Part shown: one piece after another, positions 1 through 64,000 of the stretch
Layout of the letters: the number at the start of each line of letters is the position of its first letter
Position numbering within the stretch: position 1 is the stretch's first letter
NCBI GenBank assembly: GCA_030625325.1
Contig: DAOURA010000001.1
Location: 1,579-65,578, forward strand
Source: Marinosulfonomonas sp.
Lineage (GTDB): Bacteria; Pseudomonadota; Alphaproteobacteria; Rhodobacterales; Rhodobacteraceae
Length of the DNA stretch: 64,000 nt
Direction of reading: 5' to 3'
The notes under the pieces: model-generated
What the model was told of the DNA's origin: nothing
The model's database searches: none
Seen by the model: only the letters and a program-made list of their open reading frames with translations
Made by a program: the position numbers and the translations under genes

Positions 1-295
1 CTTCCGTCGCACCCGATTGAAAGCGTGCCGTTGCGGCCATCCATTCGCCGAGGTCCACGCCGAAATCCACTAGCAACGAATTTTTTTCCTTTGTGAACAA
101 CATCCACAGGAATTGAACCAAGGCCAGTACCGCCAATACGGTTTCGGCCAGCGCAAACATCGCCGCAAGTACCAGCATCAGCAGACCGCGCATCCAAATA
201 CCCTTGGGCGGATCGAATGACTGACCACCTTCATCAGGCTCTTTCAATTCAACCGGGTCGATCATGTCGTCAAATTCCTTGTTTGGTGTAACCAT
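1..295 (-). CDS. small membrane protein, hypothetical; 3' end cut by window edge
   Basis: My own minus-strand translation from the ATG (complement of 293-295) gives MVTPNKEFDDMIDPVELKEPDEGGQSFDPPKGIWMRGLLMLVLAAMFALAETVLAVLALVQFLWMLF... and stays open to position 1. It has two hydrophobic helices. It is absent from the ORF track because no stop lies in the window. Confidence 0.45.
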   Translation of the reverse strand, partial: MVTPNKEFDDMIDPVELKEPDEGGQSFDPPKGIWMRGLLMLVLAAMFALAETVLAVLALVQFLWMLFTKEKNSLLVDFGVDLGEWMAATARFQSGATE

Positions 296-310
296 ATCTA
301 TGTCCCCTTT

Positions 311-1288
311 TCAGTTTGCGGAATTATCCGCGTCAAATACCATATCAATCATCGCCTGCGTGCCACGCGCGTTTTCCAGCGTCCACGGGTAATCAACCCC
401 GGTGCGCACGGTGCGGCCAAAATTTTCCACCTGATTGACGTAGTGCTTATCACTTGGAAACCGTTCAACCATATCCGTGCGGTCAGGGCGATAAACCGTG
501 ACTTTTGGCTCAGCAAACAGTTCGGCATTAAACGGCGCGTTCAGGCGCATGACACCCTTATCACCGTGAAAGGTCATTTCCTGCCGGTTGGCCATACGCA
601 TGGACGTGATCGCAGAATAGGTGAACCCCGGAAAATCCGCCAGAATATGGGCGTAGGTGTCCACGTCATTTTCCCGCTTAATGTCGGTATGGGTGATTTT
701 CACGGGCTCTTGCCCGGTCACATAACGGGCCGACCCGTAGGTATAAACACCAATATCACGGATGCCACCGCCACCGGTTTCCGGGCGGTTTCGAATGTTG
801 TCAGCATCATCATTGAAATAGCTGAACACCCCATCCACGTGGACCAGATTGCCAATTGCACCGCTTTCATACAGGGCCTTGGCGCGTTGCCACTGTGGGT
901 GGTGAACGATCATATAGGCCTCGGCCACCAACAGGCCGGTGTCGTCACGCAGCGCAATCAGTTCGTCAATTTCCGGCGCGCACATGGCAATAGGTTTTTC
1001 ACATAAAACGTGTTTGCCTGCGCGCAGGGCCTTTTTTACCCATTCCACATGCATGTGATTTGGCAGCGGGATATAGACCGCTTCCACCTGATCATCGGCC
1101 AGCAGGTCGTCATAGGACAGGTGCACCCTGATATCGGGTGCCAGATCCTGAAACGGTGCCGCCTTATCGGCACTGGACGTGGCCAGCGCAAACAGCCGTG
1201 TATTTTGGGCCTGATGGATTGCAGGGGCCATATGGTGCAGGGCAAAGTTTGACGCGCCCAAAACCCCCCAGTTTAATGGATTACTCAT
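311..1288 (-). CDS. Gfo/Idh/MocA family oxidoreductase
   Basis: The N-terminal Rossmann motif WGVLGASNFA and the EKP motif (LCEKPIA) are typical of the family. I moved the start to the ATG at 1288 (MSNPLNW), which is preceded by a GAGGGA Shine-Dalgarno sequence. Confidence 0.85.
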   Translation of the reverse strand: MSNPLNWGVLGASNFALHHMAPAIHQAQNTRLFALATSSADKAAPFQDLAPDIRVHLSYDDLLADDQVEAVYIPLPNHMHVEWVKKALRAGKHVLCEKPIAMCAPEIDELIALRDDTGLLVAEAYMIVHHPQWQRAKALYESGAIGNLVHVDGVFSYFNDDADNIRNRPETGGGGIRDIGVYTYGSARYVTGQEPVKITHTDIKRENDVDTYAHILADFPGFTYSAITSMRMANRQEMTFHGDKGVMRLNAPFNAELFAEPKVTVYRPDRTDMVERFPSDKHYVNQVENFGRTVRTGVDYPWTLENARGTQAMIDMVFDADNSAN

Positions 1289-1345
1289 GGTTCCCTCACA
1301 TTTTTTTTGCACTATGTCAGGATTACACCCAAGGCGAACCGGCGT

Positions 1346-2242
1346 TCAAGCCTGTTCCAGTATTCCCTTGTCCGCCGCCAGTTCCTGCATGCGTTTTTGC
1401 AGCTTTTCAAAGGCGCGCACTTCGATCTGGCGAATGCGTTCGCGGCTGACGCCGTACTGGCCTGACAGTCCTTCAAGGGTGATGGGTTCTTCCTTTAGGC
1501 GACGCTGCATCAGGATGTCTTTTTCACGGTCATTCAGCACATCCATGGCTGCAACCAGCATGTCGTGACGAATATCCAGTTCATCCTTTTTTTCGTAATC
1601 GCCGGCCTGATCCGCACTTTCGTCTTCCAACCAGTCCTGCCATTGGGCGGTTCCTTCGCCTTCGGCGCCCACTGTCACGTTCAGGGATGCATCCCCGCCT
1701 GACAGGCGGCCATTCATGGAAATGACTTCCTTTTCGGTGACACCCAGATCTGTGGCGATACGCTGTACATTTTCAGGGCGCAGATCGCCGTCTTCAAAGG
1801 CACCAATGCGCGCCTTGGCCTTGCGCAGGTTGAAAAACAGCTTTTTTTGCGCGCTTGTTGTGCCCAGTTTTACAAGGCTCCAACTGCGCAGCACGTATTC
1901 CTGAATGCTGGCGCGGATCCACCACATTGCGTAGGTCGCCAGACGAAACCCTTTTTCCGGGTCGAACTTTTTGACCGCCTGCATCAAGCCAACATTGGCC
2001 TCTGAAATGACTTCGGCCTGGGGCAATCCATATCCGCGATAGCCCATGGCGATTTTTGCAGCCAAACGCAGGTGCGACGTGACAAGTTGGTGCGCGGCAC
2101 CACTGTCTTCGTGGTCCACCCAGTTTTTGGCCAGCATATATTCCTGTTCCGGCTCAAGCATCGGAAATTTGCGGATTTCCTGCAAATAGCGGTTCAGCCC
2201 CTGCTCGGGGGATGGTGCCGGAAGGTTTGTATAGTTGCTCAT
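1346..2242 (-). CDS. rpoH: RNA polymerase sigma-32 (heat-shock sigma factor)
   Basis: Sigma-70 family regions 2-4 are present, plus an RpoH-box-like QKKLFFNLRKAK. Length is 298 aa. Confidence 0.95.
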   Translation of the reverse strand: MSNYTNLPAPSPEQGLNRYLQEIRKFPMLEPEQEYMLAKNWVDHEDSGAAHQLVTSHLRLAAKIAMGYRGYGLPQAEVISEANVGLMQAVKKFDPEKGFRLATYAMWWIRASIQEYVLRSWSLVKLGTTSAQKKLFFNLRKAKARIGAFEDGDLRPENVQRIATDLGVTEKEVISMNGRLSGGDASLNVTVGAEGEGTAQWQDWLEDESADQAGDYEKKDELDIRHDMLVAAMDVLNDREKDILMQRRLKEEPITLEGLSGQYGVSRERIRQIEVRAFEKLQKRMQELAADKGILEQA

Positions 2243-2390
2243 ATAGTTTGCCCCTTTTTTACGCCTAATGTATCAAGGCTTAACATTACATAGGTCCCCC
2301 CGGCGCACTGTTCAAGATGCGAGGTTAACGACATTTATTTAACGCCATATGTATATGGTTCCGTCGTTATGCCAGAAATATTTCAGGGCT

Positions 2391-3437
2391 TCACGCAACT
2401 GTGCCGGATGCGCCGCCCCGCATGGTGTCTATCAATTCGGCCATATCATCGGGCAATGGTGCCTCAAATCGTACATTTTCGCCTGTAACCGGGTGAACGA
2501 ACCCCAAAACGGCCGCATGCAGCGCCTGGCGGGGAAAGGCCATTGCCGCGTCAACCGCCACCTGCCCGACGGCCTTGACGTTCAGCTTGCGACGTCCGCC
2601 ATAGGTCTGATCACCGACCAATCCGTGGCCCACATGGGCCATATGCACCCTGATCTGATGGGTGCGCCCGGTTTCAAGCCAGCATTCAACCAACGCCACA
2701 ACCGGCGGCGTGCCCAAACGTTCAACCAGCCGCACCCGCGTTACCGCGTGGCGCCCGCCCTGAAACGACACCGCCTGTTTTTGGCGGTCGGTGCGGTGGC
2801 GCCCCAGGTGGGTGGTGATTTTCATCACATTGCCGGGTTCAAAATTTACCCCCTTAACGCCGCGCACCCTTGGGTCGGCGGAATCGGGCACACCATTCAC
2901 AAGGGCGGTGTATTTGCGCTCAACACTATGTTTTTCAAACTGCGTGGCCAGCCCGTGATGGGCCGCGTCAGATTTTGCCACCACCAGCAGGCCACTGGTA
3001 TCCTTATCAATCCGATGCACGATGCCGGGGCGTTTTTCACCGCCAACACCTGACAGCTTACCCCCGAAATGGTGCAACAATGCATTGACCAGCGTACCCC
3101 CCGGCGTGCCGGGCGCGGGATGCACCACCATGCCAACGGGTTTATTGATAATGATCAGATCGTCGTCTTCCCACACGACGTCCAGCGGTATGTCTTCCGG
3201 GGTGATATGGCTTTCAACAGGGGCCGGCAGGGTGATGGTGTAAACGTCACCTTCTTGCACACGGGCACGTTGATCAACCACGGCCAGCCCATTCTTTTCA
3301 ACCGCACCCTCGGCAATTAAACGCACCAAACGAGAGCGCGACAGCTCTGCCCCCTCTGGCACGTCGCGCGCCAGTGCCTTATCAAGGCGCTTGGGTGGAT
3401 TTGGCCCGATTTCGACCAATAAGGGTAAGGACGACAT
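2391..3437 (-). CDS. rluD: RluA-family 23S rRNA pseudouridine synthase (RluD-like, S4 domain plus catalytic domain)
   Basis: The catalytic motif HRIDKDTSGLLVVAK and the motif GRTHQIRVH are present. The tracked ORF extends to 3638, but its first 67 aa look non-native, so I moved the start to MSSLPLL (ATG complement of 3435-3437). Confidence 0.9.
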   Translation of the reverse strand: MSSLPLLVEIGPNPPKRLDKALARDVPEGAELSRSRLVRLIAEGAVEKNGLAVVDQRARVQEGDVYTITLPAPVESHITPEDIPLDVVWEDDDLIIINKPVGMVVHPAPGTPGGTLVNALLHHFGGKLSGVGGEKRPGIVHRIDKDTSGLLVVAKSDAAHHGLATQFEKHSVERKYTALVNGVPDSADPRVRGVKGVNFEPGNVMKITTHLGRHRTDRQKQAVSFQGGRHAVTRVRLVERLGTPPVVALVECWLETGRTHQIRVHMAHVGHGLVGDQTYGGRRKLNVKAVGQVAVDAAMAFPRQALHAAVLGFVHPVTGENVRFEAPLPDDMAELIDTMRGGASGTVA

Positions 3438-3744
3438 GGAAGAAGCTCCGATTTCTGAGGCACAGATGAAAAGCCTGCGGTTCTTGCGTATTCTGGTGAC
3501 GGTACTGACCGCAACCATGATTATCGGCCTTCTAACCATTGTTGCGCTTTTTGTCATCCGCTTCTCTGGGGATCGGGTGACAGTTGTTGTCCCCAAAGCA
3601 ATTGTCCTGCCCGACGGCACACGGGCCACGGCATTCACCCAAGGGCGCGACTGGTACGCGGTGGTTACGGATGGCGATGAAATATTAATCTATGACGGGG
3701 TTACAAATAAACTGCGCCAACGGGTGAACGTTGGCGGGCAATAG
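3436..3744 (+). CDS. small single-pass membrane protein (hypothetical)
   Basis: The protein begins MEEAPISEAQMKSLRFLRILVTVLTATMIIGLLTIVALFVI, with one TM helix. It is divergent from rluD. An alternative start is the ATG at 3466. Confidence 0.5.
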   Translation: MEEAPISEAQMKSLRFLRILVTVLTATMIIGLLTIVALFVIRFSGDRVTVVVPKAIVLPDGTRATAFTQGRDWYAVVTDGDEILIYDGVTNKLRQRVNVGGQ

Positions 3745-3777
3745 GCGGCAAGGCAAGCCTGCGGAAATGTGGGGGAA

Positions 3778-3854
3778 TGGTACCGCCTCCCCGGCTTGAA
3801 CGGGGGACCCCTGGTTCCACAAACCAGTGCTCTAACCAACTGAGCTAAGGCGGC
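3778..3854 (-). tRNA. tRNA-His (anticodon GUG), alpha-proteobacterial type
   Basis: The reverse complement GCCGCCTTAGCTCAGTTGGTTAGAGCACTGGTTTGTGGAACCAGGGGTCCCCCGTTCAAGCCGGGGAGGCGGTACCA folds as a 77-nt cloverleaf. The anticodon loop is TTGTGGA. It has G1-U72, A73 and an encoded CCA; the base at -1 is T, not G. Confidence 0.9.
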
Positions 3855-4017
3855 ACGCAAGGGGGATTTATCGGTGCATGCGCATGATTGCAAGGGGACA
3901 AGGGGTGCATTTTTGGGGCAGATGCACACAAGGACCGCAGAACCGGCTGTTTCGCGAACAATGCTTGCCTTGATCACCCCAAGGCGATAGGTCGCCTGCA
4001 AAAGACGGGATCAAGAT

Positions 4018-4209
4018 ATGAGCATCAACAAACAAAGCGAAACGGTCGCCAACATCCAGATTGGCCCAACGTCACTGGGGATGGTCCGCATTTACATCGA
4101 AGGAAATGGCATTGAATTGCCACTTGATTTTGACCCAGAAGAGGCCCGCGAAATCGCGGATGAAATTACCGCCGCCGCGAAACTGGCCGAGGCTATGGGC
4201 AAAAAATAG
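4018..4209 (+). CDS. small conserved-looking hypothetical protein (63 aa)
   Basis: A clean ORF with an acidic C-terminal helix (DFDPEEAREIADEITAAAKLAEA). No motif was recognised. Confidence 0.45.
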   Translation: MSINKQSETVANIQIGPTSLGMVRIYIEGNGIELPLDFDPEEAREIADEITAAAKLAEAMGKK

Positions 4210-4218
4210 CGCCCCGGC

Positions 4219-4440
4219 TTACGTAAGAACCTGACCGGGCGCCACCAATTCAAACCCGGTAATTTCAAATTCGTATAATTCGCCACTGCCATCTGGTTTT
4301 TGCGCCCGGGCAATCAGTTTCCCATCCCTATGGAAAACCGCGTGTGTCGTGTGCAAAGCGCGATAGCACCAGTCGCCATCCGGGTAATAATACTTCAACA
4401 TCCTAGTTTTCCTTTTTCCATCGTTTTCCAGAGCCCACAA
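4219..4440 (-). CDS. hypothetical protein (61-73 aa)
   Basis: The ORF is convergent with the previous gene. The likely start is the internal ATG at 4401 (MLKYYYPDGDW). No motif was recognised. Confidence 0.35.
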   Translation of the reverse strand: MWALENDGKRKTRMLKYYYPDGDWCYRALHTTHAVFHRDGKLIARAQKPDGSGELYEFEITGFELVAPGQVLT

Positions 4441-4839
4441 TAAACAGGGATGACGAAAACTGTGCGGATAGCAAACTATGCGTTAGTACGAACAAAGCAT
4501 GAACAAACGCAAGCGCATTGTATTCTGCCAGAATTGTTTTCACGTTTTCACCCTTGCCGAACCGGTTGGCGGGCACTACCTAAGTTGGCGGCGGGTTCTG
4601 CCCTTCTCGTGTACGGGGTCCAATTCCGGTGGCCTTAAATAAATCCGAGGGAGCTGGCTCTGTTTGGACCCTGGTTCACTTACCTGGCACCCACCTGTAA
4701 AATCAGGCTTCGGGAATTTACGTACCCCAACGGTCGCACTTTGGTGGTCCCGCCACACCAACCTTGCACGTCACTTGATATTTCGCCCCGGATCGGGTCA
4801 GGTTTCACCGGTAACAAATCCAATAAGGGACACCTGAAC

Positions 4840-5088
4840 ATGCTAAGCATAATGCCCTACCCCATTGCCAAAATTCAGGTGCCGGCCAAGCGGGCCAAGA
4901 CCCGCGATGCGGCCAAGGTTGAAGAAATCGCCAACAGCATTCTGGAAGAAGGTCAACTGACGCCAATTCAGTTGCGCGCGGCGGGGGATAAGTTTGTTCT
5001 GATTGAAGGCCTGCACCGGTTAGAGGCCTTAAAGGCGCTGGGCGAAACCGAGGTTGACGGCTATCTGGTGCAGGCACGCCGCCACTAG
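4840..5088 (+). CDS. stand-alone ParB/sulfiredoxin N-terminal-domain protein (82 aa)
   Basis: The sequence IQVPAKRAKTRD...LTPIQLRAAGDKFVLIEGLHRLEALKALG matches the ParB N-domain pattern (..v.r....y.li.G.hR..A...lG). I moved the start to the ATG at 4840 (MLSIMPYP). Confidence 0.7.
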   Translation: MLSIMPYPIAKIQVPAKRAKTRDAAKVEEIANSILEEGQLTPIQLRAAGDKFVLIEGLHRLEALKALGETEVDGYLVQARRH

Positions 5089-5096
5089 GGAGTGGA

Positions 5097-5735
5097 ATGA
5101 AACAGCTGCGACTTTTTAAATTCGCAATGTCTGCCATCCTTGCCGGGGTGTTTTTGACCGGCTGTGCCTTTCCCGAATATGGTGTCGTAGTGGATTATGC
5201 CAGCGCCCGAACCGAGCGGGCTAAATTAGTCATGCCACCAAATGCCCCGTCTATTTCCCAACAGTTCCGCCTGAAGGCCGCAAAAGACCTGTCGGGCCAA
5301 CCAACGGGGGAACATTTCGGCATCGACATCCGCGCACATATCGGCACACCGGTGCTGGCCGCCGCCCCGGGCAAGGTGATCGCGTCTTATTATGAACCTA
5401 TGTACGGCAATCATCTGGTGATTGAGCATGCCACCAACGGGGCCAGGTTGCGGATGCAGACCCAACACCTGCACCTGCAACAGCGCATGGTTCGGGTTGG
5501 TGACAGGGTCGTGCGGGGCCAACAGATCGCAACACTGGGGGCAAGCGGGGTATTGGCCGGGGGGCTGGCCCATTTACATTTTGAAGTTCACCGGGAAACC
5601 CGGAAGCGCATTATCAAACCCGCCGATCCCCACCTTTTTTGGGCAGGCGGGATTGGCCGGATAACATGCTTTGACCCAAAAAATGCAAAAACCTATGGGC
5701 CAAGACAGATCACCTATCCGGTGGCCTGCCAATAG
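5097..5735 (+). CDS. M23 family metallopeptidase, lipoprotein
   Basis: A lipobox (FLTGC) is present, along with HFGIDI, GNHLVIEH and HLHFEVH, which are the HxxxD / HxH zinc motifs of LytM/M23. Confidence 0.85.
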   Translation: MKQLRLFKFAMSAILAGVFLTGCAFPEYGVVVDYASARTERAKLVMPPNAPSISQQFRLKAAKDLSGQPTGEHFGIDIRAHIGTPVLAAAPGKVIASYYEPMYGNHLVIEHATNGARLRMQTQHLHLQQRMVRVGDRVVRGQQIATLGASGVLAGGLAHLHFEVHRETRKRIIKPADPHLFWAGGIGRITCFDPKNAKTYGPRQITYPVACQ

Positions 5736-5804
5736 AGGTTTTGCAGGGCAAATTTTCGAAAAATCAGGTAATATACGATCAGGCGCGGCGCACCCTAGCC
5801 GGGC

Positions 5805-6266
5805 TTAAAACGCGTCGGGCTTGGCTTCCCTTGCCATGTGATCCAGCACAGCGTTAACAAATTTTGCCTCTTTTCCCTCTGGGAAAAATGCTTTGGCCAC
5901 ATCGACAAATTCAACGATCACCACCTTTGGTGGCGTGTTGATATGGGACATTTCAGCGCCTGCGGCGCGAAACAGGGCGCGCAGGGTTGGATCAATGCGG
6001 GCAATCGGCCATTTGGCAACCAGTGCCCGATCAGTCATCTGATCAATAGCCGCCTGATAATTCACGGCACCTTCAACCAGTTCACGAAACAGGTTCAGGT
6101 TCCCCTCGGCCATTTCGTCACCTTCGTAGGTGGCGCCAAAACGGTGGTCTTCGAATTCTGCAGTGATCGCTTCTATGGTCTGATCAGTGCTTTCCATCTG
6201 AAACAGGGCCTGCACCGCGTAAAGGCGGGCGGCGGATTTCATCTGGCGTTTGTCTGGTTTGCTCAT
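5805..6266 (-). CDS. nusB: transcription antitermination factor NusB
   Basis: The N-terminus ARLYAVQALFQME is NusB-like, the length is 153 aa, and the gene sits in the usual position after ribH. Its start overlaps the ribH stop. Confidence 0.92.
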   Translation of the reverse strand: MSKPDKRQMKSAARLYAVQALFQMESTDQTIEAITAEFEDHRFGATYEGDEMAEGNLNLFRELVEGAVNYQAAIDQMTDRALVAKWPIARIDPTLRALFRAAGAEMSHINTPPKVVIVEFVDVAKAFFPEGKEAKFVNAVLDHMAREAKPDAF

Positions 6267-6808
6267 GTGGTTTTCGGGCCTTTGTTACCGCCTGCCATCA
6301 GGGTGTTTTCCGACTGAAAGCCGATGCCACCCTTTGAACGGCCCCATTTGCGCGTTAGTGCGATAAGATGCAAGGCCGCAGCGGCCGCACCACCACCTTT
6401 ATTTTGATCGCTCGGGTCTGCGCGCACCTCTGCCTGTTGGCGGTTTTCCACGGTCAGGATGCCATTTCCGATACAACAGGCATCAAGCCCCAGCAATTGT
6501 AGGGCGCGCGAACTGTCATTGCACACAGTATCATAATGGGTGGTTTCCCCCCGGATCACACAACCAAGGGCGACAAAACCATCAAAATCAGACTGCCGGT
6601 CGGCGATGCGGATTGCAGTGGGGATTTCCAGCGCACCGGGCACCTGAACCACGTCATAACTGGCGCCGGCCTGTTCCAGCGTGGCCTTGGCCCCGGCCAG
6701 CATATTATCGGCGATATCCTTATAATAAGGTGCCACAACGATCAGCACCTTTAGCGGGTCACTGAAACTTGGCAGATCAAGGATGTGGTGGTTTTCAGTG
6801 CTGGCCAT
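6263..6808 (-). CDS. ribH: 6,7-dimethyl-8-ribityllumazine synthase
   Basis: VPGALEIP, GCVIRGETTHYD and NGILT are lumazine synthase motifs. I moved the start to MASTENHH (6808), abutting the ribB stop. Confidence 0.9.
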   Translation of the reverse strand: MASTENHHILDLPSFSDPLKVLIVVAPYYKDIADNMLAGAKATLEQAGASYDVVQVPGALEIPTAIRIADRQSDFDGFVALGCVIRGETTHYDTVCNDSSRALQLLGLDACCIGNGILTVENRQQAEVRADPSDQNKGGGAAAAALHLIALTRKWGRSKGGIGFQSENTLMAGGNKGPKTT

Positions 6809-6809
6809 A

Positions 6810-7928
6810 TCAGGTGTCCGTTGGAATAGGGTGGGTGCCGACGATGGATAAACCATAAGCGTCCAGACCGATCACGTTAGGAATAGGCGAATTGGTCAGC
6901 AATGTCAGGGCCGAAAGGTTCAGGGCCGCCAGAATTTGCGCCCCCAGCCCGTATTGGCGCAGGGTTTGCGGGGATTGTTCATCACCGCGCACCAGCTTCA
7001 TGCCGGTGTCGCGCATCATCACAATCACGCCGCGCCCGGCCTTTGCGATCACCTGCATGGCATTTTCCAGATCACTGCTGGTGCGTCCGATGCCCAGCAC
7101 GTCTTCCACCGGGTTCAGGGAATGGACCCGCACCAGCACAGGTTCATCGGTGGAAATGTCCCCCTTGGACAGAACCACATGTTCGTCCCCATGGGTTTCA
7201 TCAACAAATATCCGCATCTGCCAGTCGCCGCCAAAGGCCGAGCTGACGATGCTTTGGGATGTTTCGCGCACAAGGTGGTCATTGCGACGACGATAGCGGA
7301 TCAGATCAGAAATCGTACCGATGTTCAGCTTATGATGCTGTGCAAAGCCCACAAGATCCGGCAGGCGGGCCATGGTACCGTCGTCATTCATGATCTCACA
7401 GATCACGCCTGATGGGTTCAGCCCGGCAAGGCGGCTGATGTCAACGGCGGCCTCTGTATGACCAGCGCGCACCAGCACACCCCCGTCACGCGCGCGCAGC
7501 GGAAACACATGGCCCGGTGTGGCGATGTCCTGGGGGCCATTGTTTTCGTCAATTGCGGCGGCCACCGTCAGGGCGCGGTCATGGGCAGAGATACCCGTTG
7601 TGACGCCCTCTCGGGCCTCAATTGAAATGGTAAAGGCGGTTTCATGGCGTGACGAATTATAGGACGCCATCAGTGGCAGGCCCAGGGCATCAATGCGTTC
7701 ACTGGTCAGGGTCAGGCAGATCAGGCCGCGCCCGTAGGTGGCCATGAAATTCACAGCTTCAGGTGTGGCCATCTGGGCGGGAATAACCAGATCGCCTTCG
7801 TTTTCTCGATCTTCGTGATCCACAAGGATGAACATGCGCCCGTTGCGCGCGTCTTCGATGATATCTTCGATCGGGGAAACCGCATCAAGGATATCCTGGT
7901 TCGGGGATACGGGGTTATTGGTGTTCAT
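6810..7928 (-). CDS. ribB: 3,4-dihydroxy-2-butanone-4-phosphate synthase fused to a degenerate GTP cyclohydrolase II-like domain (RibBX type)
   Basis: The N-terminal half carries DRENEGDL and GHTEAAVD, which are DHBP synthase motifs. The C-terminal half aligns to GCH II, but the zinc-ligand Cys cluster is missing: it reads VRVHSLNPVEDVLG where HSECLTGD..C.C is expected. Confidence 0.88.
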   Translation of the reverse strand: MNTNNPVSPNQDILDAVSPIEDIIEDARNGRMFILVDHEDRENEGDLVIPAQMATPEAVNFMATYGRGLICLTLTSERIDALGLPLMASYNSSRHETAFTISIEAREGVTTGISAHDRALTVAAAIDENNGPQDIATPGHVFPLRARDGGVLVRAGHTEAAVDISRLAGLNPSGVICEIMNDDGTMARLPDLVGFAQHHKLNIGTISDLIRYRRRNDHLVRETSQSIVSSAFGGDWQMRIFVDETHGDEHVVLSKGDISTDEPVLVRVHSLNPVEDVLGIGRTSSDLENAMQVIAKAGRGVIVMMRDTGMKLVRGDEQSPQTLRQYGLGAQILAALNLSALTLLTNSPIPNVIGLDAYGLSIVGTHPIPTDT

Positions 7929-8057
7929 GGGGGGGACTCACCTTAGCTGTGTTTGCTGCCAGATAACTGAAACGATCGCCAAGCGCCAGACAACACAAGG
8001 GCGCGGGGTCGTGTCGCAATTGTACGAAACCATTAAGTGGGAATTGCCCCCGCCGGG

Positions 8058-8100
8058 GGCAAGCCTGCGGCGCGGATATTTAAACGAAAAAGAAACCGGC
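8058..8100. repeat. intergenic repeat element, 3'-half copy A (ribE/ribB spacer)
   Basis: GGCAAGCCTGCGGCGCGGATATTTAAACGAAAAAGAAACCGGC aligns with the 3' halves of 22741-22816 and 34437-34514. Its first 13 nt also recur at 3752-3764. Confidence 0.6.
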
Positions 8101-8113
8101 ACGGATTTGGGGG

Positions 8114-8719
8114 CTAGGCCGGAAATTCATTCAGGCGGGCCACATAGCGCGCAAGGGTGTCAATTTCCAGGTTCACCGCATCACCAACACGCACATCCCC
8201 CCAGGTTGTGACCTGTTTGGTGTGGGTAATCAGGTTGATACCAAAATCAACGCCGCAAACTTCGTTCACCGTCAGGGATGTACCGTTCAGGGCAACCGAG
8301 CCTTTGGGCGCAATAAAGCGGGCCAGATCAGCCGGTGCGCCCAGCACAATCCGGGTGCTGTCGCCTTCGTCAGTCACCGATTTCACCAGCGCAACGCCGT
8401 CCACATGGCCCGACACGATATGCCCGCCCAGTTCGTCACCAACCTTTAACGGGCGTTCCAGATTGATGCGCTGGTCCTGTGACCAGTCATTCTGGCCGAT
8501 GTTGGTTTTGGACACAGTTTCAGCCGAGATTTCCACATCAAACCAGCCCTGCGGATCAGTCCCCAGTGCCACCACCGTCAGGCAGACCCCGTTACAGGCG
8601 ATCGATGCCCCGATCTGGATGCCCGAAATGTCATAGTTCGTGCCGATACGTGCGTGCAGATCACCATGCTGTTTTACGGCCAGAACCGTGCCAACATCAG
8701 AAATAATACCTGTAAACAT
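8114..8719 (-). CDS. ribE: riboflavin synthase alpha chain
   Basis: The sequence MFTGIISDVG...GDSIA-like repeat (GASIACNGVCLTV / GSVALNGTSLTV) is the duplicated lumazine-binding motif. The tracked ORF to 8854 carries a 45-aa non-native extension. Confidence 0.9.
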   Translation of the reverse strand: MFTGIISDVGTVLAVKQHGDLHARIGTNYDISGIQIGASIACNGVCLTVVALGTDPQGWFDVEISAETVSKTNIGQNDWSQDQRINLERPLKVGDELGGHIVSGHVDGVALVKSVTDEGDSTRIVLGAPADLARFIAPKGSVALNGTSLTVNEVCGVDFGINLITHTKQVTTWGDVRVGDAVNLEIDTLARYVARLNEFPA

Positions 8720-8876
8720 CTTTGGTCCCCTTTGTTGATTATGGCCTATCGTTTGATCTGGTGGCTGGCAAGGCGACGAATTGGCAGGTTTGCAGCGGGG
8801 CGGGGTAAAGTTTCTGGTCAATTGATGAAATTTTAACGATGTTGCAGACATCATCGCGGTTCAGGAAAGTCAAACA

Positions 8877-10181
8877 ATGGGAAATGCAGCAGGGGTCGGG
8901 CGGAATTTCCTGTTTCTTCAGGGACCGCACGGGCCGTTTTTTCACCAGCTGGGCAAAATGCTGTGTGCCACCGGGGCCGGTGTAACGCGGGTTGGATTTA
9001 ACGCTGGGGATCGTGCGTTCTGGCGAGATCGGGGCAGTTATCTGGCGTTTCGAGGGCCACTGTCACAATGGCCCACATGGCTGGAGCACCTGATCGGCGA
9101 GCGTAAGATCAGCGATATCGTTTTATACGGTGACACCCGGCCGGTTCATGCCCACGCCGTGGAACTGGCACGCCGTCTGGGGCTGTGTGTGCATGTCTTC
9201 GAAGAAGGCTATTTGCGCCCCTATTGGGTGAGTTATGAGCGCGGTGGATCAAACGGAAATTCGCGCCTGATGGACATGGATGTGACCGAAATGCAGGGGT
9301 TGTTGTCCCGTGATGCGGCGCAATTACCAGAGGCACCGGACCACTGGGGCGACATGCGTGAACATGTATTTTACGGCGCGCTTTACCATTGGTTCGTGTT
9401 GTTCAGAAACCGGCGCTATCGCAATTTCAGGTCGCACAGGGCAATTTCACTTGGCCGTGAATTTCGCTTACATCTTAACCGCTTAACCCTGATGCCGCTG
9501 CACTGGGCCCTGCGGGTACGGGCCACCGCCCACCTGAAACGGGGCGGGTATCCCTATAATCTGGTGCTGTTGCAACTGGAACATGACGCCAGTTTTCAGG
9601 CCCATTCACCCTTTACCACAATGGGGGAATTTCTGGAATTGGTGATTGGTGAATTTGCCCGCGGTGCACCGTCCCATAACCACCTGGTGTTCAAGGCCCA
9701 CCCTTTGGAAGATGGCCGCGCCCCGGTTCAGCGCGACATTGCCCGACTGGCCGCCCAACACCAGATCAGGGACCGGGTGCATTACATTCGCGGTGGCAAG
9801 CTGGCCCGCCTGTTGGCACAGGCACGCAGCGCTGTGACCGTAAATTCAACCGCCGCCCAACAGGCCCTGTGGCGGGGATTGCCGCTCAAAATATTTGGGG
9901 CGGCGGTCTATGCCAAACCTGAATTTGTATCAGATCAGGGGCTGGCCGATTTCTTTGCTGATCCGGCATACCCCGATGTGGAAAAGTACCGCGACTTTCG
10001 CCGGTTCCTACTGGAAACATCCCAGGTAAGTGGTGGGTTTTATGCGGCCCGGTCCCGGCGCCAATTGCTGCGAAAAGTGGTGGATATGATGCTGCGTGAC
10101 GGTGACCCATATGATGTTTTGCAAGGAAAAACAGCGGCAGCGCGGCAACAGTTGCACCTGCTAAAACAGGTCAAAGGCTAA
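8877..10181 (+). CDS. kpsS: capsule polysaccharide biosynthesis protein KpsS (beta-Kdo transferase type)
   Basis: FLFLQGPHGPFF, FNAGD, FEEGYLRP, LQLEHDASF and VTVNSTAA are colinear with blocks I recall from E. coli KpsS. Confidence 0.85.
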   Translation: MGNAAGVGRNFLFLQGPHGPFFHQLGKMLCATGAGVTRVGFNAGDRAFWRDRGSYLAFRGPLSQWPTWLEHLIGERKISDIVLYGDTRPVHAHAVELARRLGLCVHVFEEGYLRPYWVSYERGGSNGNSRLMDMDVTEMQGLLSRDAAQLPEAPDHWGDMREHVFYGALYHWFVLFRNRRYRNFRSHRAISLGREFRLHLNRLTLMPLHWALRVRATAHLKRGGYPYNLVLLQLEHDASFQAHSPFTTMGEFLELVIGEFARGAPSHNHLVFKAHPLEDGRAPVQRDIARLAAQHQIRDRVHYIRGGKLARLLAQARSAVTVNSTAAQQALWRGLPLKIFGAAVYAKPEFVSDQGLADFFADPAYPDVEKYRDFRRFLLETSQVSGGFYAARSRRQLLRKVVDMMLRDGDPYDVLQGKTAAARQQLHLLKQVKG

Positions 10182-10275
10182 CCTTTGCTGGCCTTGGGGC
10201 ACGGGCGCGGATAAGCTGGGGCAAAATAATAAAGACGTGTTGAAGGCAAAGTTTCAGGTCGAGGAGACCCGCGCA

Positions 10276-11415
10276 GTGACAATTTTTACATCGCGAAAGC
10301 CGCGGTTGGCAGTGCTGTTGATGCTGGCAATGGGCGTTGCCGCCTGTGGTCTGCCAAGATCAGGCCCCAACAAACAGGAAATATTTTCCGGCTCAGCCCA
10401 AAGAAAGGGCGACGCCTTTGTGGTTGAGGTAAACGATCATGTTACCCGCACCACGGCCATTGTGCCCGATTTCGGATTTTCACCGGCCTTCATTCGTGCA
10501 GGGCGCATTGGGTCAGACACCATCAACCCCGGTGATACACTGGGGCTGACAATCTGGGAAAACGTTGAAAACGGGTTGTTGTCCGGTCAAGGCGGCAGCG
10601 CAACGTCACTGGAAGAAGTTCAGGTTGACGGGGCCGGGTTTATTTTTGTGCCCTACGCCGGGCGTATTCACGCCGCCGGTAACACACCAGAAGCAATCCG
10701 GCGCATCATTACCGAAAAACTAAACCAGCAGACCCCTGATCCACAGGTTGTGGTTCGTCGTCTGGCAGGTGACGGGGCCACCGTGTCGATCACTGGTTCG
10801 GTCGGGGGACAGGGGGTTTACCCGATAGAACGCCCCACCCGCACCCTGACAGCAATGCTGGCACGCGCGGGGGGTGTTTCAATTGAACCCGAAATCGCAC
10901 AAATCACTGTTTTCAGGGGAAAAGAAAAGGGTAAGATCTGGTTTCAGGACCTGTATAAAAAGGCAGAATATGACATTGCCCTGCGTGCTGGTGACCGGAT
11001 TTTGGTGGAAGAAGACAGCCGCGCCTTTACCGCCCTTGGGGCAACAGGATCACAAAGCCGGGTGACGTTTAAAGCCCAGGCCCTGTCTGCAATTGAAGCA
11101 ATTGCGCAGGTCGGCGGGTTAAACACGTCTACGGCCGACCCCACCGGGGTTTTCGTGTTCAGAAATGAACCCGAAGAGATTGCAAAACAGGTTCTTGGGC
11201 GCGATGACCTGATTGGCGCACAGCGGATGATCTATGTGTTGAACCTGACCGAGCCAAACGGCGTTTTCACAGCGCGTGATTTTGTGATCCGTGATGGCGA
11301 CACTGTTTATGTGACAGAGGCCCCGTTTGTGCAGTGGTCCAAAACACTGAACGCGGTAACCGGCACACTGAACACGGCGTCCACGATCAATAACCTAGCC
11401 AGCCTTGTTCCATAG
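10276..11415 (+). CDS. outer-membrane polysaccharide export (OPX, Wza/KpsD-like) lipoprotein
   Basis: A lipobox (GVAACG) is present, together with a Poly_export-like PGDTLGLTIWE block and SLBB-like repeats. My preferred start is the GTG at 10276, 10 nt after GAGGAG. The tracked ORF starts at 10237. Confidence 0.82.
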   Translation: MTIFTSRKPRLAVLLMLAMGVAACGLPRSGPNKQEIFSGSAQRKGDAFVVEVNDHVTRTTAIVPDFGFSPAFIRAGRIGSDTINPGDTLGLTIWENVENGLLSGQGGSATSLEEVQVDGAGFIFVPYAGRIHAAGNTPEAIRRIITEKLNQQTPDPQVVVRRLAGDGATVSITGSVGGQGVYPIERPTRTLTAMLARAGGVSIEPEIAQITVFRGKEKGKIWFQDLYKKAEYDIALRAGDRILVEEDSRAFTALGATGSQSRVTFKAQALSAIEAIAQVGGLNTSTADPTGVFVFRNEPEEIAKQVLGRDDLIGAQRMIYVLNLTEPNGVFTARDFVIRDGDTVYVTEAPFVQWSKTLNAVTGTLNTASTINNLASLVP

Positions 11416-11417
11416 CC

Positions 11418-13466
11418 ATGTCTTACGGGCCAATGGATAACGCCGCCGGTGGTGAAAGCCCCCGGCGGTTGTTCGTTTTTAACGGTGGGTTTCTAACCCA
11501 GGGCCGGGTGCGCCGAATACTTGAATTATCCGGCTGGAACATTTCCCTTGGCAAACCGGGTGCTAAGGATTGGGTTGGCGTCTGGGGCAAAAGCCCGACA
11601 TCACCACGGGGTGAAGCCGTCGCCAGCGCCACAGATGCCCATATCTTGCGGGTCGAAGACAGCTTTTTACGATCGGTCCACCCCGGGCGGGATGGCGAGG
11701 CCCCGATTGGGCTGAACATTGACAAAACCGGCGTGCATTTTGACAGCTCTGCCCCCAGTGATCTGGAAACCCTGCTGGCCACAGCAGCGCTGGATGATGC
11801 GGCAGTTCTGAACCGGGGGCGCGATGCATTGGCGCGCATCAGGCGGGCGCATTTATCAAAATATAACGCTTTTGATCCCGAACATGAATTACCTAAAGCC
11901 CCCTATGTTCTGGTGATTGATCAGTCCCGCGGTGATGCATCCATTGAACATGGGGGTGCAAACGCCGCTACATTTGCCGAAATGCTGGTGTTTGCACTGA
12001 CTGAGCACCCCGGAAACCGCATCGTGATAAAGGGTCACCCGGAAACCGCCGCCGGGCATCGTGACGGGCATTTTAGCGTTAATGACGAAACCGATCGCGT
12101 CACATATCTGGCCGACCCGGTTAGCCCCTGGGCCCTGATGGAAGGGGCCACCGCCGTTTATACGGTATCGTCACAACTGGGGTTCGAAGCCATTTTTGCG
12201 GGCCACAAACCACGGGTCTTTGGCCAGCCATTTTACAGCGGCTGGGGCCTGACCCTTGACGAAAACCCGGTGGCACGGCGTGAACGCAAACTGACCCGCG
12301 CACAGTTGTTTGCCGGTTCGATGATCCTTTATCCCACATGGTATGATCCGACCCGTGACCAGATTTGTCCGCTTGAGGATGCAATCAGCGCCCTTGAGGC
12401 CAAAGTGCGTGCTTGGCGGGAAGATCGGGCGGGGTATACGGCCCTTGGGATGCGCCGTTGGAAGCGGCCCCACCTGAACAGGTTCTTCGGCCAATCCCAA
12501 AGGGTTAGATACGTCAGTTCACCAGAAAAGGCCCTGTTATCGGCCCGCACCGGGGGCAGAAATCTGTTGGTCTGGGCCAGCCATGCAGATGGGCTGGGGG
12601 ATACGGGCGATGTGCCGGTTATTCGGGTTGAAGATGGTTTCATCCGCTCACGCGGGTTGGGCGCCGGATTGGTCGCGCCCCTGTCGTTGGTCGCCGATGA
12701 TCTGGGGATTTACTATGACCCAAACCGCGAAAGCAGGCTGGAGCGCCTGATCACGGCCTCGGTTAATCTGGACACCGGGGCGCTGTTGCGGGCAGAAAAA
12801 TTGATGCGGCAAATCAGCCGGGCAGGGATTTCCAAATACAATCTTGATCCCGCCCCCCTGCCCGACCTGCCGGATGGCAAAAAAATACTGGTGCCCGGTC
12901 AGGTGGAAGATGATGCATCGATCCTGAAAGGCTGTGGTGATATTTCCTGCAACATTGATTTACTGGCCCGCACGCGCGCCGATAACCCGGCGGCAGTGAT
13001 TATTTACAAACCCCACCCGGATGTTGAAGCCGGGTTGCGCGAGGGCAAATTAACCGAACAGGACGCCCTGAAATACGCCGATCTGGTGGTGAACAACGCC
13101 GATCCTGCCGCCCTGTTGGCGCAGGTGAATGAGGTCTGGACCATGACATCCCTGCTGGGGTTCGAAGCCCTGATCCGGGGCGTTCCCGTAACCTGTGTCG
13201 GGGCACCGTTTTATGCGGGCTGGGGGCTGACCCGCGATTTGGGCGATGTACCAAAGCGGCGGGTTGCGCGCCCCGAACTGGCGGCATTTGTGCATGCCTG
13301 TCTGATTGATTATCCGCGATATGTTGACCCCATCAGCGGGCGGCCCTGTTCGGTTGAACTGGTGTTAGAGCGGCTGACCAATGGGGGAATTCCGCCTGCC
13401 GGGCGTTGGAACCGGGTATTGGCGAAACTGCAGGGTATTGTTGGCGGGGGCCGGCGACGGGGGTAA
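11418..13466 (+). CDS. kpsC: capsule polysaccharide biosynthesis protein KpsC (tandem beta-Kdo transferase type)
   Basis: The architecture is duplicated: VEDSFLRSV and VEDGFIRSRGLG...PLSLVADDLGIYYD, then SKYNL, PGQVEDDAS, YKPHPDV and PFYAGWGLT. All are colinear with blocks I recall from E. coli KpsC. Confidence 0.88.
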   Translation: MSYGPMDNAAGGESPRRLFVFNGGFLTQGRVRRILELSGWNISLGKPGAKDWVGVWGKSPTSPRGEAVASATDAHILRVEDSFLRSVHPGRDGEAPIGLNIDKTGVHFDSSAPSDLETLLATAALDDAAVLNRGRDALARIRRAHLSKYNAFDPEHELPKAPYVLVIDQSRGDASIEHGGANAATFAEMLVFALTEHPGNRIVIKGHPETAAGHRDGHFSVNDETDRVTYLADPVSPWALMEGATAVYTVSSQLGFEAIFAGHKPRVFGQPFYSGWGLTLDENPVARRERKLTRAQLFAGSMILYPTWYDPTRDQICPLEDAISALEAKVRAWREDRAGYTALGMRRWKRPHLNRFFGQSQRVRYVSSPEKALLSARTGGRNLLVWASHADGLGDTGDVPVIRVEDGFIRSRGLGAGLVAPLSLVADDLGIYYDPNRESRLERLITASVNLDTGALLRAEKLMRQISRAGISKYNLDPAPLPDLPDGKKILVPGQVEDDASILKGCGDISCNIDLLARTRADNPAAVIIYKPHPDVEAGLREGKLTEQDALKYADLVVNNADPAALLAQVNEVWTMTSLLGFEALIRGVPVTCVGAPFYAGWGLTRDLGDVPKRRVARPELAAFVHACLIDYPRYVDPISGRPCSVELVLERLTNGGIPPAGRWNRVLAKLQGIVGGGRRRG

Positions 13467-13471
13467 GGGGT

Positions 13472-13505
13472 GATGCCTCCGGCGGGGATATTTAGTGAAA
13501 GATGA
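13472..13505. repeat. intergenic repeat element, 3'-half copy D (kpsC/ribD convergent spacer)
   Basis: GATGCCTCCGGCGGGGATATTTAGTGAAAGATGA shares the GCGGGGATATTT core and the purine-rich tail with the other copies. Confidence 0.6.
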
Positions 13506-13509
13506 TGGG

Positions 13510-14622
13510 TCAGGTGGATACTTGCCAGCGTGACATGGTGTCTGCGCCAATGGCGCGGGTTTCAACCAGTTGAAAACGCGGGGCATTTTCCAGACGCATC
13601 AGCCCAAAGGGCGCCAGCATCGCAGTACCGTCACCACCAATTACCATACCGGCGGTGAAGGCGATAATTTCATCCACCAGTCCGGCCGACAATAATGACG
13701 CGGCCAGCCCGCCGCCGCCTTCGCAAAATATCCGGGTCAGGCCCGCCTGCCCCAATGCACCCAGTGCAGCAACCGGGTTGATCTGGCGGTCGGGGCCGGT
13801 TGGGCAGGCGAACAGCCGTGCGCCCAGCCCTTGCCAAGCTTCGCAAAGGTGGGGGTCCGCCCCTTCGGCGTGGATGATCCAAAGCGGGATATCTTTGGCG
13901 GTTTGCGCCAGTTTTCCCTGAAGCGGCAGGTCAAGCTGGCGCGACCAGATGATCCGGGTGGGTTGATGCGACGTGCCAATGTCGCGAATATTCAGCATTG
14001 GGTCGTCCGCGCGCGCGGTGCCTGCCCCGACCATTACCGCGTCATGGTGCGCACGCAGGGTGTGTACCATGCGTCGTGCATCCGGGCCGGTGATCCATTG
14101 GCTTTGGCCGGTTGCGGTGGCAATCCGCCCGTCAATGCTGGCCGCGAATTTCAGGGTGACCATCGGGCGACCCGTGGCAATGCGCGACACAAAGCCACGG
14201 TGGGTGTTGAGCGCGTCAGCCTTCAGCACACCGCTGGTCACATCCACCCCGGCGGCGATCAGGCGCGCGGCCCCTTTACCGTTTACATCCGGGTTCGGAT
14301 CACCCAGCGCATAGACAACCCGCGAAATACCGGCACTGATCAGCGCATCAGCACAGGGTGGGGTTTTGCCGTGATGCGCGCAGGGTTCCAGTGTGACGTA
14401 GGCGGTTGCGCCCTGTGCGCGCGTGCCCGCCTGTGCCAGCGCCATGGTTTCAGCGTGGGGCGCACCGCCCGGCTGGGTCCAGCCGCGCCCGACAATGTGG
14501 CCCGCGTTGACAATAACACAGCCAACGGCCGGGTTGGGCCAAGTGCGTCCAAGGCCACGCGCACCAAGCCCAAGGGCGTGGCGCATATGGCGAATGTCGG
14601 TTTGTGTATCGGCCTGCGTCAA
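13510..14622 (-). CDS. ribD: bifunctional diaminohydroxyphosphoribosylaminopyrimidine deaminase / 5-amino-6-(5-phosphoribosylamino)uracil reductase
   Basis: The deaminase zinc motifs HAE and [14 protein letters not shown] are present, followed by a C-terminal reductase domain. The gene overlaps the nrdR stop. Confidence 0.93.
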
Positions 14623-15086
14623 TCGTCTGGGTGATCTGGCGGGCGTAACTCTGACACGAATTTATCAAAATCGTCGGCGGCCTGAAAGTTTTTGTAAACG
14701 CTGGCAAATCGCACATAGGCCACGGTGTCGATCCGGGCCAGTGATTCCATCACAATCTCACCGATTAGTTTTGAACCGATATCGGTGTCGCCTGTGCTTT
14801 CCAGACGGCGCACAACGCCAGAAATCATCTGGTCCATACGGTCATGATCCACCGGGCGTTTTTGCAGCGCGATACGGATTGAGCGTTCCAGTTTATCACG
14901 ATCAAATTCTTCGCGCCGGCCATTGGATTTAATCACCACCAGATCGCGCAACTGCACACGTTCATAGGTGGTAAAGCGGCCCGAGCATCCTGTGCAAAAC
15001 CGACGCCGCCGAATGGCGACGTGATCTTCAGCCGGACGGCTGTCTTTTACCTGAGTATCCTGATTTCCACAAAACGGACAGCGCAT
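14619..15086 (-). CDS. nrdR: transcriptional repressor NrdR
   Basis: [17 protein letters not shown]...RRRRFCTGC is the zinc ribbon, followed by an ATP-cone. I moved the start to the ATG at 15086. Confidence 0.93.
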
Positions 15087-15196
15087 GGCCGATCCCCTAT
15101 TTTTCTGCCTCTGGGTGTTTTTCCCCACTTATCCACAGGGACTATAGGGAGTACGCGAACACTTGGGTAGGGGTGAATTGCCACCCCAACATGCAG

Positions 15197-15607
15197 TTAT
15201 TGCAGATGGGCAACGACTTTTCGGCTATGGGATTGGTTTCGATGTTCGAAAAGGTATATTCCCTGCCATGTTCCCAGCGAAATTCGCCCGGAAATGACAG
15301 GAATGTGCAAGCTAACCGGAAGCATTGCCGCCTTGATATGGGCTGGCATGTCGTCCGGGCCTTCGTATGTGTGGGTGATATAGGCCATTTCGGGGTCAGT
15401 TGTGGGCGGTACCAAGCGGTGGAAAAAGGCCTGCAAGTCGGCCTGCACCTCGGGGTCAGCGTTTTCCTGGATTAGCAATGATGCAGATGTATGTTGCACA
15501 AAAAGCGTTAGTAAACCGTCGGGTTTTGGGTGCATCCAGTCATTAACCTGATGGGTGAATTCATACAGGCCGGGGCCGGATGTGGGAATGGTGAATGTAG
15601 TGTGCAT
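15197..15607 (-). CDS. YjbQ/UPF0047 family protein (secondary thiamine-phosphate synthase-like)
   Basis: The HTSASL and MLPVSLHIPVISGRISLGTWQGIYLFEHR blocks are typical of YjbQ. Confidence 0.8.
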   Translation of the reverse strand: MHTTFTIPTSGPGLYEFTHQVNDWMHPKPDGLLTLFVQHTSASLLIQENADPEVQADLQAFFHRLVPPTTDPEMAYITHTYEGPDDMPAHIKAAMLPVSLHIPVISGRISLGTWQGIYLFEHRNQSHSRKVVAHLQ

Positions 15608-15649
15608 GGGGGTAAGCCTAGCACATAACAGGCCGAAATGCGCGCCTAA

Positions 15650-16570
15650 TCAGGCGGCACTTTGGGCATCAGGCGTCACGAACAAATGGCCCGATTTTCC
15701 GTGCCAGAACCCGTTGGAAAATGGTGCCGGGATGTCCAGAGCATTCAGGCATTCCTGCCCTTTGCCCGGTTCAGATTTACCATCCATCACGTCCCTGAAA
15801 ACCTTCGATACCGCCACCATGTCCTGTGAATGCGGGCTAAGGCGGCAGTGGGTCACACCCATGGCGTCCATTTCACCCAATTCCCCCAGCAGGTTAACAT
15901 AGCTGTGGGACATAGTTTGAATGCCGTTGATCGTCAGGAAGTCCTGATTATCAAGCGTCTTCAGCGCCATTCCATCCGGGTCGTCTTCGCAGATAAACTG
16001 ACAGTTGTCCTTAATCCGCCCATGTGCGCGCGCATGATAACAGCGCGCAGACACGGCCACGGACGCACGGCCGAACACCTGTATTTCGACCCCGGCACCT
16101 ATATCTTTTGCCACGTCCGCCAGCAGGGAAACCGATGTGCCCGGCAATTCAACCGGCAGGGCAAAATGGGTCGCGCCACCACGGGCCAGATAGGCCATCG
16201 TTGCTTCGTTATAGACATTCATCATCGGGCCGATCCGATGCGCGCGACCGTCAATATTGAACAGACCCGAGGAATTGTTAATTTCAATCTCGCGCCCTTC
16301 AATATCAAACAGGCCCTCTGTGGCCTGACGTTCCCGTTTCAACATCACCTCGGTAAGGGATGAAAACACAACGGTTTTTCCAGCATGTTCAAGGCGTTCT
16401 GCGACTTCTTCCAAGCGGGGTTCAAAAAATGGTGCGCGTTTTGAACAGATCACTTCGCCCAGATAGACGGTATCAACCGAGGATTCGTCGGCAATACGCG
16501 CGTAAAAATCCAGCTTGGTTTCATTGCTCCAATGGAACGGGATCGGGCCAAGGGTCAGTTTCATGGTCAC
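15650..16570 (-). CDS. ubiV: U32-family protein, UbiV-like (O2-independent ubiquinone hydroxylation)
   Basis: The protein has the U32 peptidase fold and a Cys cluster (CSKR ... ARCYHARAHGRIKDNCQFIC). Its size (306 aa) and its position after a UbiU-like paralogue and a UbiT-like gene fit the assignment. Confidence 0.75.
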   Translation of the reverse strand: MTMKLTLGPIPFHWSNETKLDFYARIADESSVDTVYLGEVICSKRAPFFEPRLEEVAERLEHAGKTVVFSSLTEVMLKRERQATEGLFDIEGREIEINNSSGLFNIDGRAHRIGPMMNVYNEATMAYLARGGATHFALPVELPGTSVSLLADVAKDIGAGVEIQVFGRASVAVSARCYHARAHGRIKDNCQFICEDDPDGMALKTLDNQDFLTINGIQTMSHSYVNLLGELGEMDAMGVTHCRLSPHSQDMVAVSKVFRDVMDGKSEPGKGQECLNALDIPAPFSNGFWHGKSGHLFVTPDAQSAA

Positions 16571-16573
16571 CTC

Positions 16574-17584
16574 TTATCGCCAGGTTTTGCTTTTGAATGC
16601 GCCTTCGGTCTGTTTTTGACCCTCTGTCAGGGCGTGAAGGTCGGCAAATTCCGGCTCGCCGCCGGCGCGAATGTCGTCCACCGCCTTGCGAAAGGCCGAA
16701 ACAACCCGACGCACATAGGCGCGCGAACGCTGTCGCCCCTCAATCTTGAAGGCGTTGACCCCTGCCCCCATTAGATCGGGCAGCATGCGTGACAGGTTCA
16801 AACTAATCGGTTCTTCAAAGGCATAATAACCATCGTCCCGGTGCGGTGCACGGTAACGGCCTTTGCAAATAGTCGGGTAACCCGCTGTTTCATCACAGGA
16901 ATAACAATCAATCGTATAGTCCCCAAGGCGCGTGGTCATGTTGCCAGCATCATCACGGATATATTCAACATCCGCCGCAGGCGAACACACGCCGTCCATA
17001 TTTGTGGACAGTCCGGTGATATAATTGGTCAGGCTACAGCGCCCTTCCACCATCAGACCGTGGTTGCCAAAAATGAAGGTTTCAATTTCGCAGGGTATCT
17101 GGCCCGAAATATCACGAATTTCCGGGATCGTCAGAATGCGCGGCAATACCACCCGTTTGACACCAAATTCACGGGCGTAATATCGAATGGCCTCGGGGGA
17201 TGACGCCGCCGCCTGAACCGACAGGTGCAGCCGCTTGTCCGGGTGGGTGCGCGCCACGTAATCGGCCACCCCGACATCGGCCACAATAAAGGCATCCACC
17301 CCCATTTTGGCCCCGGCCGTGACCGCCTGTTTCCAAAGGTCAAATTTTCCGGCGGGCGGAAATGTGTTCACCGCCAATAACACCTTGGCGCCCTTTTCAT
17401 GGGCGTAGGCAACTGATTTTTCCATCTCTTGCGGGGTAAAGTTCAGCCCCGGAAAATTGCGCGCATTGGTGGCGTTTTGAAAGCCGCAGTAAACCGCATC
17501 AGCCCCGGCATCCACCGCCGTGCGCAGGGCCGCAGGTGTACCAGCAGGGCAGATAAGTTCGGCGGTGTTGGTGGTGTTATTCAT
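16574..17584 (-). CDS. ubiU: U32-family protein, UbiU-like
   Basis: ELICPAG...AVDAGADAVYCG is the U32 N-terminus. Length is 336 aa, conserved Cys residues are present, and the operon order is T-U-V. Confidence 0.75.
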   Translation of the reverse strand: MNNTTNTAELICPAGTPAALRTAVDAGADAVYCGFQNATNARNFPGLNFTPQEMEKSVAYAHEKGAKVLLAVNTFPPAGKFDLWKQAVTAGAKMGVDAFIVADVGVADYVARTHPDKRLHLSVQAAASSPEAIRYYAREFGVKRVVLPRILTIPEIRDISGQIPCEIETFIFGNHGLMVEGRCSLTNYITGLSTNMDGVCSPAADVEYIRDDAGNMTTRLGDYTIDCYSCDETAGYPTICKGRYRAPHRDDGYYAFEEPISLNLSRMLPDLMGAGVNAFKIEGRQRSRAYVRRVVSAFRKAVDDIRAGGEPEFADLHALTEGQKQTEGAFKSKTWR

Positions 17585-17586
17585 TG

Positions 17587-18108
17587 TTATTGCTCATTCT
17601 TTTGACCGGCCCGGCGCATTACCCCCAGAACCCCGCGCCCGGCGGGGCCAAACATGTCGGCGACACTTTCGGCGATTGAACCATCCACATCATCCAGCGC
17701 ATTTCGCAAGCAAACGACGGCCTCGGTGTTACCGGTAATTTCCAGATCCCGCGAAAAGAACAGCGCGTCACCATCAAGATCACAGTCAACCAATTGTAAA
17801 AGGTTCAGGAATTTCCCGGAAATACACGCCTGATGATCCGGCAGATTGCGCCGGTTGCACGCCACCAACAACAAATCATCCGGATCCGGGCGCAACAACA
17901 GTGCAAATGGCAAATTGGTCGGATCAATCACAAAATTTGCCTGCCGATAGGGGCCAAGCCGGTTGAACATATCGGGATTTTGGGCGGCAATCTTTCGCAC
18001 GATCCGGCGCAAGATCGGTTGCAGTAAAAATCGCGGAAAAGGTGCCTGAAAGCCATGCAATAATTTTGCACGGCCTTCAGGCTGTGTGGAGTGGTGGATT
18101 CGGCTCAT
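17587..18108 (-). CDS. ubiT: SCP2 sterol-binding-domain protein, UbiT-like
   Basis: The protein is 173 aa with an SCP2-like C-terminal half (GDALFFSRDLEITGNTEAVVCLRNALD). It lies directly upstream of ubiU. Confidence 0.65.
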   Translation of the reverse strand: MSRIHHSTQPEGRAKLLHGFQAPFPRFLLQPILRRIVRKIAAQNPDMFNRLGPYRQANFVIDPTNLPFALLLRPDPDDLLLVACNRRNLPDHQACISGKFLNLLQLVDCDLDGDALFFSRDLEITGNTEAVVCLRNALDDVDGSIAESVADMFGPAGRGVLGVMRRAGQKNEQ

Positions 18109-18227
18109 AGGGTATTGTTAACAGCCCGGCGCATCCATGACTTTGACGGTGGTCAAGAGTTGTGAAATTAGGTGGGTTTATTTGCGTTTCAAAGGGGGCA
18201 TATGGCGGGCTAGCCACATAAAGAATA

Positions 18228-18551
18228 TCAATCAAGTTTCTTTATCAGGCTTTCTAAAGTCTCAACTGCAACGATAGATTCGTCAGTTCCACTTCCCGCT
18301 TCGCTGATAATTTCAGCAGTTTCTAAAATTGCTTCCTTAATCTCAAAAACAGTTTTTGCCCCTACATAAGGACCTGGGGGAGGTAGCTTATCTTCTTCTA
18401 GCGCCTGCGCCTGAGGGTAATCACAATGGCCAGTCGAGACCTCTCCAATACGCCCACCATTAACGCCAAAATACGAGGCGATGTCGTGTTGCTTATCCCC
18501 TCGCCCAAGCATTCCCTTTACAATTTGCGTCTCTCGGTAAGTAAAACTCAT
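18228..18551 (-). CDS. small HTH-like hypothetical protein (107 aa) in an A+T-rich insert
   Basis: The sequence begins MSFTYRETQIVKGMLGRGDKQHDIASYFGVNGGRIGEVSTG, a helix-turn-helix-like motif, and ends in an acidic tail. An AAGGA Shine-Dalgarno lies 7 nt upstream of the ATG at 18551. Local composition is clearly richer in A+T than the flanks. Confidence 0.55.
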   Translation of the reverse strand: MSFTYRETQIVKGMLGRGDKQHDIASYFGVNGGRIGEVSTGHCDYPQAQALEEDKLPPPGPYVGAKTVFEIKEAILETAEIISEAGSGTDESIVAVETLESLIKKLD

Positions 18552-18558
18552 CAAAATA

Positions 18559-18580
18559 TCCTTGTTGTTTAATACAAGGA
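18559..18580 (-). promoter_or_regulatory. 7-bp hairpin that sequesters the Shine-Dalgarno of the small HTH-like gene
   Basis: On the plus strand, TCCTTGT (18559-18565) and ACAAGGA (18574-18580) are complementary with an 8-nt loop. In the mRNA the 3' arm contains the AAGGA Shine-Dalgarno. Confidence 0.35.
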
Positions 18581-18612
18581 GAAGTGGGAATTACCTATGC
18601 GTGAATCAAGAC

Positions 18613-20616
18613 CTACTGATCCAGGAACGACCTTAACTTGCGCGACCTGCTTGGGTGCTTCAACTTGCGCAGCGCCTTGGCCTCAATCTGGCGGATCCGT
18701 TCGCGTGTCACGCTAAACTGTTGGCCGACCTCTTCCAGCGTGTGATCGGTGTTCATGCCGATGCCAAAACGCATCCGTAAAACCCGTTCTTCACGCGGCG
18801 TCAGGGACGCCAGTACCCGTGTCGTGGTTTCCTTCAGGTTTTCCTGAATGGCGCTGTCCAGCGGCAGAACGGCATTTTTATCTTCAATGAAATCACCAAG
18901 TTGGCTGTCTTCTTCGTCACCAATCGGGGTTTCCAGTGAAATCGGTTCCTTGGCAATTTTCATCACCTTGCGCACTTTTTCCAGCGGCATTTGCAGCTTG
19001 GCTGCTAATTCTTCCGGTGTGGGTTCACGGCCAATTTCATGCAGCATCTGGCGGCCTGTGCGCACCAGTTTATTGATGGTTTCGATCATATGCACCGGAA
19101 TACGGATGGTGCGGGCCTGATCGGCGATGCTGCGGGTAATCGCCTGACGGATCCACCATGTGGCGTAGGTCGAAAATTTATAACCCCGGCGATATTCAAA
19201 TTTATCCACCGCCTTCATCAGGCCAATGTTACCTTCCTGAATAAGATCAAGGAATTGCAGGCCGCGGTTGGTGTACTTTTTGGCAATCGAAATCACCAGA
19301 CGCAGATTGGCTTCGACCATTTCCTTTTTCGCGCCACGGGCTTCTTTTTCGCCCTTTTGAACCTGTTGAACGATGCGGCGGAATTCTGAAATATCAACGC
19401 CGACATATTGCCCCACCTGGGCCATTTCGCCGCGCAGATCAACGATCTTATCGGTAAAGCGTTCAATAAACGCAGTCCACGCGCGGCCGGTTTTTTCACC
19501 CATCTGGTCCAGCCAGGTCGGGTCAAGTTCATAGCCACGATAGGCCTCTACAAATTCGCGCCGGTTAATGCGGGCCTGATCGGCCAGCTTCACCATTGAG
19601 CCATCGATCACCATAATCCGACGGTTAATGCCGTAAAGTTGGTCAATCAGGGCTTCAATCCGGTTGTTATGCAGGTGCAGTTCATTCACCAATACAACGA
19701 TTTCGGCGCGCAGTTTTTGGTATTTCTTTTCTGCTTTTGCGCTAAACGTACCATCTTCGTTCAGCCGGGCCGACATCCGCAGGTCCTGCATGTCCGACAG
19801 TTTGACATAGTCACGCGCGATCAGGTCCAGGGTTTCCAGAACCCGGGGCTTTAGCACCGCCTCCATCGCGGCCAGTGACATGTTGGCCTGTTCGTCTTCA
19901 TCATCATCGTCGTCATCTGTTGCAATCGGGTTACCGTCTGCGTCCAGTTCGGGCTGTGCCTGATCCTTTTGCGCGGAGACTGGGGCCGGGGCACCGGGAA
20001 CAGCCGGGGCAACGGGTGCGACCACTGGTTCCTGTTCTTCTTCATCATCCATGCCGCTGCCAAAGGTGGCTTCAAGGTCGATCACATCGCGCAGCAAAAT
20101 GTCTTCTGACAACAATTCGTCGCGCCAGATTGTGATCGCCTGAAAGGTCAGCGGGCTTTCACACAGGCCGGCGATCATTGTCTTACGCCCGGCCTCAATC
20201 CGCTTGGCGATCGCAATTTCGCCTTCGCGGCTTAACAGCTCAACCGAGCCCATTTCGCGCAGGTACATGCGAACCGGGTCATCGGTACGGTCAAGTTTCT
20301 CGGCCTCAGCCCCTGAAACCGCAAGTTCACGCGAGCCAGAGGCCGCAACAACTTCGGTTGATCCCTTGGCCTCTTCTTCGGCCTCTTCGTCTTCGATAAT
20401 GTTGATACCCATTTCGGACAGCATCGACATAACGTCTTCAATTTGCTCGGAAGATACCTGTTCCGGGGGCAGAACTGTGTTCAGCTGATCATAGGTGATA
20501 TAGCCCCGTTCACGCGCATCGGCGATCATCTTTTTGATGGCTGCCTGGCTCATATCCAGGGACGTTTCTTCATCCTGGCTATCGCGCTTGCGATCGTCGG
20601 TATCTTTGGCGGCCAT
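18613..20616 (-). CDS. rpoD: RNA polymerase primary sigma factor sigma-70
   Basis: The full sigma-70 architecture is present, including the acidic non-conserved region, [52 protein letters not shown], and region 4. Confidence 0.97.
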
Positions 20617-20636
20617 CAGGCTCTCCTCTGGGGCAG

Positions 20637-20686
20637 GTGATTCGCAGTACTGTCAATTCGAATCAATAACTGCGAATCACTGATTC
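20637..20686. promoter_or_regulatory. 12-bp perfect inverted repeat with four GANTC sites upstream of rpoD
   Basis: GTGATTCGCAGT (20637-20648) pairs with ACTGCGAATCAC (20669-20680), and a central ATTCGAAT palindrome lies at 20656-20663. GANTC pentamers occur at 20639, 20660, 20674 and 20682. Confidence 0.5.
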
Positions 20687-20733
20687 GGACACCCGTTTAC
20701 CCTGTTTCTAATAATGATTCCTTCACCAAATGA

Positions 20734-22707
20734 TCAATTCGTCCGGTTTCGCCCTTTGGTAAAGTCGATCTTGTCCAGTAGTTGCCCAAATGCACTGCGT
20801 TCATCACGCTTCATCTGGGCCCCGTTGTCCCCGATTTCGTATTCTGTCTTGTCCTCAGTCTGGCTAAGGATCGCCTTATTCCTTGCCTCTGCCGCCTGCG
20901 CCAGCCGCCATGTCAGGCCCTCATCCGCAACATTGCCAAGGTCTTGTTCTGCATCCGCAATTTCCCTGACCGCCCCGCGGGCAGCGGTTAGTTTTGCCAG
21001 TTCCTGTTCCACACATAATGCGGCCATTTCACTGTTACCGGGGGTTTTGATTGCCGGAACAATTTTCACATGGTTCAGTGCAAACAGTTTTTCAAGGGCT
21101 CCATCGGGCAGGTTCGCGCTTAATTGTTCGCGCAATTCGGCCGGTGGCACGCCCATATGGCGCAACAAAGTCCCCTGAATGTCCCGGTGTTCAGGCAGTT
21201 GAAATTCCTGTTCCTCAAGCGGGCCTTCAAAATCAGGCAAAATATCAGGGTTGGTGATCAGGGTCGCCAATATTACCGCCTCACGCAGGCGGTCCTGGGT
21301 GCGCGCACCCGGCGGGGCAGCCAGATAGGAACTTTTGGTTCCGGGCATGGGCTGGGCCGGGGGTGTAAAACGCGCCCCCTTCCACTGGCCACGATTTTGG
21401 CGAACAGGGCGCGCAGCCTGAAACAGGTCCTGACGCAGGGCCTTGACCGCTTCGCCATAATGGCCCCGAATGGACGTATCTTTGATTTTCGTAAGGGCCG
21501 CGCGCAGGGTTTTATCAAGGGCGGCCCTGCGTTCGGGGCTATCAAATACCTTACCTTCGGTTTCACGCCGCCACAGCAGTTGCACCATGGGGATCGCCTG
21601 ATCCAATTGCTTTTGCATGGCCCCGGCCCCGCCCGCACGGATCAGGTCATCCGGGTCCAGGCCGTCGGGCATAATACAAAACCGCAGGGAATTACCGGCC
21701 TCAAGCAGCGGTAGCGCCAGATCAATCAACCGCATTGCCGCCCGCAGCCCGGCGGTATCCCCGTCCAGCGCAATAATCGGTTCCGGGTTAATCCGCCACA
21801 GCATCGCCAGCTGACTTTCGGTGACCGCGGTGCCAAGGGGGGCAACCGTAGCGCCAAACCCGGCCTCGGACAGGGCGATTACATCCATATAGCCTTCGGC
21901 AACCACCAATGGCTGGCCCTTACCCAACGCCGCGCGCGCCGGGCCTTGGTTGTAAAGTGATCGCCCCTTGTCAAACAGTTCAGTCTCGGGGGAATTCAGG
22001 TATTTGGCGCGCGCATCAGCCGCCATCGCCCGCCCCCCCAGCGCAATACAACGCCCCCGCGCGTCCCGGATCGGAAATATTATGCGGTCGCGAAAACGGT
22101 CATAGGGCGCACCACCACTATCGGGGCGCGCCGCCAAGCCTGCATCCACAATCAGGTCCGGTTCAATTCCCTTGTCCTTCAGGTGGCCCCACAGTCCCTG
22201 ACGGTTATCCGGGGCAAACCCGATGTCCCAGCGCGCCTGCGCATCCGGGCTTAGCCCACGGGTATCCAGATAATCGCGCGCCGCCCCTGCCCCGGCAGTT
22301 TTAAGTTGCAGCCGAAAATACTGAACAGCTGCTTCCATGACTTCGGCCAGCTGGCCGCGCCGGTTTGACTTTTGCTGGGCCACAGGGTCGCGCGCGGGCA
22401 CTTCCATTCCGGCCTCGCGGGCGAGGATTTCAATTGCTTCCATAAAACCGACATTTTCCGTTTCGCGCACAAAGGAAATTGCATCCCCCTTGGCGTGACA
22501 GCCAAAACAATAATAAAACCCCTGCCGATCATCCACATGAAAGCTGGCGGTTTTTTCCTGATGAAATGGGCATGGCGCCCACATGTCGCCCTTACCCTGA
22601 TTTGACTTTCGCTGATCCCAAACAACCTTACGCCCCACAACATGGGTAAGGCTGGAGCGCGTTCGAAGCTCATCAAGGAAACCGGGGGGTAGACTCATGC
22701 CCGGCAA
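20734..22707 (-). CDS. dnaG: DNA primase
   Basis: The zinc finger CPFHQEKTASFHV...YYCFGCHAKGD, the TOPRIM block (VVAEGYMDVIAL, LDGDTAG) and a C-terminal helicase-interaction region are present. Confidence 0.95.
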   Translation of the reverse strand: MPGMSLPPGFLDELRTRSSLTHVVGRKVVWDQRKSNQGKGDMWAPCPFHQEKTASFHVDDRQGFYYCFGCHAKGDAISFVRETENVGFMEAIEILAREAGMEVPARDPVAQQKSNRRGQLAEVMEAAVQYFRLQLKTAGAGAARDYLDTRGLSPDAQARWDIGFAPDNRQGLWGHLKDKGIEPDLIVDAGLAARPDSGGAPYDRFRDRIIFPIRDARGRCIALGGRAMAADARAKYLNSPETELFDKGRSLYNQGPARAALGKGQPLVVAEGYMDVIALSEAGFGATVAPLGTAVTESQLAMLWRINPEPIIALDGDTAGLRAAMRLIDLALPLLEAGNSLRFCIMPDGLDPDDLIRAGGAGAMQKQLDQAIPMVQLLWRRETEGKVFDSPERRAALDKTLRAALTKIKDTSIRGHYGEAVKALRQDLFQAARPVRQNRGQWKGARFTPPAQPMPGTKSSYLAAPPGARTQDRLREAVILATLITNPDILPDFEGPLEEQEFQLPEHRDIQGTLLRHMGVPPAELREQLSANLPDGALEKLFALNHVKIVPAIKTPGNSEMAALCVEQELAKLTAARGAVREIADAEQDLGNVADEGLTWRLAQAAEARNKAILSQTEDKTEYEIGDNGAQMKRDERSAFGQLLDKIDFTKGRNRTN

Positions 22708-22740
22708 TATCGTGTCCGATGGTCGCAGAGTCTAGCAAAT

Positions 22741-22816
22741 GCGCGCCTTCGGCGCATTTTATAAAGCACTTCGTGCGATTTGCCTGCGGCGCGAGTATTT
22801 GAAAAGGAAAAACCGG
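22741..22816. repeat. intergenic repeat element, full-length copy B
   Basis: By hand alignment, 76 nt match 34437-34514 at roughly three quarters identity: GCGCGCC..GGCGCATTTT.ATAA...CTTCG.GCGATT...GCG.G.ATATTTG..GAAAA.GAA...CGG. Confidence 0.7.
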
Positions 22817-22834
22817 GGCGTTTTCTTTTGTTCT

Positions 22835-22857
22835 AAAATATCCCCGCCGGAGGCACC
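22835..22857. repeat. inverted half-copy of the same repeat element
   Basis: The reverse complement GGTGCCTCCGGCGGGGATATTTT matches 13472-13494 (GATGCCTCCGGCGGGGATATTT) and the 3' half of copies B and C. Together with copy B it can form a long imperfect hairpin. Confidence 0.65.
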
Positions 22858-22896
22858 GCGGCGCGCGCAGCGCGGCGCAATCCATAATAAATCGCC

Positions 22897-23466
22897 CTAC
22901 TGTGCCTTGCGGGCCGCCGCCAGTTTCATCGCCCCCGAAATTTCATGGACCGCCGTTCGTGCCATTGAACGAAACACCATCAGATCAAAACTGTTGGCCC
23001 CGGTGCGGGTGATCGACAGGGGCATATGGTTTAGCATGGTGCGCGCAGTGTGGCCCCGTTTGAACACACTGGCGCGCAGATCAACCGGGATCAGGCGGGC
23101 CAGCACATCAACGCACCCCGCCCCCTTCAGACGCATAATCGCCCAGCCGTCGGATTGATCACACAGGCTGGCACCTTTGATAGGGTCGGGTATTGGCCCC
23201 ACCAACATCGCCTGATCCGGCGCAAACCAGATGCAGCGCGCGCCTTCCCTTCCGGTGGCCCGGTTTGGCGACGGAAAGCCCAGCCCGCGGGCCTTTTTCA
23301 GCGCATCTGATACCGCGCGGGTTTTGCCAGACTGGGGGGAAACCGATGTAATGGCGTCGGGCAGGACTTCACTTAAGGTGCAGGTGCCAACGGACAATGG
23401 CAACAGGCCCTCACATGGGGTTTTTGCAATCAAATCAGCCACGTGTGCGTCCCCCTGTTGGGTCAT
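22897..23466 (-). CDS. soxG: sarcosine oxidase subunit gamma
   Basis: The call rests on position (last gene of the soxBDAG cluster), size (189 aa) and general resemblance to SoxG. The gene overlaps the soxA end by 32 nt. Confidence 0.8.
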   Translation of the reverse strand: MTQQGDAHVADLIAKTPCEGLLPLSVGTCTLSEVLPDAITSVSPQSGKTRAVSDALKKARGLGFPSPNRATGREGARCIWFAPDQAMLVGPIPDPIKGASLCDQSDGWAIMRLKGAGCVDVLARLIPVDLRASVFKRGHTARTMLNHMPLSITRTGANSFDLMVFRSMARTAVHEISGAMKLAAARKAQ

Positions 23467-26365
23467 AAACCACCGGATCGCCGACTTCGCAGATCACATC
23501 CAGATCGCGCAGGTGATCCACCATCCTGATCCGCTCTCCGTGTCGCGCACGGCCATTCTTCAAAAACCCAAGTCCGATAAAATGCCCTAACGTCGGTGAA
23601 AACCCCACGGATGTCGTATGCCCTTGGGCGTTTTCACGCGAGGCCGAAGCGCCTTTTTCAAATAAAAATGCCCCGGCAGAAAGCTGCTTAACCGTCCCCA
23701 CCGGGCGCAACCCGACCAGTTGTTCGCGCCCATCCCCAACCAGACCGGGGCGCGCGGCCATTGTTTTGCCGATGCAATCCTTTTTGGCCGACACCATCCG
23801 CCCCATCCCGATGTCAAAGGCGGTTACCCGACCATCAATTTCCGCATGGGTGATAAAGCCTTTTTCGATGCGCAGCACATTCAATGCCTCCATCCCATAG
23901 GGGCCACCGCCAAGGGCCCCAGCCTGTGCACAAAGCAGGCGAAACAAGCTATCGCCATATCGGGCTGGCACCGCAATTTCATAGGCGTGTTCGCCGGAAA
24001 ACGAAATTCTGAACAACCGCCCCGCCACGCCGCTAACCCCGACCAAACCACAGGCCATAAACGGAAAGGTTTCGTTATCAATCGGGGTATCCAGAACCGC
24101 ATTCACCAGATCACGCGCCTTTGGTCCGGCGACGGCAAACTGTGCCCAGTGTTCGGTGGCCGAATTCATCTGCACATCCCAATCGGGGTGCAGGCATTGG
24201 GTGGCAAATTCCAGATGCTTCATCACCTCACCGGCGGCGGCAGTGGTGGTCGTCATCACGAAATGGGTGTCCCCCAGCCGTGCGCAGGTGCCGTCATCCA
24301 TTACAAACCCGTCTTCACGCAGCATCAGCCCATAGCGCACGCGCCCGATCTTAAGGCTTGAAAACATGTTTGTATAAACGAAATCAAGCAGTTTCGCCGC
24401 GTCCTTACCCTGAATATCGATCTTACCAAGGGTGGAAACATCACAAACCCCAACCGCGCTGCGCACCATGTTGATTTCCCGGTCACAGGATTGACGCCAT
24501 GTCTTTTCGCCCTGTTTGGGGAAAAAAGATGGCCGATACCACAGGCCAGCCTCTATCATTGGGGCGCCGTCTTCAAGCGTGGCCATATGGGACGTGGTGA
24601 AACGTTCCGGCGCAAAACCTTTACCAAGCGCCCCGGCCCCCATCGCACCGATCGACACCGGGCTATAGGGCGGTCGAAAGGTCGTTGTTCCGGTTTGTGA
24701 AATTGAACGCCCGGTGGCGTCCGCCAGTACCGCCAGCGCCCCAACATTCGAACTTTTGCCCTGATCGGTGGCCATGCCTTGGGTGGTGTAACGCTTCATA
24801 TGCTCAACCGAGGCATAGTTTTCCCGCGCCGCCAGTTCCACATCTTTCACCGTTACATCATTTTGGAAATCAAGCCATGCGCGCCCCTTGCCCGGCACCG
24901 CCCAAAGTGGCGTCAAGCCATAGGGCGTATCATCAGATTTCGGGGTCGGGTTGGGTTTTGCCTTAATCCCAAGGTCATCCAACATCAGTTTTGCCCGATA
25001 AGCCCCCGATTTAAGGGCACCTTTTGTGCTGAACACCCCGGCCGCGGCGCCTGCCACATCCAGACCGGGCACAGCCCCCGGAACCGGTACAAAGGCGGCG
25101 ATCGTATCGTTCCAGATCGGGCGCGCACCGGTGTGGCATGTCAGATGCAACGACGGGTTCCACCCCCCTGATATTGCAAGGCAATCCGCCTTTATCCATT
25201 GGGTTTTACCCTGGCTCGATACGCAAATATCGCTCAACCCCAGCCGACCTTTGGTATCGGTCACGCTGGCCCCGGTGAAGGTCGGGAAATCGCCCTGCAC
25301 ATTTGCATCCGCACGGCTGTCAATCAGCGCGCAGATGTTGACACCCGCAGCCTGCATATCGCGCGCGGTGCGGTGGGCATCGTCATTGTTGCAAAACACC
25401 GACACATTGCGCCCCGGCGCCACGCCCCAGCGGTTCAGATAGGTGCGAACGGCCCCGGCCGTCATAATGCCGGGCCGGTCATTGTTAGCAAAGGCAATCG
25501 GGCGTTCCAGCGCCCCGGCGCATAACAACGCCCGCTTGGCCACGATCCGCCAAAACGTTTCAACCGGCACGCCCGCACCATCGGCCATATGCAGCCCGCT
25601 GCGTTCCAGCGCGCCGTATGTGCCCTGATCATAGGCGCCGGTTACCGTGGTGCGGGTCATGATACGCACGTTGGGCATTTCGCCCAGCTCTGCCACCACC
25701 TGCGCGGCCCAGACTGGCCCCGAAACGCCGGCAACGGTTTCATCCTCGCCCAGCAATCGACCGCCGGGAAGGGCATTTTCATCCACCAGCAAAACATCCG
25801 CCCCGGCGCGCCCGGCACTTAGGGCCGCCATCAGACCGGCAGGCCCCGCACCAATGATCAGCAGATCACAAAACCCATAGGCCTTATCATAACTGGCCGT
25901 GTCATGTTCCCCCGACAGCGCCCCCAAACCAGCCGCGCGCCGGATCACCGGTTCATACAGTTTTTCCCAAAAGCTGCGCGGCCACATAAAGGTTTTGTAA
26001 TAGAACCCAGCCGAAAAGAACGGTGACATCAGATCATTCACCGCCAAAACATCACGCTGCAAAGAAGGCCAGCTGTTCTGGCTGCGCACCGACAGCCCGC
26101 CGTATATTTCCTGCACCGTGGCGCGCACATTCGGGGTTTGGGCAGCACCGCGCCCAACCGTGATCAGGGCGTTTGGTTCCTCTGAACCTGCCGACAACAC
26201 GCCGCGCGGACGGTGGTATTTAAACGAACGCCCCATCAGGCGCACCCCGTTGGCCAACAGGGCCGAGGCAACAGTGTCCCCCTGAAAGCCAGCATATTTC
26301 TGCCCGTCAAAGCTAAATTCAACCGGGATATCGCGATCAATCAGGCCTTTGCCATCAACCCTCAT
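23435..26365 (-). CDS. soxA: sarcosine oxidase subunit alpha
   Basis: The protein is 976 aa, with the N-terminus FSFDGQKYAGFQGDTVASALLANG, an NAD/FAD Rossmann motif (IIGAGPAGLMAA) and a C-terminal aminomethyltransferase-like folate domain. Confidence 0.93.
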   Translation of the reverse strand: MRVDGKGLIDRDIPVEFSFDGQKYAGFQGDTVASALLANGVRLMGRSFKYHRPRGVLSAGSEEPNALITVGRGAAQTPNVRATVQEIYGGLSVRSQNSWPSLQRDVLAVNDLMSPFFSAGFYYKTFMWPRSFWEKLYEPVIRRAAGLGALSGEHDTASYDKAYGFCDLLIIGAGPAGLMAALSAGRAGADVLLVDENALPGGRLLGEDETVAGVSGPVWAAQVVAELGEMPNVRIMTRTTVTGAYDQGTYGALERSGLHMADGAGVPVETFWRIVAKRALLCAGALERPIAFANNDRPGIMTAGAVRTYLNRWGVAPGRNVSVFCNNDDAHRTARDMQAAGVNICALIDSRADANVQGDFPTFTGASVTDTKGRLGLSDICVSSQGKTQWIKADCLAISGGWNPSLHLTCHTGARPIWNDTIAAFVPVPGAVPGLDVAGAAAGVFSTKGALKSGAYRAKLMLDDLGIKAKPNPTPKSDDTPYGLTPLWAVPGKGRAWLDFQNDVTVKDVELAARENYASVEHMKRYTTQGMATDQGKSSNVGALAVLADATGRSISQTGTTTFRPPYSPVSIGAMGAGALGKGFAPERFTTSHMATLEDGAPMIEAGLWYRPSFFPKQGEKTWRQSCDREINMVRSAVGVCDVSTLGKIDIQGKDAAKLLDFVYTNMFSSLKIGRVRYGLMLREDGFVMDDGTCARLGDTHFVMTTTTAAAGEVMKHLEFATQCLHPDWDVQMNSATEHWAQFAVAGPKARDLVNAVLDTPIDNETFPFMACGLVGVSGVAGRLFRISFSGEHAYEIAVPARYGDSLFRLLCAQAGALGGGPYGMEALNVLRIEKGFITHAEIDGRVTAFDIGMGRMVSAKKDCIGKTMAARPGLVGDGREQLVGLRPVGTVKQLSAGAFLFEKGASASRENAQGHTTSVGFSPTLGHFIGLGFLKNGRARHGERIRMVDHLRDLDVICEVGDPVVYDPTGGRTRG

Positions 26366-26634
26366 TTTGTGGCCCTCCGGGCGGTGCTGGCCAGCTCGCT
26401 ACTGATAACGTCATGGCTAATGGTGTCGCGCGTGACCACCAACCAGGCCCCGCAGCCGCCGCTGTGATACCAAAGATCACGCGTCATGCCCGCCGGGTTG
26501 TCGCGCAGATGAACATAGTCGTCCCACGCCGCCGCCCCCGCGTCAGGCGCCGGACGATCCAGCGCAAGTGCGACACCGCGATAGGTAAATTCCCGTAAAT
26601 CCCGTTCCCCGCAATGGGGGCATGTGATGCGCAT
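26362..26634 (-). CDS. soxD: sarcosine oxidase subunit delta
   Basis: MRITCPHCGERDLREFTY is the zinc-binding SoxD N-terminus. Length is 90 aa. Confidence 0.9.
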   Translation of the reverse strand: MRITCPHCGERDLREFTYRGVALALDRPAPDAGAAAWDDYVHLRDNPAGMTRDLWYHSGGCGAWLVVTRDTISHDVISSELASTARRATK

Positions 26635-26645
26635 AATCCTGTCCC

Positions 26646-27899
26646 CTAATGCAGGTTGTGTTGGCTGCCGGTGCCTTCTTCGTCCATTATCCCCTGCCCG
26701 GTTCTGAACCGATCAAGGCGAAAACCCCGCGCCGTTTCATGGGGCTGGCCAGTGGCAATCAGGTGGGCAAATGCGTCCCCCGACCCCGGAACCGCCTTAA
26801 AGCCGCCGTAACACCAGCCACAATCAATAAACAGCCCGTCAGTTCCGGTTTTGTCGATAATGGGCGAACCATCCGGCGTCATGTCCATGATGCCACCCCA
26901 ACTGCGCAGCACCTTGGCCTTGCCGATCATCGGCATCAGGGTCATGGCGGCCTCCATCACCTGTTCTTTTCGCGGCAGGTTGCCGCGCTGGGCATAGCTC
27001 GCGTAAAAATCCAGATCGCCCCCAAACACCAGCCCACCCTTGTCAGACTGGCTGATATAGAAATGCCCCATGCCAAAGCTGATCACATGGTCGATGGCGG
27101 GTTTTAACCCTTCGCTTACAAAGGCTTGCAAGACATGGCTTTCAATTGGCAGGCGCATTCCGGCCATTTCGGCCACCTGCCCGGACCGCCCGGCCACCAC
27201 GATACCAACCTTTTTGGCACGGATCGCGCCGCGGGTGGTTTGCACGCCGGTTACCTTACCACCAACAATATCTATACCCGTAACTTCGCAGTTCTGGATC
27301 AGATCAACGCCGCGCTGATCCGCCCCGCGCGCATAGCCCCATGCCACCCCGTCATGGCGCGCCGTTGCCCCACGCGGGTGCAGCAACCCGCCATAAATCG
27401 GAAAACGTCCATTATCGTAATCAAGATAAGGCAACATCTTTTGCAAACCGTCACGGTCCAACAAAACCGCATCATCGCCTTGATTGATCATCGCATTGCC
27501 ACGGCGCACAAAGGCATCGCGCTGGCCGTCGGAATGAAACAGGCTGATCACGCCACGCTGACTTAGCATGACGTTGAAATTCAGATCCTGCGACAGACCT
27601 TCCCACAGTTTCATCGAATGGCTGTAAAATTCTGAATTGCCCGGCAGGAAATAATTGGCCCGCACAATGGTGGTATTTCGCCCCACATTGCCACCGCCGA
27701 TATAGCCCTTTTCCAGCACCGCAATATTTTTCAGCCCATGTTTTTTCGCCAGATAATAGGCCGTGGACAGGCCGTGCCCGCCACCACCAATGATCACAAT
27801 ATCATATTCTGGTTTTGGGTCGGGGTTACGCCAGACAGGCCGCCAGCCTTTGTTACCTGTTAACCCTTGTGTGAAAACTTTTAAGGCCGAGTACCGCAT
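26646..27899 (-). CDS. soxB: sarcosine oxidase subunit beta
   Basis: YDIVIIGGGGHGLSTAYYLAK is the FAD motif, and the C-terminus is typical of SoxB. I moved the start to MRYSALK (27899). Confidence 0.93.
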   Translation of the reverse strand: MRYSALKVFTQGLTGNKGWRPVWRNPDPKPEYDIVIIGGGGHGLSTAYYLAKKHGLKNIAVLEKGYIGGGNVGRNTTIVRANYFLPGNSEFYSHSMKLWEGLSQDLNFNVMLSQRGVISLFHSDGQRDAFVRRGNAMINQGDDAVLLDRDGLQKMLPYLDYDNGRFPIYGGLLHPRGATARHDGVAWGYARGADQRGVDLIQNCEVTGIDIVGGKVTGVQTTRGAIRAKKVGIVVAGRSGQVAEMAGMRLPIESHVLQAFVSEGLKPAIDHVISFGMGHFYISQSDKGGLVFGGDLDFYASYAQRGNLPRKEQVMEAAMTLMPMIGKAKVLRSWGGIMDMTPDGSPIIDKTGTDGLFIDCGWCYGGFKAVPGSGDAFAHLIATGQPHETARGFRLDRFRTGQGIMDEEGTGSQHNLH

Positions 27900-27967
27900 T
27901 CTATCCCCCCGCAAACCATGGCCACAAAATCAAGTCCTGTCAGGAAGTTCAACGTCAAATTGCGACC

Positions 27968-28002
27968 TTAAACGCAAACAACGGGTCGCAAAGGACCCGT
28001 TG
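27968..28002 (-). terminator. rho-independent terminator after the TadG-like gene
   Basis: A perfect 9-bp stem (CAACGGGTC 27979-27987 / GACCCGTTG 27994-28002) has a 6-nt loop. On the minus strand it is followed by TTTGCGTTTA. Confidence 0.6.
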
Positions 28003-28030
28003 TCTGAATTTTCTTAGGTGGTGGGGGGCG

Positions 28031-29338
28031 TCAGGTCGCAAGGCGGAAATACTCAACCTCAAAGTTACGCTCCATGCCCGCGTTATTACAAAAGCCCATA
28101 ATCATGTTGGAGGTGCCACTAATCACGCCACCGGCAATCATTGATACACCCTGAATACCCAAGGCGTTGGCCGTGAACGAAATATCACCTTTCGCAATCA
28201 ACTGACTGCCATAAATATCCAGCAACGCCGGGAATGTCATGCTGCCCAGTGACAATAGCTGCGAACCACCATTTGGTGTGCAATTGTCATTGCGCCCAAT
28301 TTGCAATTCAGCCGCCGAGTGTATTGAATCCGACCCGGGATTAGATGTGGCAATTATCACATTGTCCAGAGTAACCAGCGCGCCCAGTTCAACCCGACAG
28401 TTGGTCACGATAACCACATCGCGAAAAACGTTATTGGCCAGCATACGCAGCTTTTGCGCCCCAACGCAGGAAACCTTATTAATCTGGTTCTTGCTCAGAT
28501 TGGAAGGTTTTACGTTTTTCAGGGAAACAGTGTTCACAGCCGATGTATGGATGTAATCCGGGGCATATTTTGCGCCACCAGAATACAGATCAGCAATAAT
28601 ATCAGGCAGATCGTTCAGAATACGAAGCTGATACGCCCCATCGCGCAACGCCGGCGCCAAACCTGGGCTGGACGACAGATCACCACCGGGGGTAATCACA
28701 TCGTTCTTGTCCGGCATGGAAACAACGGTGTTATCCTCAAATACATTGTCGTTGTTCATTTCAACATGGCTGTTGGAATGAATGCAAAACCCTGCGGTAA
28801 AGGTATTGTTGGACTGCATATCCACCAAATCATCCGCAACAAAACCTTCGCGGAAACAGGTCGGGATATAGGTTTCAAACACGGACCCCGTGCGCACATC
28901 CCAACTGCCGATACCCGCGAATTTCAGGAAATATGTGCCAACGCTGTTGTTTTTTGCGGCCAGCCGGGAAATGTCAACAAAAACACCATCATCGGAATTG
29001 GCATCAAGCTGAAAGTCCTGATCAACCGGGTCCCAATAGCCAAATTTGATATCCTGCGCCGTCAGAAGTGACCCGTATTTGGCTGATGGCAGGTTAACGT
29101 TTGCCACATCAAGGGCCGCCTGTTTGGCAACATCGGCAGTTTCCCATTCGCGCGTGTACAGTGCTGCGTGGGCGGCAACATCGCCGGCCACCTGCAACTG
29201 GGTGCGCACCATCATGGCATGGGCAACGTCAATGGCCAGACCGCCAATCACGATTGAAGAAATCGTCATGAACAGGCCAAGGGCGGTGATCGCACCGTCT
29301 TCCTGTTTCGCAAATTTGCGTGTTATTTCATGTGTCAT
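28031..29338 (-). CDS. TadG-like (Flp pilus-assembly TadE/G family) protein
   Basis: The N-terminus QEDGAITALGLFMTISSIVIGGLAIDVAHAMMVRTQLQVAGDVAAHAA is the Tad pseudopilin-like hydrophobic segment. The C-terminal region is long and Asn/Gly/Ser-rich. Confidence 0.65.
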   Translation of the reverse strand: MTHEITRKFAKQEDGAITALGLFMTISSIVIGGLAIDVAHAMMVRTQLQVAGDVAAHAALYTREWETADVAKQAALDVANVNLPSAKYGSLLTAQDIKFGYWDPVDQDFQLDANSDDGVFVDISRLAAKNNSVGTYFLKFAGIGSWDVRTGSVFETYIPTCFREGFVADDLVDMQSNNTFTAGFCIHSNSHVEMNNDNVFEDNTVVSMPDKNDVITPGGDLSSSPGLAPALRDGAYQLRILNDLPDIIADLYSGGAKYAPDYIHTSAVNTVSLKNVKPSNLSKNQINKVSCVGAQKLRMLANNVFRDVVIVTNCRVELGALVTLDNVIIATSNPGSDSIHSAAELQIGRNDNCTPNGGSQLLSLGSMTFPALLDIYGSQLIAKGDISFTANALGIQGVSMIAGGVISGTSNMIMGFCNNAGMERNFEVEYFRLAT

Positions 29339-29358
29339 GCTGTGCTCCGCTTTTCGGA

Positions 29359-29763
29359 TCAGAATTCGATGAATTGCTGGGATGTCACCGCCAGGGTGAT
29401 TGAATTCAGCGCGCCAAACATACCCAAAGCCTCAAGGTCGGTCGCGGGAACCATCGCAGTTGTGGTGGCAACACCGGCAACGATGTTCGTAGAAACTGTT
29501 GCGTTCGGGCTTAGCTGTGCCAGCCGTGCAACGACCCAGTCTTCCGTTTCAACTGTTGTTTCAAGGCGTCCAACGGACAGGTTGCGATTGGCATCCTGAA
29601 CAATGCGCAAAACACGCGAATGACCATTAAAGATCATTGCGGCATCTGTCATCAATCCGAAAAGGGCAAAAAATATGGGCAACCACAACACGGCCTCAAC
29701 CGTAGCGGTCCCATCGTCTTTCTTATAAAAGCGGCGCAGGCCGCGTGGCAGCAAACTGGACAT
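29359..29763 (-). CDS. TadE-like pseudopilin family protein
   Basis: DDGTATVEAVLWLPIFFALFGLMTDAAMIF is the TadE motif (G..(A/T)VE followed by a TM helix). Confidence 0.72.
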   Translation of the reverse strand: MSSLLPRGLRRFYKKDDGTATVEAVLWLPIFFALFGLMTDAAMIFNGHSRVLRIVQDANRNLSVGRLETTVETEDWVVARLAQLSPNATVSTNIVAGVATTTAMVPATDLEALGMFGALNSITLAVTSQQFIEF

Positions 29764-29952
29764 CCCAGGATCTCCTAAACAATTATCCTCCCGTAGAACT
29801 GCAAACAGACGCAGGGCCGGGAACAGGGTTAATTTCTGGGTGAAATAGGGCTGAAATAAGGCGCAAATTTAGCATCTCAGCCGCAGAGTGAAGTCTGAGC
29901 GGATACCTGCCCAACTATGCCTTAAATTAAGGATAAATAAGCGTTTTCTTGC

Positions 29953-29982
29953 GTACCGGGGCCAAAATCAGGGCCCCGGTAC
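29953..29982 (-). terminator. terminator-like hairpin downstream of the dehydrogenase gene
   Basis: A perfect 11-bp stem (GTACCGGGGCC 29953-29963 / GGCCCCGGTAC 29972-29982) is present. No clear U-tract follows on either strand. Confidence 0.45.
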
Positions 29983-29990
29983 AGAAACAA

Positions 29991-31421
29991 TCAAAGACCT
30001 TTGGCTTTATAGCTGGCGGCAACCCGCCCAATGGCAACCAGATAGGCGGACACCCGCAGGTCATCCACGTCATCACGGCTGTGCCAAACTTCGCGCATCG
30101 ACTGATAAGCCGCGCGCATTGTGTCATCCAGCCCCGAACGCACCAGTTCCAGTTCGTCCGCACCACGCAGGTATTTTTCCTTGAAATCCGGCGACAGGGT
30201 CCAGCCGGTGCCACTGCTGGCGGACAGGCGTTCCAACTCGTCCACCACCAATTGGTGGCGCGCTTCTTCCTGACGGCGCTGCATCCGGCCAAAGCGGATG
30301 TGGCTCAGGTTTTTCACCCACTCGAAATAGGACACCGTCACACCGCCACCGTTGGCAAACATATCAGGTATGATAACCACGCCCTTTTCACGCAGGACAT
30401 CATCGGCCCCGGCTGTCACCGGGCCATTTGCGGCCTCAATAATCAGGGACGCCTTGATTTTGGCGGCATTTGTCAGGTTGATCACCCCTTCCATTGCGGC
30501 CGGGATCAGGATGTCACAGTCATTTTCCAACACCTTGGCCCCGTCTGCCACGTGGGTTGCATCAGCATAGCCGGTTACACCACCATGCTTGGCGATCCAG
30601 TGGTGCACTGCTTCCACATCCAGCCCCCTTTCGTCCACCAATGCACCGTCACGTTCGATAATGGCGGTGATTTTGCAGCCATCTTCAGCGGACAAAAAGC
30701 TGGCGGCGTGATAGCCCACGTTACCAAGCCCCTGTACGATCACCCGCTTACCATCCAGCGACCCGCTCAGCCCGGATTTGGCCACGTCTTCGGGGTGGCG
30801 GAAATATTCCTGCAATGCGTATTGTACGCCGCGACCTGTGGCCTCAACCCGGCCCGCGATCCCGCCGGCATGGGGTGGTTTGCCGGTGACACAGGCGCGC
30901 GCATTGATGTCGGTGGTGTTCATCCGCGCGTATTGGTCCGCAATCCACGCCATTTCACGTTCGCCCGTACCCATATCGGGGGCCGGAACGTTCTGGCTGG
31001 GGTTGATCAGGTCGCGCTTGATCAGCTCATAGGCAAAGCGCCGGGTGATCAGCTCCATCTCATGTTCGTCGTATTGGCCCGGGTCAACACAAAGCCCGCC
31101 CTTTGAGCCACCAAACGGTGCCTCAACCAGTGCGCATTTATAGGTCATCAGGGCGGCAAGGGCCTCGACCTCATCCTGATTGACCCCCAGTGAAAAACGA
31201 ATGCCGCCCTTGACCGGTTCCATATGTTCGGAATGCACAGAACGGTACCCAACAAATGTTTCGATCTGGCCACGCAGGCGCACCCCGAAACGCACCTTAT
31301 AGGTGGCGTTACAAACCCGAATTTTTTCTTCCAGCCCTGGCGGCAAGTCCATCAGGGCGACCGCCCGGTTAAACATCAGGTCAACGGATTGACGAAAGCT
31401 GGGTTCATTTCCGGGCTGCAT
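29991..31421 (-). CDS. Glu/Leu/Phe/Val-family amino-acid dehydrogenase (glutamate dehydrogenase-like)
   Basis: The catalytic Lys box PFGGSKGG and the NAD(P) Rossmann motif VIVQGLGNVGYH are present. Length is 476 aa. Confidence 0.88.
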   Translation of the reverse strand: MQPGNEPSFRQSVDLMFNRAVALMDLPPGLEEKIRVCNATYKVRFGVRLRGQIETFVGYRSVHSEHMEPVKGGIRFSLGVNQDEVEALAALMTYKCALVEAPFGGSKGGLCVDPGQYDEHEMELITRRFAYELIKRDLINPSQNVPAPDMGTGEREMAWIADQYARMNTTDINARACVTGKPPHAGGIAGRVEATGRGVQYALQEYFRHPEDVAKSGLSGSLDGKRVIVQGLGNVGYHAASFLSAEDGCKITAIIERDGALVDERGLDVEAVHHWIAKHGGVTGYADATHVADGAKVLENDCDILIPAAMEGVINLTNAAKIKASLIIEAANGPVTAGADDVLREKGVVIIPDMFANGGGVTVSYFEWVKNLSHIRFGRMQRRQEEARHQLVVDELERLSASSGTGWTLSPDFKEKYLRGADELELVRSGLDDTMRAAYQSMREVWHSRDDVDDLRVSAYLVAIGRVAASYKAKGL

Positions 31422-31559
31422 TCATAAATTCCTTTTGTGCAAAGCGAATCACATCGCTCATTTGAACATCCTTGCAGAATATTGGTTAAGCCACCGCTTG
31501 GAAGGACTGATTTCCAAAAGCCCCCTGGCATCGGTCAACTTTCATGGCGGAGTTGTGAA

Positions 31560-32039
31560 TTAAGCCTGGTCGTTACGCCCGGCAATTCGCAGGGCGATCA
31601 GTTCCGCCATAAATTTTGCCTCACCCGCCGGGGTGATCCCACCAACGCCAATTCTGCGCCCCATGCGCCACCACAGCCCCGGTGCCCAGACACGGGGCTG
31701 GGGGGCGCGCGTTTTAATCAAAAATCCGTTGGATGGCTTAAAGGCAAAAGTCCCCCGGTCAATCCCGACGACATCTGCAATTTTGCAAATCTCGCGCCCC
31801 GAGCTGTCAATAATCCTGTCCTCAGTCATCTGAATATTCAACGCACTGGCCCGGCGTAATTTTTCCGCCAGAAAAATAGCCCCAAGCCCCAACCCCAGCA
31901 AAAAGATCCGCCAAAAGGGTGATGCAGGGGGCGTGGCGAAACTGATATAAAGCAGGATCAGCCCCAGTGACAGGATGATCCCAAAGGACACAACCCGGCG
32001 GGCGGGGGACGGGTTTATCGTTGCAACGGGGGTTTGCAT
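31560..32039 (-). CDS. membrane protein, hypothetical (two TM helices plus a soluble C-terminal domain)
   Basis: Hydrophobic segments VVSFGIILSLGLILLYISF and WRIFLLGLGLGAIFLA are present. No catalytic motif was recognised. Confidence 0.5.
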   Translation of the reverse strand: MQTPVATINPSPARRVVSFGIILSLGLILLYISFATPPASPFWRIFLLGLGLGAIFLAEKLRRASALNIQMTEDRIIDSSGREICKIADVVGIDRGTFAFKPSNGFLIKTRAPQPRVWAPGLWWRMGRRIGVGGITPAGEAKFMAELIALRIAGRNDQA

Positions 32040-32060
32040 GCAATCCTCTTGCGGGTCGGG

Positions 32061-32648
32061 CTAGGCACCAACTGCGCGCCGCACCATGTTCCAGTATATG
32101 CGTTCAACCCGTTCACGGGTCAGGCGTCCGCCTTCCTGATACCAGGTATCCACCCCTGTCAACATGGCAATGATCGCCATGGTGGCCAATTTGTTGTCCG
32201 GCACACGAAAATCCCCGGACTTATGCCCCCGCTCCAGTATTTGTTCCAACTGGTCCTCATAGGCATGGCGCAGTTTTTCGATCACGGCGAAATTTTCGGG
32301 GGTAAGGTTTCGCAGCTCCATATAGGCGATGAAAACCTCATCCGGGCGATCAATATGATAACGCAGGTGAAATTTGCAAAATGCCTCCAACTGCCCCACC
32401 GGGGTCTGGGCGGATGTTTCGCCCCCATAGGCATCCAACAGGTCCTGCAGGTGATCACGCATCAAGTCAAACAGCAGGGTTTGCTTGTCCGGGGTGTACA
32501 GATACAAGGCCCCCGCCTGAACCCCGACCTCGGCTGCGATCTGGCGCATCGACACCGCCGCATAGCCATGGCGCGCAAACAGCTGTAACGCAGCGCGGCG
32601 CACCCGCGGGCCGGTAATGTCAGAATGTGAACCTGTTTTTCGTGCCAT
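32061..32648 (-). CDS. TetR/AcrR family transcriptional regulator
   Basis: The N-terminal HTH reads RRAALQLFARHGYAAVSMRQIAAEVGVQAGALYLYTPDKQTLL. Confidence 0.85.
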   Translation of the reverse strand: MARKTGSHSDITGPRVRRAALQLFARHGYAAVSMRQIAAEVGVQAGALYLYTPDKQTLLFDLMRDHLQDLLDAYGGETSAQTPVGQLEAFCKFHLRYHIDRPDEVFIAYMELRNLTPENFAVIEKLRHAYEDQLEQILERGHKSGDFRVPDNKLATMAIIAMLTGVDTWYQEGGRLTRERVERIYWNMVRRAVGA

Positions 32649-32661
32649 GTATCCTGCTTAT

Positions 32662-32677
32662 ATGAACGGACGTTCAT
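32662..32677. promoter_or_regulatory. candidate TetR operator palindrome
   Basis: ATGAACG-GA-CGTTCAT has perfect 7-bp arms. It lies 14 nt upstream of the tetR start codon, in the divergent spacer. Confidence 0.5.
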
Positions 32678-32745
32678 TTCATAGCCTTTGCTTGCGCCCC
32701 CCCACCCCCAGCCGATATGAAAGGCACATCATTGCCGGGGAAGAC

Positions 32746-33057
32746 ATGCCGCGTTTATTGCTATTGTTACTTATCGCCACCGGCCTGCTGATGTCGTGTG
32801 TGGAATTTCCTGATCTGGATCGGGCAATTTCACCCGGTGCGCGCAACGCTGATTTCCCGACAATCATTCCAACGGACACGCTGTTTGACGGGGTTTCGTT
32901 TGATCCTAATATGTCAGCCGCCGTTGCCAGGCCGTTACAGGCACAGGCAAACCACCTGCGACGGCGCGCCCGCGCCTTGCGCGCGCCTGTGATTGACCGG
33001 GCCACATTAACGAAACTGAACCGGGCATTGCGCAATAATGAACGCCGGTTACGATAG
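32746..33057 (+). CDS. small lipoprotein, hypothetical
   Basis: MPRLLLLLLIATGLLMSC is a signal peptide with a lipobox. The start was moved from 32617. Confidence 0.5.
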   Translation: MPRLLLLLLIATGLLMSCVEFPDLDRAISPGARNADFPTIIPTDTLFDGVSFDPNMSAAVARPLQAQANHLRRRARALRAPVIDRATLTKLNRALRNNERRLR

Positions 33058-33134
33058 TTGGCCCAACGCCATATTGCCCCGCTGCCCAGAACTGGGTAGA
33101 GACCCAACAACAGTTTAATTCGGAGTACCACCAG

Positions 33135-34421
33135 ATGGCTAAACCCCTACGTCTTGGAATTGCCGGGCTTGGCACGGTGGGAACCGGTCTCGTGAAAATT
33201 GTTCAGCGCCACGCCGACCTTCTGGCCGCCCGCACCGGGCGCGCGGTGGTGATTTCTGCCGTTTCTGCCCGCTCGCGTGACAAGGACCGCGGCGTGCGTC
33301 TGGGCGGATATGCCTGGGAAGACGACCCGGTTGCCCTGGCGCAGCGCGACGATGTTGATGTTTTTGTTGAATTGATGGGCGGCGCAGACGGCCCGGCCCT
33401 AACCGCCACGCAGGCGGCGATTGCGGCGGGCAAAGACGTGGTAACGGCCAATAAGGCAATGCTGGCGCTGCATGGCAACGAACTGGCCAGTGCCGCCGAG
33501 GCCGCCGATCTGGTTATCCGCTTTGAGGCCGCCGTTGCCGGGGGCATCCCGGTTGTCAAAGCCCTAAGCGAAGGGCTGGCCGCGAATGAGATCGCCCGGA
33601 TCATGGGGGTGATGAATGGCACCTGCAATTTCATCCTGACCAAAATGGAAGCCGAGAACCTGACCTATGATGCGGTTTTCGCCGAGGCAGACAGCCTTGG
33701 CTATCTGGAAGCCGACCCGACACTGGATGTCGGGGGGATTGACGCGGGGCACAAACTGTCACTGCTGGCGTCGATAGCCTTTGGCACAAAGGTTGATTTT
33801 GACGCCGTTCGTCTGGAAGGCATCGAAAAGATCACCATCGAAGACATCGAACAGGCGGCCGATATGGGCTATCGCATCAAATTGCTGGGGGTTGCACAGA
33901 TGTCAGGGCGTGGGCTGGAACAGCGCATGTCGCCCTGCCTTGTGCCCGCCAGCAGCCCATTGGGCCAGTTGGAAGGCGCAACAAATATGGTGGTTCTGAA
34001 CGGCGACGCCGTGGGGCAGATTGTGTTGCGCGGCGCCGGTGCCGGTGAAGGCCCAACCGCCAGCGCCGTGATGGCCGACGTGATGGATATTGCACGCGGC
34101 ATTCGGGTTTCCACCTTTGGGCAACCCGCCGCCAGCCTGACACAGGCCAAAACCGCAGGGTCCAACGTGCCTGCCCCCTATTACCTGCGCATGCAGCTAA
34201 AGGACAAACCCGGCGCACTGGCCAAGATTGCAACGGTGCTGGGGGATAGCGGAATTTCTATTGATCGGATGCGTCAGTACAGCCACAGCGACCCAACCGC
34301 ACCGGTATTGATTGTCACCCATAAAACCAGCCGCCCGGCCCTGGGCGAAGCGATTGCCGCGATGGCCGCAACCGGGGTTTTGGCGGGGGAGCCAGTAGCG
34401 TTGCGCATCGAAGAAGTCTGA
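33135..34421 (+). CDS. hom: homoserine dehydrogenase
   Basis: LRLGIAGLGTVGTG is the NAD motif. The catalytic domain and a C-terminal ACT domain are present. Length is 428 aa. Confidence 0.93.
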   Translation: MAKPLRLGIAGLGTVGTGLVKIVQRHADLLAARTGRAVVISAVSARSRDKDRGVRLGGYAWEDDPVALAQRDDVDVFVELMGGADGPALTATQAAIAAGKDVVTANKAMLALHGNELASAAEAADLVIRFEAAVAGGIPVVKALSEGLAANEIARIMGVMNGTCNFILTKMEAENLTYDAVFAEADSLGYLEADPTLDVGGIDAGHKLSLLASIAFGTKVDFDAVRLEGIEKITIEDIEQAADMGYRIKLLGVAQMSGRGLEQRMSPCLVPASSPLGQLEGATNMVVLNGDAVGQIVLRGAGAGEGPTASAVMADVMDIARGIRVSTFGQPAASLTQAKTAGSNVPAPYYLRMQLKDKPGALAKIATVLGDSGISIDRMRQYSHSDPTAPVLIVTHKTSRPALGEAIAAMAATGVLAGEPVALRIEEV

Positions 34422-34436
34422 CGACACGCCCCAATA

Positions 34437-34514
34437 GCGCGCCTGACGGCGCATTTTTATAAGCCCTTCGGGCGATTACGCTCCGCGCGGGGATATTTGG
34501 CGAAAAAGAAGCGG
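34437..34514. repeat. intergenic repeat element, full-length copy C (left edge of the glycan island)
   Basis: GCGCGCCTGACGGCGCATTTTTATAAGCCCTTCGGGCGATTACGCTCCGCGCGGGGATATTTGGCGAAAAAGAAGCGG aligns with 22741-22816. Confidence 0.7.
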
Positions 34515-34524
34515 TTAGCGTATT

Positions 34525-35832
34525 TCACCATAACGGGCCAAAAGCGCGGAACTGTATTGCTTCAAGTATGACGGCATTCGTATTCAGGGTGTAGACTTTG
34601 TTTGTTTCCTGACTGTCTTCATATATTCCAGCGGGCCAGCCATCTGTGGCTGAACCGAGGGGGGCGATATAGTCCATCAGGTCCGATGTGTATTTCGTAT
34701 CAAAGATAGCATCCCAAGCGAAAACTGCCTTTAGGCTAAGGGTGCGTTTGTCGGGGTGCGCCTCTCCGCTTTCGGCAAGTACGGCCCATTCAACGCCATC
34801 ACTATAAACCGAAGAATACAAAAAATATGGTGGTTGGTCGATGTGATCTTCTGAAACCATCGTCGGAATGCCAGTCCGCTTGAAGCGCGCTTCCTGTGCC
34901 AAGTATATATGTTCGGCCAGTATGCGGCTTTCACTATCAAACCCATATTCCAGCCCCTGAAGAATATAAGGTTCACTGAGCGTGGGGGAAATTGCCTGAA
35001 AGGACGCAGATTGTCGCAAATCAATGGGGATTTCCACGCCTTCAACAGTTTCCCATTCCATGATGCGGCGGGCGGAAAAGGCAAGGCCAACATCCATTCC
35101 CCACATGGCAGCGGCGCGGGCACCGTATTGTTCATATCCGATCCGCCCTTCCTGACGTGATACCAGTACGCCGCCTTCACGGTTTGTACCGATCAGGTCC
35201 CCCCGGTGGGCCATTGCACCAAGGTCCCATTTATTGACAACACTTCGAATATTATCGCCGTACTGGGGCGCATGCCGTTCCAGCACCCGGAATGACAACA
35301 GCATTCTGGAAACATCCAGCGCCGACCACCCTATACCATTTTCTTCGATCCCATTTTCGTAATTCACCATTGCAAGGGATTGGGTATTATAGACCTTATT
35401 AGGCAACTGACCATCCACCAGATCAAGCAATAAAAATGATTGTAAAAGCCTGGATACCCTTTCATCAAAGCCCTGTTCATCAAGAATTTTCAGCCTGTAT
35501 GCAGACACAAGCGCCATCAGGTAAGAACCCTGATCCCACAAGGTGCTTGATGCAATGCCGGCGACCGCGTTGGCCAGGCCGGTTTCAGGGTTGGTATTAT
35601 CTTTGAAATACGCCCAGGCAATTTGCGCCGCCTGCCGGTCCGCCTTGGACAGGGGGCGTTCACCGGGCACCTCAAGCAATAATGGCTGGGTAAGGTTGAT
35701 GCGCTCTGTGTCTGAAACCGAAACCAATCGGGCCGCACCATCCAGATAAATTGCGGCACCAATTGCGATAAGCAATCCGGCGATGAAAAACAGCGGTGAC
35801 CTGGAGGTCGGAATATTATGCGTTTTGGGCAT
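34525..35832 (-). CDS. membrane-anchored periplasmic protein, DUF3131-like (paralogue A)
   Basis: An N-terminal TM anchor (LFFIAGLLIAIGAAIY) is present. The blocks ETGLANAV, LPNKVY, QEGRIGYEQY, LQGLEYGFD, YFLYSSVYSDG and NTNAVILEA are shared with 40420-42108. The family name is from memory and was not verified. Confidence 0.7.
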   Translation of the reverse strand: MPKTHNIPTSRSPLFFIAGLLIAIGAAIYLDGAARLVSVSDTERINLTQPLLLEVPGERPLSKADRQAAQIAWAYFKDNTNPETGLANAVAGIASSTLWDQGSYLMALVSAYRLKILDEQGFDERVSRLLQSFLLLDLVDGQLPNKVYNTQSLAMVNYENGIEENGIGWSALDVSRMLLSFRVLERHAPQYGDNIRSVVNKWDLGAMAHRGDLIGTNREGGVLVSRQEGRIGYEQYGARAAAMWGMDVGLAFSARRIMEWETVEGVEIPIDLRQSASFQAISPTLSEPYILQGLEYGFDSESRILAEHIYLAQEARFKRTGIPTMVSEDHIDQPPYFLYSSVYSDGVEWAVLAESGEAHPDKRTLSLKAVFAWDAIFDTKYTSDLMDYIAPLGSATDGWPAGIYEDSQETNKVYTLNTNAVILEAIQFRAFGPLW

Positions 35833-37603
35833 TTAACAGGCCTCCGGCTGGTGGTTTTTTTCGTTTGTTCATGTGGGGGCCCGGGGGGGTCCATAAACTC
35901 ATCCTGATGATTTTCACAAAGGAAAGCCCGCCCCAGAAAATCCAGAATAAATTAACAACCAAAAGGGAACTGCTATAGCCTTTGATGTGTAACATTGTTG
36001 AAAATACCCCCCAAATCACCGCAACCAAAAACAGCAACAGCACCATGATGGCCGGTATCGCATAACGCATTCTTTGCGTTGCAAATAACGTTTTTGGGGT
36101 GGTCGGAAACCCCAGTTTTTTTTGGCGAAGAACCTGGAAAAGCCCTTTGATTTGCAATGGGATGGTCGCAATGGCCATCACCCGGCCAGCATGGGTACTG
36201 TAGCCCTTGCAGGCAACATGCATGGCCAGTTCGTTCACCAGCAATGCAGGCAATAAATGCACAAAAAATTCAAGCGAGAACGCCTTAACCGGCGACAGGG
36301 CCGTAAACAGGGAAACCACGGGCGCAAACAACAAAACCGGCATCCAAAGCACAGCAAGGTATGACCAGAATGTTGCGCCATAGTGCAGTTTGGTTGCCGC
36401 CGGTATGCCCCCCATCAATAACGGGTTGGCCCTGAGCATGATATCAAAGGTTCCGCCAGCATATTTCAACCGCTGGGTAGACCAGGCCTGCATGGTCATG
36501 GGCGAAAGCATCCGGGCCTCAATATCCGGGTGAAATACCGATTTCCACCCGCGGGCCTGCATCAAAATGGATGTATAGATGTCTTCCGAAACATGGAATT
36601 TGTAAGGCTCAAGCTGAACCATGTGCAGTACAGATTTTTCGCCAATGCGCTTTTTTATTTTATGAACTTGCTGGCCTTTATAATGCAGCGCATTTGAAAA
36701 CACGGCCTCACGGCGGTGTATTGACCCCGCACCACAGCAAAACGATGCATTATTCCGGTTTCTGCGCCGTTGTATAATATCAAAAAAGATCACCGGGTCC
36801 GAAAGAAACGGATCCCGCCCTATTTTCTGTTCTCCGGTGATAAACCCCATAATTCGCACCAGATAGGGGCGAAGGGCGCCGGGAACCGGGCTTAAGACCG
36901 CCATCCAGTCCCGCCCTTGCGGGATATCATAAAACCACTGGGGGGTTTGAACCCATGCAACTTTTGGATCCCGGAAATACCCCAGAGTATTCATAAGAAA
37001 CCCTGGGAAGACACGCGTATCCGCATCGCAGATCAGAACAAAGTCACCCCTGGTCTGCATAAGTGCGCTGCAAAGATTGCCGGCTTTGTACCCGATATTA
37101 TTTTCCCGCCGCAGGTAATTAACCTGCTGCCGGTTTGCCAGGTCGCGCATGCAATCGCGGCCCCCGTCATCAAGAACATGAATACTCAGGCTGACACCGG
37201 CAGGAAGTTTCAGCGCCTTTGCATCAGTAATAGATGGCCCGACAATATCAGTGCTTTCATCGAAGGTGGTTATAAACAGGTCCACGGTGATGTTGCCATC
37301 ATCTTCAAGGTGGGCATCGCGCCGACAACCGGGCGGGGGGGCTTTGGGGGTGTCCTGTTCACGCCATATGTCATGAAAAGACAAAACCGTGCCGATGAAA
37401 GCCATAGTCTCGGCAATGGCGACACTAACTGAAAAAACCATAGCGTCCGGGTTTAACGAAGCCGTCCAGCGCCAGTGCAGATACCACAGGGCCAACCCGG
37501 CAGTCAGCCCCGCCAGCACATGCCAAAGACCGTGCCGAAATGGGGACATATAGGTGGTTGCGGGGGGGCGGACATGATCAAATGCCCTGAAGTAAGGCTT
37601 CAT
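35816..37603 (-). CDS. BcsA-like processive family-2 glycosyltransferase (membrane-embedded glycan synthase) without a PilZ domain
   Basis: The motifs are colinear with cellulose synthase: LDDGGRD, GYKAGN, CDADT, VQTPQWF, FCCGAGSIHRR, VSEDIYTS and QRLKYAGG (in place of QxxRW). Two N-terminal TM helices and several C-terminal ones are present. Confidence 0.82.
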   Translation of the reverse strand: MKPYFRAFDHVRPPATTYMSPFRHGLWHVLAGLTAGLALWYLHWRWTASLNPDAMVFSVSVAIAETMAFIGTVLSFHDIWREQDTPKAPPPGCRRDAHLEDDGNITVDLFITTFDESTDIVGPSITDAKALKLPAGVSLSIHVLDDGGRDCMRDLANRQQVNYLRRENNIGYKAGNLCSALMQTRGDFVLICDADTRVFPGFLMNTLGYFRDPKVAWVQTPQWFYDIPQGRDWMAVLSPVPGALRPYLVRIMGFITGEQKIGRDPFLSDPVIFFDIIQRRRNRNNASFCCGAGSIHRREAVFSNALHYKGQQVHKIKKRIGEKSVLHMVQLEPYKFHVSEDIYTSILMQARGWKSVFHPDIEARMLSPMTMQAWSTQRLKYAGGTFDIMLRANPLLMGGIPAATKLHYGATFWSYLAVLWMPVLLFAPVVSLFTALSPVKAFSLEFFVHLLPALLVNELAMHVACKGYSTHAGRVMAIATIPLQIKGLFQVLRQKKLGFPTTPKTLFATQRMRYAIPAIMVLLLFLVAVIWGVFSTMLHIKGYSSSLLVVNLFWIFWGGLSFVKIIRMSLWTPPGPHMNKRKKPPAGGLLNAQNA

Positions 37604-39102
37604 TGTGCTTTTGCTGCCTGTGTTTGATCACGCCCGGCGTCCGGGGCTGTTGTGCGCGCCTCACCAACATATTCCAGAGGGTCCATGTTTTGGGGGCTTC
37701 CATCCGCAAACTGAATGGCAACCGACCAATTCGGGTGGGTTATCTGACCATCAATAATGGCCCCTTTCTGAACATGGGTGTTGGGCATGACCATGCTGTT
37801 ACGCACAATACTGCGCCCACTTATGATGGCCCCGCGCCCAATAACTGCGGGGCCTTCTATTTTTGCCCCTGCTGAAATCTTTGCGCCGGGGCCAATATAG
37901 CATGGGCCAGATATTTTGGCCCGCCGTGATATAATGGCGTCCTTGTCCACCCATTGCAGCGGGTTTCGCAAAACCCCCTCGGGGGTGGCATTGGGAACAT
38001 GGCCGCCCAAAACCGACACGGCAGCCGCAAAATAGTCTTTTGCGCATCCTATATCTGTCCAGGAAAAGCCCTGGCTATAGGCATGCATTGCACCGCCGGC
38101 ATCCATAATGCGCGGCAACAGGTCGGCGCCAATATCCTGATCATGCATTTCCTGCATCAGTGACAAAACACGCGGGTTAAAAATATAAATCCCGGTATTT
38201 GCCAGTGTAGAATCTATGGTTCCACGGGCAGGCTTTTCTTTGAACCTAAGAATACGGCCATTCACATCAACATCTATCATCCCGTATTTATGGGTTTTAT
38301 CGGAAGGAACGCTAAGTGTGGCGATGGTTACATCTGCATCGGTTCTTTGATGCTGGGCCAGCATATCGGCCAGATCTATGTCGATAAGCGCATCACCACA
38401 AACGACCAGAAAGTCGGAATTAAACGCGTTGTGATCTGCTTGCAGCTTCCTGATGGTAGAGGCGGAGCCAAGCGGGCCTGGCTTCCATATTCCATTCCAG
38501 TAATTCCCTTCGTTCAGATAAAAAACAGACTGAAACGGTCTGGAATTTTTTGCAAAATAACTATGAATTTGCGGCCCAAGATGGCCGGGATTCAGAAAAA
38601 CTTCCCTTATGCCAAAGCTTTCAAGGTGGTCCAGTATGCGCGCAAGCACGGGTTTTCCCAGCATGTCCAGCATTGGTTTTGGCACTTCATCACTCAAAGG
38701 TGCCAGCCGCGCGCCCCTACCTGCACACAGCACCAGCACCCGCAGGTCCGCCAACTGGCAGGCACGAAACTGTGGTGCTTTCAGGACATGCTGCACATCA
38801 TCAAAGTGCTGGATGGAATGTTCAAGATTTCCGGCCACCAGACGCCGGATGATGCTGTTTGAAAGGCTGCACAGGGCCGCAGGTATCGCATGGGGGCGGG
38901 ACACCATTTCAACCAGAGAGGTTATGCCACTTATACTTACCCGTGAAACTTTTGCGCAATCCAGAATGACAAGGCGCTTTCCCTGTTGCTGCAGGCGAAA
39001 TATGATCCGCTCCAGTGCCGCCAGGGAATCTGTATGCACCAATGGGCCAAAAACCTTAATCACGGCCACGCAATCACCGCGGGCTTCAATTTCAAACACC
39101 AT
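37600..39102 (-). CDS. STAS domain fused to a sugar-1-phosphate nucleotidyltransferase with a left-handed beta-helix C-terminus
   Basis: Residues 1-110 or so look like an anti-sigma antagonist (VAVIKVFGPLVHTDSLAALERII...LVILDCAKVSRVSISGITSLVEMV). Next comes LCAGRGARLAPLSDEVPKPML, the GxGxRxxPL..PK NTP-transferase signature. The C-terminus has hexapeptide repeats (GPGAKISAGAKIEGPAVIGRGAIISG). Confidence 0.8.
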   Translation of the reverse strand: MVFEIEARGDCVAVIKVFGPLVHTDSLAALERIIFRLQQQGKRLVILDCAKVSRVSISGITSLVEMVSRPHAIPAALCSLSNSIIRRLVAGNLEHSIQHFDDVQHVLKAPQFRACQLADLRVLVLCAGRGARLAPLSDEVPKPMLDMLGKPVLARILDHLESFGIREVFLNPGHLGPQIHSYFAKNSRPFQSVFYLNEGNYWNGIWKPGPLGSASTIRKLQADHNAFNSDFLVVCGDALIDIDLADMLAQHQRTDADVTIATLSVPSDKTHKYGMIDVDVNGRILRFKEKPARGTIDSTLANTGIYIFNPRVLSLMQEMHDQDIGADLLPRIMDAGGAMHAYSQGFSWTDIGCAKDYFAAAVSVLGGHVPNATPEGVLRNPLQWVDKDAIISRRAKISGPCYIGPGAKISAGAKIEGPAVIGRGAIISGRSIVRNSMVMPNTHVQKGAIIDGQITHPNWSVAIQFADGSPQNMDPLEYVGEARTTAPDAGRDQTQAAKAQ

Positions 39103-40236
39103 TTATGCTTTCTCCGGCTTGGCAGGGATGGCCCTGCTGTAGCCTGGCAATGGCCCAAGGCCGATCGTCCATGCAAACAGGGATGAACGGCGCAGTACAA
39201 CGACCAGAACACCGGTTGCCGGCAGCACCACGCCAATTTTCACCAACACCTGCAGCGTCGGTGAAAGGCCGCGGCCATGAATACCGATTTCAGCAAGATC
39301 AAGAAAAATGGGGTGGCACAGGTAAATGCCAAATGAATAGGGCGCTATACGGGACAAAACCAACGGCCAGTTGCGGTGCGCCAGTGACATGGCCCCCAGA
39401 AACAACAGCACCGGCATCAAAAAATCGGCCCAGTACCCAGGTAAATAGTCAAACGGCCACACGCCCGTTTCAATGGTCCTTTGGGTGGCAATCAGCTTTA
39501 ATAAAAACAGTACAAGCCCTGCAAACAACACCGGGGGGAACCAGCCCCCCATACCTTTGCCCCCTGCCCGCTTCCACAGCCCAAGTGCGGCCCCCGCGAC
39601 AAGGCCATACCCAATATATGTGATGATTTTGGTGATTCTTACCAGATAGGGCAGCGCCTCAGTCCCCCAGTGATTCTGGTAAATATAACCATCAACCTGT
39701 TGGCGGAGCATAAGACATATAAAAACCCCCAGCCCCAGCAAAGGATAGCGAATTGCCAGACGGTATATTGGATAAAACAGCACCAGACCAAATAAGGTCG
39801 GAATAAAATGCATGTGGTACTTAACACTGCCTAAAATAGCGTAACCAACCCACTTTTCCGGGTTCAGAAGGTCATTCACAACCGAATCGTAATAGCCAAA
39901 TGCGTTGGCCTTTATCAATCCGTAAAAGGCGTAAAACAGTGTCCAGAATGCAAAGGGAACCAGTAAACGGCGCGATTGCTCGGCCAGTGTCTGGCGATAG
40001 GTTCGTGGTGTTTTTTCATGGGCCAGAAGCAAAAGGAAAAGCGCGATTATCAGAAAAAGCTCTGTGCGGGCGGTATAAACAACGGCCCGCAACAGCATTG
40101 GCCCCACTCTCTCGGATTGACTATAGGCAACCCACGGCTGGCCGGTGGGGTCGGCGGTGGCATGCAGGACAACTATCGATATGCCGGCTGTAATTCGCAC
40201 CGCATCAATCCAGATTTGCCGATCATCTTTTTGCAT
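39103..40236 (-). CDS. acyltransferase family 3 integral membrane protein (O-acyl/succinyl transferase type)
   Basis: IWIDAVRITAGISIVVLH is the N-terminal motif. The protein has about 10 TM helices and is 377 aa. It is the first gene of the minus-strand operon. Confidence 0.78.
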   Translation of the reverse strand: MQKDDRQIWIDAVRITAGISIVVLHATADPTGQPWVAYSQSERVGPMLLRAVVYTARTELFLIIALFLLLLAHEKTPRTYRQTLAEQSRRLLVPFAFWTLFYAFYGLIKANAFGYYDSVVNDLLNPEKWVGYAILGSVKYHMHFIPTLFGLVLFYPIYRLAIRYPLLGLGVFICLMLRQQVDGYIYQNHWGTEALPYLVRITKIITYIGYGLVAGAALGLWKRAGGKGMGGWFPPVLFAGLVLFLLKLIATQRTIETGVWPFDYLPGYWADFLMPVLLFLGAMSLAHRNWPLVLSRIAPYSFGIYLCHPIFLDLAEIGIHGRGLSPTLQVLVKIGVVLPATGVLVVVLRRSSLFAWTIGLGPLPGYSRAIPAKPEKA

Positions 40237-40304
40237 TGGTACCCTCCTGGTTGCCCACCTGACTTGGAGAGAATTAGAAAAAATTTAGTGAACGTTCTGC
40301 GATT

Positions 40305-40324
40305 TATACAATTTTTTTTGTATA
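40305..40324. promoter_or_regulatory. palindrome in the divergent control region of the glycan island
   Basis: TATACAA-TTTTTT-TTGTATA has perfect 7-bp arms. It sits in a 183-bp A+T-rich spacer between the two divergent operons. Confidence 0.35.
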
Positions 40325-40419
40325 ATCCGGATCAGGCCGGTACGGATCGGAACTCTTGGTGGAATATTAACTATTACTCACGAAAACCCCTGCTAACGCA
40401 TGACTACAGTGGATATTTC

Positions 40420-42108
40420 ATGAGCAACCCAGAAAACAAACCCGATCGCTTAAACCTTGGCCGTGGTATCATTATTTTTTTGGTATCCATATCAATTTTA
40501 ATTGGGGCCACCTGGTCTGTTGCTTCGTTCGCCCGCATCCTGTTTTTGAGCCACGAAGAAATAAACCCGATAATTGCCGGTGGGGACCTGGACGATTTAC
40601 CTGCATTGATGCGGGGTAATATTTCGACCGTCACAACCAGCATGGTTCGGGGCGAACCGGTGCGGGTTAAACCGCCGCGCATGTGTGAAATGTCGCCCAC
40701 CTATTTTGACAATTTGGACAAGGGCCTGAAACAGCCGGTCGGGTACACCCGCCGAAATGAATATGTCAGCCCCTATCGTGCCCGCCGTGGTTTCCTGAAC
40801 GAACGTGAAATGCAAGCCGCGCGTGTGGCCTGGTTGTATTTTGAAACCTACACTCAGGAAGAAACCGGGCTGGCCAATGCGGTGGGCAATTACCCATCAA
40901 CCACAATGTGGGATACGGCCTCTTATATTGCGGCAACCGTTGCGGCATATGAACTGTGCATTATTGAAAAACCGGAACTTGACCAGCGCCTGTTTCAACT
41001 ACTGGCCACCATGAAAACACTTGATCTGTTTCGCAAGGAACTACCTAATAAAGTGTACCATACCCGCACAGCAGCCAAGGTGGACTATGCGAATAAACCG
41101 GGGGAAATTGGCTTCTCCGGGCTGGACCTTGGTCGTATGCTTATCTGGCTTCGCATCATCAAAAACCGCTATCCTTACCTTGGTAATTCAGTCGATGCCA
41201 TTTTGCTTAAATGGGATTTCAGAAATGTCATCGGGGAACAGGGGCTGATTTATGGCGCGCGCATCAACAGCGAAACAAATGAAACCATCTATGATCAGGA
41301 AGGGCGCCTTGGGTATGAAGAATATGCCGCCAAAGGCTATGCGCTTTGGGGCTTCAAGCCAATACTTGCCCACCGGGCCGAGCCATTTCTGACGGCTTCG
41401 ATCTACGGTATTCAGGTCCCCTATGACGGCCGTGATCCGCGGATTTTTCATTCTCAGAACTACGTTGTAACCGAATCCTACCTGCAGGACGGGTTGGAGC
41501 TTGGCTTTGACATGGTCCACGATGACAGCAGCCCCGACTGGCTGCGATCGGATGGGTGGCGCGGCGAATTTGCCGACCGGATTTATAACGTGCAGGAAAA
41601 TCGCTGGCGCCAGACCGGGTTCATGACTGCGCGCTCGGAACATAACGTAAAGGGTGCGCCCTATTTCACATATGATACAATTTTTTCTGATGGTTACCCC
41701 TGGAACACGGTAACCCCACGGGGGGATTATGTACCGGATCATGCCGCTATTTCATCCAAAGCAGCGCTTGGGATGTGGGCGCTTTGGGATACCGACTATA
41801 CCAACATTCTTTATGAAGCGATTATTGAGCTCTACAACCCGGAAAAAGGTATGTTTGAAGGGCTGTATGAACGCGGTCAGGGCCGGGTGGAAATTTTCAC
41901 CGCAAATAACAACGGGATCATTCTAACGGCCCTGTTGCATAAAGTTCAGGGAAAAATACTGACCCCATACACCGGTGATGCAGAGGTCTGGTATACCGCA
42001 TTTCGCGATCAAAACATCCGGGAACGCCGTCACTATCCTGATCCCCCGCAAGAAGATGACTGGCTTCCCGCCTTGCGCCATTCCATCCAGAACAAGGAAG
42101 ACTTTTAA
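40420..42108 (+). CDS. membrane-anchored periplasmic protein, DUF3131-like (paralogue B, longer)
   Basis: The start was moved to the ATG at 40420 (MSNPENKPDRLNLGRGIIIFLVSISILIGATW, a TM anchor); the tracked ORF from 39976 runs antisense through the acyltransferase gene. The shared blocks are ETGLANAV, LPNKVY, QEGRLGYEEY, LQDGLELGFD, YFTYDTIFSDG and NNNGIILTA. Confidence 0.72.
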   Translation: MSNPENKPDRLNLGRGIIIFLVSISILIGATWSVASFARILFLSHEEINPIIAGGDLDDLPALMRGNISTVTTSMVRGEPVRVKPPRMCEMSPTYFDNLDKGLKQPVGYTRRNEYVSPYRARRGFLNEREMQAARVAWLYFETYTQEETGLANAVGNYPSTTMWDTASYIAATVAAYELCIIEKPELDQRLFQLLATMKTLDLFRKELPNKVYHTRTAAKVDYANKPGEIGFSGLDLGRMLIWLRIIKNRYPYLGNSVDAILLKWDFRNVIGEQGLIYGARINSETNETIYDQEGRLGYEEYAAKGYALWGFKPILAHRAEPFLTASIYGIQVPYDGRDPRIFHSQNYVVTESYLQDGLELGFDMVHDDSSPDWLRSDGWRGEFADRIYNVQENRWRQTGFMTARSEHNVKGAPYFTYDTIFSDGYPWNTVTPRGDYVPDHAAISSKAALGMWALWDTDYTNILYEAIIELYNPEKGMFEGLYERGQGRVEIFTANNNGIILTALLHKVQGKILTPYTGDAEVWYTAFRDQNIRERRHYPDPPQEDDWLPALRHSIQNKEDF

Positions 42109-43262
42109 TGAATAAATCTGTTTTTAAATGTACAATCTCGCTGATATTTTTCTGTGGGCCGGCATTGGCCCAGGACGAAGTCGCCGAATTTTCCCCCGGA
42201 AATGCGATTCTGGACACAACAATTCCCTTTGCCGCCGATGCCCGGGAAGCCGAACAGGCACTACGTGGCGCCTATGGCTGGGCAACATTTCAGGAGGGGG
42301 TGATCGAGGGCATATATTTTCGCTTTGACCCGGACGGATACGCCAGGTTTTCAACAACCCCACGCCTGGATACCGATGTATTCGAAGTGATCTGCACCCC
42401 TAAAACTACGTCCTGTCTGGGGCAAAAGGGGGCTCTAAGCATCCAACTGAATGACCAGGGGGGCCTTCAGTTAACACTTGCGAATATTTCATCCGGCGAT
42501 AATTTTTTTATCGTAGACGACCTTACAGAGCTGTCATTGCCTAACATAATATTACAACCCTTGGATAACCGCCTGGAAGGCTTATTTGCCTCAGGGGGGG
42601 AGCTTCTTGTTCGCCACGGCGCAACAGAAACCCTGCGTATCCCGCTAAGTGGGTTTTCAACTGTCTCCACCTATCTAAGGTGGGTCGCGTCGGGGCAGGA
42701 CGATGCCAGTTTCCCATATGGCTGGCCTGTTTCGGTTTCCAAAACCGTCGCAACAACTGGGGACTTGCCAACCCAGACAAGCAACCAGCAACCCCCGGCG
42801 CGTATAGAACAGGCCATCGCACCGGAAGCTACGGTTTTGAGCGAAACACTTACCAACACGCAGCGTATTGCAGAACTGGAAAACCAAATTGCGGCCCTTT
42901 TGGCCAACAAAACTGAAATATCCAGCCCCCCCCCGGCAGATGCGGAAGCCGTGGATGAAACCAGCAAAGCCACCCCAGACATCAAGGAATTACCCGCCAA
43001 ACCCAGTGAAGCTGAAATCCTGTCAACGCGGTTAAATTACCTGATGACCGAAATAGGTTTGGATTCAGCAAGCGCGCTAACGTTACTTCAGCGGACAAAG
43101 CCACCACAGGCCCCACCCGTCTGCCCGGAAGTTATAGGCGGAAATGTTGCAGACACTGCAACCGAGCCTATGGAGCACCTTCTGCAAAAATTCAGTCGGA
43201 CGGCGCACTCGGGGATAAAAACAATTCTCACGTACTTTCCACGCAAGATTACCCAGCCTTAA
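42108..43262 (+). CDS. secreted hypothetical protein (signal peptide, Pro/Ala-rich linker, coiled-coil-like segment)
   Basis: MNKSVFKCTISLIFFCGPALAQDE is a Sec signal peptide. The ATG overlaps the upstream stop (TAATG). No family was recognised. Confidence 0.6.
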   Translation: MNKSVFKCTISLIFFCGPALAQDEVAEFSPGNAILDTTIPFAADAREAEQALRGAYGWATFQEGVIEGIYFRFDPDGYARFSTTPRLDTDVFEVICTPKTTSCLGQKGALSIQLNDQGGLQLTLANISSGDNFFIVDDLTELSLPNIILQPLDNRLEGLFASGGELLVRHGATETLRIPLSGFSTVSTYLRWVASGQDDASFPYGWPVSVSKTVATTGDLPTQTSNQQPPARIEQAIAPEATVLSETLTNTQRIAELENQIAALLANKTEISSPPPADAEAVDETSKATPDIKELPAKPSEAEILSTRLNYLMTEIGLDSASALTLLQRTKPPQAPPVCPEVIGGNVADTATEPMEHLLQKFSRTAHSGIKTILTYFPRKITQP

Positions 43263-43528
43263 CAAGCTACTTTAAGTCAATATTTACATAAAAATATGCC
43301 GGTGGCCCCAATAACCAAGCGTGTCTCGGTTTAATGCGATTCCCAACGGGCTCGTATAATTCTAAGTGGCCCTGCAAAATTGAACGGTTTGTTAAAATGC
43401 ATCTAAACGAGATGAAGAAGTGCCAAAATGAGGGAACGGCAGAAATTTTCGAATCATGCCGATATCTACTGTTTTTTAACACTATTTTTTTATTGTGAGG
43501 GTGTTTTTACCATATTTGGCGGCAATAC

Positions 43529-45508
43529 ATGTCTAGCTCTGTTCAAAAAATTCCCGGTCATGACAAGACGGCAACCACCAGCATACGCATGGAAACGCCG
43601 TCGGCTGATCCTGTGCATATAATGGATCGAAAAGCACCTGCATGGGCCCTTATCCTCGGCAGTATTTTTTCAGTAGGGGTTTTCTTTTGCCTGGCAAGTG
43701 TCGCCATATTCGCCATCTTTTTTCAAACACTGGTGGTCGGGCGCGGCGAAGACATATTAGCACCTCTGTTGATGATGGTCGCCGTAGTTCCGATGCTAGG
43801 CATTGTTGTTCTGGAATATGCGCACAACAAAATCCTAAGCGGATATCGTCACATTCGCGAACTCAACGCGCGGCGCGCCAGGGCCGCTGCCGGGGTTTTC
43901 GTGTTCGCCACACTGGTATTTTTACACCCACTTGCGGGCGTTGGCATATTGGCGGGAAGCATCGGCGGGCTATTGTTTTTATGGATATTAAGCAGGCTGA
44001 AACGCCGTGAACCCATGTGGGATTTTATCGCACAGGAAGCTGTCCCGATTTTGTCTGGCCGGGATTTTCACGGGTTGGAAATCGCCACACAACCGGCGCC
44101 CGAACATCCACTGGCCGGGGCTGTGCAAATGGCGATGATGGGCATCAGTGTGCTAAGCGCGCTTTCAACCTCCACATGGCTGGTTTCAAATGAGGTACTC
44201 GCCCCGGCCGCAGTTCTGGCGGTTTCCTTGCTGAGCTTATGGTCCACAGACGCGATCCTTGGATACATACGCCAGTTTTTGAAAACACCGCCACTACTTG
44301 ATCGGGCAACATCCCATGTGAACGCTGTGCCCGGATCAATTGAAGACGATGACTTCGCAGGTCTACTGATCAAGAACCTCAGCGTATTTAGCGATGACGG
44401 AAAAATATTAATCTCGGATTTAAACCTTAAAGCGGCCCCCGGCTCCATTACTGGTATTATGGGGGACAGCGGTGCTGGCAAAAGTCTGCTACTGCGGTCA
44501 ATCATTGACCCCTTTTCACTTTCCGGGCTGGAAATTCACGGGAACGTGCGGGTAAATTGCCATGACCTGTGGCACCGGGACGGGCAGCCCCACAGCCTGC
44601 CGGCCACTTATTTGTCCGACAACCCAATAATCTTACCCACCTCAGGCCATCAAAACCTGTCCTGTTTTCACGGTAATCAGGTTCTTGAACGGGGCCGGCG
44701 AATTTTAGAAAAGATGGTTTTTTCATCTGAACTTGCCGAAAAAATTTGCGCCCATAAAAACGCAGAAACCCTGCCCGGAATGCAGAAGAAAATGTTGGCC
44801 GCATCCCGTGCCTTTCTATTAAGCCCGGACCTGTACCTGATCGACGGGCCAGAAGACGGATTACCTGAAAAACAGATATCCATGCTGCTGGCGCAACTGA
44901 AACAAGAAACCAAACTGGGGCGAACTGTACTTCTGGTCACGCAAAACCGGGCCTTAGCCGAAGCCTGCGACACACTGATTATCATGCAGGAAGGCCGGAT
45001 CATAGATGAAGGAACCTCTGCTGAGGTACGAACACGGCAAGCAGCAGGTTGGGCCCGCTTTGTTGGTGAACGAAATCTGAATATAGACGAAAACCTGGAA
45101 ACCTGGGTCAGGTCCCATTTTAAACGTCCAGGCGACGAGATGAACCGCCGAAAGGTCTGCCATATTGCCTCAGAAATGCTTGCACATTCCTGCCAGAGCC
45201 GGAATGCGCTGGTGCAGCAATCCGTTACTTTTGAATTCAAGCACTATGAAGGGTACTGTGAAATCAGCATTCAGGATTCAGACCCGCCGATCAGCGCAGC
45301 GCAGCTGGATAAGGCCCGCCAGTCAATTGAAGATCCAGATGGCGACAGCCGCCTGACACCACTGGCCTTGATCATTGGAAGCAGCCTGTCTGTTGATGCC
45401 AGTTCAGAGCTGGATCAACGCAAAATCCTGGTGAAGGTTGCAACGATTGACCCGCGCAAAAAAGCCCGGGCAAGTCAGGGCAAAGGCACCAACATCAAAA
45501 ACGGCTAA
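43529..45508 (+). CDS. fusion protein: about 6 TM helices, a degenerate ABC-type ATPase domain, and an RsbW/SpoIIAB-like C-terminal domain
   Basis: Walker A is GDSGAGKS and the signature-like motif is LPGMQKKM. Walker B is LYLIDGPEDG (Gly where the catalytic Glu is expected) and the H-loop is LLVTQN (Gln where His is expected). The last ~130 aa follow the anti-sigma kinase pattern (VCHIASEMLAHS...CEISIQDSDPPIS), but the N-box Asn and the G-boxes are not evident. Confidence 0.68.
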   Translation: MSSSVQKIPGHDKTATTSIRMETPSADPVHIMDRKAPAWALILGSIFSVGVFFCLASVAIFAIFFQTLVVGRGEDILAPLLMMVAVVPMLGIVVLEYAHNKILSGYRHIRELNARRARAAAGVFVFATLVFLHPLAGVGILAGSIGGLLFLWILSRLKRREPMWDFIAQEAVPILSGRDFHGLEIATQPAPEHPLAGAVQMAMMGISVLSALSTSTWLVSNEVLAPAAVLAVSLLSLWSTDAILGYIRQFLKTPPLLDRATSHVNAVPGSIEDDDFAGLLIKNLSVFSDDGKILISDLNLKAAPGSITGIMGDSGAGKSLLLRSIIDPFSLSGLEIHGNVRVNCHDLWHRDGQPHSLPATYLSDNPIILPTSGHQNLSCFHGNQVLERGRRILEKMVFSSELAEKICAHKNAETLPGMQKKMLAASRAFLLSPDLYLIDGPEDGLPEKQISMLLAQLKQETKLGRTVLLVTQNRALAEACDTLIIMQEGRIIDEGTSAEVRTRQAAGWARFVGERNLNIDENLETWVRSHFKRPGDEMNRRKVCHIASEMLAHSCQSRNALVQQSVTFEFKHYEGYCEISIQDSDPPISAAQLDKARQSIEDPDGDSRLTPLALIIGSSLSVDASSELDQRKILVKVATIDPRKKARASQGKGTNIKNG

Positions 45509-45613
45509 GAATACGCCCGACAGCGGCATTCTTTCTGATGAAAATAAGTGTTCCGACTTGTGTGGCATAGCCCGGGCGGGCTAGGCTTGGGCCGTGCATT
45601 TATTCAGGATAAT

Positions 45614-46588
45614 ATGATGACCAAATCCATAGAATTCCACGACCGGCTGCTATCACTGGGGCTTGCCCGTGTTTCCGAGGCGGCCGCTATGGCCTCTGCC
45701 CAATTGGTGGGGCGCGGCGACGAAAAGGCGGCCGATCAGGCAGCTGTGAACGCCATGCGGGACCAGTTGAACATGCTGGACATCAAGGGTGTTGTGGTCA
45801 TCGGTGAAGGCGAACGTGACGAGGCCCCCATGCTGTTTATCGGCGAAGAGGTCGGAACCGGCAACGGCCCCGAGGTCGATATTGCCCTTGACCCGCTTGA
45901 AGGCACAACCCTGACAGCCAAGGACATGCCAAATGCCCTGACCGTCATCGCCATGGCACCGCGCGGCACCATGCTGCACGCCCCTGACGTTTACATGGAT
46001 AAGCTGGCCATTGGGCCGGGCTATCCAGAGGACGTGGTGTCCTTTGACATGGCCCCGGCCGAACGTGTGCGCGCCCTGGCAAATGCCCGCGGTTGTCAGG
46101 ATCGCGACATTACCGTTTGCATTCTGGAACGCCCCCGCCACGAAGACCTGATCGCCGAAGTGCGCGACACCGGTGCTGCGATCCGCCTGATCACCGACGG
46201 CGATGTGGCCGGTGTGATCCACTGCGCTGAGGCCGAAAAAACCGGTATTGATATGTATATGGGCTCAGGTGGTGCACCCGAAGGCGTTCTGGCCGCCGCA
46301 GCCCTGCGCTGTATGGGCGGGCAAATGTGGGGCCGCCTGATATTTCGCAATGACGACGAACGTGGCCGCGCGCGCAAGGCCGGGATCAGCGACTTTGACA
46401 GGGTCTATTCCCGCGATGATCTGGTAACGCAAGACGTTATCTTTGCCGCCACGGGCGTAACGGACGGTTCAATCGTGCGGGGCATTCGCCGCGAGCCGGG
46501 TTTTCTGGAAACCGAGACCATCCTGATGCGTTCCAAAACCGGGTCAGTGCGGCGCATGAGCTATCGCAATCCGGTCAGGCCTGAATGA
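45614..46588 (+). CDS. glpX: class II fructose-1,6-bisphosphatase
   Basis: LGLARVSEAAAMASAQLVGRGDEKAADQAAV and VVIGEGERDEAPML are GlpX blocks. The start was moved to the ATG at 45614. Confidence 0.92.
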   Translation: MMTKSIEFHDRLLSLGLARVSEAAAMASAQLVGRGDEKAADQAAVNAMRDQLNMLDIKGVVVIGEGERDEAPMLFIGEEVGTGNGPEVDIALDPLEGTTLTAKDMPNALTVIAMAPRGTMLHAPDVYMDKLAIGPGYPEDVVSFDMAPAERVRALANARGCQDRDITVCILERPRHEDLIAEVRDTGAAIRLITDGDVAGVIHCAEAEKTGIDMYMGSGGAPEGVLAAAALRCMGGQMWGRLIFRNDDERGRARKAGISDFDRVYSRDDLVTQDVIFAATGVTDGSIVRGIRREPGFLETETILMRSKTGSVRRMSYRNPVRPE

Positions 46589-48339
46589 ACCAACGGGCCT
46601 TTCTTGATGTCAAAACATCCCTGAGCGGGCGGCGCTGGGTCGGCCCCACCCCCGAGGCCACCCGCCAGTGCGAAGCGATGGAACAGGCAACCAACCTGCC
46701 TGTTCCCCTGTGCCACACATTGGTGCGTCAGGGCGTGTCACCGCAGGATGCACAACCATACCTGTCACCGTCCCTGCGCGATTTACTGCCAGACCCAACA
46801 AAGCTGTTGGATATGGGGCCAGCCGCAGAGCGGTTTCTGGCCGCCTTTAAGGCCCGTGAAAAAATTGCAATCTTTGCTGATTATGATGTGGATGGCGCCA
46901 CATCGGCGGCCCTGATCCTGAATTGGCTGGGGGCAATGGGGCACCGGGCCACCCTTTATGTGCCGGACCGGATCAAAGAAGGCTACGGTCCGAACGATCG
47001 CGCCATGTTTGAACTGGCCAAAGACCACGACCTGATTATCACGGTGGATTGCGGCGCCCTGTCCCATGGGCCAATTGCGGCGGCCAAGGGCGCAGATGTG
47101 ATTGTGCTGGATCACCACCTTGGCGGTGAAACCCTGCCCCCGGCCCACGCGGTGGTAAACCCCAACCGTCAGGACGAAAGTGGCGAACTGGCCCACCTGT
47201 GCGCCGCCGGTGTGGTGTTTTTGTTTCTGGTAGAGGCAAACCGCCGCCTGCGTGCCGATAAAATCAGTGGCCCCGACCTGATGGGCTATCTTGATCTGGT
47301 GGGCCTTGCCACGGTGGCCGATGTGGCCCCCCTTATCGGGGTAAACCGGGCCTTTGTGCGTCAGGGCCTGAAAGTCATGGCAAACCGCCAGCGCCCCGGT
47401 CTGGTGGCACTGGGGGATATTGCGAAACTGGACACGGCCCCCACAGCCTATCATCTGGGCTTCGTTCTGGGGCCACGGATCAATGCAGGCGGGCGGGTTG
47501 GCCGGGCTGATCTGGGCGCGCGCCTTTTGGCCACAGGCGACAAGAATGAAGCAGAATCAATCGCCGCCAAGCTGGAGCAGCTAAACGCTGAGCGGCGCGA
47601 AATTGAAAGTGCAGTACAAGGCGCGGCACTGGAACAGGCCGAAGAACGGGGCTTTGACGCGCCACTGGTCTGGGCGGCGGGGGAAGGCTGGCACCCCGGC
47701 GTGGTGGGCATCGTTGCCTCACGCCTGAAGGAACTGACCAACCGCCCAGCACTGGTGATCGGGCTGGACGGCGACGAAGGCAAGGGATCAGGGCGTTCCG
47801 TATCAGGCATTGATCTGGGGGCCGCGATCCAACGCCTGACATCCGAAGGATTACTGCTAAAGGGCGGCGGGCACAAAATGGCCGCCGGGCTAAGTGTGGC
47901 GCGCGATCAGTTGGAACCGGCAATGGCGCGACTGGCGGAATTGCTGCAAAAACAGGGGGCCGGTGATCTGGGGCCACGCGATTTGCGCCTTGATGGCGTG
48001 CTGATGTCGGGCGCGGCCAGTGTGGAACTGGTGCAGCAAATCGAACAGGCTGGCCCCTTTGGTGCCGGTGCCCCTGCCCCCAGATTTGCATTCCCCGATC
48101 AGGAAATCCGGTTTTGCAAACGGGTTGGCGCGTCCCACCTAAAGCTAAGCTTTGCCGACGGTCCGGGGGCGGTAATCGACGCAATCTGCTTTGGGGCCTA
48201 TGACGGGCCACTGGGGGGAATGATTGAAAATCACGGCGGCAAACGCTTTCATCTGGCTGGCCGCTTAGAAATTAACACATGGGGTGGGCGCAGCCGGGTT
48301 CAGCTGCGTCTGGAAGACGCCGCACCTGCCAGTGAATAA
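46585..48339 (+). CDS. recJ: single-stranded-DNA-specific exonuclease RecJ
   Basis: DHH motifs (IFADYDVDGATS, DHH at VLDHHL) and DHHA1 (GGGHKMAAG) are present. Length is 584 aa. Confidence 0.93.
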   Translation: MNQRAFLDVKTSLSGRRWVGPTPEATRQCEAMEQATNLPVPLCHTLVRQGVSPQDAQPYLSPSLRDLLPDPTKLLDMGPAAERFLAAFKAREKIAIFADYDVDGATSAALILNWLGAMGHRATLYVPDRIKEGYGPNDRAMFELAKDHDLIITVDCGALSHGPIAAAKGADVIVLDHHLGGETLPPAHAVVNPNRQDESGELAHLCAAGVVFLFLVEANRRLRADKISGPDLMGYLDLVGLATVADVAPLIGVNRAFVRQGLKVMANRQRPGLVALGDIAKLDTAPTAYHLGFVLGPRINAGGRVGRADLGARLLATGDKNEAESIAAKLEQLNAERREIESAVQGAALEQAEERGFDAPLVWAAGEGWHPGVVGIVASRLKELTNRPALVIGLDGDEGKGSGRSVSGIDLGAAIQRLTSEGLLLKGGGHKMAAGLSVARDQLEPAMARLAELLQKQGAGDLGPRDLRLDGVLMSGAASVELVQQIEQAGPFGAGAPAPRFAFPDQEIRFCKRVGASHLKLSFADGPGAVIDAICFGAYDGPLGGMIENHGGKRFHLAGRLEINTWGGRSRVQLRLEDAAPASE

Positions 48340-48411
48340 ATAGCGCCGGGGGCGAAATTTTCCCTTGCCCTTCACGCAGGCTTTGCCTAAATAACGGCGC
48401 ACGTCAGAAGT

Positions 48412-48486
48412 GGCCCGTTCGTCTATCGGTTAGGACATCTGGTTTTCAACCAGGAAAGAGGGGTTCAACTCCCCTACGGGCTACCA
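48412..48486 (+). tRNA. tRNA-Glu (anticodon UUC)
   Basis: GGCCCGTTCGTCTATCGGTTAGGACATCTGGTTTTCAACCAGGAAAGAGGGGTTCAACTCCCCTACGGGCTACCA folds as a 75-nt cloverleaf with anticodon loop TTTTCAA and an encoded CCA. Confidence 0.9.
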
Positions 48487-48540
48487 CTGACCCCACCCCT
48501 TCAGAGACAAATTGTTAGTGGTGCCATTAGTGGCGTCATT

Positions 48541-49374
48541 TCAAAGACATGCACGCCGGGGCTCAGGCATGAGGCCGTAAACTGGCAAGACAAACGGGCC
48601 ATTTTGGCGCCGCGTCTCAGAACCGATTTTTCGTATTACCCGTTTGGGTTTTATGATGTCAGGTCTGGCTGAAAAGCACGGCCCGTTCGGGCCGCCTGAG
48701 TTGCCCCTGCCCCGTTGTTGCGCGTGGCCCCGCTGCATCAGGTCCTGAATGCGCTGCCAGTGAACCGGCGCGATAATCGCCTGATGTTGCCCCGCATAGA
48801 TCGCGCCCTTATGGACGATGCGCCCGGCATAAAGCGGATTGCTCAGGATCTTGTGGATATGACCGCGTGACAAATGCCGCCCACCCTGATCGCGGTCGCT
48901 TTTGGTGACGTAGCGTTTGGATCGTAGGCCAAGGCGATCCGCTTCCTTTGCCACAGCGTTCACCGCTCTATGTTTCTCATATAGATCAAAAAGCCTGCGC
49001 ACTGTTTTTGACTCGCCTTCATTGATGGTCAGCGTGCGCCCGGCCGCATCATAACCCAGCGGCACATAGCCACCCATCCAAAGACCTTTCTTCTTTGAAG
49101 CGGCAATCTTGTCGCGGATACGTTCCGCCGTCACTTCACGCTCAAACTGGGCAAAAGAAAGAAGCACGTTCAGTGTCAGGCGGCCCATGCTGGTGGCTGC
49201 ACTAAACGACTGTGTCACCGAGACAAATGAGGCGTTTGCGGCATCAAGCCAATCCACCAGCCTGGCAAAGTCCGCCAGTGATCGCGTCAGCCGGTCGATC
49301 TTGTAGACCACGATCTGATCAACCCGGTTTTCATCGATGTCACGCATCAGGCGTTGCAGGGCGGGCCGGTCCAT
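48541..49374 (-). pseudogene. large serine recombinase, truncated at both ends
   Basis: The sequence starts mid-domain at RPALQRLMRDIDENRVDQIVVYKIDRLTRS, so the N-terminal ~60 aa with the catalytic Ser are absent. The recombinase domain (YVPLGYD...) is present, but the zinc-ribbon/coiled-coil C-terminus is replaced by unrelated sequence. Confidence 0.68.
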
Positions 49375-49780
49375 ATGCCCGCCGGATAATCACGCAAGGT
49401 ATTGATCCATTGCTGGCCGTGCTTGGCGTTTTTCCATGTCGGCAGACGATCAATGTGGACCTGTTGGGCGATTTCTTCGAATGTCGGGATATCTTGTCTG
49501 GCGTTCAAACGCGGGTTCAGCCCCTGCCGCGCCATACGGCGGTATTCCAGCGCCCTGTCGCGGGCTTGGGGCAGTGTGACCAGATCGGCACCGCCCAGCC
49601 CGAAATCGGTCCGCAGCGGCGCGCCTTACGGTTTTTCTATCCCTTTACGGTAACGCGCACAATCCAGCGGCGCGCACCAGACGGGTCAACCACCAGATAA
49701 AGACCACCTCCATCGCCGTGGCGACCGGGGCCAAGGTTTTCCACCAGCTTTTTTGTTAGCTTCCCAGACAAGTAGGCCAT
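49375..49780 (-). pseudogene. tyrosine integrase (P4-like N-terminal region only), disrupted
   Basis: My own translation from the ATG (complement of 49778-49780) gives MAYLSGKLTKKLVENLGPGRHGDGGGLYLVVDPSGARRWIVRVTVKG followed by a stop. After a frameshift it reads ...DFGLGGADLVTLPQARDRALEYRRMARQGLNPRLNARQDIPTFEEIAQQV..WKNAKHGQQWINTLRDY and then breaks off. The catalytic domain is missing. Confidence 0.65.
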
Positions 49781-49930
49781 TTATAAAATATCACCATCCA
49801 TACCACGCAAGGAAAGCATACAGGAGAAATTGAAAGAAAGTGAATGCTGCGATAAATGGAAAGTGACCCAATAAAATAAGGGCAACCTGAGGGTGAATGT
49901 AATTCAATGAAAGTGGGGGAAAGAGGTGGG

Positions 49931-50020
49931 TGGCGGAGACGAAGGGATTCGAACCCTCGAACGAGTTTCCCCGTTACTCCCTTAGCAGGGGAGCGCCTTC
50001 GACCACTCGGCCACGTCTCC
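49931..50020 (-). tRNA. tRNA-Ser (anticodon GCU)
   Basis: The reverse complement GGAGACGTGGCCGAGTGGTCGAAGGCGCTCCCCTGCTAAGGGAGTAACGGGGAAACTCGTTCGAGGGTTCGAATCCCTTCGTCTCCGCCA is 90 nt, with a long variable arm and anticodon loop CTGCTAA. Confidence 0.9.
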
Positions 50021-50129
50021 GTCGACCCGTTTAGCGGCAGGTGAACGTAGGGACAAGATGTTTTTTGCGAATTTTTCACCAGCCCGAAAAATAGACGTCA
50101 GGCCCATCAATCATGGGTTTGGTTTTGCC

Positions 50130-51227
50130 CTAACCGTTATGCAGGAAATGCATCACGTCGCCGTCCTGCACCACATAGGTCTTGCCCTCTGCGCGCATTT
50201 TTCCGGCCTCTTTCGCCGGGATTTCACCGCCAAGGGATACAAAATCGTCATAGGCAATGGTTTCGGCGCGGATAAAGCCGCGTTCAAAATCACCGTGAAT
50301 AACACCGGCGGCGGCGGGTGCGGCGGTTCCGGCGCGGATGGTCCAGGCGCGGGCTTCTTGTGGGCCAACGGTGAAATAGGTTTGCAGGTTCAGCAGGCCA
50401 TAGCCCGCCCGGATCAGGCGGTCCAAGCCGGCCTCATGCAGGCCCATTTCTTCCAGAAACATCATCGCTTCTTCGGCGTCCAGCTGGCTGATTTCTTCTT
50501 CGATCTGCGCCGAAATCACCACTGCTGCGGCCCCCTGTTCGGCGGCCAGTTCGGCCATTTTGGCCGAATAGGCATTGCCGTTGGCGGCGTCGTCTTCGCC
50601 CACGTTACACACATAAAGGATAGGCTTGCTGGTTAGCAATTGCAGCAGCCCCCAGGCCTTTTCGTCATCTTCATCCACGTCAACCGTGCGGGCCATCTGA
50701 CCGTCTTCCAGTGCCGCCAGCGCCGCTTCTAACAGGCGCTGTTGCTGCACGGCCTCTTTGTCACCACCGCGCACTTTGCGCTCAAGACCCTTCAGACGCT
50801 TTTCAACCGATTCCATATCGGCCAGCATCAGTTCGGTTTCGATGATCTGCGCATCCGCCACCGGATCAACGCGCCCTTCAACATGGGTCACGTCGCCATC
50901 TTCGAAACAGCGCACCACATGGGCAATGGCATCACATTCCCGGATCGTCGCCAGAAACTGGTTGCCCAGCCCTTCGCCCTTTGATGCGCCTTTGACCAGA
51001 CCGGCAATATCAACAAACGTCATTTGGGTCGGAATGATCTTTTTAGAGCTGGCAATCGCCGCCAACTTGTCAATGCGCGCATCCGGCACCGCCACTGCCC
51101 CAACGTTTGGTTCAATGGTACAAAACGGAAAATTCGCCGCCTGTGCGCTGGCGGTTTTGGTCAGTGCGTTAAACAGTGTTGACTTGCCAACATTTGGCAG
51201 GCCCACGATCCCGGTCTTAAAGCCCAT
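50130..51227 (-). CDS. ychF: redox-regulated ribosome-binding ATPase YchF
   Basis: MGFKTGIVGLPNVGKSTLFNALT is the P-loop. A TGS-like C-terminus is present. The start was moved to 51227. Confidence 0.93.
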   Translation of the reverse strand: MGFKTGIVGLPNVGKSTLFNALTKTASAQAANFPFCTIEPNVGAVAVPDARIDKLAAIASSKKIIPTQMTFVDIAGLVKGASKGEGLGNQFLATIRECDAIAHVVRCFEDGDVTHVEGRVDPVADAQIIETELMLADMESVEKRLKGLERKVRGGDKEAVQQQRLLEAALAALEDGQMARTVDVDEDDEKAWGLLQLLTSKPILYVCNVGEDDAANGNAYSAKMAELAAEQGAAAVVISAQIEEEISQLDAEEAMMFLEEMGLHEAGLDRLIRAGYGLLNLQTYFTVGPQEARAWTIRAGTAAPAAAGVIHGDFERGFIRAETIAYDDFVSLGGEIPAKEAGKMRAEGKTYVVQDGDVMHFLHNG

Positions 51228-51345
51228 ATTGGCCACCTCTTTAAAATCTTGCCGCATCTAGGGCAGGCCACGCCCCAAGGTCAAGCCGGGCATTGCCATT
51301 AGGCGCAATACGCGCGAAACCGGGGCACGATAAGAAAGGACGCCC

Positions 51346-52137
51346 ATGACCCGTATTGACCGGAAATTTGCACAGCTGAACGCCCAGGGGCGCAAGGCCT
51401 TTGTCACCTATATCATGGCCGGGGACCCGGATTTTGAAACCTCTCTTGAAATTGTCAGGGGGCTGCCGGCCGCCGGGGTCGATATTATTGAACTGGGTCT
51501 GCCCTTTACCGACCCAATGGCCGATGGCAAAACGATCCAGCTGGCCGGACAACGGGCACTGGCCGCGGGCATGACCCTGCAAAGAACACTGGATCTTGCG
51601 GCTGAATTTCGCAAAACCGACGATACCACGCCGATCGTGCTGATGGGCTATTACAATCCGATCCATTCGCGCGGCGTTGACAGTTTTCTGGCGGCGGCAA
51701 AGCAGGCCGGGGTTGACGGGCTGATCATCGTTGACCTGCCCCCCGAAGAAGACGGCGAACTGTGCATTCCTGCCCAAAAGGCCGGGATCAATTTCATTCG
51801 CCTTGCCACGCCGACCACCGACGAACAACGCCTGCCCAAGGTTTTGCAAAACACCTCTGGTTTTGTTTATTACGTGTCGATCAATGGCATCACCGGCGCG
51901 GCCGAAGCACAGGCAGGTTCCGTTGCCCCGGAAGTGGCGCGCATTAAGGCCGGCACAGACCTGCCGGTTATCGTTGGCTTTGGGATCAAGGCACCGCAAA
52001 ACGCCCAGGACATTGCCGGTATCGCCGACGGCTGTGTTGTTGGCTCTGCCATCATTGATAAAATCGCTCAGGGGCAAAACCCAGACCAGGTTCTGGATTT
52101 TGTGAAATCCCTGGCCGATGGTGCCCACCGGGCCTGA
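51346..52137 (+). CDS. trpA: tryptophan synthase alpha chain
   Basis: [18 protein letters not shown] and [13 protein letters not shown] are TrpA blocks. Length is 263 aa. Confidence 0.93.
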
Positions 52138-52266
52138 TTACCTGACAAGCACATTGTTGATATGTATGCAGGCCGGTTGATACAATCTGACCAATTGCGC
52201 CAAACCAGAAACATGTTATCGGTAAATAATTATGACCATTAAAGCCATCGCTGAACGGAACCAACC

Positions 52267-53430
52267 ATGCCGATCATCACCAATATTGACGACCTGAAAC
52301 GCATCTATAAACGCCGGGTGCCCAAGATGTTTTACGACTACTGCGAAAGCGGAAGTTGGTCCGAACAAACCTTTCGTGAAAATGTCTCCGACTTTCAGGA
52401 CCTGCACCTGCGCCAGCGGGTCGCGGTTGACCTAAGCGAACGCACAACCGCCAGCCAGATGATTGGCCAGGACGTAACCATGCCCGTGGCCCTGGCCCCC
52501 GTGGGTCTGACCGGAATGCAAAGTGCGGACGGAGAAATAAAAGCCGCCCGCGCCGCCGAAAAATTTGGCGTGCCATCAACCCTGTCAACCATGTCGATCT
52601 GTTCACTCGAAGACGTGGCAGAGGCCACAACCAAACCGTTCTGGTTTCAGCTATACGTGATGCGCGATCAGGATTTCGTGGCCGATATCATTCAGCGCGC
52701 AAAGGACGTGAAATGTTCCGCGCTGGTGCTGACCCTTGATTTGCAAATTCTGGGCCAACGTCACAAAGACCTGAAAAATGGCCTGTCCACGCCACCCAAA
52801 CTAACCATTCCCACACTGATCGACCTGTCAACAAAATGGGCGTGGGGTTTGCAAATGCTGGGCACCAAACGCAAAGGTTTTGGTAATATTGTGGGCCACG
52901 CCAAGGGCGTAACCGACACCGGTTCCCTGATGGAATGGACCGCCGCCCAGTTTGACCCGCAACTGGACTGGAAAAAGGTCGAGCAGATCAAGAAAATGTG
53001 GGACGGGCCACTGATCCTGAAAGGGATCAATGATGTGGAAGACGCCAAAATGGCCGTTAAAATTGGGGCGGACGCAATAATTGTCTCCAACCATGGCGGT
53101 CGGCAACTGGACGGGGCGCTGTCGTCCATTCGGGCGCTTCCGGCAATTGTCGAAGCGGTCGGCGACAAGATCGAAGTCCACTTTGATGGCGGCATCAGAT
53201 CAGGTCAGGACGTACTAAAGGCGCTGGCACTGGGGGCAAAGGGCACCTATATCGGGCGCGCGTTTATTTACGGCCTTGGCGCAATGGGCGAACAGGGCGT
53301 CACCAAAGCACTGGAAGTGATCCACAATGAACTGGACCTGTCGGCGGCCTTTTGCGGGCATAGGGATATCAACACCGTTGACCGTGATATCCTGTTGATC
53401 CCTAAGGGCTTTGAAGGCGATTGGGTCTAG
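52267..53430 (+). CDS. FMN-dependent alpha-hydroxy-acid dehydrogenase (L-lactate dehydrogenase-like)
   Basis: The blocks PKMFYDYCESGSW, SNHGGRQLD and DGGIRSGQDVLKALALGA belong to the LldD/glycolate oxidase family. Confidence 0.88.
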   Translation: MPIITNIDDLKRIYKRRVPKMFYDYCESGSWSEQTFRENVSDFQDLHLRQRVAVDLSERTTASQMIGQDVTMPVALAPVGLTGMQSADGEIKAARAAEKFGVPSTLSTMSICSLEDVAEATTKPFWFQLYVMRDQDFVADIIQRAKDVKCSALVLTLDLQILGQRHKDLKNGLSTPPKLTIPTLIDLSTKWAWGLQMLGTKRKGFGNIVGHAKGVTDTGSLMEWTAAQFDPQLDWKKVEQIKKMWDGPLILKGINDVEDAKMAVKIGADAIIVSNHGGRQLDGALSSIRALPAIVEAVGDKIEVHFDGGIRSGQDVLKALALGAKGTYIGRAFIYGLGAMGEQGVTKALEVIHNELDLSAAFCGHRDINTVDRDILLIPKGFEGDWV

Positions 53431-54605
53431 ACGCCCCGCAACCTGCGGATCGCACTGATCAGGGGCAGTTCAAGCAACAGCATCAGCGCAACACAGGCAA
53501 AGGCCACCCGCAGCCCAAAAGCCTGTGACAACACCCCCATCAGAACCGGGGCCACAAAAAACCCGGCGAACCCGATTACGGTCACCTGTGATATGGCCTG
53601 CACCCGCAATTCGGGGCGCACCATCTGGCCAACCATGGCAATCCCAACCGGGCCAATCACCGAAATCCCCAACCCCAGAACGCCAAACCCCAGATAGGCC
53701 AGTGCCGGAACCGGGGCAACCGCCGCGATCAAAGCCCCCAGAACCGATAACAACGTTGCCCAGAAAATTAACGTTATCTGACCCAGTTTTTCGGTGATGA
53801 TCTGGCCGCCAAACCGCCCCACCGCCATTGTCAGCCCCAGCACCGCAGGCCCGGTTGCCCCCTGCGCAGCACCGCCCGCCAGTGTGCGTTCGATATGCAG
53901 GGCAGACCAGATTTCCACTGTTGCCTCTGACATAAAGGCAATCAGAACCACCCCGCCGCACAATAATACCGGGATCAGGGCACTACCCTGCCCGCCGCCC
54001 GTTTCGGGGGCAAATTTCACGCCGTCTTGACGGGCAAACAGGGCCAGGGCCGCACCGATCACCATTGCCCCACCGAAAACCACCACCGGGGTCAGCCCGC
54101 CTTCGCGCGTAAACCCCGACGCCAGTGCCGCCAGCGCATAGCCGGCTGAAAACATCCCGTGGTTGGCATTCATCATCGGGTGTTTGTGGGTGGCTTCCAA
54201 TTCACTAACGCGGGCATTCATCACCACGTCCAGAACCCCGGACGCCGCCCCCACCAGCACCAAAGAAATGGCAAATGTCACCGCCCCGCTGGCCAGTGCC
54301 GGCAACATAAACGACGCAATAAACAGAAAACTGGCCGCCTGCAGGCTGGCGCGGCCCATCAGTCGGTCAAAACGTGGTGCCAGCCACATCGCACTGGTCA
54401 GGCCAACCCCGGTGCCCAGCAACAGCAAACCAAACAGGGCGTCGTCCACACCGACCTGCGCCTTTAACACCGGCACATGGGCCGCAAACATTCCCCAATA
54501 AATACCAACAATCGCAAAGGCCACAGCCGGGCGTCTGGATATTTTCAGGGCGTTCACGATACTCATCAAACCCGATTGCCACGGCGACCGGTTTGCAGCA
54601 AGCAA
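53427..54605 (-). CDS. MFS transporter
   Basis: The protein has about 12 predicted TM helices and Gly/Ala-rich MFS-like repeats. The start may be the internal ATG near 54566. Confidence 0.78.
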
Positions 54606-54711
54606 ATTGCACCATTGGCCCCCTTCCCAAAGACCGGCGACTCGTCTATACGCGCGTCTTCACGCGGGCATACACCCTTGGAGGATCCCGCATAACACTA
54701 GGAGAATAACT

Positions 54712-55368
54712 ATGGCTGGCAAGATCCCAGATCTTAACGCCGAGGTACGTACGGGGACAGGCAAGGGGGCCGCCCGTCAAGCACGCCGTGCAGGAAATGT
54801 ACCAGGCATCGTATATGGCGGCGGTATTGACCCGCTTGCGATCAATATCCCTTTTAATGCATTGCTCAAGCGCCTTAAGGCTGGCCGCTTTTTGGTAACG
54901 CTGTTCAACCTGAAGGTTGAAGGTCACGACGACGTGCGCGTTATCTGCCGCAACGTACAGCGTGACGTTGTGCGCGACCTGCCAACGCACCTTGACCTGA
55001 TGCGCCTGAAACGCACCACCAAGATCGCCCTGTTCATCCCGGTTGAATTTATCAACGAAGAAGAATGCCCCGGCCTGAAAAAAGGCGGCGTTCTGACCGT
55101 TGTACGTGGTGAAGTCGAACTGGTCGTAACCGCCGGTGACATCCCGGAAAAGCTGGTTGTTGATCTGATCGACAAAGATGTTGGCGATGTTTGCCACATC
55201 TCAGAAGTTGACCTGCCAGAAGGCAGCAAAGCCACGATCGACCGTGACTTTGTGATCGCCAACATCTCTGCCCCATCCGCCCTTCGTTCAGAAGGCGATG
55301 ATGAGGATGAAACAGAAGAAGGCGAAGCAACTGAAGGCGAAGCAACTGAAGAAGCCAGCGAAGAATAA
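54712..55368 (+). CDS. rplY: 50S ribosomal protein L25 / general stress protein Ctc
   Basis: The sequence [25 protein letters not shown] is followed by an acidic C-terminal tail. AGGAG lies 6 nt upstream of the ATG at 54712. Confidence 0.92.
55318..55347 (+). repeat. perfect 15-bp x2 in-frame tandem duplication in the rplY acidic tail
   Basis: GAAGGCGAAGCAACT is repeated twice, at 55318-55332 and 55333-55347, and encodes [10 protein letters not shown]. Confidence 0.9.
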
Positions 55369-55397
55369 TCCTTCCTGCAACTTCAAGGTAATATTAA

Positions 55398-55427
55398 CGC
55401 GGGGCCCTCGGGCCCCGTGTTTCGTTT
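55398..55427 (+). terminator. rho-independent terminator of rplY
   Basis: The stem CGCGGGGCC / GGCCCCGTG surrounds a 4-nt loop and is followed by TTTCGTTT. Confidence 0.7.
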
Positions 55428-55623
55428 GGGGGGGGATGTTTGCGTTATGTGGGCGAAGGGGACTTTCTCTGCGCTTGCACGATTGTTGCATTTCAAATGC
55501 ATAAGATGTGTAAAGTCTAATATTTCATCTGTAGTAATTCCGACTTGATCTGACAGTTGGCGGTTTTTCTGGCGACATCGGTCAGGCCAAGTTTAGTTCA
55601 CGAACTTATCCTTCCAGATATCC

Positions 55624-55857
55624 TTGCCCTCAATCATGGTTTGGAACGGCGTTCTGCCGCAACATCTTTTACCTTATTATAATACAACCCGGCCGCAGTC
55701 AGCACTGGGATATGAACCGCCCAAAGCATTTACCAAGCGCCTAGTTTCCGCAACCGACTGCCACGCTGCGCCACTTACAAGCTTCGCGCAGCATTCGATT
55801 GCTAGCCCCGCGCCCAAGGGCGTATCAACAGGAAAGGCTCTGGTTCAGGTCGGATGA
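55624..55857 (+). pseudogene. C-terminal remnant of an rve-type (IS3/IS481-like) transposase
   Basis: YYNTTRPQSALGYEPPKAF matches the conserved YN..RPHSALGY.TP..F end of DDE integrase-core transposases. There is no upstream catalytic region and no terminal inverted repeats were seen. Confidence 0.5.
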
Positions 55858-55893
55858 CAATTCAGGCGCAGGTCATCGCGAACCAAAAAATTC

Positions 55894-55942
55894 TTGACAC
55901 ACACATGATCCTATTCAAATACTGACTGATCAATCAGTTAGT
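55894..55942 (+). promoter_or_regulatory. candidate promoter plus TetR operator upstream of the TRAP-cluster regulator
   Basis: TTGACA lies at 55894-55899. The inverted repeat ACTGACTGAT-CA-ATCAGTTAGT (55921-55942, 1 mismatch in 10) ends 34 nt before the TetR ORF. Confidence 0.4.
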
Positions 55943-55975
55943 AATCTTGATGATATTCTGAATTCCATAGGAGGT

Positions 55976-56671
55976 TTGTTGATACAAGTTCAAACAAGTC
56001 TGAATGAGAACGTGGTGCCGATTGCCGAAAAAGGTGATGAAAGTCGCTTTGGCGCAATTCTTGATGCCGCTGAGTATATATTTGCCTCGTCCGGGTACGA
56101 GGGTGCAAAAATGCGCCAGATTGCCGAAAATGCGGGCGTGGCGCAGGGTCTGATCCACTATCATTTTGGCAATAAAGAGAAACTGTTTGAATCCATGGTG
56201 GCGCGACGTTCCGGCCATATCAACAACAGACGCGCCAAACTTCTGGACGGTCTTTTCGTGGATAGCACGACACCTTCGTTGGAAGATGTCGTCACAGCGT
56301 TATTCAGGCCGACGATTGAAACAGGATTATCCATGGCAAAAGACGGGGGCAGCTTTTCCCGCATTCTTGTGTCTTTCGCCAACTCCGCCGCCCCCCGGGA
56401 GCAGGGGCTGGCCGAACGCTATTACGACCCGATTGCCCGCAAGTTTATCAACGCTTTTCATGAAATTGAGCCTCGCCTTACCAAGGCAGATGCCGTTTGG
56501 GCGTACATGTTCGCAATCGGTGTCGGCATGACAATGATGGCCAAAACCGGGCGCTCATTGCGGCTGTCGGACGGGGTTTGTGACGACGGAAATATCGATG
56601 AAATGCTGAAGAAGATTGTTATCTATATTTGTGGGGGAATACGGGCACTTATCGAAAATACTGAAAACTGA
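55976..56671 (+). CDS. TetR/AcrR family transcriptional regulator
   Basis: The HTH reads ILDAAEYIFASSGYEGAKMRQIAENAGVAQGLIHYHFGNKEKLF. The start codon is uncertain (TTG at 55976 or 55979, or GTG at 56012). Confidence 0.82.
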   Translation: MLIQVQTSLNENVVPIAEKGDESRFGAILDAAEYIFASSGYEGAKMRQIAENAGVAQGLIHYHFGNKEKLFESMVARRSGHINNRRAKLLDGLFVDSTTPSLEDVVTALFRPTIETGLSMAKDGGSFSRILVSFANSAAPREQGLAERYYDPIARKFINAFHEIEPRLTKADAVWAYMFAIGVGMTMMAKTGRSLRLSDGVCDDGNIDEMLKKIVIYICGGIRALIENTEN

Positions 56672-56693
56672 AACCTATTTACGGGAGGTAAAA

Positions 56694-57767
56694 ATGAAAA
56701 ATATACTTGTAGGCAGCGCACTGGCTGTGTTGGTCACAGTCGGGGGAATTTCGGTTGGGACTGTCGCCGCGGCTGAAGAACTTAACGTCACGATCGTAGC
56801 AGGCCATCCGCCTGTGTTCCGTTGGGTAAAACACGCCAGCCAGACATTTATTCCTGCGGTCAACGCGGCCCTCGAGGGAACAGGAACGACAATCAACTGG
56901 AGCGAGCAATATGGCGGCTCACTTGCCAAGGTCGGTGACGAGTTGGAAGCAGTTGAAGAAGGTCTGGCTGAAATTGGATTGGTTTCCAGCCTGTTCGACC
57001 CCGCCAAACTGTCGGTGCAGAACGTAACCTATTTCACGCCTTTTGTTTCGAGTGATTCCGCCGGAGTTGCCGAACTTATGGACCGCCTTCAGGAAGAAAT
57101 CCCTGCGATGCGGGCGTCTTGGGAAGAAAACGGGCTGGAATACCTTGGCGGAGCTATCGGTATCGATGATTACCTGCTGATGACCAAGTTCCCGATTAAA
57201 TCCATATCGGACCTTGAGGGCATGAAAATCGGGGCGCCGGGGCCAGCAGTTAACTGGCTGAAAGGTACAGGCGCGGTTGGGGTGTCTGGCAACCTGACCA
57301 CATATTACAACGAAATTAAAACCGGTGTTTATGATGGTGTGATTGTGTTCGCTTCTGCAGCGCTTCCCGGCAAGCTCTATGAGGTTGCGCCCTACATCAC
57401 CAAAGTCGGCTTTGGTGCCCAGTATGCGGGTGGGCTGGCCGCGAATAAAGACTGGTACGATGGCCTGCCTGCAGAGGTTCAGCAAGCGCTACGCGATGCA
57501 GCAACCGCAGATCGTCTTGCCTATATTGAAGACCTGGATGCTTCCGTTGCCAAGTTCCTTGAAATGATGGTGGCACAAGGGGCCAGCATAACCGAGGTAG
57601 ACGAAGCCTTCCGCGCCAAGTGGGCCGTCGGCATGGATAATGTAGCCAAAGTCTGGGCCGAAACACTGGATGCGCAAGGCAAACCGGGCAGTGACGTACT
57701 GAAAGTCTATATGGACAGCATGCGTGCAGCGGGCGCGACGCCGGTTCGCAACTGGGATCAGGAATAA
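56694..57767 (+). CDS. TRAP transporter substrate-binding protein (DctP family)
   Basis: The signal peptide is MKNILVGSALAVLVTVGGISVGTVAAA. Size and the adjacent DctQ/DctM genes support the call. GGAGG lies upstream of the ATG at 56694. Confidence 0.85.
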   Translation: MKNILVGSALAVLVTVGGISVGTVAAAEELNVTIVAGHPPVFRWVKHASQTFIPAVNAALEGTGTTINWSEQYGGSLAKVGDELEAVEEGLAEIGLVSSLFDPAKLSVQNVTYFTPFVSSDSAGVAELMDRLQEEIPAMRASWEENGLEYLGGAIGIDDYLLMTKFPIKSISDLEGMKIGAPGPAVNWLKGTGAVGVSGNLTTYYNEIKTGVYDGVIVFASAALPGKLYEVAPYITKVGFGAQYAGGLAANKDWYDGLPAEVQQALRDAATADRLAYIEDLDASVAKFLEMMVAQGASITEVDEAFRAKWAVGMDNVAKVWAETLDAQGKPGSDVLKVYMDSMRAAGATPVRNWDQE

Positions 57768-57785
57768 TCCCGCTGACATCACTAA

Positions 57786-57820
57786 CCAGCCCCGCAATCA
57801 CGGCGGGGCTGGACCTTTTT
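57786..57820 (+). terminator. intra-operon terminator/attenuator hairpin between the TRAP binding-protein and permease genes
   Basis: A perfect 10-bp stem (CCAGCCCCGC 57786-57795 / GCGGGGCTGG 57803-57812) is followed by ACCTTTTT. Confidence 0.6.
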
Positions 57821-57843
57821 CAGAGAATTGAAAAGCCCGAACT

Positions 57844-58422
57844 ATGACAAACCACAGCGATTCATCCGCCCCGGTTTCGACGAATCTTCCCAACTGGTTC
57901 AGAAACATTCGCCGTGTTTGCGACACGGTTACTGCGGCGCTTAACGTCGGTGGAACATTGCTGATTGTCGCCATTATGGTGTTGGTTAATGCAGATGTAA
58001 TCGGGCGCGGGGTTTTCAATGCGCCGGTATCAGGTGTTCCCGAAATAGTTTCTATGTCGATTGTCGCTATCGTATTTCTACAGATCGCCCACACCTTTCG
58101 TATGGGCCGCCTTACCCGCACCGACGCCACCTTGAATTTTATAAAAGCGCGCTCAATGCGCCTTTATGCTGCGGTCGAACTGTTGTTTTCACTCGCCGCT
58201 ATCACCCTTATCTGGCAGCTGTTTTCGGCAAGTAAACCGTTGTTTGTAAAGTCGTGGGTGCGCGGCACATTCGAAGGGACTATCGGTGATTTTACCGCCC
58301 CGATCTGGCCCGTTAAACTGGTCATCCTAATCGGTTGCGGCGCACTGCTTTTGCAACTTGTATTGTTCGCCGCTGACGCCGCTTTTCGACTTTTCCAAAA
58401 ACAAACGCAAGGTGCGGTATGA
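57844..58422 (+). CDS. TRAP transporter small permease (DctQ family)
   Basis: The protein has four TM helices, is 192 aa, and lies between the DctP and DctM genes. Confidence 0.85.
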   Translation: MTNHSDSSAPVSTNLPNWFRNIRRVCDTVTAALNVGGTLLIVAIMVLVNADVIGRGVFNAPVSGVPEIVSMSIVAIVFLQIAHTFRMGRLTRTDATLNFIKARSMRLYAAVELLFSLAAITLIWQLFSASKPLFVKSWVRGTFEGTIGDFTAPIWPVKLVILIGCGALLLQLVLFAADAAFRLFQKQTQGAV

Positions 58423-59729
58423 GCCCGTTTGAAATTGGCATTGCCTCGTTCGGCGGTATGGTTGCCCTTGTCTATATGGGGATGTGGGTGCCATTCGCGC
58501 TGATGCTGGCATCCTATGTCGGGGTTTGGGTCATCAAAGGATCGCCATTATTGGCGGGGAAATTACTGGCGCTGGCGGCATCCGAGACCATCTCCAGCTA
58601 TTTCTTCGGTGTTGTGCCCCTGTTTGTTCTTATGGGGTACATCGTATCGGTTACCGGCATGGGTAAGGACGCCTTTGATGTCGCCAACCATATGTTCCGC
58701 CGCGTGCGTGGCGGACTTGGGATCGGCACAGTGGGGGCAAATGCGATCTTTGCCGCCATCACCGGAATTTCCATTGCCTCCGCTGCCGTATTCACCCGTA
58801 TTGCGGTGCCCGAAATGGTGCAACACGGCTATTCCAAACGCTTCGCGGTTGGTGTGGTCGCGGGCTCTTCGGTGCTGGGAATGTTGATCCCACCAAGCTT
58901 GCTGTTGATCCTTTACGGATTGTTAACCGAACAATCCGTAGGGGACTTATTCATTGCGGGCATTATCCCCGGCATCCTACTGGCAGTAACCTTTAGCATC
59001 GGCATTCTGGCCATGGCATACTTTAAACCGGGCATGTTGGGCGAAGGTATTTCAAAACCCTTAACCGATGGCGGCCTAAGCCCGCGCGAATTGATTGCCA
59101 AAGGCCTACCGATATCTGGCCTGATCGGCCTTGTGCTGGGCGGCATCTATGGCGGGTTTTTTACCCCAATCGAGGCAGGAGCCGTCGGTTGCTTAGGGGC
59201 CATCATAATTGGCCTGCTGCGGCGAAAACTTAGCCTGAAAGATTTCTGGCAGGTGCTTAATGATACTGGCCTCGTCACAGCCTCAATTCTGTTTCTGATT
59301 ATTGCCGCACAGATGTATTCCCGCATGCTGGCCTTGTCTGGCGTGCCGGCCGGCTTTGGCACCCTGATCACCACAGCCGATATCGGCTATTGGGGCGTTA
59401 TACTGTCGTACGTTTTGCTGGTGATCGTGATGGGGACAATCCTTGACAGTTCTTCCATCATGTTGATCCTTGTACCGCTGATGCTGCCGGTCATTACGGC
59501 CATGGGCGTCGATCTGGTTTGGTTCGGGATTGTCACTATCATTGCTGTTGAAATCGGTTTGCTGACCCCGCCCTTTGGCATATCGGTGTTTGTGATTAAA
59601 TCCGCCCTTGACGATCCTTCAATAACGCTTGGGGATATTTTCCTTGGTGCTGCCCCGTTTGCGCTGATGATGCTGGTTGTTCTTGGCCTCGTCCTCACCT
59701 TTCCTATTCTTGCAACCGCCCTGATTTAA
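58419..59729 (+). CDS. TRAP transporter large permease (DctM family)
   Basis: The protein is 436 aa with about 12 TM helices and typical DctM blocks (GIGTVGANAIFAAITG, LIPPS). Its start overlaps the dctQ stop. Confidence 0.92.
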   Translation: MSPFEIGIASFGGMVALVYMGMWVPFALMLASYVGVWVIKGSPLLAGKLLALAASETISSYFFGVVPLFVLMGYIVSVTGMGKDAFDVANHMFRRVRGGLGIGTVGANAIFAAITGISIASAAVFTRIAVPEMVQHGYSKRFAVGVVAGSSVLGMLIPPSLLLILYGLLTEQSVGDLFIAGIIPGILLAVTFSIGILAMAYFKPGMLGEGISKPLTDGGLSPRELIAKGLPISGLIGLVLGGIYGGFFTPIEAGAVGCLGAIIIGLLRRKLSLKDFWQVLNDTGLVTASILFLIIAAQMYSRMLALSGVPAGFGTLITTADIGYWGVILSYVLLVIVMGTILDSSSIMLILVPLMLPVITAMGVDLVWFGIVTIIAVEIGLLTPPFGISVFVIKSALDDPSITLGDIFLGAAPFALMMLVVLGLVLTFPILATALI

Positions 59730-59740
59730 AGGAGCCCCTT

Positions 59741-60517
59741 ATGGTTCGTCGTATTGTTGATTTATCCGTTGCGCTGGAAACCGGTATCATTTCGGACCCC
59801 CCCCCGATGATGCCTAAGATCGAGTATATGAACCACAAAGACACCGCCGCGCAGGTTTGTGAATTCTTCCCCGGCCTGACACCGGATCAACTGCCAAACG
59901 GTGAGGGATGGGCGATTGAGATGCTGCAAATTGCAACCCATAACGGTACCCATCTGGATGCGCCGTATCACTACCATTCAACCATGAACAACGGCGAGCG
60001 GGCGATCACCATTGATGAAGTACCGCTGGACTGGTGCTTTAACCCCGGCGTTAAGCTGGATTTTCGGCATTTCGCCGATGGGTATATCGTGACCGCTGCC
60101 GATGTAGAGGCCGAGCTGAAACGTATTGGACATGATCTGCAGCCGCTGGATATTGTCGTGGTGAATACCTCAGCAGGGGCGCATTACGGACAGGATGACT
60201 ACCTGATGAAAGGCTGCGGGATGGGCCGTGAGGCCACACTGTATCTGACCGAACGCGGTGTGCGTGTCACCGGCACGGATGCCTGGAGCTGGGATGCACC
60301 GTTCCCCCTAACTGCCGCCGAGTTCGCCAAATCAGGGGACCCGAAAATCATCTGGGAAGGGCACCGCGCCGGCATGGAGGTTGGTTACTGCCACATCGAG
60401 AAACTGACCAACCTGGAAGGTCTTCCTGGTCATGGCTTCGAGATTTCCTGTTTCCCGTTCAAAATCAAAGACGCCTCTGCCGGATTCACCCGCGCCGTGG
60501 CGATATTCGAGGAGTAA
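59741..60517 (+). CDS. cyclase family protein (arylformamidase-like metal hydrolase)
   Basis: The THNGTHLDAPYHY motif and the later GTDAWS block are typical of the putative-cyclase/kynurenine formamidase fold. Confidence 0.78.
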   Translation: MVRRIVDLSVALETGIISDPPPMMPKIEYMNHKDTAAQVCEFFPGLTPDQLPNGEGWAIEMLQIATHNGTHLDAPYHYHSTMNNGERAITIDEVPLDWCFNPGVKLDFRHFADGYIVTAADVEAELKRIGHDLQPLDIVVVNTSAGAHYGQDDYLMKGCGMGREATLYLTERGVRVTGTDAWSWDAPFPLTAAEFAKSGDPKIIWEGHRAGMEVGYCHIEKLTNLEGLPGHGFEISCFPFKIKDASAGFTRAVAIFEE

Positions 60518-60522
60518 GCTAC

Positions 60523-61452
60523 ATGCCTACCAAAACAATCGTGTCCTGCGCCATCACCGGCGCGATCCACACGCCCACCATGTCCGATGCCCTGCCCATC
60601 AACCCGGAAATGATTGCCGAACAGGCGATCGAGGCGGCACAAGCCGGGGCCACGATCCTGCATCTTCATGCACGCAACCCAAAAAATGGGGCACCATCGG
60701 TCGACCCAGAGCACTTCCGCTATTTTCTGGCGCGTATTCGGGCCGAGACTGACGCTATAGTCAATATTTCAACCGGCGGTAGCATCAGTATGGGGATCGA
60801 GGAACGGATTGCCCCCGCGGCAGAGTTTTCACCCGAAATGTGTTCGATGAATATGGGTTCGCTGAATTTCTCCCTTCATCCTCTGGCTGATCGCTATGAG
60901 AACTTTAAGGAAGACTGGGAAGAACCCTTTCTGCGGGGGTCGGAAAATGCGATATTCCGCAATACCTTCCAGGATATCGCAAAGGTGGCCAAGACCCTTG
61001 GCGAAGAACACCAAGTGAAGTTCGAACATGAATGTTACGATGTAGGCCATCTTTACAATCTGGATTTCTGCCTGAAACAGGGCATGTTCAAAGCGCCGAT
61101 CTTCCTGCAATTCGTCATGGGGATTTTGGGTGGCATCGCGGCCGAGGTGGAAAACCTCGTTTTCATGAAACGCACCGCCGATAAGCTCTTTGGCAGTAAC
61201 TACCATTGGTCTGTGATCGGTGCCGGCAATCAACAGATGCGCATGGCCACCGTTGCCGCCCAGATGGGGGGGCATGTGCGCGTGGGCTTGGAAGACTCGC
61301 TCTTTATCGAACATCGCAAGCTGGCAACGTCAAACGCCCAGCAAGTGCGCCGTGTACGTGAGATACTGGAACGCCAGGGCAACCAGATCGCAACCCCGGA
61401 CGAAGCCCGCAAGATGCTTGATCTGAAAGGCGGAGATCGGGTGAAATTCTGA
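60523..61452 (+). CDS. beta-keto acid cleavage enzyme (BKACE / 3-keto-5-aminohexanoate cleavage family)
   Basis: CAITGAIHTP, ILHLHARNP and NISTGGS are characteristic BKACE N-terminal blocks. Length is 309 aa. Confidence 0.85.
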   Translation: MPTKTIVSCAITGAIHTPTMSDALPINPEMIAEQAIEAAQAGATILHLHARNPKNGAPSVDPEHFRYFLARIRAETDAIVNISTGGSISMGIEERIAPAAEFSPEMCSMNMGSLNFSLHPLADRYENFKEDWEEPFLRGSENAIFRNTFQDIAKVAKTLGEEHQVKFEHECYDVGHLYNLDFCLKQGMFKAPIFLQFVMGILGGIAAEVENLVFMKRTADKLFGSNYHWSVIGAGNQQMRMATVAAQMGGHVRVGLEDSLFIEHRKLATSNAQQVRRVREILERQGNQIATPDEARKMLDLKGGDRVKF

Positions 61453-62483
61453 TGGCTTCAAACCCTCTTGATAACTTTGTTATTGACCCGGGAATTTTAA
61501 AAACTATTGGCAAAGACCTGCAAAGACCCGAATGTATTCTGGCGGAAAAAGACGGCTCTTTGTGGTCGGCCGACGCCCGGGGCGGGGTTGTCCACATCAT
61601 GCCAGACGGCAAGCAGCAGATAATAACACAACACGAAAATAGTGCATTTTCCCAATCCACCAGCGCGACCGACCGGTTCACCAAAGGCACTTTGCCCAAC
61701 GGCCTTGCCTTCGTAAAAAACGGCGACATCCTGATATCCAATTTTGGCACCGACCAGCTTGAAATAATGAAGCGAACGGGCGAAACCACTGTGCTACACG
61801 ACACGCTTAACGGCAAACCCATTGGTAAGGTGAATTTCGTGCTGCGCGACCGACAGGATCGCATCTGGCTGAGCATTTCAACCACCATCCCCAATTGGAT
61901 GGATGCGATTAGCCCGAATATCTGCGATGGCTACATCGCGCTTGCCGACAAGAACGGCCTGCGGATCGTGGCCGACGGGTTCATGTTCACCAACGAGATC
62001 CGATTTGATGCTAATGAAGAATGGCTTTACATCGTTGAAACCACGGCCATGAAAATCACCCGTATGCGGGTTGACAGTAACGGTAACCTGTCGCGGCGGG
62101 AAACCTTTGGCCCGGAAAGTCACAATGCATTTATTGACGGCATTGCCTTTGACTCTTTTGGGAATCTTTGGGGCACCCATGTTATGATCGACCATATTTT
62201 CGCCCTGACACCAGATGGGGATTTGCGTATTTTGCTGGATGACGACAACGGTTCGACGGCAGGGAAAACCCTGATGCAGGCGTTTAATGAAGACCGTGTG
62301 ACCCCTGAACTGACCCTTGCCTGTGGCGGTCAGATTGCACCGTGGATGGCCAGCATCACATTTGGCGGGCCGGATCTGTCCACCGTCTACATCGGCAGCC
62401 TACGCGGAACGACCATTCCCTATTTCTCTTCACCGGTCCCCGGTCTGCCAATGGTTCACTGGAATGAAAGGATCGCAAAATGA
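61452..62483 (+). CDS. SMP-30/gluconolactonase/LRE-like beta-propeller protein
   Basis: Repeated propeller blades end in NGLAF, NEIRFD and DGIAFD motifs. Length is 343 aa. Confidence 0.78.
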   Translation: MASNPLDNFVIDPGILKTIGKDLQRPECILAEKDGSLWSADARGGVVHIMPDGKQQIITQHENSAFSQSTSATDRFTKGTLPNGLAFVKNGDILISNFGTDQLEIMKRTGETTVLHDTLNGKPIGKVNFVLRDRQDRIWLSISTTIPNWMDAISPNICDGYIALADKNGLRIVADGFMFTNEIRFDANEEWLYIVETTAMKITRMRVDSNGNLSRRETFGPESHNAFIDGIAFDSFGNLWGTHVMIDHIFALTPDGDLRILLDDDNGSTAGKTLMQAFNEDRVTPELTLACGGQIAPWMASITFGGPDLSTVYIGSLRGTTIPYFSSPVPGLPMVHWNERIAK

Positions 62484-62980
62484 GCACACAACCCGCCAAC
62501 ATGCCCGATCGCGCGGTGGTACAGTTCAACTGCCATGGCGTGGCAACAGGCAAGATGCGCAATGAGCTGGAAGTCACGATGGTGAAACCGTTCAAAGAAA
62601 GTTTCACAATGGCCACAGACGAAGGGGCGTTTCACGGTGGGGACGCCACCGCGCCGCCGCCGTTGGCAATGTTTGTTGGCAGTCTGACAGGGTGTATCAT
62701 GACCCAGATCAGGGCCTTTGCCAAACGTCTGGATGTCACCCTTAACGATTTGCAGGTGGACACACGGGTAAAGTGGGATTGGCAGGCAACCGGGCGAACC
62801 TATGAGACAGCTCCTAAATCTTTCGAGATCGACGTGATGATTGACAGCGACGACCCCATTGAAAAGGTTCGTGAATTGGTTGCAACTGCGAAAAAGGGGT
62901 GTTTTATTGAACAGACCCTTGGACAGCAAAACACCATAAATCATAGGATAAAAACTGCCGACGGCTGGGAAGTTGCGTAA
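62480..62980 (+). CDS. OsmC family protein
   Basis: The GGDATAPPPLAMFVGSLTGC block and the later KGCFIEQTL block carry the two OsmC/Ohr Cys positions. Confidence 0.78.
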   Translation: MSTQPANMPDRAVVQFNCHGVATGKMRNELEVTMVKPFKESFTMATDEGAFHGGDATAPPPLAMFVGSLTGCIMTQIRAFAKRLDVTLNDLQVDTRVKWDWQATGRTYETAPKSFEIDVMIDSDDPIEKVRELVATAKKGCFIEQTLGQQNTINHRIKTADGWEVA

Positions 62981-63141
62981 AACTTCTTCAGGTTGGTGCT
63001 GGCGCAACATGCTATCCAGACGTGTGACCTTGACAGGTTGGAAATATTTGATCCATCGCCGGGTGGAAACTTGACTCTGAGGGGCTCCATGCCTCATTCT
63101 CAGGGCATAGCAATTGATGTCATTAAACTGGAATTACCCAA

Positions 63142-63825
63142 GTGGCCCTGATTGACCATCTTCTTTCGACTGCCGGGTTAGTACATATTGCTTTAATGTT
63201 TTATTGTGCGGGCCTCATGGTGCGCGATGAGCTGTTGTTGCGCATCCTGATCCTGATCGGCACAGGGTTTTACCTGTCCTACTATTTTTATTTTCCAGAA
63301 ACCCCACTTTGGGACGCAATGTTCGCAAGTGCCGCCATTGGCACCGTCAATCTGACACTTATCGCTATCGTGATCCGTGAACGCACAACCTTCACCATGA
63401 GTGCCGAAGATGCCGCCCTTTTTAAAAGATTTGGCGTGCTTACTCCGGGCCAGTTTCGAAAGCTGATGCGCCGGGCAGAGTGGCGTTCGGCATCCGAACA
63501 TGTGGAACTAACCCGTGTGGGGGAACGTCCAGAGGAGCTTTACTTCATCGTTTCTGGCGACATACATCTGGAAAAATTTGGCGAGAGCTACATTTTGGAC
63601 GCCGATAAATTTATTGGTGAGATTGCATTTCTCGAAGGAGAGCAAGCCAGTGCCACAACCGCCATCACCAGCGGGGCACGTTACGTTTCCTGGAATGTTG
63701 ATGATCTGCATTTACTTTTTGGGAAATTCCGACATCTGGGGCAAGCCGTTGTAACGCTTTTAGGGCAGGACCTATCGCGTAAAGTTGCCAGCAGCAGGCC
63801 GACCATCAGGCAAAAAAGCGAATAG
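63142..63825 (+). CDS. membrane-anchored cyclic-nucleotide-binding-domain protein (3 TM plus cNMP domain, Popeye-like layout)
   Basis: The ORF uses a GTG start. Three N-terminal TM helices are followed by ELYFIVSGDIHLEKFGESYILDADKFIGEIAFLEG, a CAP/cNMP-binding beta-roll. No output domain is present. Confidence 0.72.
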   Translation: MALIDHLLSTAGLVHIALMFYCAGLMVRDELLLRILILIGTGFYLSYYFYFPETPLWDAMFASAAIGTVNLTLIAIVIRERTTFTMSAEDAALFKRFGVLTPGQFRKLMRRAEWRSASEHVELTRVGERPEELYFIVSGDIHLEKFGESYILDADKFIGEIAFLEGEQASATTAITSGARYVSWNVDDLHLLFGKFRHLGQAVVTLLGQDLSRKVASSRPTIRQKSE

Positions 63826-64000
63826 GCCACCGTGAAGTGCCTCAACCGCTACCGCTGCTTTGAATTCATCCGGAAATCAGCGTCTGGTTGTCATCTGCAT
63901 ATCCACCCTTCAGGTCTGGACATATCTTAGCAGACTATCCAATTCTGCCGGATCACTTCACTTTGGGTTTCCCCGATCAATCAGCCTGGAACTGACAGCA

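Follow-up and report, generated by a model that had tools for sequence, protein, structure and literature searches.

A putative horizontally acquired GT2–DUF3131 island between hom and glpX of Marinosulfonomonas sp. and its possible role in envelope glucan synthesis

Gene Content and Organization of the Island

The window analyzed is a 64-kb stretch of Marinosulfonomonas sp. DNA. According to ORF calls, seven intact genes occupy ~11.2 kb between hom and glpX. All of them are found where the original prediction had placed them, and their domains agree with Pfam. The features of the region are as follows.

33135–34421: hom, left flank gene
34439–34462, plus strand: terminator-like hairpin and T-run, GCGCCTGACGGCGC ATTTTTATAA, directly after hom
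34470–34511, plus strand: copy of a dispersed intergenic motif, …GCTCCGCGCGGGGATATTTGGCGAAAAAGAAG, at the left edge of the island
34525–35832, minus strand: DUF3131_A, 435 aa (Pfam PF11329, E = 3e-123)
35816–37603, minus strand: BcsA-like GT2 synthase, 595 aa (Pfam GT2 families)
37600–39102, minus strand: STAS::NTP_transferase::LbH fusion, 500 aa (Pfam STAS, E = 1.7e-8; NTP_transferase, E = 2.5e-37)
39103–40236, minus strand: Acyl_transf_3 (AT3) membrane protein, 377 aa (Pfam PF01757, E = 7e-26)
40237–40419: divergent intergenic region between the operons, A+T-rich (GC 0.42)
40420–42108, plus strand: DUF3131_B, 562 aa (Pfam PF11329, E = 4e-115)
42108–43262, plus strand: secreted protein of an unnamed 'family X', 384 aa (Sec signal peptide)
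43529–45508, plus strand: TM::ABC::RsbW-fold protein, 659 aa (Pfam ABC_tran)
45614 or 45617 (start): glpX, right flank gene
46585–48339: recJ, right flank, after glpX

The genes form the two divergent, tight operons that had been described, with abutting junctions, overlaps of 4 and 17 nt, a TAATG overlap and a 266-nt gap. The minus-strand operon begins with the AT3 gene (39103–40236). The start of DUF3131_B is placed at ATG 40420, and not at 39976, where the mechanical ORF starts, because its orthologues in loci L087–L095 have 562 aa. The intergenic region contains a perfect palindrome, TTATACAA-N6-TTGTATAA (40304–40325), for which no conservation was found in related loci; a promoter scan of the same region gave no signal above chance.

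The hairpin downstream of hom is regarded as native flank, therefore the left boundary of the island should lie between ~34463 and 34524. The dispersed repeat noticed earlier at this edge does exist, although it is short: a ~40-nt motif, GC(C/T)TCCG(G/C)CGGGGATATTT..., with other copies at ~13463–13510 (plus strand) and ~22836–22880 (minus strand); its 14-mer has 4 matches versus 0.89 expected, a count reached in 1 of 100 shuffles.

Composition and Insertion Site

The GC content of the island is 0.512 versus 0.559 for the remainder of the window, and in a sliding-window analysis the lowest-GC 11.2 kb of the whole 64 kb starts at 34401. The higher A+T content, first judged by eye, is thus the most extreme of the window. 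Island genes have GC 0.51–0.52 and GC3 0.52–0.58, while in hom, glpX and recJ these values are 0.61 and 0.64–0.69, respectively. The tetranucleotide distance between the island and the remaining window is 0.0177, compared with 0.006–0.010 for all other windows of the same size.

The junction was compared in 80 Rhodobacterales loci (Hom identity 72–80%). In ~65 of the 80, hom, glpX and recJ are contiguous, as had been expected for this order, with a typical gap of 50–200 nt, and island genes were found downstream of hom in none of the 80. In Shimia, Cognatishimia, HTCC2150 and MAGs, the same gene set is found elsewhere on the chromosome (five other contexts). The composition, the empty junction in relatives and the presence of the set at other sites support the view that the island is horizontally acquired, compositionally foreign DNA, in agreement with the predicted import.

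The GT2–DUF3131 Module in Other Bacteria

Judged from its genes, the island represents the Roseobacter-group form of a GT2–DUF3131 module that is widespread and has been noticed, but is uncharacterized. The core of the island has four parts: a GT2 with the family-wide QxxKY, two DUF3131 proteins, an AT3 and a secreted protein. The module is found in Pantoea, Vibrio, Paracoccus and Nostoc, as well as in Salmonella SGI3 (PMC3401170) and Klebsiella pneumoniae block 3b (PMC12974863). In these uncharacterized islands, composed of 'cellulose synthase + 3x DUF3131 + OpgC + anti-sigma/antagonist' (PMC3401170, PMC12974863; Pantoea pDSJ10 and Paracoccus, Vibrio and Nostoc plasmids), the GT2 and DUF3131 proteins are orthologous to those of the window (41–45% and 35–45% identity, respectively). 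On Rhodobacterales plasmids the local order DUF3131-AT3-GT2-DUF3131 is the same as in the window. The canonical clusters encode SpoIIE, a free STAS protein that has the DSSG motif, and an RsbW-like protein in which N-box and GRG are present. They possess neither the pyrophosphorylase nor the ABC fusion, whereas both fusions and family X are features of the window version, which has no more than two DUF3131 paralogues. At three loci, the cluster is flanked by GH16 genes.

The system had been considered unassigned. It is indeed uncharacterized, and orthology to a characterized polysaccharide locus was not found; however, it is no orphan, being a variant of this module. Orthology to the aps, bgs, crd, ndv or opg loci was rejected: tblastn with DUF3131 against all Sinorhizobium/Agrobacterium replicons in PLSDB gave no matches, and GT2 matches to those replicons are below 30% identity.

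Synthase, Pyrophosphorylase and Accessory Proteins

The GT2 protein has 2 N-terminal and ~4–5 C-terminal TM segments and no PilZ domain in Pfam. Alignment to E. coli BcsA (7LBY) demonstrates retention of TFDE, DDG, KAGN, DAD, QTP, FCCGxGS and SED, while QxxRW is replaced by QRLKY; the QxxKY variant occurs in 11 of 12 cluster GT2s, including all proteobacterial members. Its closest solved relative is BcsA (E = 1e-26). The match to NCBIfam CelA (E = 3e-49) is far under the CelA cut-off, and that to MdoH (E = 0.003) reaches 16 bits versus a cut-off of 884. By sequence, the enzyme is BcsA-like and not OpgH-like; a beta-1,2 linkage is no better fit to this than beta-1,4, beta-1,3 or mixed linkage. 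The GH16 genes that recur nearby point to beta-1,3 or beta-1,3/1,4 linkage instead.

A precursor-making enzyme had been recognized in the set. In the STAS fusion, the STAS domain (aa ~5–104, nt 38791–39090) is accompanied by a catalytic and LbH part (aa 119–441, nt 37780–38748). Among solved structures, this part is nearest to 8X7S, 'UTP--glucose-1-phosphate uridylyltransferase' (E = 3e-59; 324 aligned columns, 34% identical), which is ahead of the GDP-mannose pyrophosphorylases (E ~1e-24) by 35 orders of magnitude, so it is most like a UDP-glucose pyrophosphorylase.

The AT3 protein, a probable O-acyltransferase of the glycan, shares 36–38% identity with the acyltransferases that occupy its place in the SC52 and Pseudooceanicola clusters. 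Family X comprises 154 representatives in a 50%-clustered library. Its ~200 N-terminal residues form a conserved domain, the tail is of low complexity, and Pfam, NCBIfam and PDB gave zero matches. Its gene always follows the long DUF3131 gene (orthologues after DUF3131_L in five loci), and 5 of 29 distant members carry PG_binding_1. It might be a periplasmic accessory, possibly associated with peptidoglycan.

DUF3131 Proteins

DUF3131_A has an N-terminal membrane anchor (aa ~13–34) and a predicted periplasmic (alpha/alpha)6 barrel (AF2 model, pLDDT 92). The top 19 Foldseek matches of this model are all beta-1,2-glucan enzymes of GH144/162/189/192–194 (E 4e-11 to 1e-6, TM 0.58–0.66), and DUF3131 superposes on the cyclic glucan synthase (Cgs) at TM 0.65. 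GH8 BcsZ and GH15 share the fold at lower scores (GH8 E > 3e-5). When the family profile is compared with the PDB, the only significant matches are to the GH189 (cyclization) domain of Cgs (E = 5e-7). DUF3131_B, a paralogue with 35% identity to DUF3131_A, has its N-terminal membrane anchor separated by a ~90-aa linker from an (alpha/alpha)6 domain of the same kind, with all family-invariant residues present. On these models, DUF3131 is a member of the (alpha/alpha)6 beta-1,2-glucanase/transglycosylase (SGL) clan, GH144/162/189/192–194; its enzymatic activity and a beta-1,2 linkage are putative. Of the former description, two periplasmic proteins with no known role, the predicted location stands, while DUF3131 now has a fold assignment.

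In 14 of 14 sequence-distinct contexts inspected, including those of Sulfitobacter and Mesorhizobium outliers with 24–29% identity, the DUF3131 gene adjoins a GT2 gene or sits in a GT2-containing cluster. Under a rival reading, DUF3131 and its neighbors would degrade environmental beta-glucans, e.g. algal ones, the GT2 and pyrophosphorylase being unrelated to this catabolic or remodeling function. All relatives of the fold with known function are glucanases, except GH189 (PMC12102758), and the GH16 neighbors at three loci would fit as well. However, every context shows the DUF3131 genes translationally coupled with the processive synthase, the dedicated NDP-sugar pyrophosphorylase and the O-acyltransferase belong to biosynthesis, and within the island there is no sugar importer, TonB-dependent receptor, glucosidase, phosphorylase or catabolic regulator. 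A catabolic role is therefore hardly credible.

Degenerate Switch and ABC Domains

The ABC fusion consists of a TM part (aa ~36–247), an NBD (aa ~280–505, nt 44366–45043) and a C-terminal domain (aa 508–659, nt 45050–45505). The NBD is most like those of T1SS/ABCB proteins, and no PF00664 TMD was matched by Pfam. Compared with ABCB4/BSEP, Walker A is kept, while the Q-loop has Q->D, LSGGQ is LPGMQ, Walker B has DE->DG and the H-loop H->Q; all 24 members of the ABC-fusion family share these losses, which include the catalytic Glu and His. The role of an 'energizing ATPase' predicted for this protein is doubtful because its NBD lacks catalytic residues, although such a domain may retain slow ATP hydrolysis or act together with a partner. 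The statement that an NdvA/ChvA-type exporter architecture is lacking requires correction: the TMD-NBD half-transporter order is present, but the NBD is catalytically degenerate.

The C-terminal domain (AF2, pLDDT 87) gives SpoIIAB 1TIL/1L0O (E 5e-6, TM 0.6–0.65), RsbW 6M37 (TM 0.72) and UsfX as top Foldseek matches, so the fold agrees with the RsbW-like domain recognized by eye. The sequence similarity to RsbW is weak (hhalign probability 33%), no HATPase was matched by Pfam in this domain of 24 members, and the domain lacks the ATP motifs of the kinase (N-box Asn, G2 glycines). The canonical phospho-Ser of STAS is replaced by I/F/M/L/R in 18 of 18 aligned STAS fusion proteins. No SpoIIE, STAS or RsbW homologues, and hence no phosphatase, are present elsewhere in the 64-kb window. 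Wherever both positions are readable, which is the case in five loci (the window, L087, L092, L094 and L095), STAS::NTP and ABC::RsbW fusions are found together.

An HlyD-type gene follows the ABC gene in all other copies examined (HlyD_3 adaptor in L087, L090, L091 and L095) and is absent from the window island, as is the 266-aa gene of the fuller copies; consequently, the window copy could be impaired. Together with the degenerate switch and NBD motifs (pseudo-kinase, pseudo-ATPase, non-phosphorylatable STAS), these losses might indicate an imported remnant, truncated at its right end, which decays and yields no product. But the seven ORFs are intact and tightly coupled, all invariant residues of GT2 and DUF3131 are kept, and a 99–100%-identical copy with the same glpX junction is present in an independent sequencing run. 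Moreover, the altered motifs are themselves kept in the 24 ABC-fusion and 18 STAS-fusion proteins, at 36–66% identity, which shows selection for a changed function and not decay. Decay is improbable.

Comparison with Known Glucan Systems

As in Cgs, a presumed glucan polymerase in the window is coupled to an (alpha/alpha)6 chain-processing domain, and a TMD-NBD half-transporter-type protein is encoded alongside. No family other than DUF3131 has a profile that finds the GH189 domain in the PDB. Unlike in Cgs, the polymerase is a BcsA-like GT2 instead of GT84, the GH94 domain is lacking, and the processing enzymes are separate, membrane-anchored and predicted to be periplasmic, whereas Cgs carries them as cytoplasmic domains within a single giant protein. 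A further difference from the Cgs system is the ABC protein with its unmatched TMD, dead catalytic site and RsbW-fold domain.

The OPG system (OpgH GT2, OpgG/OpgD GH186, OpgC) shares the logic of a membrane GT2 exporting glucan, periplasmic processing enzymes and an AT3 O-acyltransferase, but has an OpgH-type GT2, OpgG/D, which the window lacks, and processing enzymes of another fold family. The acyltransferase is annotated as OpgC in the Salmonella (PMC3401170) and Paracoccus versions of the module; similarity between the window AT3 and Paracoccus OpgC was not detectable.

The core motifs of cellulose synthase, BcsA-BcsB(-BcsC-BcsZ), align with the window GT2, and BcsZ is likewise an (alpha/alpha)6 accessory enzyme. 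The window differs by the absence of PilZ, BcsB and BcsC, by QxxKY in place of QxxRW, and apparently by regulation through partner-switch parts and not c-di-GMP.

Proposed Pathway and Its Regulation

The horizontally acquired island is somewhat more probably than otherwise a locus for an O-acylated envelope beta-glucan, in which phosphorylation-independent docking controls UDP-glucose supply. In favor of a biosynthetic glucan locus are the BcsA motifs kept by the GT2, the 8X7S match of the pyrophosphorylase, the Foldseek and profile matches of DUF3131, its GT2 neighborhood in 14 of 14 contexts and the GH16 neighbors. UDP-glucose would be made by the CugP-like domain of the STAS fusion, as its homology suggests. 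The BcsA-like GT2, judging by motifs and topology, could polymerize the chain and thread it across the inner membrane. Cutting, transfer or cyclization of the nascent chain could be the task of the two DUF3131 proteins, which are anchored in the membrane and face the periplasm; the product could be O-acylated by AT3, and family X might serve as the periplasmic accessory. The polymer, very likely a beta-glucan, its linkage and location, as well as the docking of the STAS and RsbW-fold domains, are presumed here.

Alternatively, the product could be a secreted exopolysaccharide (cellulose-like, curdlan-like or mixed-linkage beta-glucan) for biofilm formation or attachment. In this case DUF3131 proteins would be only BcsZ-like trimming hydrolases, and the polymer would cross the outer membrane by way of the ABC protein, an HlyD-type adaptor and a TolC-like channel. 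The affinity of the GT2 to BcsA and of the NBD to T1SS/ABCB, the adaptor genes of the four loci named above, a T1SS ABC/HlyD pair adjoining the GT-DUF3131 pair in Sulfitobacter, the GH16 neighbors and BcsZ among Foldseek matches favor such export, for which BgsB/TolC, carrying mixed-linkage glucan across the outer membrane, is a precedent (PMC13438883). Nevertheless, the window copy has no adaptor gene, and the NBD is without catalytic Glu and His in all members. DUF3131 is clearly nearer to the beta-1,2-glucan clan than to GH8, and 2 or 3 paralogues per cluster exceed the need for trimming. In the enterobacterial and Paracoccus copies, the neighboring acyltransferase is annotated as OpgC-type, which speaks for periplasmic glucans (PMC3401170). 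A secreted product is accordingly rather unlikely, yet deserves serious consideration. For the envelope beta-glucan pathway, the missing HlyD-type gene means that outer-membrane export may be lacking or supplied in trans.

In the canonical module, the free STAS, RsbW-like kinase and SpoIIE phosphatase would form a phosphorylation-driven switch, which seems to be hard-wired in the Roseobacter version, with STAS on the UDP-glucose pyrophosphorylase and the RsbW fold on the membrane ABC-type protein. Since phospho-Ser, kinase ATP motifs, phosphatase and ABC catalytic residues are all lost, phosphorylation-independent docking (sequestration) of the pyrophosphorylase at the membrane protein is proposed. 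Docking might depend on ATP being bound, but not hydrolyzed, by the degenerate NBD, or might respond to an envelope signal; it would couple UDP-glucose supply to the synthase.

Like the partner switches SpoIIAA/SpoIIAB/SpoIIE and RsbV/RsbW/RsbU, the window encodes STAS and a SpoIIAB/RsbW-fold domain in one locus. It differs in that both domains are fused to effectors, the phospho-Ser, N-box Asn and G2 box are lost, a PP2C phosphatase is absent, and no sigma factor takes part. Parts of an on/off switch are here joined directly to a sugar-donor enzyme and a membrane ATPase-type protein. A precedent is All4160 of Anabaena, which demonstrates that the regulated output can be a STAS domain joined to a polysaccharide enzyme, here a glycosyltransferase (PMC13555669).

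Layout and Composition of the Island

The original prediction placed seven genes in two divergent operons between hom and glpX. This arrangement is confirmed for all seven ORFs, with strands and junctions as stated, and its domain calls are upheld by Pfam. For the long DUF3131 gene, the ATG at 40420 is taken as the true start, since it yields the 562 aa of the orthologues. The features are as follows.

34421: end of hom, with a terminator-like hairpin just downstream (34439–34462)
34525–35832, minus strand: short DUF3131 protein (Pfam), last gene of the minus-strand operon
35816–37603, minus strand: GT2 synthase (Pfam), third gene of this operon
37600–39102, minus strand: STAS::NTP_transferase::hexapeptide fusion (Pfam), second gene of this operon
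39103–40236, minus strand: Acyl_transf_3 (AT3; Pfam), first gene of this operon
Start ATG 40420, plus strand: long DUF3131 protein (Pfam), 562 aa, first gene of the plus-strand operon
42108–43262, plus strand: secreted protein of family X, second gene of this operon
43529–45508, plus strand: TM::ABC::extra-domain protein, in this operon after a 266-nt gap
45614 or 45617: start of glpX

The island had been described as richer in A+T than its flanks, which agrees with a GC content of 0.512 against 0.559 in the remaining window. The 11.2-kb sliding window of lowest GC in the whole 64 kb begins at 34401. In tetranucleotide distance to the remaining window, the island (0.0177) exceeds every other stretch of the same size (0.006–0.010) about twofold. 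Island genes have a GC of 0.51–0.52 and a GC3 of 0.52–0.58, compared with 0.61 and 0.64–0.69 in hom, glpX and recJ. The composition of the island is foreign.

Insertion between hom and glpX

The hom junction was surveyed with one genome per species in 80 Rhodobacterales loci, whose Hom proteins are 72–80% identical. The expected contiguity of hom, glpX and recJ is found in about 65 of the 80, with a hom–glpX gap usually of 50–200 nt. None of these 80 relatives carries any island gene at this position, as the supposed import of the seven genes implied. The island is an insertion of foreign origin. Its ABC–glpX junction is identical in an independent sequencing run. Neither an integrase nor a tRNA gene was found at the island edges, the nearest tRNA gene (Glu, 48412) lying past recJ.

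In a few relatives the hom–glpX gap reaches 1–3 kb, for example with IS transposases in locus L038. The site is variably occupied in related loci L004, L009, L010, L017, L020, L026, L033, L035, L038, L043, L055 and L063; in L004 it holds a larger unrelated block with genes for a flagellar switch and a histidine kinase. Such variable occupation suggests that the hom–glpX intergenic site is an insertion hotspot.

In other roseobacters, the gene set is found at different sites: next to ribonucleotide reductase (Shimia sp. MIT910701), a restriction-modification cluster (Cognatishimia activa), dus/ruvX (HTCC2150), nadABC (one MAG) and xerC with IS elements (another MAG). In a third MAG (L091; contig ctg340582, 1–22001) it is divided around lptCAB-rpoN. 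The ABC fusion, a HlyD-type gene, GH16, the long DUF3131 and family X are located there to one side of the lptC-lptA-lptB-rpoN-hpf-ptsN housekeeping block, with a GT2 beyond it. In the Shimia locus (L087, CP138953, 8127–9814) the long DUF3131 is broken into ORFs of 499 and 62 aa, by either a frameshift or a sequencing error; it is whole (562 aa) in L088, a near-identical metagenome contig.

The Wider Module and Its Roseobacter Variant

Orthologues of the GT2 with 41–45% identity occur on plasmids or chromids of Paracoccus, Pseudooceanicola, Rhodobacteraceae SC52, Sphingobium, Vibrio, Pantoea, Chimaeribacter and Salmonella, and more distant ones in Nostoc. Their neighbourhoods have a common core of GT2, two to three DUF3131 genes and AT3/OpgC, together with a full partner switch. 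The switch consists of a free STAS protein whose phospho-site is DSSG, an RsbW-like protein that has GRG and an intact N-box (E..N..H), and a SpoIIE phosphatase. It is often accompanied by sensor kinases or by domains of the GAF, globin or H-NOX type. The enterobacterial version has been noted, without functional study, as Salmonella genomic island SGI3 (PMC3401170) and as a Klebsiella pneumoniae accessory block (PMC12974863).

The window, Shimia, Cognatishimia, HTCC2150 and several MAGs carry none of the free switch genes and have two fusions in their place: STAS::pyrophosphorylase and TM::ABC::RsbW-fold. The roseobacter consensus comprises 8–9 genes, including an OmpA-like gene. Its order is AT3, STAS::NTP, in some cases a gene for a 266-aa protein, GT2 and short DUF3131; further units are long DUF3131 followed by family X, and the ABC fusion followed by a HlyD_3-family adaptor. 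The window copy is a reduced one. Compared with the fuller loci of relatives, it has neither the adaptor gene nor the 266-aa gene, and it ends with the ABC gene, 105 nt short of glpX.

Recurrent neighbours of the roseobacter clusters hint at a cell-wall-associated function. An OmpA-like gene is present in all six loci compared (L087, L090, L091, L092, L094, L095), Peptidase_C14 (caspase-like) and PG_binding_1 genes in L090 and L091, and GH16 in L087 and L091; the window contains none of these.

GT2 Synthase

The nearest solved relative of the GT2 is BcsA (E=1e-26). In the alignment with E. coli BcsA, the motifs TFDE, DDG, KAGN, DAD, QTP, FCCGxGS and SED all match, and QRLKY (aa ~376–383) stands in place of QxxRW. 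Q(R/K/Q)xKYAGG is found in 11 of 11 proteobacterial DUF3131-associated GT2s (the window and loci L001, L002, L083, L084, L087, L090 and L092–L095), and the Nostoc counterpart retains QRLRW. The QxxKY variant may mark a difference in linkage or in the geometry of the acceptor. The C-terminus of the enzyme extends ~30 aa past the last TM segment.

DUF3131 Proteins

A single DUF3131 sequence gave no match in PDB, for which a family profile was required. The profile matched GH189 (E=5e-7), in an alignment spanning just the first ~100 residues of the barrel. For the AlphaFold model (pLDDT 92), the top 19 Foldseek matches in PDB are all β-1,2-glucan enzymes of the SGL clan (GH144, GH162, GH189 and GH192–194; E 4e-11 to 1e-6, TM 0.58–0.66). 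GH192–194, to which 8XUJ/8XUK belong, are newer families described in PMC12102758, where the clan-defining residues are given as E239, Y367 and F286 in XcSGL numbering. GH15 and GH8 (BcsZ) stand lower in the list (E>2e-5). By its predicted fold, DUF3131 is thus placed as an (α/α)6 barrel of the β-1,2-glucanase/transglycosylase clan.

Both paralogues retain all family-invariant residues. Both have an N-terminal TM helix after basic residues; according to the positive-inside rule, their predicted catalytic domains should therefore face the periplasm.

DUF3131 proteins of Sulfitobacter and Mesorhizobium with 24–29% identity have a glycosyltransferase gene directly upstream. Since even such distant members come right after a glycosyltransferase gene, GT2–DUF3131 is regarded as the conserved unit. 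In a distant variant from Sulfitobacter indolifex (L096, pDSM14862_b, 3292–13427), a glycosyltransferase of 1088 aa and a DUF3131 protein of 845 aa are translationally coupled, and next to the pair lie a type I secretion ABC permease/ATPase and a HlyD adaptor. The DUF3131 family is large and without published function: full-text searches with DUF3131, PF11329 and IPR021478 found no functional study.

Pyrophosphorylase, Acyltransferase and Family X

The catalytic and LbH part of the STAS fusion matches 8X7S (E=3e-59, 34% identity over 324 columns), named by its depositors UTP--glucose-1-phosphate uridylyltransferase. GDP-mannose and ADP-glucose enzymes match at E~1e-24 or worse. The architecture is that of the cyanobacterial CugP type of UDP-glucose pyrophosphorylase. 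As judged from the sequence, the fusion would synthesize UDP-glucose.

AT3 is orthologous to the acyltransferases at the equivalent position in the SC52 and Pseudooceanicola clusters; tblastn gave no similarity between it and a Paracoccus protein annotated as OpgC. Family X is represented 154 times in the clustered library. It combines a Sec signal peptide with a conserved N-terminal domain of ~200 aa, and searches of Pfam, NCBIfam and PDB profiles gave no match. The window member is an orthologue of the gene invariably found 3' of the long DUF3131. The sole clue to the role of this family is the presence of PG_binding (peptidoglycan-binding) domains in 5 of 29 distant members.

ABC Fusion and Remnants of the Partner Switch

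The ABC fusion family is small (27 clusters, all Rhodobacterales). Its NBD resembles those of HlyB/PrtD, though degenerate: Walker A is kept, the Q-loop has Q→D, LSGGQ is changed to LPGMQ and the H-loop has H→Q. In Walker B, D-E is changed to D-G in the window and to D-R in most family members. With the catalytic Glu and the H-loop His replaced, the two residues driving hydrolysis are missing family-wide. No ABC_membrane (PF00664) domain was matched among 24 members.

The C-terminal 152 residues form a predicted fold (pLDDT 87). The domain had been called RsbW-like, and Foldseek bears this out, with SpoIIAB (E=5e-6), RsbW (TM 0.72) and UsfX as best PDB matches. The assignment is settled solely by structure prediction and Foldseek: a Pfam search for a kinase domain in this region gave none in 24 members, and comparison with the RsbW proteins of the clusters gave 9 bits with phmmer and a probability of 33% with hhalign. 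The N-box Asn and G2 glycines are absent from the domain.

The STAS domain of the pyrophosphorylase fusion (~90 clusters, all Rhodobacterales) is matched by Pfam with E=1.7e-8. In SpoIIAA and RsbV, the phosphorylated Ser is the residue after a conserved Asp. This position is I/F/M/L/R in 18 of 18 aligned STAS fusions and lies in DSSG in the canonical cluster STAS. No SpoIIE, STAS or RsbW homologues were found elsewhere in the 64-kb window, and no SpoIIE phosphatase homologue in five related loci.

Comparison with Known Systems

Of the motifs of the Bcs cellulose system, DDG, DAD, SED, KAGN, QTP and FCCGxGS of BcsA align with the island GT2, and QxxRW is QRLKY there. The Bcs system also has PilZ, BcsB and BcsC/BcsZ, which the island is without. 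PilZ, BcsB, BcsC and GH8 had no Pfam match in any of the seven proteins, and NCBIfam CelA scored 168 bits with the window GT2 (cut-off 699). The OPG system is characterized by an OpgH-type GT2 and OpgG/OpgD; the island has neither (MdoH E=0.003, 16 bits, cut-off 884; no MdoG-family (GH186) match in Pfam). As regards the OpgC-type succinyltransferase, the island carries an Acyl_transf_3 protein, the AT3 compared above with the SC52, Pseudooceanicola and Paracoccus proteins. The Cgs (cyclic glucan synthase) system has GT84 and GH94 domains, whereas the island polymerase is a GT2 without GH94, and Pfam matched neither a GT84 polymerase nor a GH94 phosphorylase domain in the island. The Cgs-associated MsbA-like exporter has an ABC_membrane TMD and a competent NBD; the island ABC protein has no PF00664 match, and its NBD has lost the catalytic Glu and the H-loop His. 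The (α/α)6 barrel of the SGL clan is common to the DUF3131 model. A STAS domain and a GHKL anti-sigma-kinase fold of partner-switching systems are also present in the island, but the phospho-Ser, the N-box Asn/G-boxes and the PP2C/SpoIIE phosphatase are not. Partner-switch-regulated polysaccharide systems are likewise resembled by the island.

A type I secretion-like ABC/HlyD exporter has a competent NBD and an adjacent adaptor, whereas the island NBD is degenerate and the adaptor absent. The HlyD_3 adaptor lies 3' of the ABC gene in relatives and not in the window, and the island has no gene for a TolC-like outer-membrane channel. A secreted polymer is kept as a live alternative for the product, with the adaptor gene of the fuller copies and the BgsB/TolC precedent (PMC13438883) in its favor.

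The island had not been mapped to a characterized locus, and no orthology to aps, bgs, crd, ndv or opg was found. S. meliloti aps/bgs and Agrobacterium crd were rejected, the GT2 being <30% identical on Sinorhizobium/Agrobacterium replicons: matches on 94 Sinorhizobium and 32 Agrobacterium replicons rank below the full-length matches listed, which stop at ~26–29% identity. No DUF3131 match was obtained on these replicons at E<1e-5. For ndv/opg, OpgH, OpgG and GT84 were not matched in the island. A catabolic locus was rejected as well, as there are no uptake or downstream catabolic genes.

The logic of a polymerase plus a chain-processing enzyme is common to the island and three known envelope-glucan routes: Cgs, OpgH/OpgG, and NdvB with its GH17 domain. 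By the comparisons above, the island does not belong to any of the known systems that it resembles. It is best filed as an uncharacterized, widespread, mobile system within the synthase-dependent glycan systems.

Proposed Working and Significance

The fold and family of the parts, the loss of catalytic and phospho-acceptor residues, the conserved synteny and the foreign origin are established; beyond fold and synteny, the roles are inferred. Most likely, the fusion enzyme would provide UDP-glucose, from which the GT2 would polymerize and export a chain. In the periplasm, the two DUF3131 enzymes would process this chain, to which AT3 would add acyl groups. Docking of the STAS domain on the RsbW-fold domain would need no phosphorylation; it would place or sequester the pyrophosphorylase at the membrane protein, whose NBD may bind ATP, probably without turnover. 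The DUF3131 fold speaks for a β-1,2 linkage; both the resemblance of the GT2 to BcsA and the recurrence of GH16 nearby speak for β-1,4, β-1,3 or mixed linkage.

One joint reading, tentative and rather unlikely to hold as a whole, is that GT2–DUF3131 is an unrecognized route to periplasmic β-glucans, possibly cyclic or branched, combined in roseobacters with a phosphorylation-free docking pair. The BcsA-like synthase would pass the nascent chain to separate membrane-anchored GH189-like transglycosylases, making the module equivalent to the giant cyclic glucan synthase of the cytoplasm, but divided among separate proteins and acting in the periplasm. An ancestral kinase/phosphatase switch would have become the docking pair, through which a pseudo-ABC membrane protein that senses ATP could anchor a dedicated UDP-glucose pyrophosphorylase; precursor supply would thereby be gated at the membrane.

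The GT2–DUF3131 module is carried on mobile islands and plasmids in Salmonella, Klebsiella, Pantoea, Vibrio, many roseobacters and cyanobacteria. The clan placement of DUF3131 and its constant pairing with a processive GT2 lead to the concrete hypothesis of a new envelope β-glucan pathway and supply soluble domains for assay. In the roseobacter version, a three-protein phospho-switch is reduced to two domain fusions without any catalytic residue. It would clearly exemplify the reuse of partner-switch parts as a docking device for a metabolic enzyme and would extend the recent finding that STAS domains can directly regulate polysaccharide enzymes. Osmoadaptation and interactions with hosts or algae depend on envelope glucans and are relevant to roseobacter ecology.

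Repeats and Minor Sequence Features

The dispersed repeat reported at the left edge is indeed present, as a short ~40-nt motif with two further copies in the window. This intergenic motif, …GC(C/T)TCCG(G/C)CGGGGATATTT(N)GAAA…, occurs at 13463–13510 (+), 22836–22880 (-) and 34470–34511 (+), with a fourth, weaker match at 59627. It may be a REP-like element of the host, and the left-edge copy is probably part of the native flank.

A promoter and terminator scan of the island gave none above chance (14 promoter-like sites, 13.2 expected). The A+T-rich divergent region between the two operons contains a perfect palindrome, TTATACAA-N6-TTGTATAA (40304–40325), whose right arm is an extended -10-like sequence, TGTATAAT. 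It is not conserved in related loci, so no regulatory claim is made for it. A 57-nt 'inverted repeat' (35099–35155/41295–41351) corresponds to the conserved coding motif QEGR(I/L)GYE(Q/E)Y, present in both DUF3131 paralogues, which are encoded on opposite strands; it is not a structural element. Three more 1-kb windows with GC below 0.50 (0.489–0.493) lie at 18001–19000, 28001–29000 and 55001–56000.

Follow-up and report, generated by a model that had tools for sequence, protein, structure and literature searches.

Why should an enzyme that makes an activated sugar carry at its N-terminus a domain of the kind that antagonizes anti-sigma factors? The question is raised by one gene in a 64,000-nucleotide stretch of Marinosulfonomonas sp. 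DNA (the window; contig DAOURA010000001.1), whose 500-aa product, read from an ATG start, consists of an N-terminal STAS domain, a sugar-1-phosphate nucleotidyltransferase (NTase) and a hexapeptide C-terminus (Table 1). This fusion, which an earlier note had read from the letters alone, was recovered by Pfam searches: STAS (PF01740) matches residues 5-104 (E 1.7e-8, 34.6 bits for a cut-off of 22.6), NTP_transferase (PF00483) residues 123-362 (E 2.5e-37), and Hexapep residues 401-434 (E 2.4e-8). The same N-terminal extension, with an invariant M1, is present in about 90 clusters of fusion homologues of around 495 aa, which shows that the fusion is a real gene. It represents a conserved, uncharacterized family of marine Rhodobacterales, and no description of a STAS-nucleotidyltransferase fusion was found in the literature searched.

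Table 1. Position in the window of the fusion gene, its domains and the neighbouring genes
Feature	Coordinates	Strand	Evidence or remark
DUF3131 protein A, at the end of the core operon	34525..35832	-	PF11329 E 3e-123; kept in all loci
BcsA-like family-2 glycosyltransferase (GT2), 595 aa	35816..37603	-	GT2 Pfam, CelA TIGR03030 E 2.8e-49, BcsA structures E 1e-26
STAS::NDP-sugar pyrophosphorylase fusion gene	37600..39102	-	ORF; Pfam STAS, NTP_transferase and Hexapep; ~90 homologous clusters
Family-specific C-terminal tail, residues 456-500	37603..37737	-	Family alignment; invariant W459
Left-handed beta-helix (hexapeptide), residues 385-455	37738..37950	-	Hexapep and LbH_EIF2B matches
Nucleotidyltransferase catalytic domain, residues 119-362	38017..38748	-	PF00483, 8x7s match, near-invariant catalytic motifs
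STAS domain and helical linker, residues 1-118, SpoIIAA-like	38749..39102	-	Pfam, profile against PDB antagonists, AF2/Foldseek
Codons I57-S58, canonical phospho-Ser position (Ile here) and +1 Ser	38929..38934	-	Alignment to TM1442 and RsfB
Acyl_transf_3 membrane acyltransferase, at the head of the operon	39103..40236	-	PF01757 E 6.7e-26
DUF3131 protein B	40420..42108	+	PF11329 E 4e-115; start probably at 40420 (MSNPENK), the mechanical ORF running from 39976
384-aa protein with N-terminal signal-like segment	42108..43262	+	No Pfam match
ABC659, 659-aa membrane protein: hydrophobic N-terminus, degenerate ABC ATPase, SpoIIAB-like C-terminus	43529..45508	+	ABC_tran 41.6 bits
ABC659 hydrophobic membrane region, residues ~36-248	43634..44272	+	Kyte-Doolittle spans 36-100, 117-158, 195-248
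ABC659 degenerate nucleotide-binding domain, residues ~280-505	44366..45043	+	Motif counts, 27 homologues
Pseudokinase domain of SpoIIAB/RsbW type (GHKL fold), putative partner of the STAS, residues 503-659	45035..45505	+	AF2 and Foldseek

The N-terminal domain resembles the antagonist type of STAS. Taken in isolation it is matched by Pfam with an E-value of 9.8e-10, and 29 of 32 N-termini of the family are matched singly. A profile built from the 118 N-terminal residues of the family matched the whole length of solved anti-sigma antagonists, at 2.4e-11 for 4qtp, 3.8e-9 for RsfB, 4.4e-8 for TM1442 and around 2e-6 for SpoIIAA. Concomitantly, the AF2 model (pLDDT 91.9) adopts a STAS fold whose nearest relatives are SpoIIAA chains (Foldseek, 1til_B, E 1e-6; also 1tid_B and 1th8_B). 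Together with the significant Pfam match, this confirms the reading of the first ~110 residues as STAS. The C-terminal helices of the model (103-108 and 110-117) continue directly into the NTase, and L117 is invariant. In the alignment of 45 family sequences the most conserved STAS stretch is D48...S/A-G-L-A-A-L-V-E-L, which we take to be the face of SpoIIAA that contacts SpoIIAB in the 1TH8 complex.

The enzyme domain is, judged by its motifs, intact. The solved UGPase 8x7s aligns with it over 324 columns at 34% identity (E 3e-59), GRGARLAPL and PKPML included, and GxGxR, PKP, GD and EKP are near-invariant across the fusion family. The catalytic and hexapeptide domains are both nearest to 8x7s, deposited as UTP--glucose-1-phosphate uridylyltransferase. 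The domain is therefore probably a UDP-glucose pyrophosphorylase of the CugP (non-GalU) type, an enzyme class already described (PMC7133116), and its product would be UDP-glucose; the best NCBIfam match of the fusion, which is below threshold, is a mannose-1-phosphate guanylyltransferase model. Relative to CugP-type enzymes, the fusion, whose own specificity is a prediction, adds the 118-aa STAS extension and the conserved C-terminal tail.

The genomic context points to a use for this precursor. The order acyltransferase, STAS-NTase, BcsA-like GT2 and DUF3131 is invariant in 19 loci (14/14 genome loci plus L082-L085 for the core order), and the acyltransferase was found in all 14 genome loci. 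Its TAA stop abuts the ATG of the STAS-NTase gene, which in turn shares an ATGA start/stop overlap with the GT2 gene. Thus the enzyme gene lies directly upstream of a BcsA-like synthase and is translationally coupled to it, in agreement with the adjacent synthase invoked by the earlier note. On the other side lies DUF3131 protein B, than which no protein of the cluster is better conserved; the 384-aa protein, read as secreted, adjoins it in 10-11 loci. The locus is a synthase-type cluster of marine Rhodobacterales, the polymer of which would be a glucan. The catalytic region of the GT2 resembles that of BcsA, which is gated by c-di-GMP via PilZ; the shorter 595-aa protein, however, gave no PilZ match in the Pfam scan, which means that the usual c-di-GMP gate is missing. 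If this synthase is regulated post-translationally, another device than PilZ is needed.

A putative partner of the STAS domain is encoded nearby. ABC659 has 27 full-length homologues, and the named ones all come from marine Rhodobacterales. No ABC_membrane domain was matched by Pfam in ABC659, though one was in its relative at locus L001. Among the 27 homologues, Walker A (GxxxxGK[ST]) and the Walker B Asp are kept in 27/27, the position of the catalytic Glu is occupied by R24/G1/H1/T1, the H-loop His is found in 0/27, and the signature is shrunk to L-[PS]-x-x-[QE]. Since Walker A is intact, the nucleotide-binding domain probably still binds ATP, and these substitutions suggest that it cannot hydrolyse it. 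The C-terminal 157 aa gave no Pfam or PDB sequence match. Their AF2 model (pLDDT 89.9, pTM 0.83) is nevertheless close to anti-sigma kinases, the best Foldseek matches being SpoIIAB (1til_E, E 2.8e-6), then RsbW (6m37_A, target-normalized TM-score 0.76), with 1tid_C and 1th8_A also found and UsfX (8ih8_C) at rank 30. A predicted SpoIIAB/RsbW fold thus lies at the very place where the earlier note had suspected a partner. Within each of the PDB complexes 1til, 1tid and 1th8, the STAS model matches one partner and the model of this C-terminal domain the other. The SpoIIAB-like domain occurs in the flank of 13 of the 19 loci; at L001 it is borne by a different, canonical ABC exporter, which indicates that the domain, and not one given ABC protein, travels with the cluster. 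In five of the 19 loci (L002-L005 and L083) the STAS is well conserved and the partner-domain gene is absent from the flank examined. Either these loci have a different or additional partner, or the gene lies elsewhere in their genomes.

Both putative partners look phosphorylation-dead. When the profile is aligned to TM1442 (LDLSSVSYMDSAGLG), the motif Ser of TM1442, presumably the phosphorylated Ser59, falls on the column of I57, and S58 is at +1; the hand alignment that had placed an Ile at the phospho-Ser position therefore holds. Only 2 of the 45 family sequences have Ser in the canonical column, and the +1 column reads S27 A14 G2 T1 P1. There is consequently no family-wide phosphorylation site, and the doubt expressed in the earlier note was justified; some members, having the +1 Ser, may still be phosphorylated. 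On the other side, as read from a profile alignment of low confidence (hhalign probability 1.1%) with SpoIIAB and RsbW, the N-box Asn is found in 0/27 and the G1 Asp in 27/27 of the ABC659 homologues, and the G1 and G2 glycines are missing in the family consensus. The fold match of the domain is independent of this alignment. Scans of the cluster, of 20 flanking genes in the window and of conserved neighbours found neither a SpoIIE/PP2C gene nor an alternative sigma gene; the only sigma gene near is the housekeeping rpoD, ~14 kb off in the window.

We propose that the SpoIIAA-type STAS on the pyrophosphorylase and the SpoIIAB/RsbW-type domain of ABC659 form a cognate pair. Binding would be phosphorylation-free, because the phospho-Ser and the ATP-binding boxes of the kinase are lost and the regions scanned hold no PP2C phosphatase gene. 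On docking, the enzyme that makes UDP-glucose would be recruited to the membrane ABC scaffold, set free or altered in its activity, and the flow of precursor to the neighbouring synthase would thereby depend on the state of the membrane ABC protein. In a mirror-tree comparison of 11 related loci, with saturated distances, STAS distances were best matched by those of the C-terminal domain (r 0.78; partial r 0.36, permutation p 0.012); with its own NTase domain the STAS showed no tracking (partial r 0.01). The signal is modest, and we hold the proposal tentatively, at a probability of about 0.45; physical contact between STAS and pseudokinase, an effect of it on the enzyme and a gating of precursor supply are what it would predict.

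The STAS could instead serve the pyrophosphorylase from within, as a regulatory or oligomerization module that binds a small ligand such as a nucleotide or keeps the enzyme in one assembly state, the SpoIIAB-like neighbour doing another job. A conserved STAS is indeed retained in the five loci without a nearby partner gene, the link to the catalytic domain is a short and conserved helix, not a flexible stretch, as would suit allosteric coupling, and the structural matches of the STAS include ligand- or protein-binding STAS domains, e.g. the YchM STAS with ACP (3ny7). However, the nearest relatives in sequence and fold are of the antagonist type (SpoIIAA, RsbV, RsfB) and not transporter STAS, an anti-sigma-type fold in the same cluster would be a coincidence, and the divergence of the STAS follows the C-terminal domain of ABC659 and not its own enzyme. 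We consider this explanation unlikely. The presence of an ABC protein in the cluster also recalls the STAS protein MlaB, which binds MlaF and tunes its ATP binding or stability; the STAS would then contact the nucleotide-binding domain, and the enzyme would be an accessory subunit of an exporter. The family STAS profile does match MlaB weakly (6xbd_K, E 1.3e-3, residues 39-84 only), and a HlyD-type protein follows the ABC protein in L082, as do its homologues in several other loci. The matches to SpoIIAA-type antagonists are nonetheless far stronger and full-length, the SpoIIAB-like domain offers the STAS a natural, dedicated receptor, and STAS distances fit this domain slightly better than the nucleotide-binding domain (partial r 0.36 versus 0.27). 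Such an arrangement seems improbable to us.

Two further explanations keep closer to canonical partner switching. In the one, the SpoIIAB-like domain would sequester a sigma factor or regulator and the STAS-enzyme, as antagonist, would free it, thereby coupling expression to the state of enzyme or substrate. The two domains do have the folds of such a pair, anti-sigma factor and antagonist, and non-canonical STAS proteins of unknown target exist, e.g. SypA (PMC8256260). Yet the conserved genes scanned in and around the cluster include no alternative sigma factor and no regulator, and the switch would have no obvious reset without ATP-binding boxes and a phosphorylatable Ser; we give it little credence. 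In the other, S58 or a different residue would be the target of a kinase and a phosphatase encoded elsewhere, in the manner of the All4160 system. Position 58 is Ser or Thr in 28 of 45 family members, and in Anabaena the kinase and phosphatase genes do not adjoin the gene of the STAS-enzyme (PMC13555669). Against this stand the residue counts in the two columns, the missing ATP-binding boxes of the only kinase-fold protein of the cluster and the lack of a PP2C match in the scanned window regions, and we regard such a switch as the least probable of all. The cluster rather points to phosphorylation-free control of polysaccharide precursor supply.

The docking that we propose departs from its closest known relatives in several respects. 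SpoIIAA-SpoIIAB and RsbV-RsbW of Bacillus show the same two folds and are likewise encoded in one cluster; here, in contrast, both partners are fused, to a sugar-activating enzyme and to a membrane ABC-type protein, the residues of the phosphorylation cycle are lost from both, the phosphatase and sigma factor are absent from the neighbourhood, and the C-terminal domain escapes Pfam. With MlaB-MlaF the locus shares a STAS and an ABC ATPase encoded together, whereas the similarity is partial and marginal, a separate receptor domain is present, and the ABC domain is without the catalytic Glu and the H-loop His. SypA of the Vibrio fischeri syp locus is also a STAS protein of a polysaccharide locus and controls the polymer post-transcriptionally via an unknown target, but it is a single-domain protein phosphorylated by SypE at Ser56 (PMC8256260), while here the STAS is fused to an enzyme and has no conserved site. 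The earlier note had not seen such wiring described for polysaccharide synthesis; taken generally, this claim can no longer stand, given the older SypA/SypE work and a report of 2026 on All4160 with HenR and Alr3423 (Anabaena PCC 7120), and on XssP, in which a STAS is fused to a polysaccharide enzyme within a partner-switch-like module (PMC13555669). Direct control of a polysaccharide enzyme via a fused STAS is thereby documented, and there too the STAS is N-terminal and regulation is proposed to act on the enzyme and not on a sigma factor (PMC13555669). All4160, however, is a glycosyltransferase of the 'bacterial sugar transferase' type, its switch runs on phosphorylation, with an active kinase and a phosphatase of the SpoIIE type, and its architecture is reported to be largely cyanobacterial (PMC13555669). 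In the Rhodobacterales system, site and kinase boxes are lost, and the STAS is carried by an NDP-sugar pyrophosphorylase, which acts a step before such a transferase.

The fusion of a STAS domain to a sugar nucleotidyltransferase, proposed in the earlier note, was confirmed by Pfam for both parts of the protein (STAS-NTase) and by structure prediction for the first. Taken in isolation, the STAS domain scored 38.6 bits for PF01740, and 29 of 32 N-termini of the family matched STAS on their own. This N-terminal extension is common to about 90 database clusters of around 495 aa, with an invariant M1. The profile of residues 1-118 gave full-length matches to solved anti-sigma antagonists, namely 4qtp (E 2.4e-11), RsfB (3.8e-9), TM1442 (4.4e-8) and SpoIIAA (about 2e-6). 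The AF2 model of the domain (pLDDT 91.9, pTM 0.85) has the beta/alpha order of a typical STAS, and its nearest Foldseek matches are the SpoIIAA chains of SpoIIAA:SpoIIAB complexes, followed by TM1442, RsbV and RsbS (TM-scores 0.56-0.79). The extension is more than a chance match.

The remainder of STAS-NTase carries the GxGxRxxPL and PKP motifs of NDP-sugar pyrophosphorylases. The GxGxR, PKP, GD and EKP positions are near-invariant over 45 homologues, and the catalytic part is intact. By far the nearest solved protein is 8x7s (E 3e-59, 34% identity, 324 columns), deposited as a UTP--glucose-1-phosphate uridylyltransferase, for which our literature search found no paper; mannose-1-phosphate guanylyltransferases come next at about E 1e-24. 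No NCBIfam equivalog threshold was reached by STAS-NTase, the best model being mannose-1-phosphate guanylyltransferase with 148 bits against a cut-off of 440. The lead of 8x7s makes UDP-glucose the most likely product. UDP-glucose pyrophosphorylases of the non-GalU 'CugP' type form a recognised class (PMC7133116). Downstream of the hexapeptide domain, a family-specific tail contains an invariant W459 and a conserved DWA..H..ADG-like motif.

STAS-NTase is encoded by the second gene of a translationally coupled set of four on the minus strand, and three divergent genes complete the cluster, the last encoding a 659-aa ABC-type protein (ABC659). The cluster lacks both a PilZ domain and a regulator gene; in particular, Pfam gave no PilZ match in the BcsA-like synthase. 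The whole cluster (34525-45508, 11 kb) has 51.2% G+C versus 56-57% in its flanks and lies between hom and glpX/recJ. In other loci it adjoins an OmpA-like gene, not hom or glpX/recJ, so that it looks like a transferable island. A fragment of a serine-recombinase gene is also found in the window. The divergent DUF3131 protein B is by far the best conserved of the cluster, with a mean pairwise distance of 0.19 versus 0.44-0.76 for the others; a literature search on the function of DUF3131 (PF11329) returned nothing useful.

Features of the STAS-NTase cluster and its surroundings (window coordinates, or residues where stated)
Feature	Position	Strand	Remarks
DUF3131 protein	34525-35832	-	
BcsA-like GT2, 595 aa	35816-37603	-	ATGA overlap with STAS-NTase; CelA model E 2.8e-49; BcsA structures E 1e-26
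STAS-NTase, 500 aa	37600-39102	-	
STAS (PF01740)	residues 5-104 of STAS-NTase	-	Pfam E 1.7e-8, 34.6 bits vs cut-off 22.6
NTP_transferase (PF00483)	residues 123-362 of STAS-NTase	-	Pfam E 2.5e-37
Hexapeptide repeats (Hexapep; C-terminal left-handed beta-helix)	residues 401-434 of STAS-NTase	-	Pfam
Family-specific tail of STAS-NTase	37603-37737	-	
Acyl_transf_3	39103-40236	-	TAA stop abuts STAS-NTase ATG
DUF3131 protein B	40420 (probable start)-42108	divergent	
384-aa protein		divergent	no known domains; between DUF3131 protein B and ABC659
ABC659	43529-45508	divergent	hydrophobic N-terminal region + ABC_tran domain
682-aa protein with Capsule_synth (KpsC-like) domain	11418-13466		
Serine-recombinase gene fragment	48541-49374		

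When one genome per species was scanned, the full-length fusion was found in 14 loci. The named carriers are marine Rhodobacterales (Pseudaestuariivita, Shimia, HTCC2150, Rhodobacterales and Rhodobacteraceae MAGs), and six MAGs among these loci are labelled Pseudomonadota only. The order acyltransferase, STAS-NTase, GT2, DUF3131 protein on a single strand is kept in 14 of 14, and the core order is identical in four further loci (L082-L085; L numbers denote loci of other genomes). Searching 1.84 billion representative proteins with the STAS profile gave 586 matches at E <= 1e-10, and about 70 of the best 150 are proteins of 400-560 aa with the STAS domain at residues 1-118. The conserved gene order and the number of profile matches show a real and moderately large family. 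Two Dadabacteria loci (L028, L034) were discarded as carriers: their apparent match started from residue 37, and L034 encodes a nucleotidyltransferase-phosphomutase-like fusion devoid of STAS. The earlier note had allowed for the fusion being already characterised; our literature search found nothing on a STAS::nucleotidyltransferase protein. In relatives (flanks of L002-L005, L083 and others), genes for OmpA-like proteins, for a PG_binding_1 (CsgG-like) protein and for a caspase-type Peptidase_C14 occur repeatedly near the cluster; the window has none of them.

The candidate partner of the STAS domain is formed by the last 157 aa of ABC659. Pfam gave no match for this segment at E <= 1, and the family profile found nothing significant in the PDB (best E 0.76, unrelated proteins). 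Its AF2 model, obtained from a 26-sequence alignment (pLDDT 89.9, pTM 0.83), was compared with the PDB by Foldseek. The ten best matches are all SpoIIAB or RsbW chains, with E values of 2.8e-6 (1til_E) to 2.9e-4 and target-normalised TM-scores of 0.64-0.76 (the highest for 6m37_A); UsfX and histidine-kinase ATP-binding domains follow in the ranking. The model thus predicts a Bergerat/GHKL fold of the SpoIIAB type, without sequence-level membership in the SpoIIAB/RsbW kinases. Furthermore, the STAS model matches chains B of 1til, 1tid and 1th8, and the SpoIIAB-like model matches chains A, C and E. These are partner chains, and the two models therefore correspond to two halves of the same complexes.

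Phosphorylation within such a pair appears unlikely because the motifs are lost on both sides. The earlier note had called it uncertain from a hand alignment placing Ile at the phospho-serine position, and both the caution and the alignment held: in the profile alignment the motif Ser of TM1442, which we take to be the phosphorylated Ser59, falls on the I57 column, S58 being at +1. The Ser/Thr that phospho-regulated antagonists conserve where helix 2 begins (SpoIIAA Ser58 position) is absent; over 45 family members this column reads M11 F6 A5 Q5 L4 R4 with Ser in only two, and the +1 column S27 A14 G2 T1 P1. On the side of the SpoIIAB-like domain, columns were placed by a weak hhalign alignment (probability 1.1%, E 0.048) to SpoIIAB and RsbW sequences; with this placement, in 27 homologues, the Glu opposite SpoIIAB E46 is retained (E22 D4), none has Asn in the Mg-ATP N-box column (F13 L9 Y2 V2 H1), the Asp of G1 is present in 27/27, within a consensus D-x-D-x-P in place of DxGxG, and the equivalent of G2 is S-P-L-A. 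Three arginines of the domain are invariant in its alignment (R13, R31 and R39, corresponding to R515, R533 and R541 of ABC659).

The ABC domain of ABC659 (ABC_tran, 41.6 bits vs a cut-off of 25) has Walker A GxxxxGK[ST] and the Walker B Asp in 27/27 homologues. The catalytic Glu position after Walker B is occupied by R24/G1/H1/T1, the window protein having Gly; the His of the H-loop is found in 0/27, and the LSGGQ signature has degenerated to L-[PS]-x-x-[QE]. Judging by the degenerate sites of other ABC proteins, this domain is predicted to bind ATP without hydrolysis.

The distribution of the SpoIIAB-like domain was followed with a local HMM. It is present in the flank of 13 of the 19 fusion loci, the window included; the locus end interrupts the ABC gene of L013, and in five loci (L002-L005, L083) the domain is absent from the examined flank. 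Roughly 15 genomes carry both the fusion and the domain. In L001 (2382-4493, minus strand) it is carried by a different protein (E 9.4e-9), a canonical ABC exporter located about 4.4 kb upstream of the core operon. This exporter has an ABC_membrane match, LSAGQ, DEP and the H-loop His, its catalytic motifs being all intact; the membrane part of ABC659 shows hydrophobic spans and no ABC_membrane match. The domain has been joined to different ABC proteins. A word-indexed search with the C-terminal profile returned three short proteins only. The sole one on a long contig, P0169, was rejected as a stand-alone domain: in the stretch L082:10001-11681, it is a 175-aa ORF corresponding to a truncated copy (profile positions 27-154), followed by an HlyD_3 membrane-fusion protein. 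Homologues of the latter follow the ABC gene in L006, L009, L014 and L008, not in the window. In Cognatishimia activa, P0096 (L085:10001-11482) has kept its STAS domain, as well as an adjoining ABC protein with the SpoIIAB-like domain. Its nucleotidyltransferase is degenerate, with GxGxR, PKP, GD and EKP all altered plus a deletion, and P0096 may be a pseudoenzyme retained for a structural or regulatory role.

These observations best support a binding-only, partner-switch-like dock between STAS-NTase and ABC659. The interpretation given in the earlier note holds in part: fold and synteny show a partner-switch link, and from them we infer the contact of the two domains, what it does to the enzyme and the polymer's chemistry. 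A SpoIIAA-type STAS domain on a UDP-glucose-forming enzyme would bind a SpoIIAB-type pseudokinase domain on a membrane ABC-type protein, and ABC659 would be the site where the precursor for the adjacent PilZ-less synthase is made, or would control its synthesis. In its complete form, to which we give a probability of roughly one in four, this would be a phosphorylation-independent partner switch between a serine-less STAS domain on a UDP-glucose pyrophosphorylase and a SpoIIAB-like pseudokinase on an ATP-binding, non-hydrolysing ABC pseudo-transporter. In this scheme, the ABC protein would serve as a membrane sensor of ATP or occupancy that captures or releases the enzyme, and flux into the BcsA-like synthase would be gated without c-di-GMP.

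Because five loci are devoid of a partner gene in the examined flank, the STAS domain may bind a different partner or act within its own protein; they speak for a rival explanation in which it is an autonomous allosteric module of the enzyme. Additional conserved genes of the loci without ABC659 were rejected as cytoplasmic STAS partners since their signal peptides denote secreted products, and the weak tblastn matches to ABC659 in L002 and L005 are ordinary 261-aa ABC ATPases without the C-terminal domain, adjoining permease-like and solute-binding-like ORFs. Pairwise distances were compared over the 11 loci having every component (window, L006-L012, L014, L084, L085), and those of STAS correlated best with the SpoIIAB-like domain (r 0.78). 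After removal of the background (GT2, both DUF3131 proteins, acyltransferase), the partial r of STAS was 0.36 with the SpoIIAB-like domain (permutation p 0.012), 0.27 with the ABC domain, to which it would bind in an MlaB-like manner according to a second rival, and 0.01 with its own catalytic domain; the 11 taxa are few and related, the STAS distances are near saturation (mean 0.76), and the co-evolution is suggestive only. In the same comparison, a partial r of 0.74 linked the nucleotidyltransferase domain to the membrane region of ABC659, a correlation for which the divergent C. activa pair may be responsible.

Of two other rivals, the first is a true sigma-factor switch; no alternative sigma factor was detected in the scanned window flanks, which consist of housekeeping genes (rpoD, dnaG, sarcosine oxidase, gdh, ychF and others). 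In the second, the STAS domain might be phosphorylated by remote enzymes; Ser is frequent in its +1 column and rare in the canonical one, and a PP2C/SpoIIE-type phosphatase was found neither among the cluster proteins, nor among the scanned conserved neighbors, nor among the 20 flanking window genes scanned.

For most bacterial polysaccharide systems of the synthase type, c-di-GMP or transcription is considered to be the on switch. Here, instead of a PilZ domain or a regulator gene, the putative halves of a partner switch are fused to the enzyme that makes the precursor and to an ABC-type protein of the membrane. The system is compact, with two small domains, and its carriers include culturable strains of Shimia, Cognatishimia and Actibacterium. 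The pair resembles SpoIIAA/SpoIIAB in its architecture and departs from these phospho-regulated families in their defining features, the Ser site, the kinase boxes and the phosphatase. The novelty claim of the earlier note, whose author had not seen such wiring described for polysaccharide synthesis, needs narrowing, as STAS-fused polysaccharide enzymes are known (PMC13555669) and an earlier case linked to polysaccharide is SypA/SypE of Vibrio (PMC8256260). In the All4160 type too, a polysaccharide biosynthetic enzyme bears a STAS domain at its N-terminus; however, that enzyme is a 'bacterial sugar transferase' regulated by STAS Ser phosphorylation, whereas ours is an NTP_transferase without the conserved Ser. 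The STAS-sugar-transferase proteins, XssP among them, are described by the authors as common in cyanobacteria and rare outside them (PMC13555669). With respect to both systems, the locus differs in its enzyme, a nucleotidyltransferase, in its lineage, in the apparent loss of phosphorylation, and in having its anti-sigma-like partner joined to an ABC pseudo-transporter.

If the pair binds, partner-switch modules can persist as pure docking devices after loss of all phosphorylation chemistry, and precursor supply, beyond the polymerase alone, would be a post-translational control point. Binding would also define a family of anti-sigma-like domains, previously unannotated and invisible to Pfam, which can be searched for elsewhere. 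A phosphorylation-independent switch, if true, would represent a new post-translational control of synthase-dependent exopolysaccharide production. Elsewhere in the window, the protein with a Capsule_synth domain indicates a separate polysaccharide function of the capsule type.

Follow-up and report, generated by a model that had tools for sequence, protein, structure and literature searches.

The window, the whole 64-kb stretch of DNA analysed here, carries at 43529..45508 (forward strand) an open reading frame that starts with ATG and encodes a 659-aa protein, exactly as an earlier note made from the sequence alone had described. An AlphaFold2 model of the full-length product (pLDDT 82.7) and a family alignment divide it into six short transmembrane (TM) helices, an ABC nucleotide-binding domain (NBD) and a C-terminal domain of ~140 aa. 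ABC_tran was the sole match in a Pfam scan, which left the N- and C-terminal parts without any family; the match to this model (PF00005), a search that the earlier note had proposed, was significant and covered residues 296–441 (41.6 bits versus a cut-off of 25, E = 2.4e-10). We assign the protein to a small family, group A, which is confined to Roseobacter-type Paracoccaceae; motif counts below refer to 67 full-length relatives. Its features are not due to chance, because they recur in these relatives under purifying selection; the window protein departs from the family at 3 of 69 conserved columns, each time conservatively. Scans for promoters and terminators near the gene found nothing above shuffled expectation, and Rfam gave zero matches over the surrounding island and therefore no riboswitch.

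The island encodes a putative glucan system. On the reverse strand lie genes for a 435-aa DUF3131 protein with an N-terminal membrane anchor (34525..35832), a BcsA-like processive GT2 glucan synthase (35816..37603), a fusion of STAS, NDP-sugar pyrophosphorylase and hexapeptide domains (37600..39102) and an Acyltransferase_3 family membrane protein (39103..40236). The synthase matched BcsA in the PDB with E = 1e-26 and the CelA model TIGR03030 with E = 3e-49, under the cut-off of that model; the fusion was assigned from Pfam, NCBIfam and a family alignment, and the acyltransferase from Pfam. The forward strand encodes a second membrane-anchored DUF3131 protein (40420..42108), whose true length is 562 aa, and a secreted protein of 384 aa that matches no Pfam family (42108..43262) and neighbours the ABC gene. 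Both DUF3131 proteins were assigned from Pfam and inspection of their N termini; DUF3131 itself has no sequence relative in the PDB, no NCBIfam family and no informative paper in the literature searched. Proteins encoded next to the ABC gene in the window bear a signal peptide or a membrane anchor, with no Sec-less secreted substrate among them. The STAS fusion gene lies 4.4 kb from the ABC gene.

This co-occurrence of the ABC gene and the STAS–nucleotidyltransferase fusion, on which the earlier note had built its proposal, is present in most relatives: the GT2/STAS operon was found within 10 kb of the ABC gene at 13 of 19 assessable loci and extends past the end of the locus at 4 more. The 562-aa DUF3131 protein is one of the two most constant neighbours; in relatives the gene for the secreted protein always follows it, and the pair adjoins the ABC gene at 17 of 18 loci. 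Sampling from the STAS side, three of four distant loci had a group A ABC and the fourth an ABC of group B, the related canonical subfamily described below; at locus L169, a STAS operon and a group B ABC are 5 kb apart. At two group A loci (L004 and L005), neither glucan nor STAS genes lay within 10 kb, and the STAS operon of L087 had no ABC within ~7 kb. A metagenome scan seeded by the STAS–nucleotidyltransferase alignment returned ordinary NDP-sugar pyrophosphorylases without STAS at 78 of 80 loci and is nearly uninformative on co-occurrence, because the seed patterns fell in the enzyme domain.

Most relatives have an adaptor gene, of the HlyD_3 family, and in relatives this gene overlaps the stop codon of the ABC gene. 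The 64-kb window holds no adaptor, no OmpA-like gene and no 250–266-aa operon member, and sister strains from several samples have the same adaptor-less gene order with the reading frame intact. The earlier note had missed both the adaptor of the relatives and its absence here.

Descent and degeneration of the ABC core

The transmembrane domain (TMD; 43640..44281, forward strand, aa 38–251) is compact, with six modelled helices of 24–34 residues (38–71, 77–102, 107–132, 134–160, 196–220 and 228–251) and tiny periplasmic loops. The window protein had no match to Pfam ABC_membrane, and the full-length model matched type IV exporters in the PDB with a TM-score of only ~0.33, too weak to fix the class of the TMD. 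Its homology was instead settled by hhalign against group B, canonical PrtD-type type I secretion (T1SS) ABCs that carry the same C-terminal domain and serve RTX proteins. The two groups aligned with a probability of 100% (E = 2e-48) over 555 columns across TMD, NBD and C-terminal domain, from TM1/TM2 to the C terminus, with gaps falling in the intracellular loop (ICL) regions and cytoplasmic extensions. A group B relative matched the PrtD model TIGR01842 in full (E = 2.5e-121, 406 bits), its C-terminal domain lying outside the model; the window protein reached 60 bits against a cut-off of 510, in the NBD region only. The best-conserved part of the TMD (conservation 0.49–0.59) is the cytoplasmic loop ICL2 at the coupling-helix position (44009..44113, forward strand, aa 161–195; EPMWDF...SGRD), with W164, G177, R178 and D179 invariant. 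The short-looped helices reported in the earlier note are therefore there, six in number, but its view that they are unlike the long-helix type IV exporter fold needs correcting, as the TMD is homologous to the type IV/T1SS fold and has lost most cytoplasmic extensions. A T1SS origin of the protein was absent from that note. On alignment evidence, group A descends from PrtD-type T1SS half-transporters (group B) that already bore the C-terminal domain resembling SpoIIAB and RsbW, and it has shortened the cytoplasmic extensions of its TM helices.

The NBD (44363..45046, forward strand, aa 279–506) was placed in register by profile alignment to ABCB structures and by alignment to canonical relatives. 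All four motifs singled out in the earlier note lie where it had put them, on the forward strand. The Walker A motif GDSGAGKS (44462..44485, aa 312–319) is intact, with its Lys in 66 of 67 members and both Gly residues in 67 of 67. LPGMQ (44771..44785, aa 415–419) replaces the LSGGQ signature, the second Gly of which survives in only 6 of 67 members while Ser and Pro are split 32 to 30. In the Walker B region LIDGPEDG (44837..44860, aa 437–444), D439 is kept, as it is in all 67, and G440 occupies the position of the catalytic Glu, which is found in 0 of 67; the residue there is variable (R in 50, Q in 5, T in 3, M in 3, and otherwise L, G, H, C or V) and acidic in none. In the H-loop VTQN (44936..44947, aa 470–473), Q472 stands in, by profile register, for the His, which is present in 1 of 67; D364 stands in for the Q-loop Gln (2 of 67), and the D-loop is of a P446 type (Asp in 9 of 67). 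The aromatic A-loop residue is not conserved in the family, and the P-E-D-G of the Walker B region is invariant and belongs to the most conserved 15-aa stretch of the protein (0.68).

Measured against a competent ABC ATPase, the window protein has Walker A (GxxGxGK[ST]) and Walker B (hhhhD) and lacks the catalytic Glu, H-loop, Q-loop, LSGGQ and D-loop. The degeneracy suspected from this one gene is thus real and extends across the 67 members, and an ordinary exporter with misaligned motifs, the error that the earlier note had allowed for, is not what the register and the counts reveal. As judged from the aligned sequences, every catalytic element of the NBD (Glu, H-loop His, Q-loop Gln, signature glycines and D-loop Asp) has been lost in group A, with the P-loop and the Walker B Asp kept.

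All three domains are under purifying selection in relatives, with pN/pS of 0.03–0.18 in TMD, NBD and C-terminal domain alike in pairs from Shimia. Between the window and a sister strain, we counted 2 synonymous and 8 nonsynonymous substitutions in the NBD versus 6 and 1 in the C-terminal domain (Fisher P = 0.007), and 9 and 4 in the TMD; over the whole gene, dN/dS was 0.24 compared with 0.03–0.14 for most neighbours. These 10 NBD substitutions are signs of relaxed constraint on this domain in the window lineage.

The C-terminal domain and the STAS fusion

The C-terminal domain (45047..45478, forward strand, aa 507–650) was modelled with high confidence (pLDDT 88, pTM 0.81) as a Bergerat/GHKL fold with the order beta-alpha-alpha-beta-beta-alpha-alpha-beta-beta. 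This structure prediction, one of the checks suggested in the earlier note, bore out the SpoIIAB/RsbW layout that it had read from the sequence: the best 12 Foldseek matches in the PDB were all SpoIIAB or RsbW (E = 8e-7 to 4e-4, TM-score 0.65–0.77 on the target). Profile searches were less clear. The window protein had no match to HATPase_c_2 (PF13581), but 4 of 21 relatives matched it weakly (best E = 0.011), making it the commonest weak Pfam match among members; a profile of the domain gave only chance matches to PDB sequences, and hhalign against a SpoIIAB/RsbW alignment was not significant (probability 3%), so its register was used only because it agrees with the fold match. In this register E549 is retained, H553 takes the place of the N-box Asn (N50), where family members have varying hydrophobic residues, and D583-S-D-P-P takes that of the G1 box DxGxG; there is no G2 glycine box in the lid region. 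Register and family alignment together bear out the reported absence of the N-box Asn and the G1 and G2 glycines, and neither ATP binding nor kinase activity is therefore expected. According to the model, the domain is a GHKL fold nearest to SpoIIAB/RsbW and a pseudo-kinase. A Wzt-like carbohydrate-binding module was considered and rejected, as the modelled fold is alpha/beta GHKL.

The domain was not invented for the STAS protein, as canonical RTX-secreting PrtD-type ABCs bear it too. Its ancestral role was not STAS binding, since group B ABCs carry it in plain operons of RTX protein, ABC and membrane fusion protein (MFP), one of which, in Pseudaestuariivita atlantica, has no STAS gene within 10 kb.

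The STAS domain of the fusion (38779..39102, reverse strand, aa 1–108) has no Ser or Thr where SpoIIAA has Ser58; each of the 20 aligned fusions has I, M, F, R, V, Q or a similar residue there. A domain scan of ten genes of the island and its flanks turned up no sigma factor, as the earlier note had said of the island, no other output partner and no PP2C/RsbU-type phosphatase. The partner-switching-like module proposed in that note is missing its switching parts, namely a phosphorylatable STAS Ser, the ATP-binding residues of a kinase and a phosphatase in the island. Classical partner switching is accordingly not supported for the ABC/STAS pair, and such a combination would permit at most phosphorylation-independent docking. 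Docking of the STAS fusion on the C-terminal domain is a plausible hypothesis.

Indirect evidence for such binding comes from the gene neighbourhood and from the divergence of the two domains. In partial Mantel tests given GT2, distances of the C-terminal domain correlated with those of STAS (r = 0.53, P = 0.0005), as did those of the NBD (r = 0.50); correlations with STAS were not significant for the TMD (r = 0.13) or for the enzyme domain of the fusion itself (r = 0.11). STAS also co-varied with the 435-aa DUF3131 protein (r = 0.39). For the C-terminal domain, the correlation was stronger with STAS than with either the acyltransferase or the 435-aa DUF3131 protein, and strongest with the NBD (partial r = 0.64). 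Divergence of STAS and C-terminal domain thus co-varies beyond shared history across 14 related loci, by a test that is liberal.

A proposed role and its alternatives

Our leading reading, which we hold tentatively and at somewhat less than an even chance, is that this T1SS-derived ABC protein is a non-hydrolysing, non-pumping scaffold or regulator of the glucan machinery, with a kinase-dead C-terminal domain and the STAS fusion as candidate ligand. Its motifs suggest that the protein would still bind nucleotide without hydrolysing it, and without hydrolysis it would not pump. It may instead serve, in the inner membrane, the adjacent synthase-dependent machinery of BcsA-like GT2, two membrane-anchored DUF3131 proteins and acyltransferase. 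In most relatives the group A protein would also anchor the HlyD-type periplasmic adaptor, which, by analogy with BgsA-BgsB-TolC, could form a passive duct driven by polymerization rather than by ATP. In the window lineage there is no adaptor nearby and the NBD has signs of relaxed constraint; the TMD-anchored C-terminal domain would then be the part that still matters. We picture this domain as a protein-binding module, for which the non-phosphorylatable STAS domain of the island's NDP-sugar pyrophosphorylase would be the best candidate ligand; docking, either constitutive or ligand-controlled and not a phosphorylation-driven switch, would tether or gate the supply of sugar nucleotide at the membrane beside the synthase. 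The most specific version of this proposal is unlikely: a T1SS ABC turned into a static membrane platform, at once pseudo-ATPase and pseudo-kinase, whose SpoIIAB-like domain would bind the STAS tag of the pyrophosphorylase without phosphorylation and would put sugar-nucleotide synthesis right next to the BcsA-like synthase and, in relatives, to an adaptor/TolC duct.

The strongest alternative, to which we give a chance of perhaps three in ten, is that the C-terminal domain is an intramolecular, dimerization or regulatory appendage inherited from the T1SS ancestor, which holds or gates the NBD dimer (compare MalK, MetN and ModC) and never contacts STAS, co-occurrence reflecting a shared glucan system only. 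Obligate homodimerization of SpoIIAB and RsbW is in keeping with a place beneath an NBD dimer; the tight co-variation with the NBD and the presence of the domain on RTX-secreting group B ABCs, one of them with no STAS gene nearby, agree with this as well. However, the fold is nearest to the STAS-binding anti-sigma kinases specifically and not to generic GHKL domains, co-variation with STAS exceeds that seen for the acyltransferase and for the 435-aa DUF3131 protein, and the group B ABC of L169 lies close to a STAS operon.

We consider it improbable that the protein is an active exporter of glucan, oligosaccharide or protein, working by non-canonical catalysis (for example, through the invariant E442 of P-E-D-G) or as a heterodimer with a canonical ABC such as group B. 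In its favour are the preserved P-loop and Walker B Asp, strong purifying selection on every domain, ICL1 and ICL2 included, the HlyD adaptor partner that relatives keep, and the occurrence of groups A and B together in the genome of P. atlantica and side by side in L004. Yet single loss of the Glu or the His abolishes ATPase activity in HlyB-type NBDs, whereas here five catalytic or communication motifs are lost together in essentially all 67 members, with a never-acidic, variable residue after the Walker B Asp. A matched A/B heterodimer is unlikely because only group B has the long cytoplasmic helices, so that TMD lengths differ, and each group has its own adaptor. Export of the polymer across the inner membrane by the ABC was also considered unlikely, given the degenerate NBD and a BcsA-like synthase that already supplies an inner-membrane route.

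Least probable of all is that the gene in the window lineage is a functionless relic on its way to loss after the adaptor gene vanished beside it, a reading favoured by the missing adaptor, OmpA-like gene and 250–266-aa operon member, by the excess of nonsynonymous changes in the NBD and by the raised gene-wide dN/dS, but opposed by a full-length reading frame in two sequence variants on 21 contigs from several samples, by the few and conservative deviations at conserved columns and by the substitution counts in the C-terminal domain and TMD.

To our knowledge, degenerate ABC sites are known only beside an active site, and a presumed homodimer with two dead sites under purifying selection would be a natural experiment on an ABC core without hydrolysis. 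The literature searched contains no report of an ABC with a SpoIIAB-like domain, nor of a GHKL-type domain on T1SS ABCs, canonical or degenerate, which represents an unexplored cytoplasmic interface. If STAS docking occurs, the range of STAS/RsbW-type modules would come to include permanent scaffolds for making polysaccharide as well as phosphorylation switches; if the static platform exists, a secreted glucan would have its substrate channelled or gated in a new manner, by secretion and partner-switching parts that have both lost their enzymatic activity. The gene would also point to an uncharacterised glucan system of the marine Roseobacter group, comprising a BcsA-like synthase, two DUF3131 proteins, an acyltransferase and a STAS-tagged pyrophosphorylase.

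Relation to known systems

Among known ABC proteins, the closest are the PrtD/AprD T1SS ABCs (TIGR01842, with HlyD-family adaptors of TIGR01843), through homology to the group B subfamily over TMD, NBD and C-terminal domain, an N-in six-TM topology with ICL1 and ICL2 conserved and, in group A relatives, a next gene for an HlyD-type adaptor that overlaps the stop codon. In contrast to them, group A keeps only the P-loop and Walker B Asp of the catalytic motifs, has shortened cytoplasmic helix extensions and lies next to glucan genes with no RTX substrate, and in the window has no adaptor. Loss of the catalytic Glu, H-loop His and signature residues with a retained P-loop is shared with the degenerate sites of TM287/288, TmrAB, CFTR, SUR and ABCC1, which hold ATP stably and have a structural or regulatory role (PMC7756269). 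Those sites always pair with a hydrolysing site, whereas the presumed homodimer here would have two degenerate ones.

The C-terminal domain resembles the anti-sigma kinases SpoIIAB, RsbW and UsfX (PF13581), its sole strong PDB matches, in fold and secondary-structure order, in keeping the N-box helix Glu and the G1 box Asp and in having a STAS protein encoded nearby; it differs in lacking the N-box Asn and the G1 and G2 glycines, in its fusion to the C terminus of a membrane ABC, in the absence of a sigma factor and in sequence similarity below significance. Like the regulatory domains of MalK, MetN and ModC and the glycan-binding domain of Wzt, it is an extra domain after the NBD that could form a dimer beneath the NBDs and link the ABC core to a signal or cargo in the cytoplasm. 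Unlike them, it is GHKL and not TOBE/ACT-like or a beta-sandwich, and its host NBD is inactive.

For the glucan machinery, the mixed-linkage beta-glucan system BgsA-BgsB-TolC of Sinorhizobium meliloti combines a BcsA-like GT2, an HlyD-type MFP and TolC into a duct without an ATP pump (PMC13438883). It is comparable in pairing a BcsA-like GT2 synthase with an HlyD-type adaptor (the latter in relatives, and with TolC only putative here), but it has neither an ABC protein nor a STAS enzyme and is controlled by c-di-GMP. In Anabaena All4160/HenR/Alr3423, STAS is fused to a polysaccharide enzyme, a glycosyltransferase (All4160), under the control of RsbW-like kinases (PMC13555669), and Vibrio fischeri SypA/SypE exerts partner-switching-like control of polysaccharide (PMC10120452). 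Both need Ser phosphorylation by an active kinase and its removal by PP2C, whereas the present locus has no STAS Ser, a dead kinase-like domain and no phosphatase; what they share with it is the combination of an RsbW-like domain with a STAS domain, either free or part of a polysaccharide enzyme, and an effect, putative here, on polysaccharide production below the level of transcription.

The ABC gene and its glucan island

The ABC open reading frame at 43529-45508 (+) was confirmed and encodes 659 aa, with the four motifs of the nucleotide-binding domain (NBD) quoted in the earlier note all present where it had placed them, at residues 312 (GDSGAGKS), 415 (LPGMQ), 437 (LIDGPEDG) and 470 (VTQN). 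Pfam assigned ABC_tran alone (residues 296-441, 41.6 bits versus a cut-off of 25) and no domain in residues 1-270 and 510-659, while NCBIfam matches were restricted to the NBD and all far under family cut-offs, the best being CydD and type I secretion ABCs. An AlphaFold2 model from 24 homologues (pLDDT 82.7) predicted six transmembrane (TM) helices of 24-34 residues each with periplasmic loops of 1-7 residues, the NBD at residues 279-506 and a compact C-terminal domain (C-domain) at residues 509-650.

The gene belongs to an island bounded by hom (33135-34421) and glpX-recJ (from ~45617). Because G+C is lower in the island (0.50-0.54 across 34525-45508) than in the flanks (0.58-0.62), horizontal acquisition is suggested; in relatives, the same genes occupy unrelated chromosomal sites in differing orders. 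The minus strand encodes a membrane-anchored DUF3131 protein of 435 aa (34525-35832), a BcsA-like GT2 glucan synthase (35816-37603), a fusion of STAS, NDP-sugar pyrophosphorylase and hexapeptide domains (37600-39102; the STAS fusion) and an Acyltransferase_3 protein (39103-40236). On the plus strand, a second membrane-anchored DUF3131 protein (562 aa, 40420-42108) and a secreted 384-aa protein without a Pfam family (42108-43262) precede the ABC gene. The mechanical ORF at 39976-42108 (+; 710 aa, TTG start) is too long and runs into the opposite-strand acyltransferase gene; orthologues and sister strains place the start at 40420, giving a 562-aa DUF3131 protein anchored in the membrane by its N-terminus. 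It is by far the most conserved product of the island (73-86% identity versus 37-70% for other island genes). In the secreted protein, always encoded 3' of it in relatives, a Pro/Gln/Ala-rich linker joins a conserved N-terminal domain of ~200 aa to a C-terminal segment that is also conserved. The window's copy is shorter than those of relatives (426-574 aa), and no other island gene has a higher dN/dS (0.30).

Co-occurrence of the ABC gene with the STAS fusion, which the earlier note had reported for this island, extended to relatives. In group A (the window protein's family of ABCs with a degenerate NBD, 67 full-length members), the GT2/STAS operon lay ≤10 kb from the ABC gene in 13 of 19 assessable loci, extended past the locus edge in four and was absent within 10 kb in two (L004 and L005). 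The steadiest neighbours were the 562-aa DUF3131 gene and the secreted protein (17 of 18 loci, usually divergently transcribed). Sampling in reverse, with four divergent STAS fusions as starting points (31-40% identical to that of the window), recovered a group A ABC and adaptor within 10 kb at three loci and a group B RTX system (described below) 5 kb off at the fourth; a metagenomic STAS operon (L087) had no ABC within ~7 kb. At one locus (L169 5054-7945), genes for a HAMP-GGDEF diguanylate cyclase and a PilZ-domain protein separate a group B secretion operon from the STAS/GT2 operon, which hints at c-di-GMP control of the glucan system in some genomes; no PilZ domain was detectable in the window's GT2.

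Type I secretion relatives, the C-domain and STAS

The weaker matches of the C-domain search were proteins of 690-706 aa (group B) in which the same C-domain is combined with a PrtD-type TM domain and with LSAGQ, D-E-P and H-loop motifs of canonical type. One matched TIGR01842, the PrtD model, at E 2.5e-121; the model stops at residue 538, ahead of the additional domain. Another, from Pseudaestuariivita atlantica, bears the annotation of a type I secretion permease/ATPase. Three loci house group B in an RTX(DUF6923)-ABC-adaptor operon (L004 2927-9756, L169 1-4905 and L171 7219-13370), always with an RTX protein carrying DUF6923 and an AprE/HlyD adaptor. A SpoIIAB-like accessory domain on functional type I secretion ABCs seems to be undescribed.

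Profile-profile comparison of groups A and B gave an alignment that begins at the first TM helices and extends to the C-terminus (probability 100%, E 2e-48, 555 columns), with gaps where group A is without ~60-70 residues of cytoplasmic helix extensions found in group B. This end-to-end homology and the gaps in the extensions identify the group A TM domain as a truncated type I secretion/type IV fold rather than an unrelated one; the six short TM helices described earlier stand. At almost every group A locus, the gene after the ABC overlaps its stop codon; its product, of 390-445 aa, has a coiled coil and is anchored at the N-terminus, matches Pfam HlyD_3 above cut-off and has the type I HlyD adaptor family as its best NCBIfam hit. 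Both this adaptor partner and the type I secretion origin had been missed from the sequence alone.

Modelled separately (residues 500-659, 21 homologues), the C-domain reached a pLDDT of 88 and a pTM of 0.81 with the order beta-alpha-alpha-beta-beta-alpha-alpha-beta-beta. All of the top 12 Foldseek matches in the PDB were SpoIIAB (1TIL, 1TH8, 1L0O, 1TID, 1THN) or RsbW (6M36, 6M37), with E 8e-7 to 4e-4 and TM-scores on target of 0.65-0.77, followed by M. tuberculosis UsfX and histidine-kinase catalytic domains. The C-domain profile had no match among PDB sequences, hhalign against a SpoIIAB/RsbW alignment gave no significance, and the commonest weak Pfam match, HATPase_c_2 (PF13581), was found in 4 of 21 members scanned singly (best E 0.011). 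In the register suggested by both methods, SpoIIAB E46 aligns with E549, the G1 box D-x-G-x-G with D583-S-D-P-P and the Mg-binding N50 with H553, at a position that is hydrophobic but variable across the family; the lid region has no glycine box. With these fold matches and missing ATP-site residues, the predicted structure is that of a kinase-dead SpoIIAB/RsbW-like domain, as the earlier note had guessed from its layout, including the caveat that it might be a pseudo-kinase.

The proposal of a partner-switching-like module fared less well. The STAS domain of the fusion (38779-39102, -) keeps the S-G turn, but the residue aligned with SpoIIAA Ser58 is I, M, F, R, V or Q, with Ser/Thr there in 0 of 20 aligned fusions, and no PP2C phosphatase was found in the island. 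Together with the kinase-dead C-domain, these sequence features rule against a phosphorylation-driven switch, which is not supported. The pyrophosphorylase G-x-G-x-R and PKPM motifs of the fusion are intact. Like group A, the fusion family occurs only in Roseobacter-group bacteria.

STAS as a binding partner is favoured by the strong neighbourhood link and by a predicted fold match specific to STAS-binding anti-sigma kinases. In a mirror-tree analysis of 14 loci (partial Mantel correlations controlling for GT2 distances), STAS co-varied with the C-domain (r = 0.53, p = 0.0005), the NBD (r = 0.50, p = 0.0005) and the 435-aa DUF3131 protein (r = 0.39, p = 0.004), but not significantly with the TM domain (r = 0.13) or its own enzyme domain (r = 0.11). 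For the C-domain, correlations were lower with the pyrophosphorylase domain (r = 0.38, p = 0.006), the acyltransferase (r = 0.21, p = 0.04) and the 435-aa DUF3131 protein (r = 0.18, p = 0.09). Because Mantel tests are liberal with related taxa, we count this co-variation as suggestive only. Against a STAS partner, group B shows that the C-domain is older than any STAS-enzyme link, and no STAS gene lies near the group B operon of P. atlantica. An exclusively intramolecular function of the C-domain is a less probable alternative to STAS binding.

NBD degeneracy and the adaptor-less lineage

A search of 5.8 billion proteins recovered ~27 full-length relatives of the ABC protein, all from Roseobacter-group Paracoccaceae, below which the next matches were generic ABCs (E 1e-12); an exhaustive search of 1.84 billion representatives with the C-domain profile found 79 proteins only. 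Using a register fixed by the family profile against ABCB structures and by alignment with canonical relatives, the LSGGQ signature corresponds to LPGMQ, the Walker B D-E to D439-G440, the H-loop His to Q472 and the Q-loop Gln to D364. Across the 67 group A members, the Walker A Lys was kept in 66 and the Walker B Asp in all 67, compared with the catalytic Glu in none (Arg in 50), the H-loop His in one, the Q-loop Gln in two, the second signature Gly in six and the D-loop Asp in nine. Conservation of the whole protein peaks at the altered Walker B region (YL-D-R-P-E-D-G-L-P), pN/pS between Shimia genomes is 0.03-0.18 in TM domain, NBD and C-domain alike, and the window protein differs from the family at 3 of 69 conserved columns, each conservatively. 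The catalytic degeneracy noticed earlier is thus a family trait under selection, not decay.

In HlyB-type and other NBDs, loss of the Glu or His alone abolishes hydrolysis and still allows ATP binding. With five motifs lost together, these sequences make a pumping ATPase very unlikely, and the retained P-loop suggests that nucleotide binding persists. Remaining export activity is improbable in our view.

In the closest relative (66% identity, L084), the ABC-adaptor pair adjoins the glucan operon. The window order runs from the secreted protein to the ABC gene directly to glpX, and the whole 64-kb window lacks an adaptor gene, an OmpA-like gene and a 250-266-aa operon member. Relatives encode the latter two at L002 16403-17203 and 20034-20582, L084 194-727 and L167-L170 ~8000-8800; the 250-266-aa protein has no Pfam family and lies between the STAS fusion and GT2, and the small OmpA-family gene is divergent from the acyltransferase gene. 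The adaptor-less order was seen again on 21 contigs from several samples, including a second intact 659-aa variant in a sister strain (L172), with a gene-wide dN/dS of 0.24 between the two variants. Synonymous and nonsynonymous differences numbered 2 and 8 in the NBD (44363-45046), 6 and 1 in the C-domain and 9 and 4 in the TM domain (NBD 2/8 versus rest of protein 15/5, Fisher's exact p = 0.007; small numbers); N473S, in the H-loop region, is among the NBD changes. The NBD may be under relaxed constraint in this lineage, and these few substitutions fit an NBD that matters less and a membrane-anchored C-domain that is still needed. Decay of the gene in this lineage, which the NBD changes might suggest, is improbable beside a second intact variant.

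Proposed role and known systems

We conclude that the ABC protein descends from a type I secretion ABC and probably does not hydrolyse ATP, and that it most likely serves a synthase-dependent glucan system as a scaffold or regulator in the inner membrane; we infer every step of the mechanism from the loss of hydrolysis onwards. In relatives, the protein would anchor the HlyD-type adaptor. On the model of BgsA-BgsB-TolC (PMC13438883), this adaptor could form a duct in which polymerisation, not ATP, supplies the driving force. The C-domain would act as a protein-binding module whose best candidate ligand is the STAS-tagged pyrophosphorylase, and docking of the two would put sugar-nucleotide supply at the membrane.

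Group A proteins are named merely 'ATP-binding cassette domain-containing protein' in databases, and no description of an ABC with a SpoIIAB-like domain was found in the literature searched. Precedents exist for degenerate ABC sites that retain ATP in a structural role (PMC7756269) and for an Anabaena STAS-glycosyltransferase under the control of RsbW-like kinases (PMC13555669). We rate the finding as built from known kinds (a type I secretion ABC, a GHKL pseudo-kinase and a STAS module) rather than as a new category.
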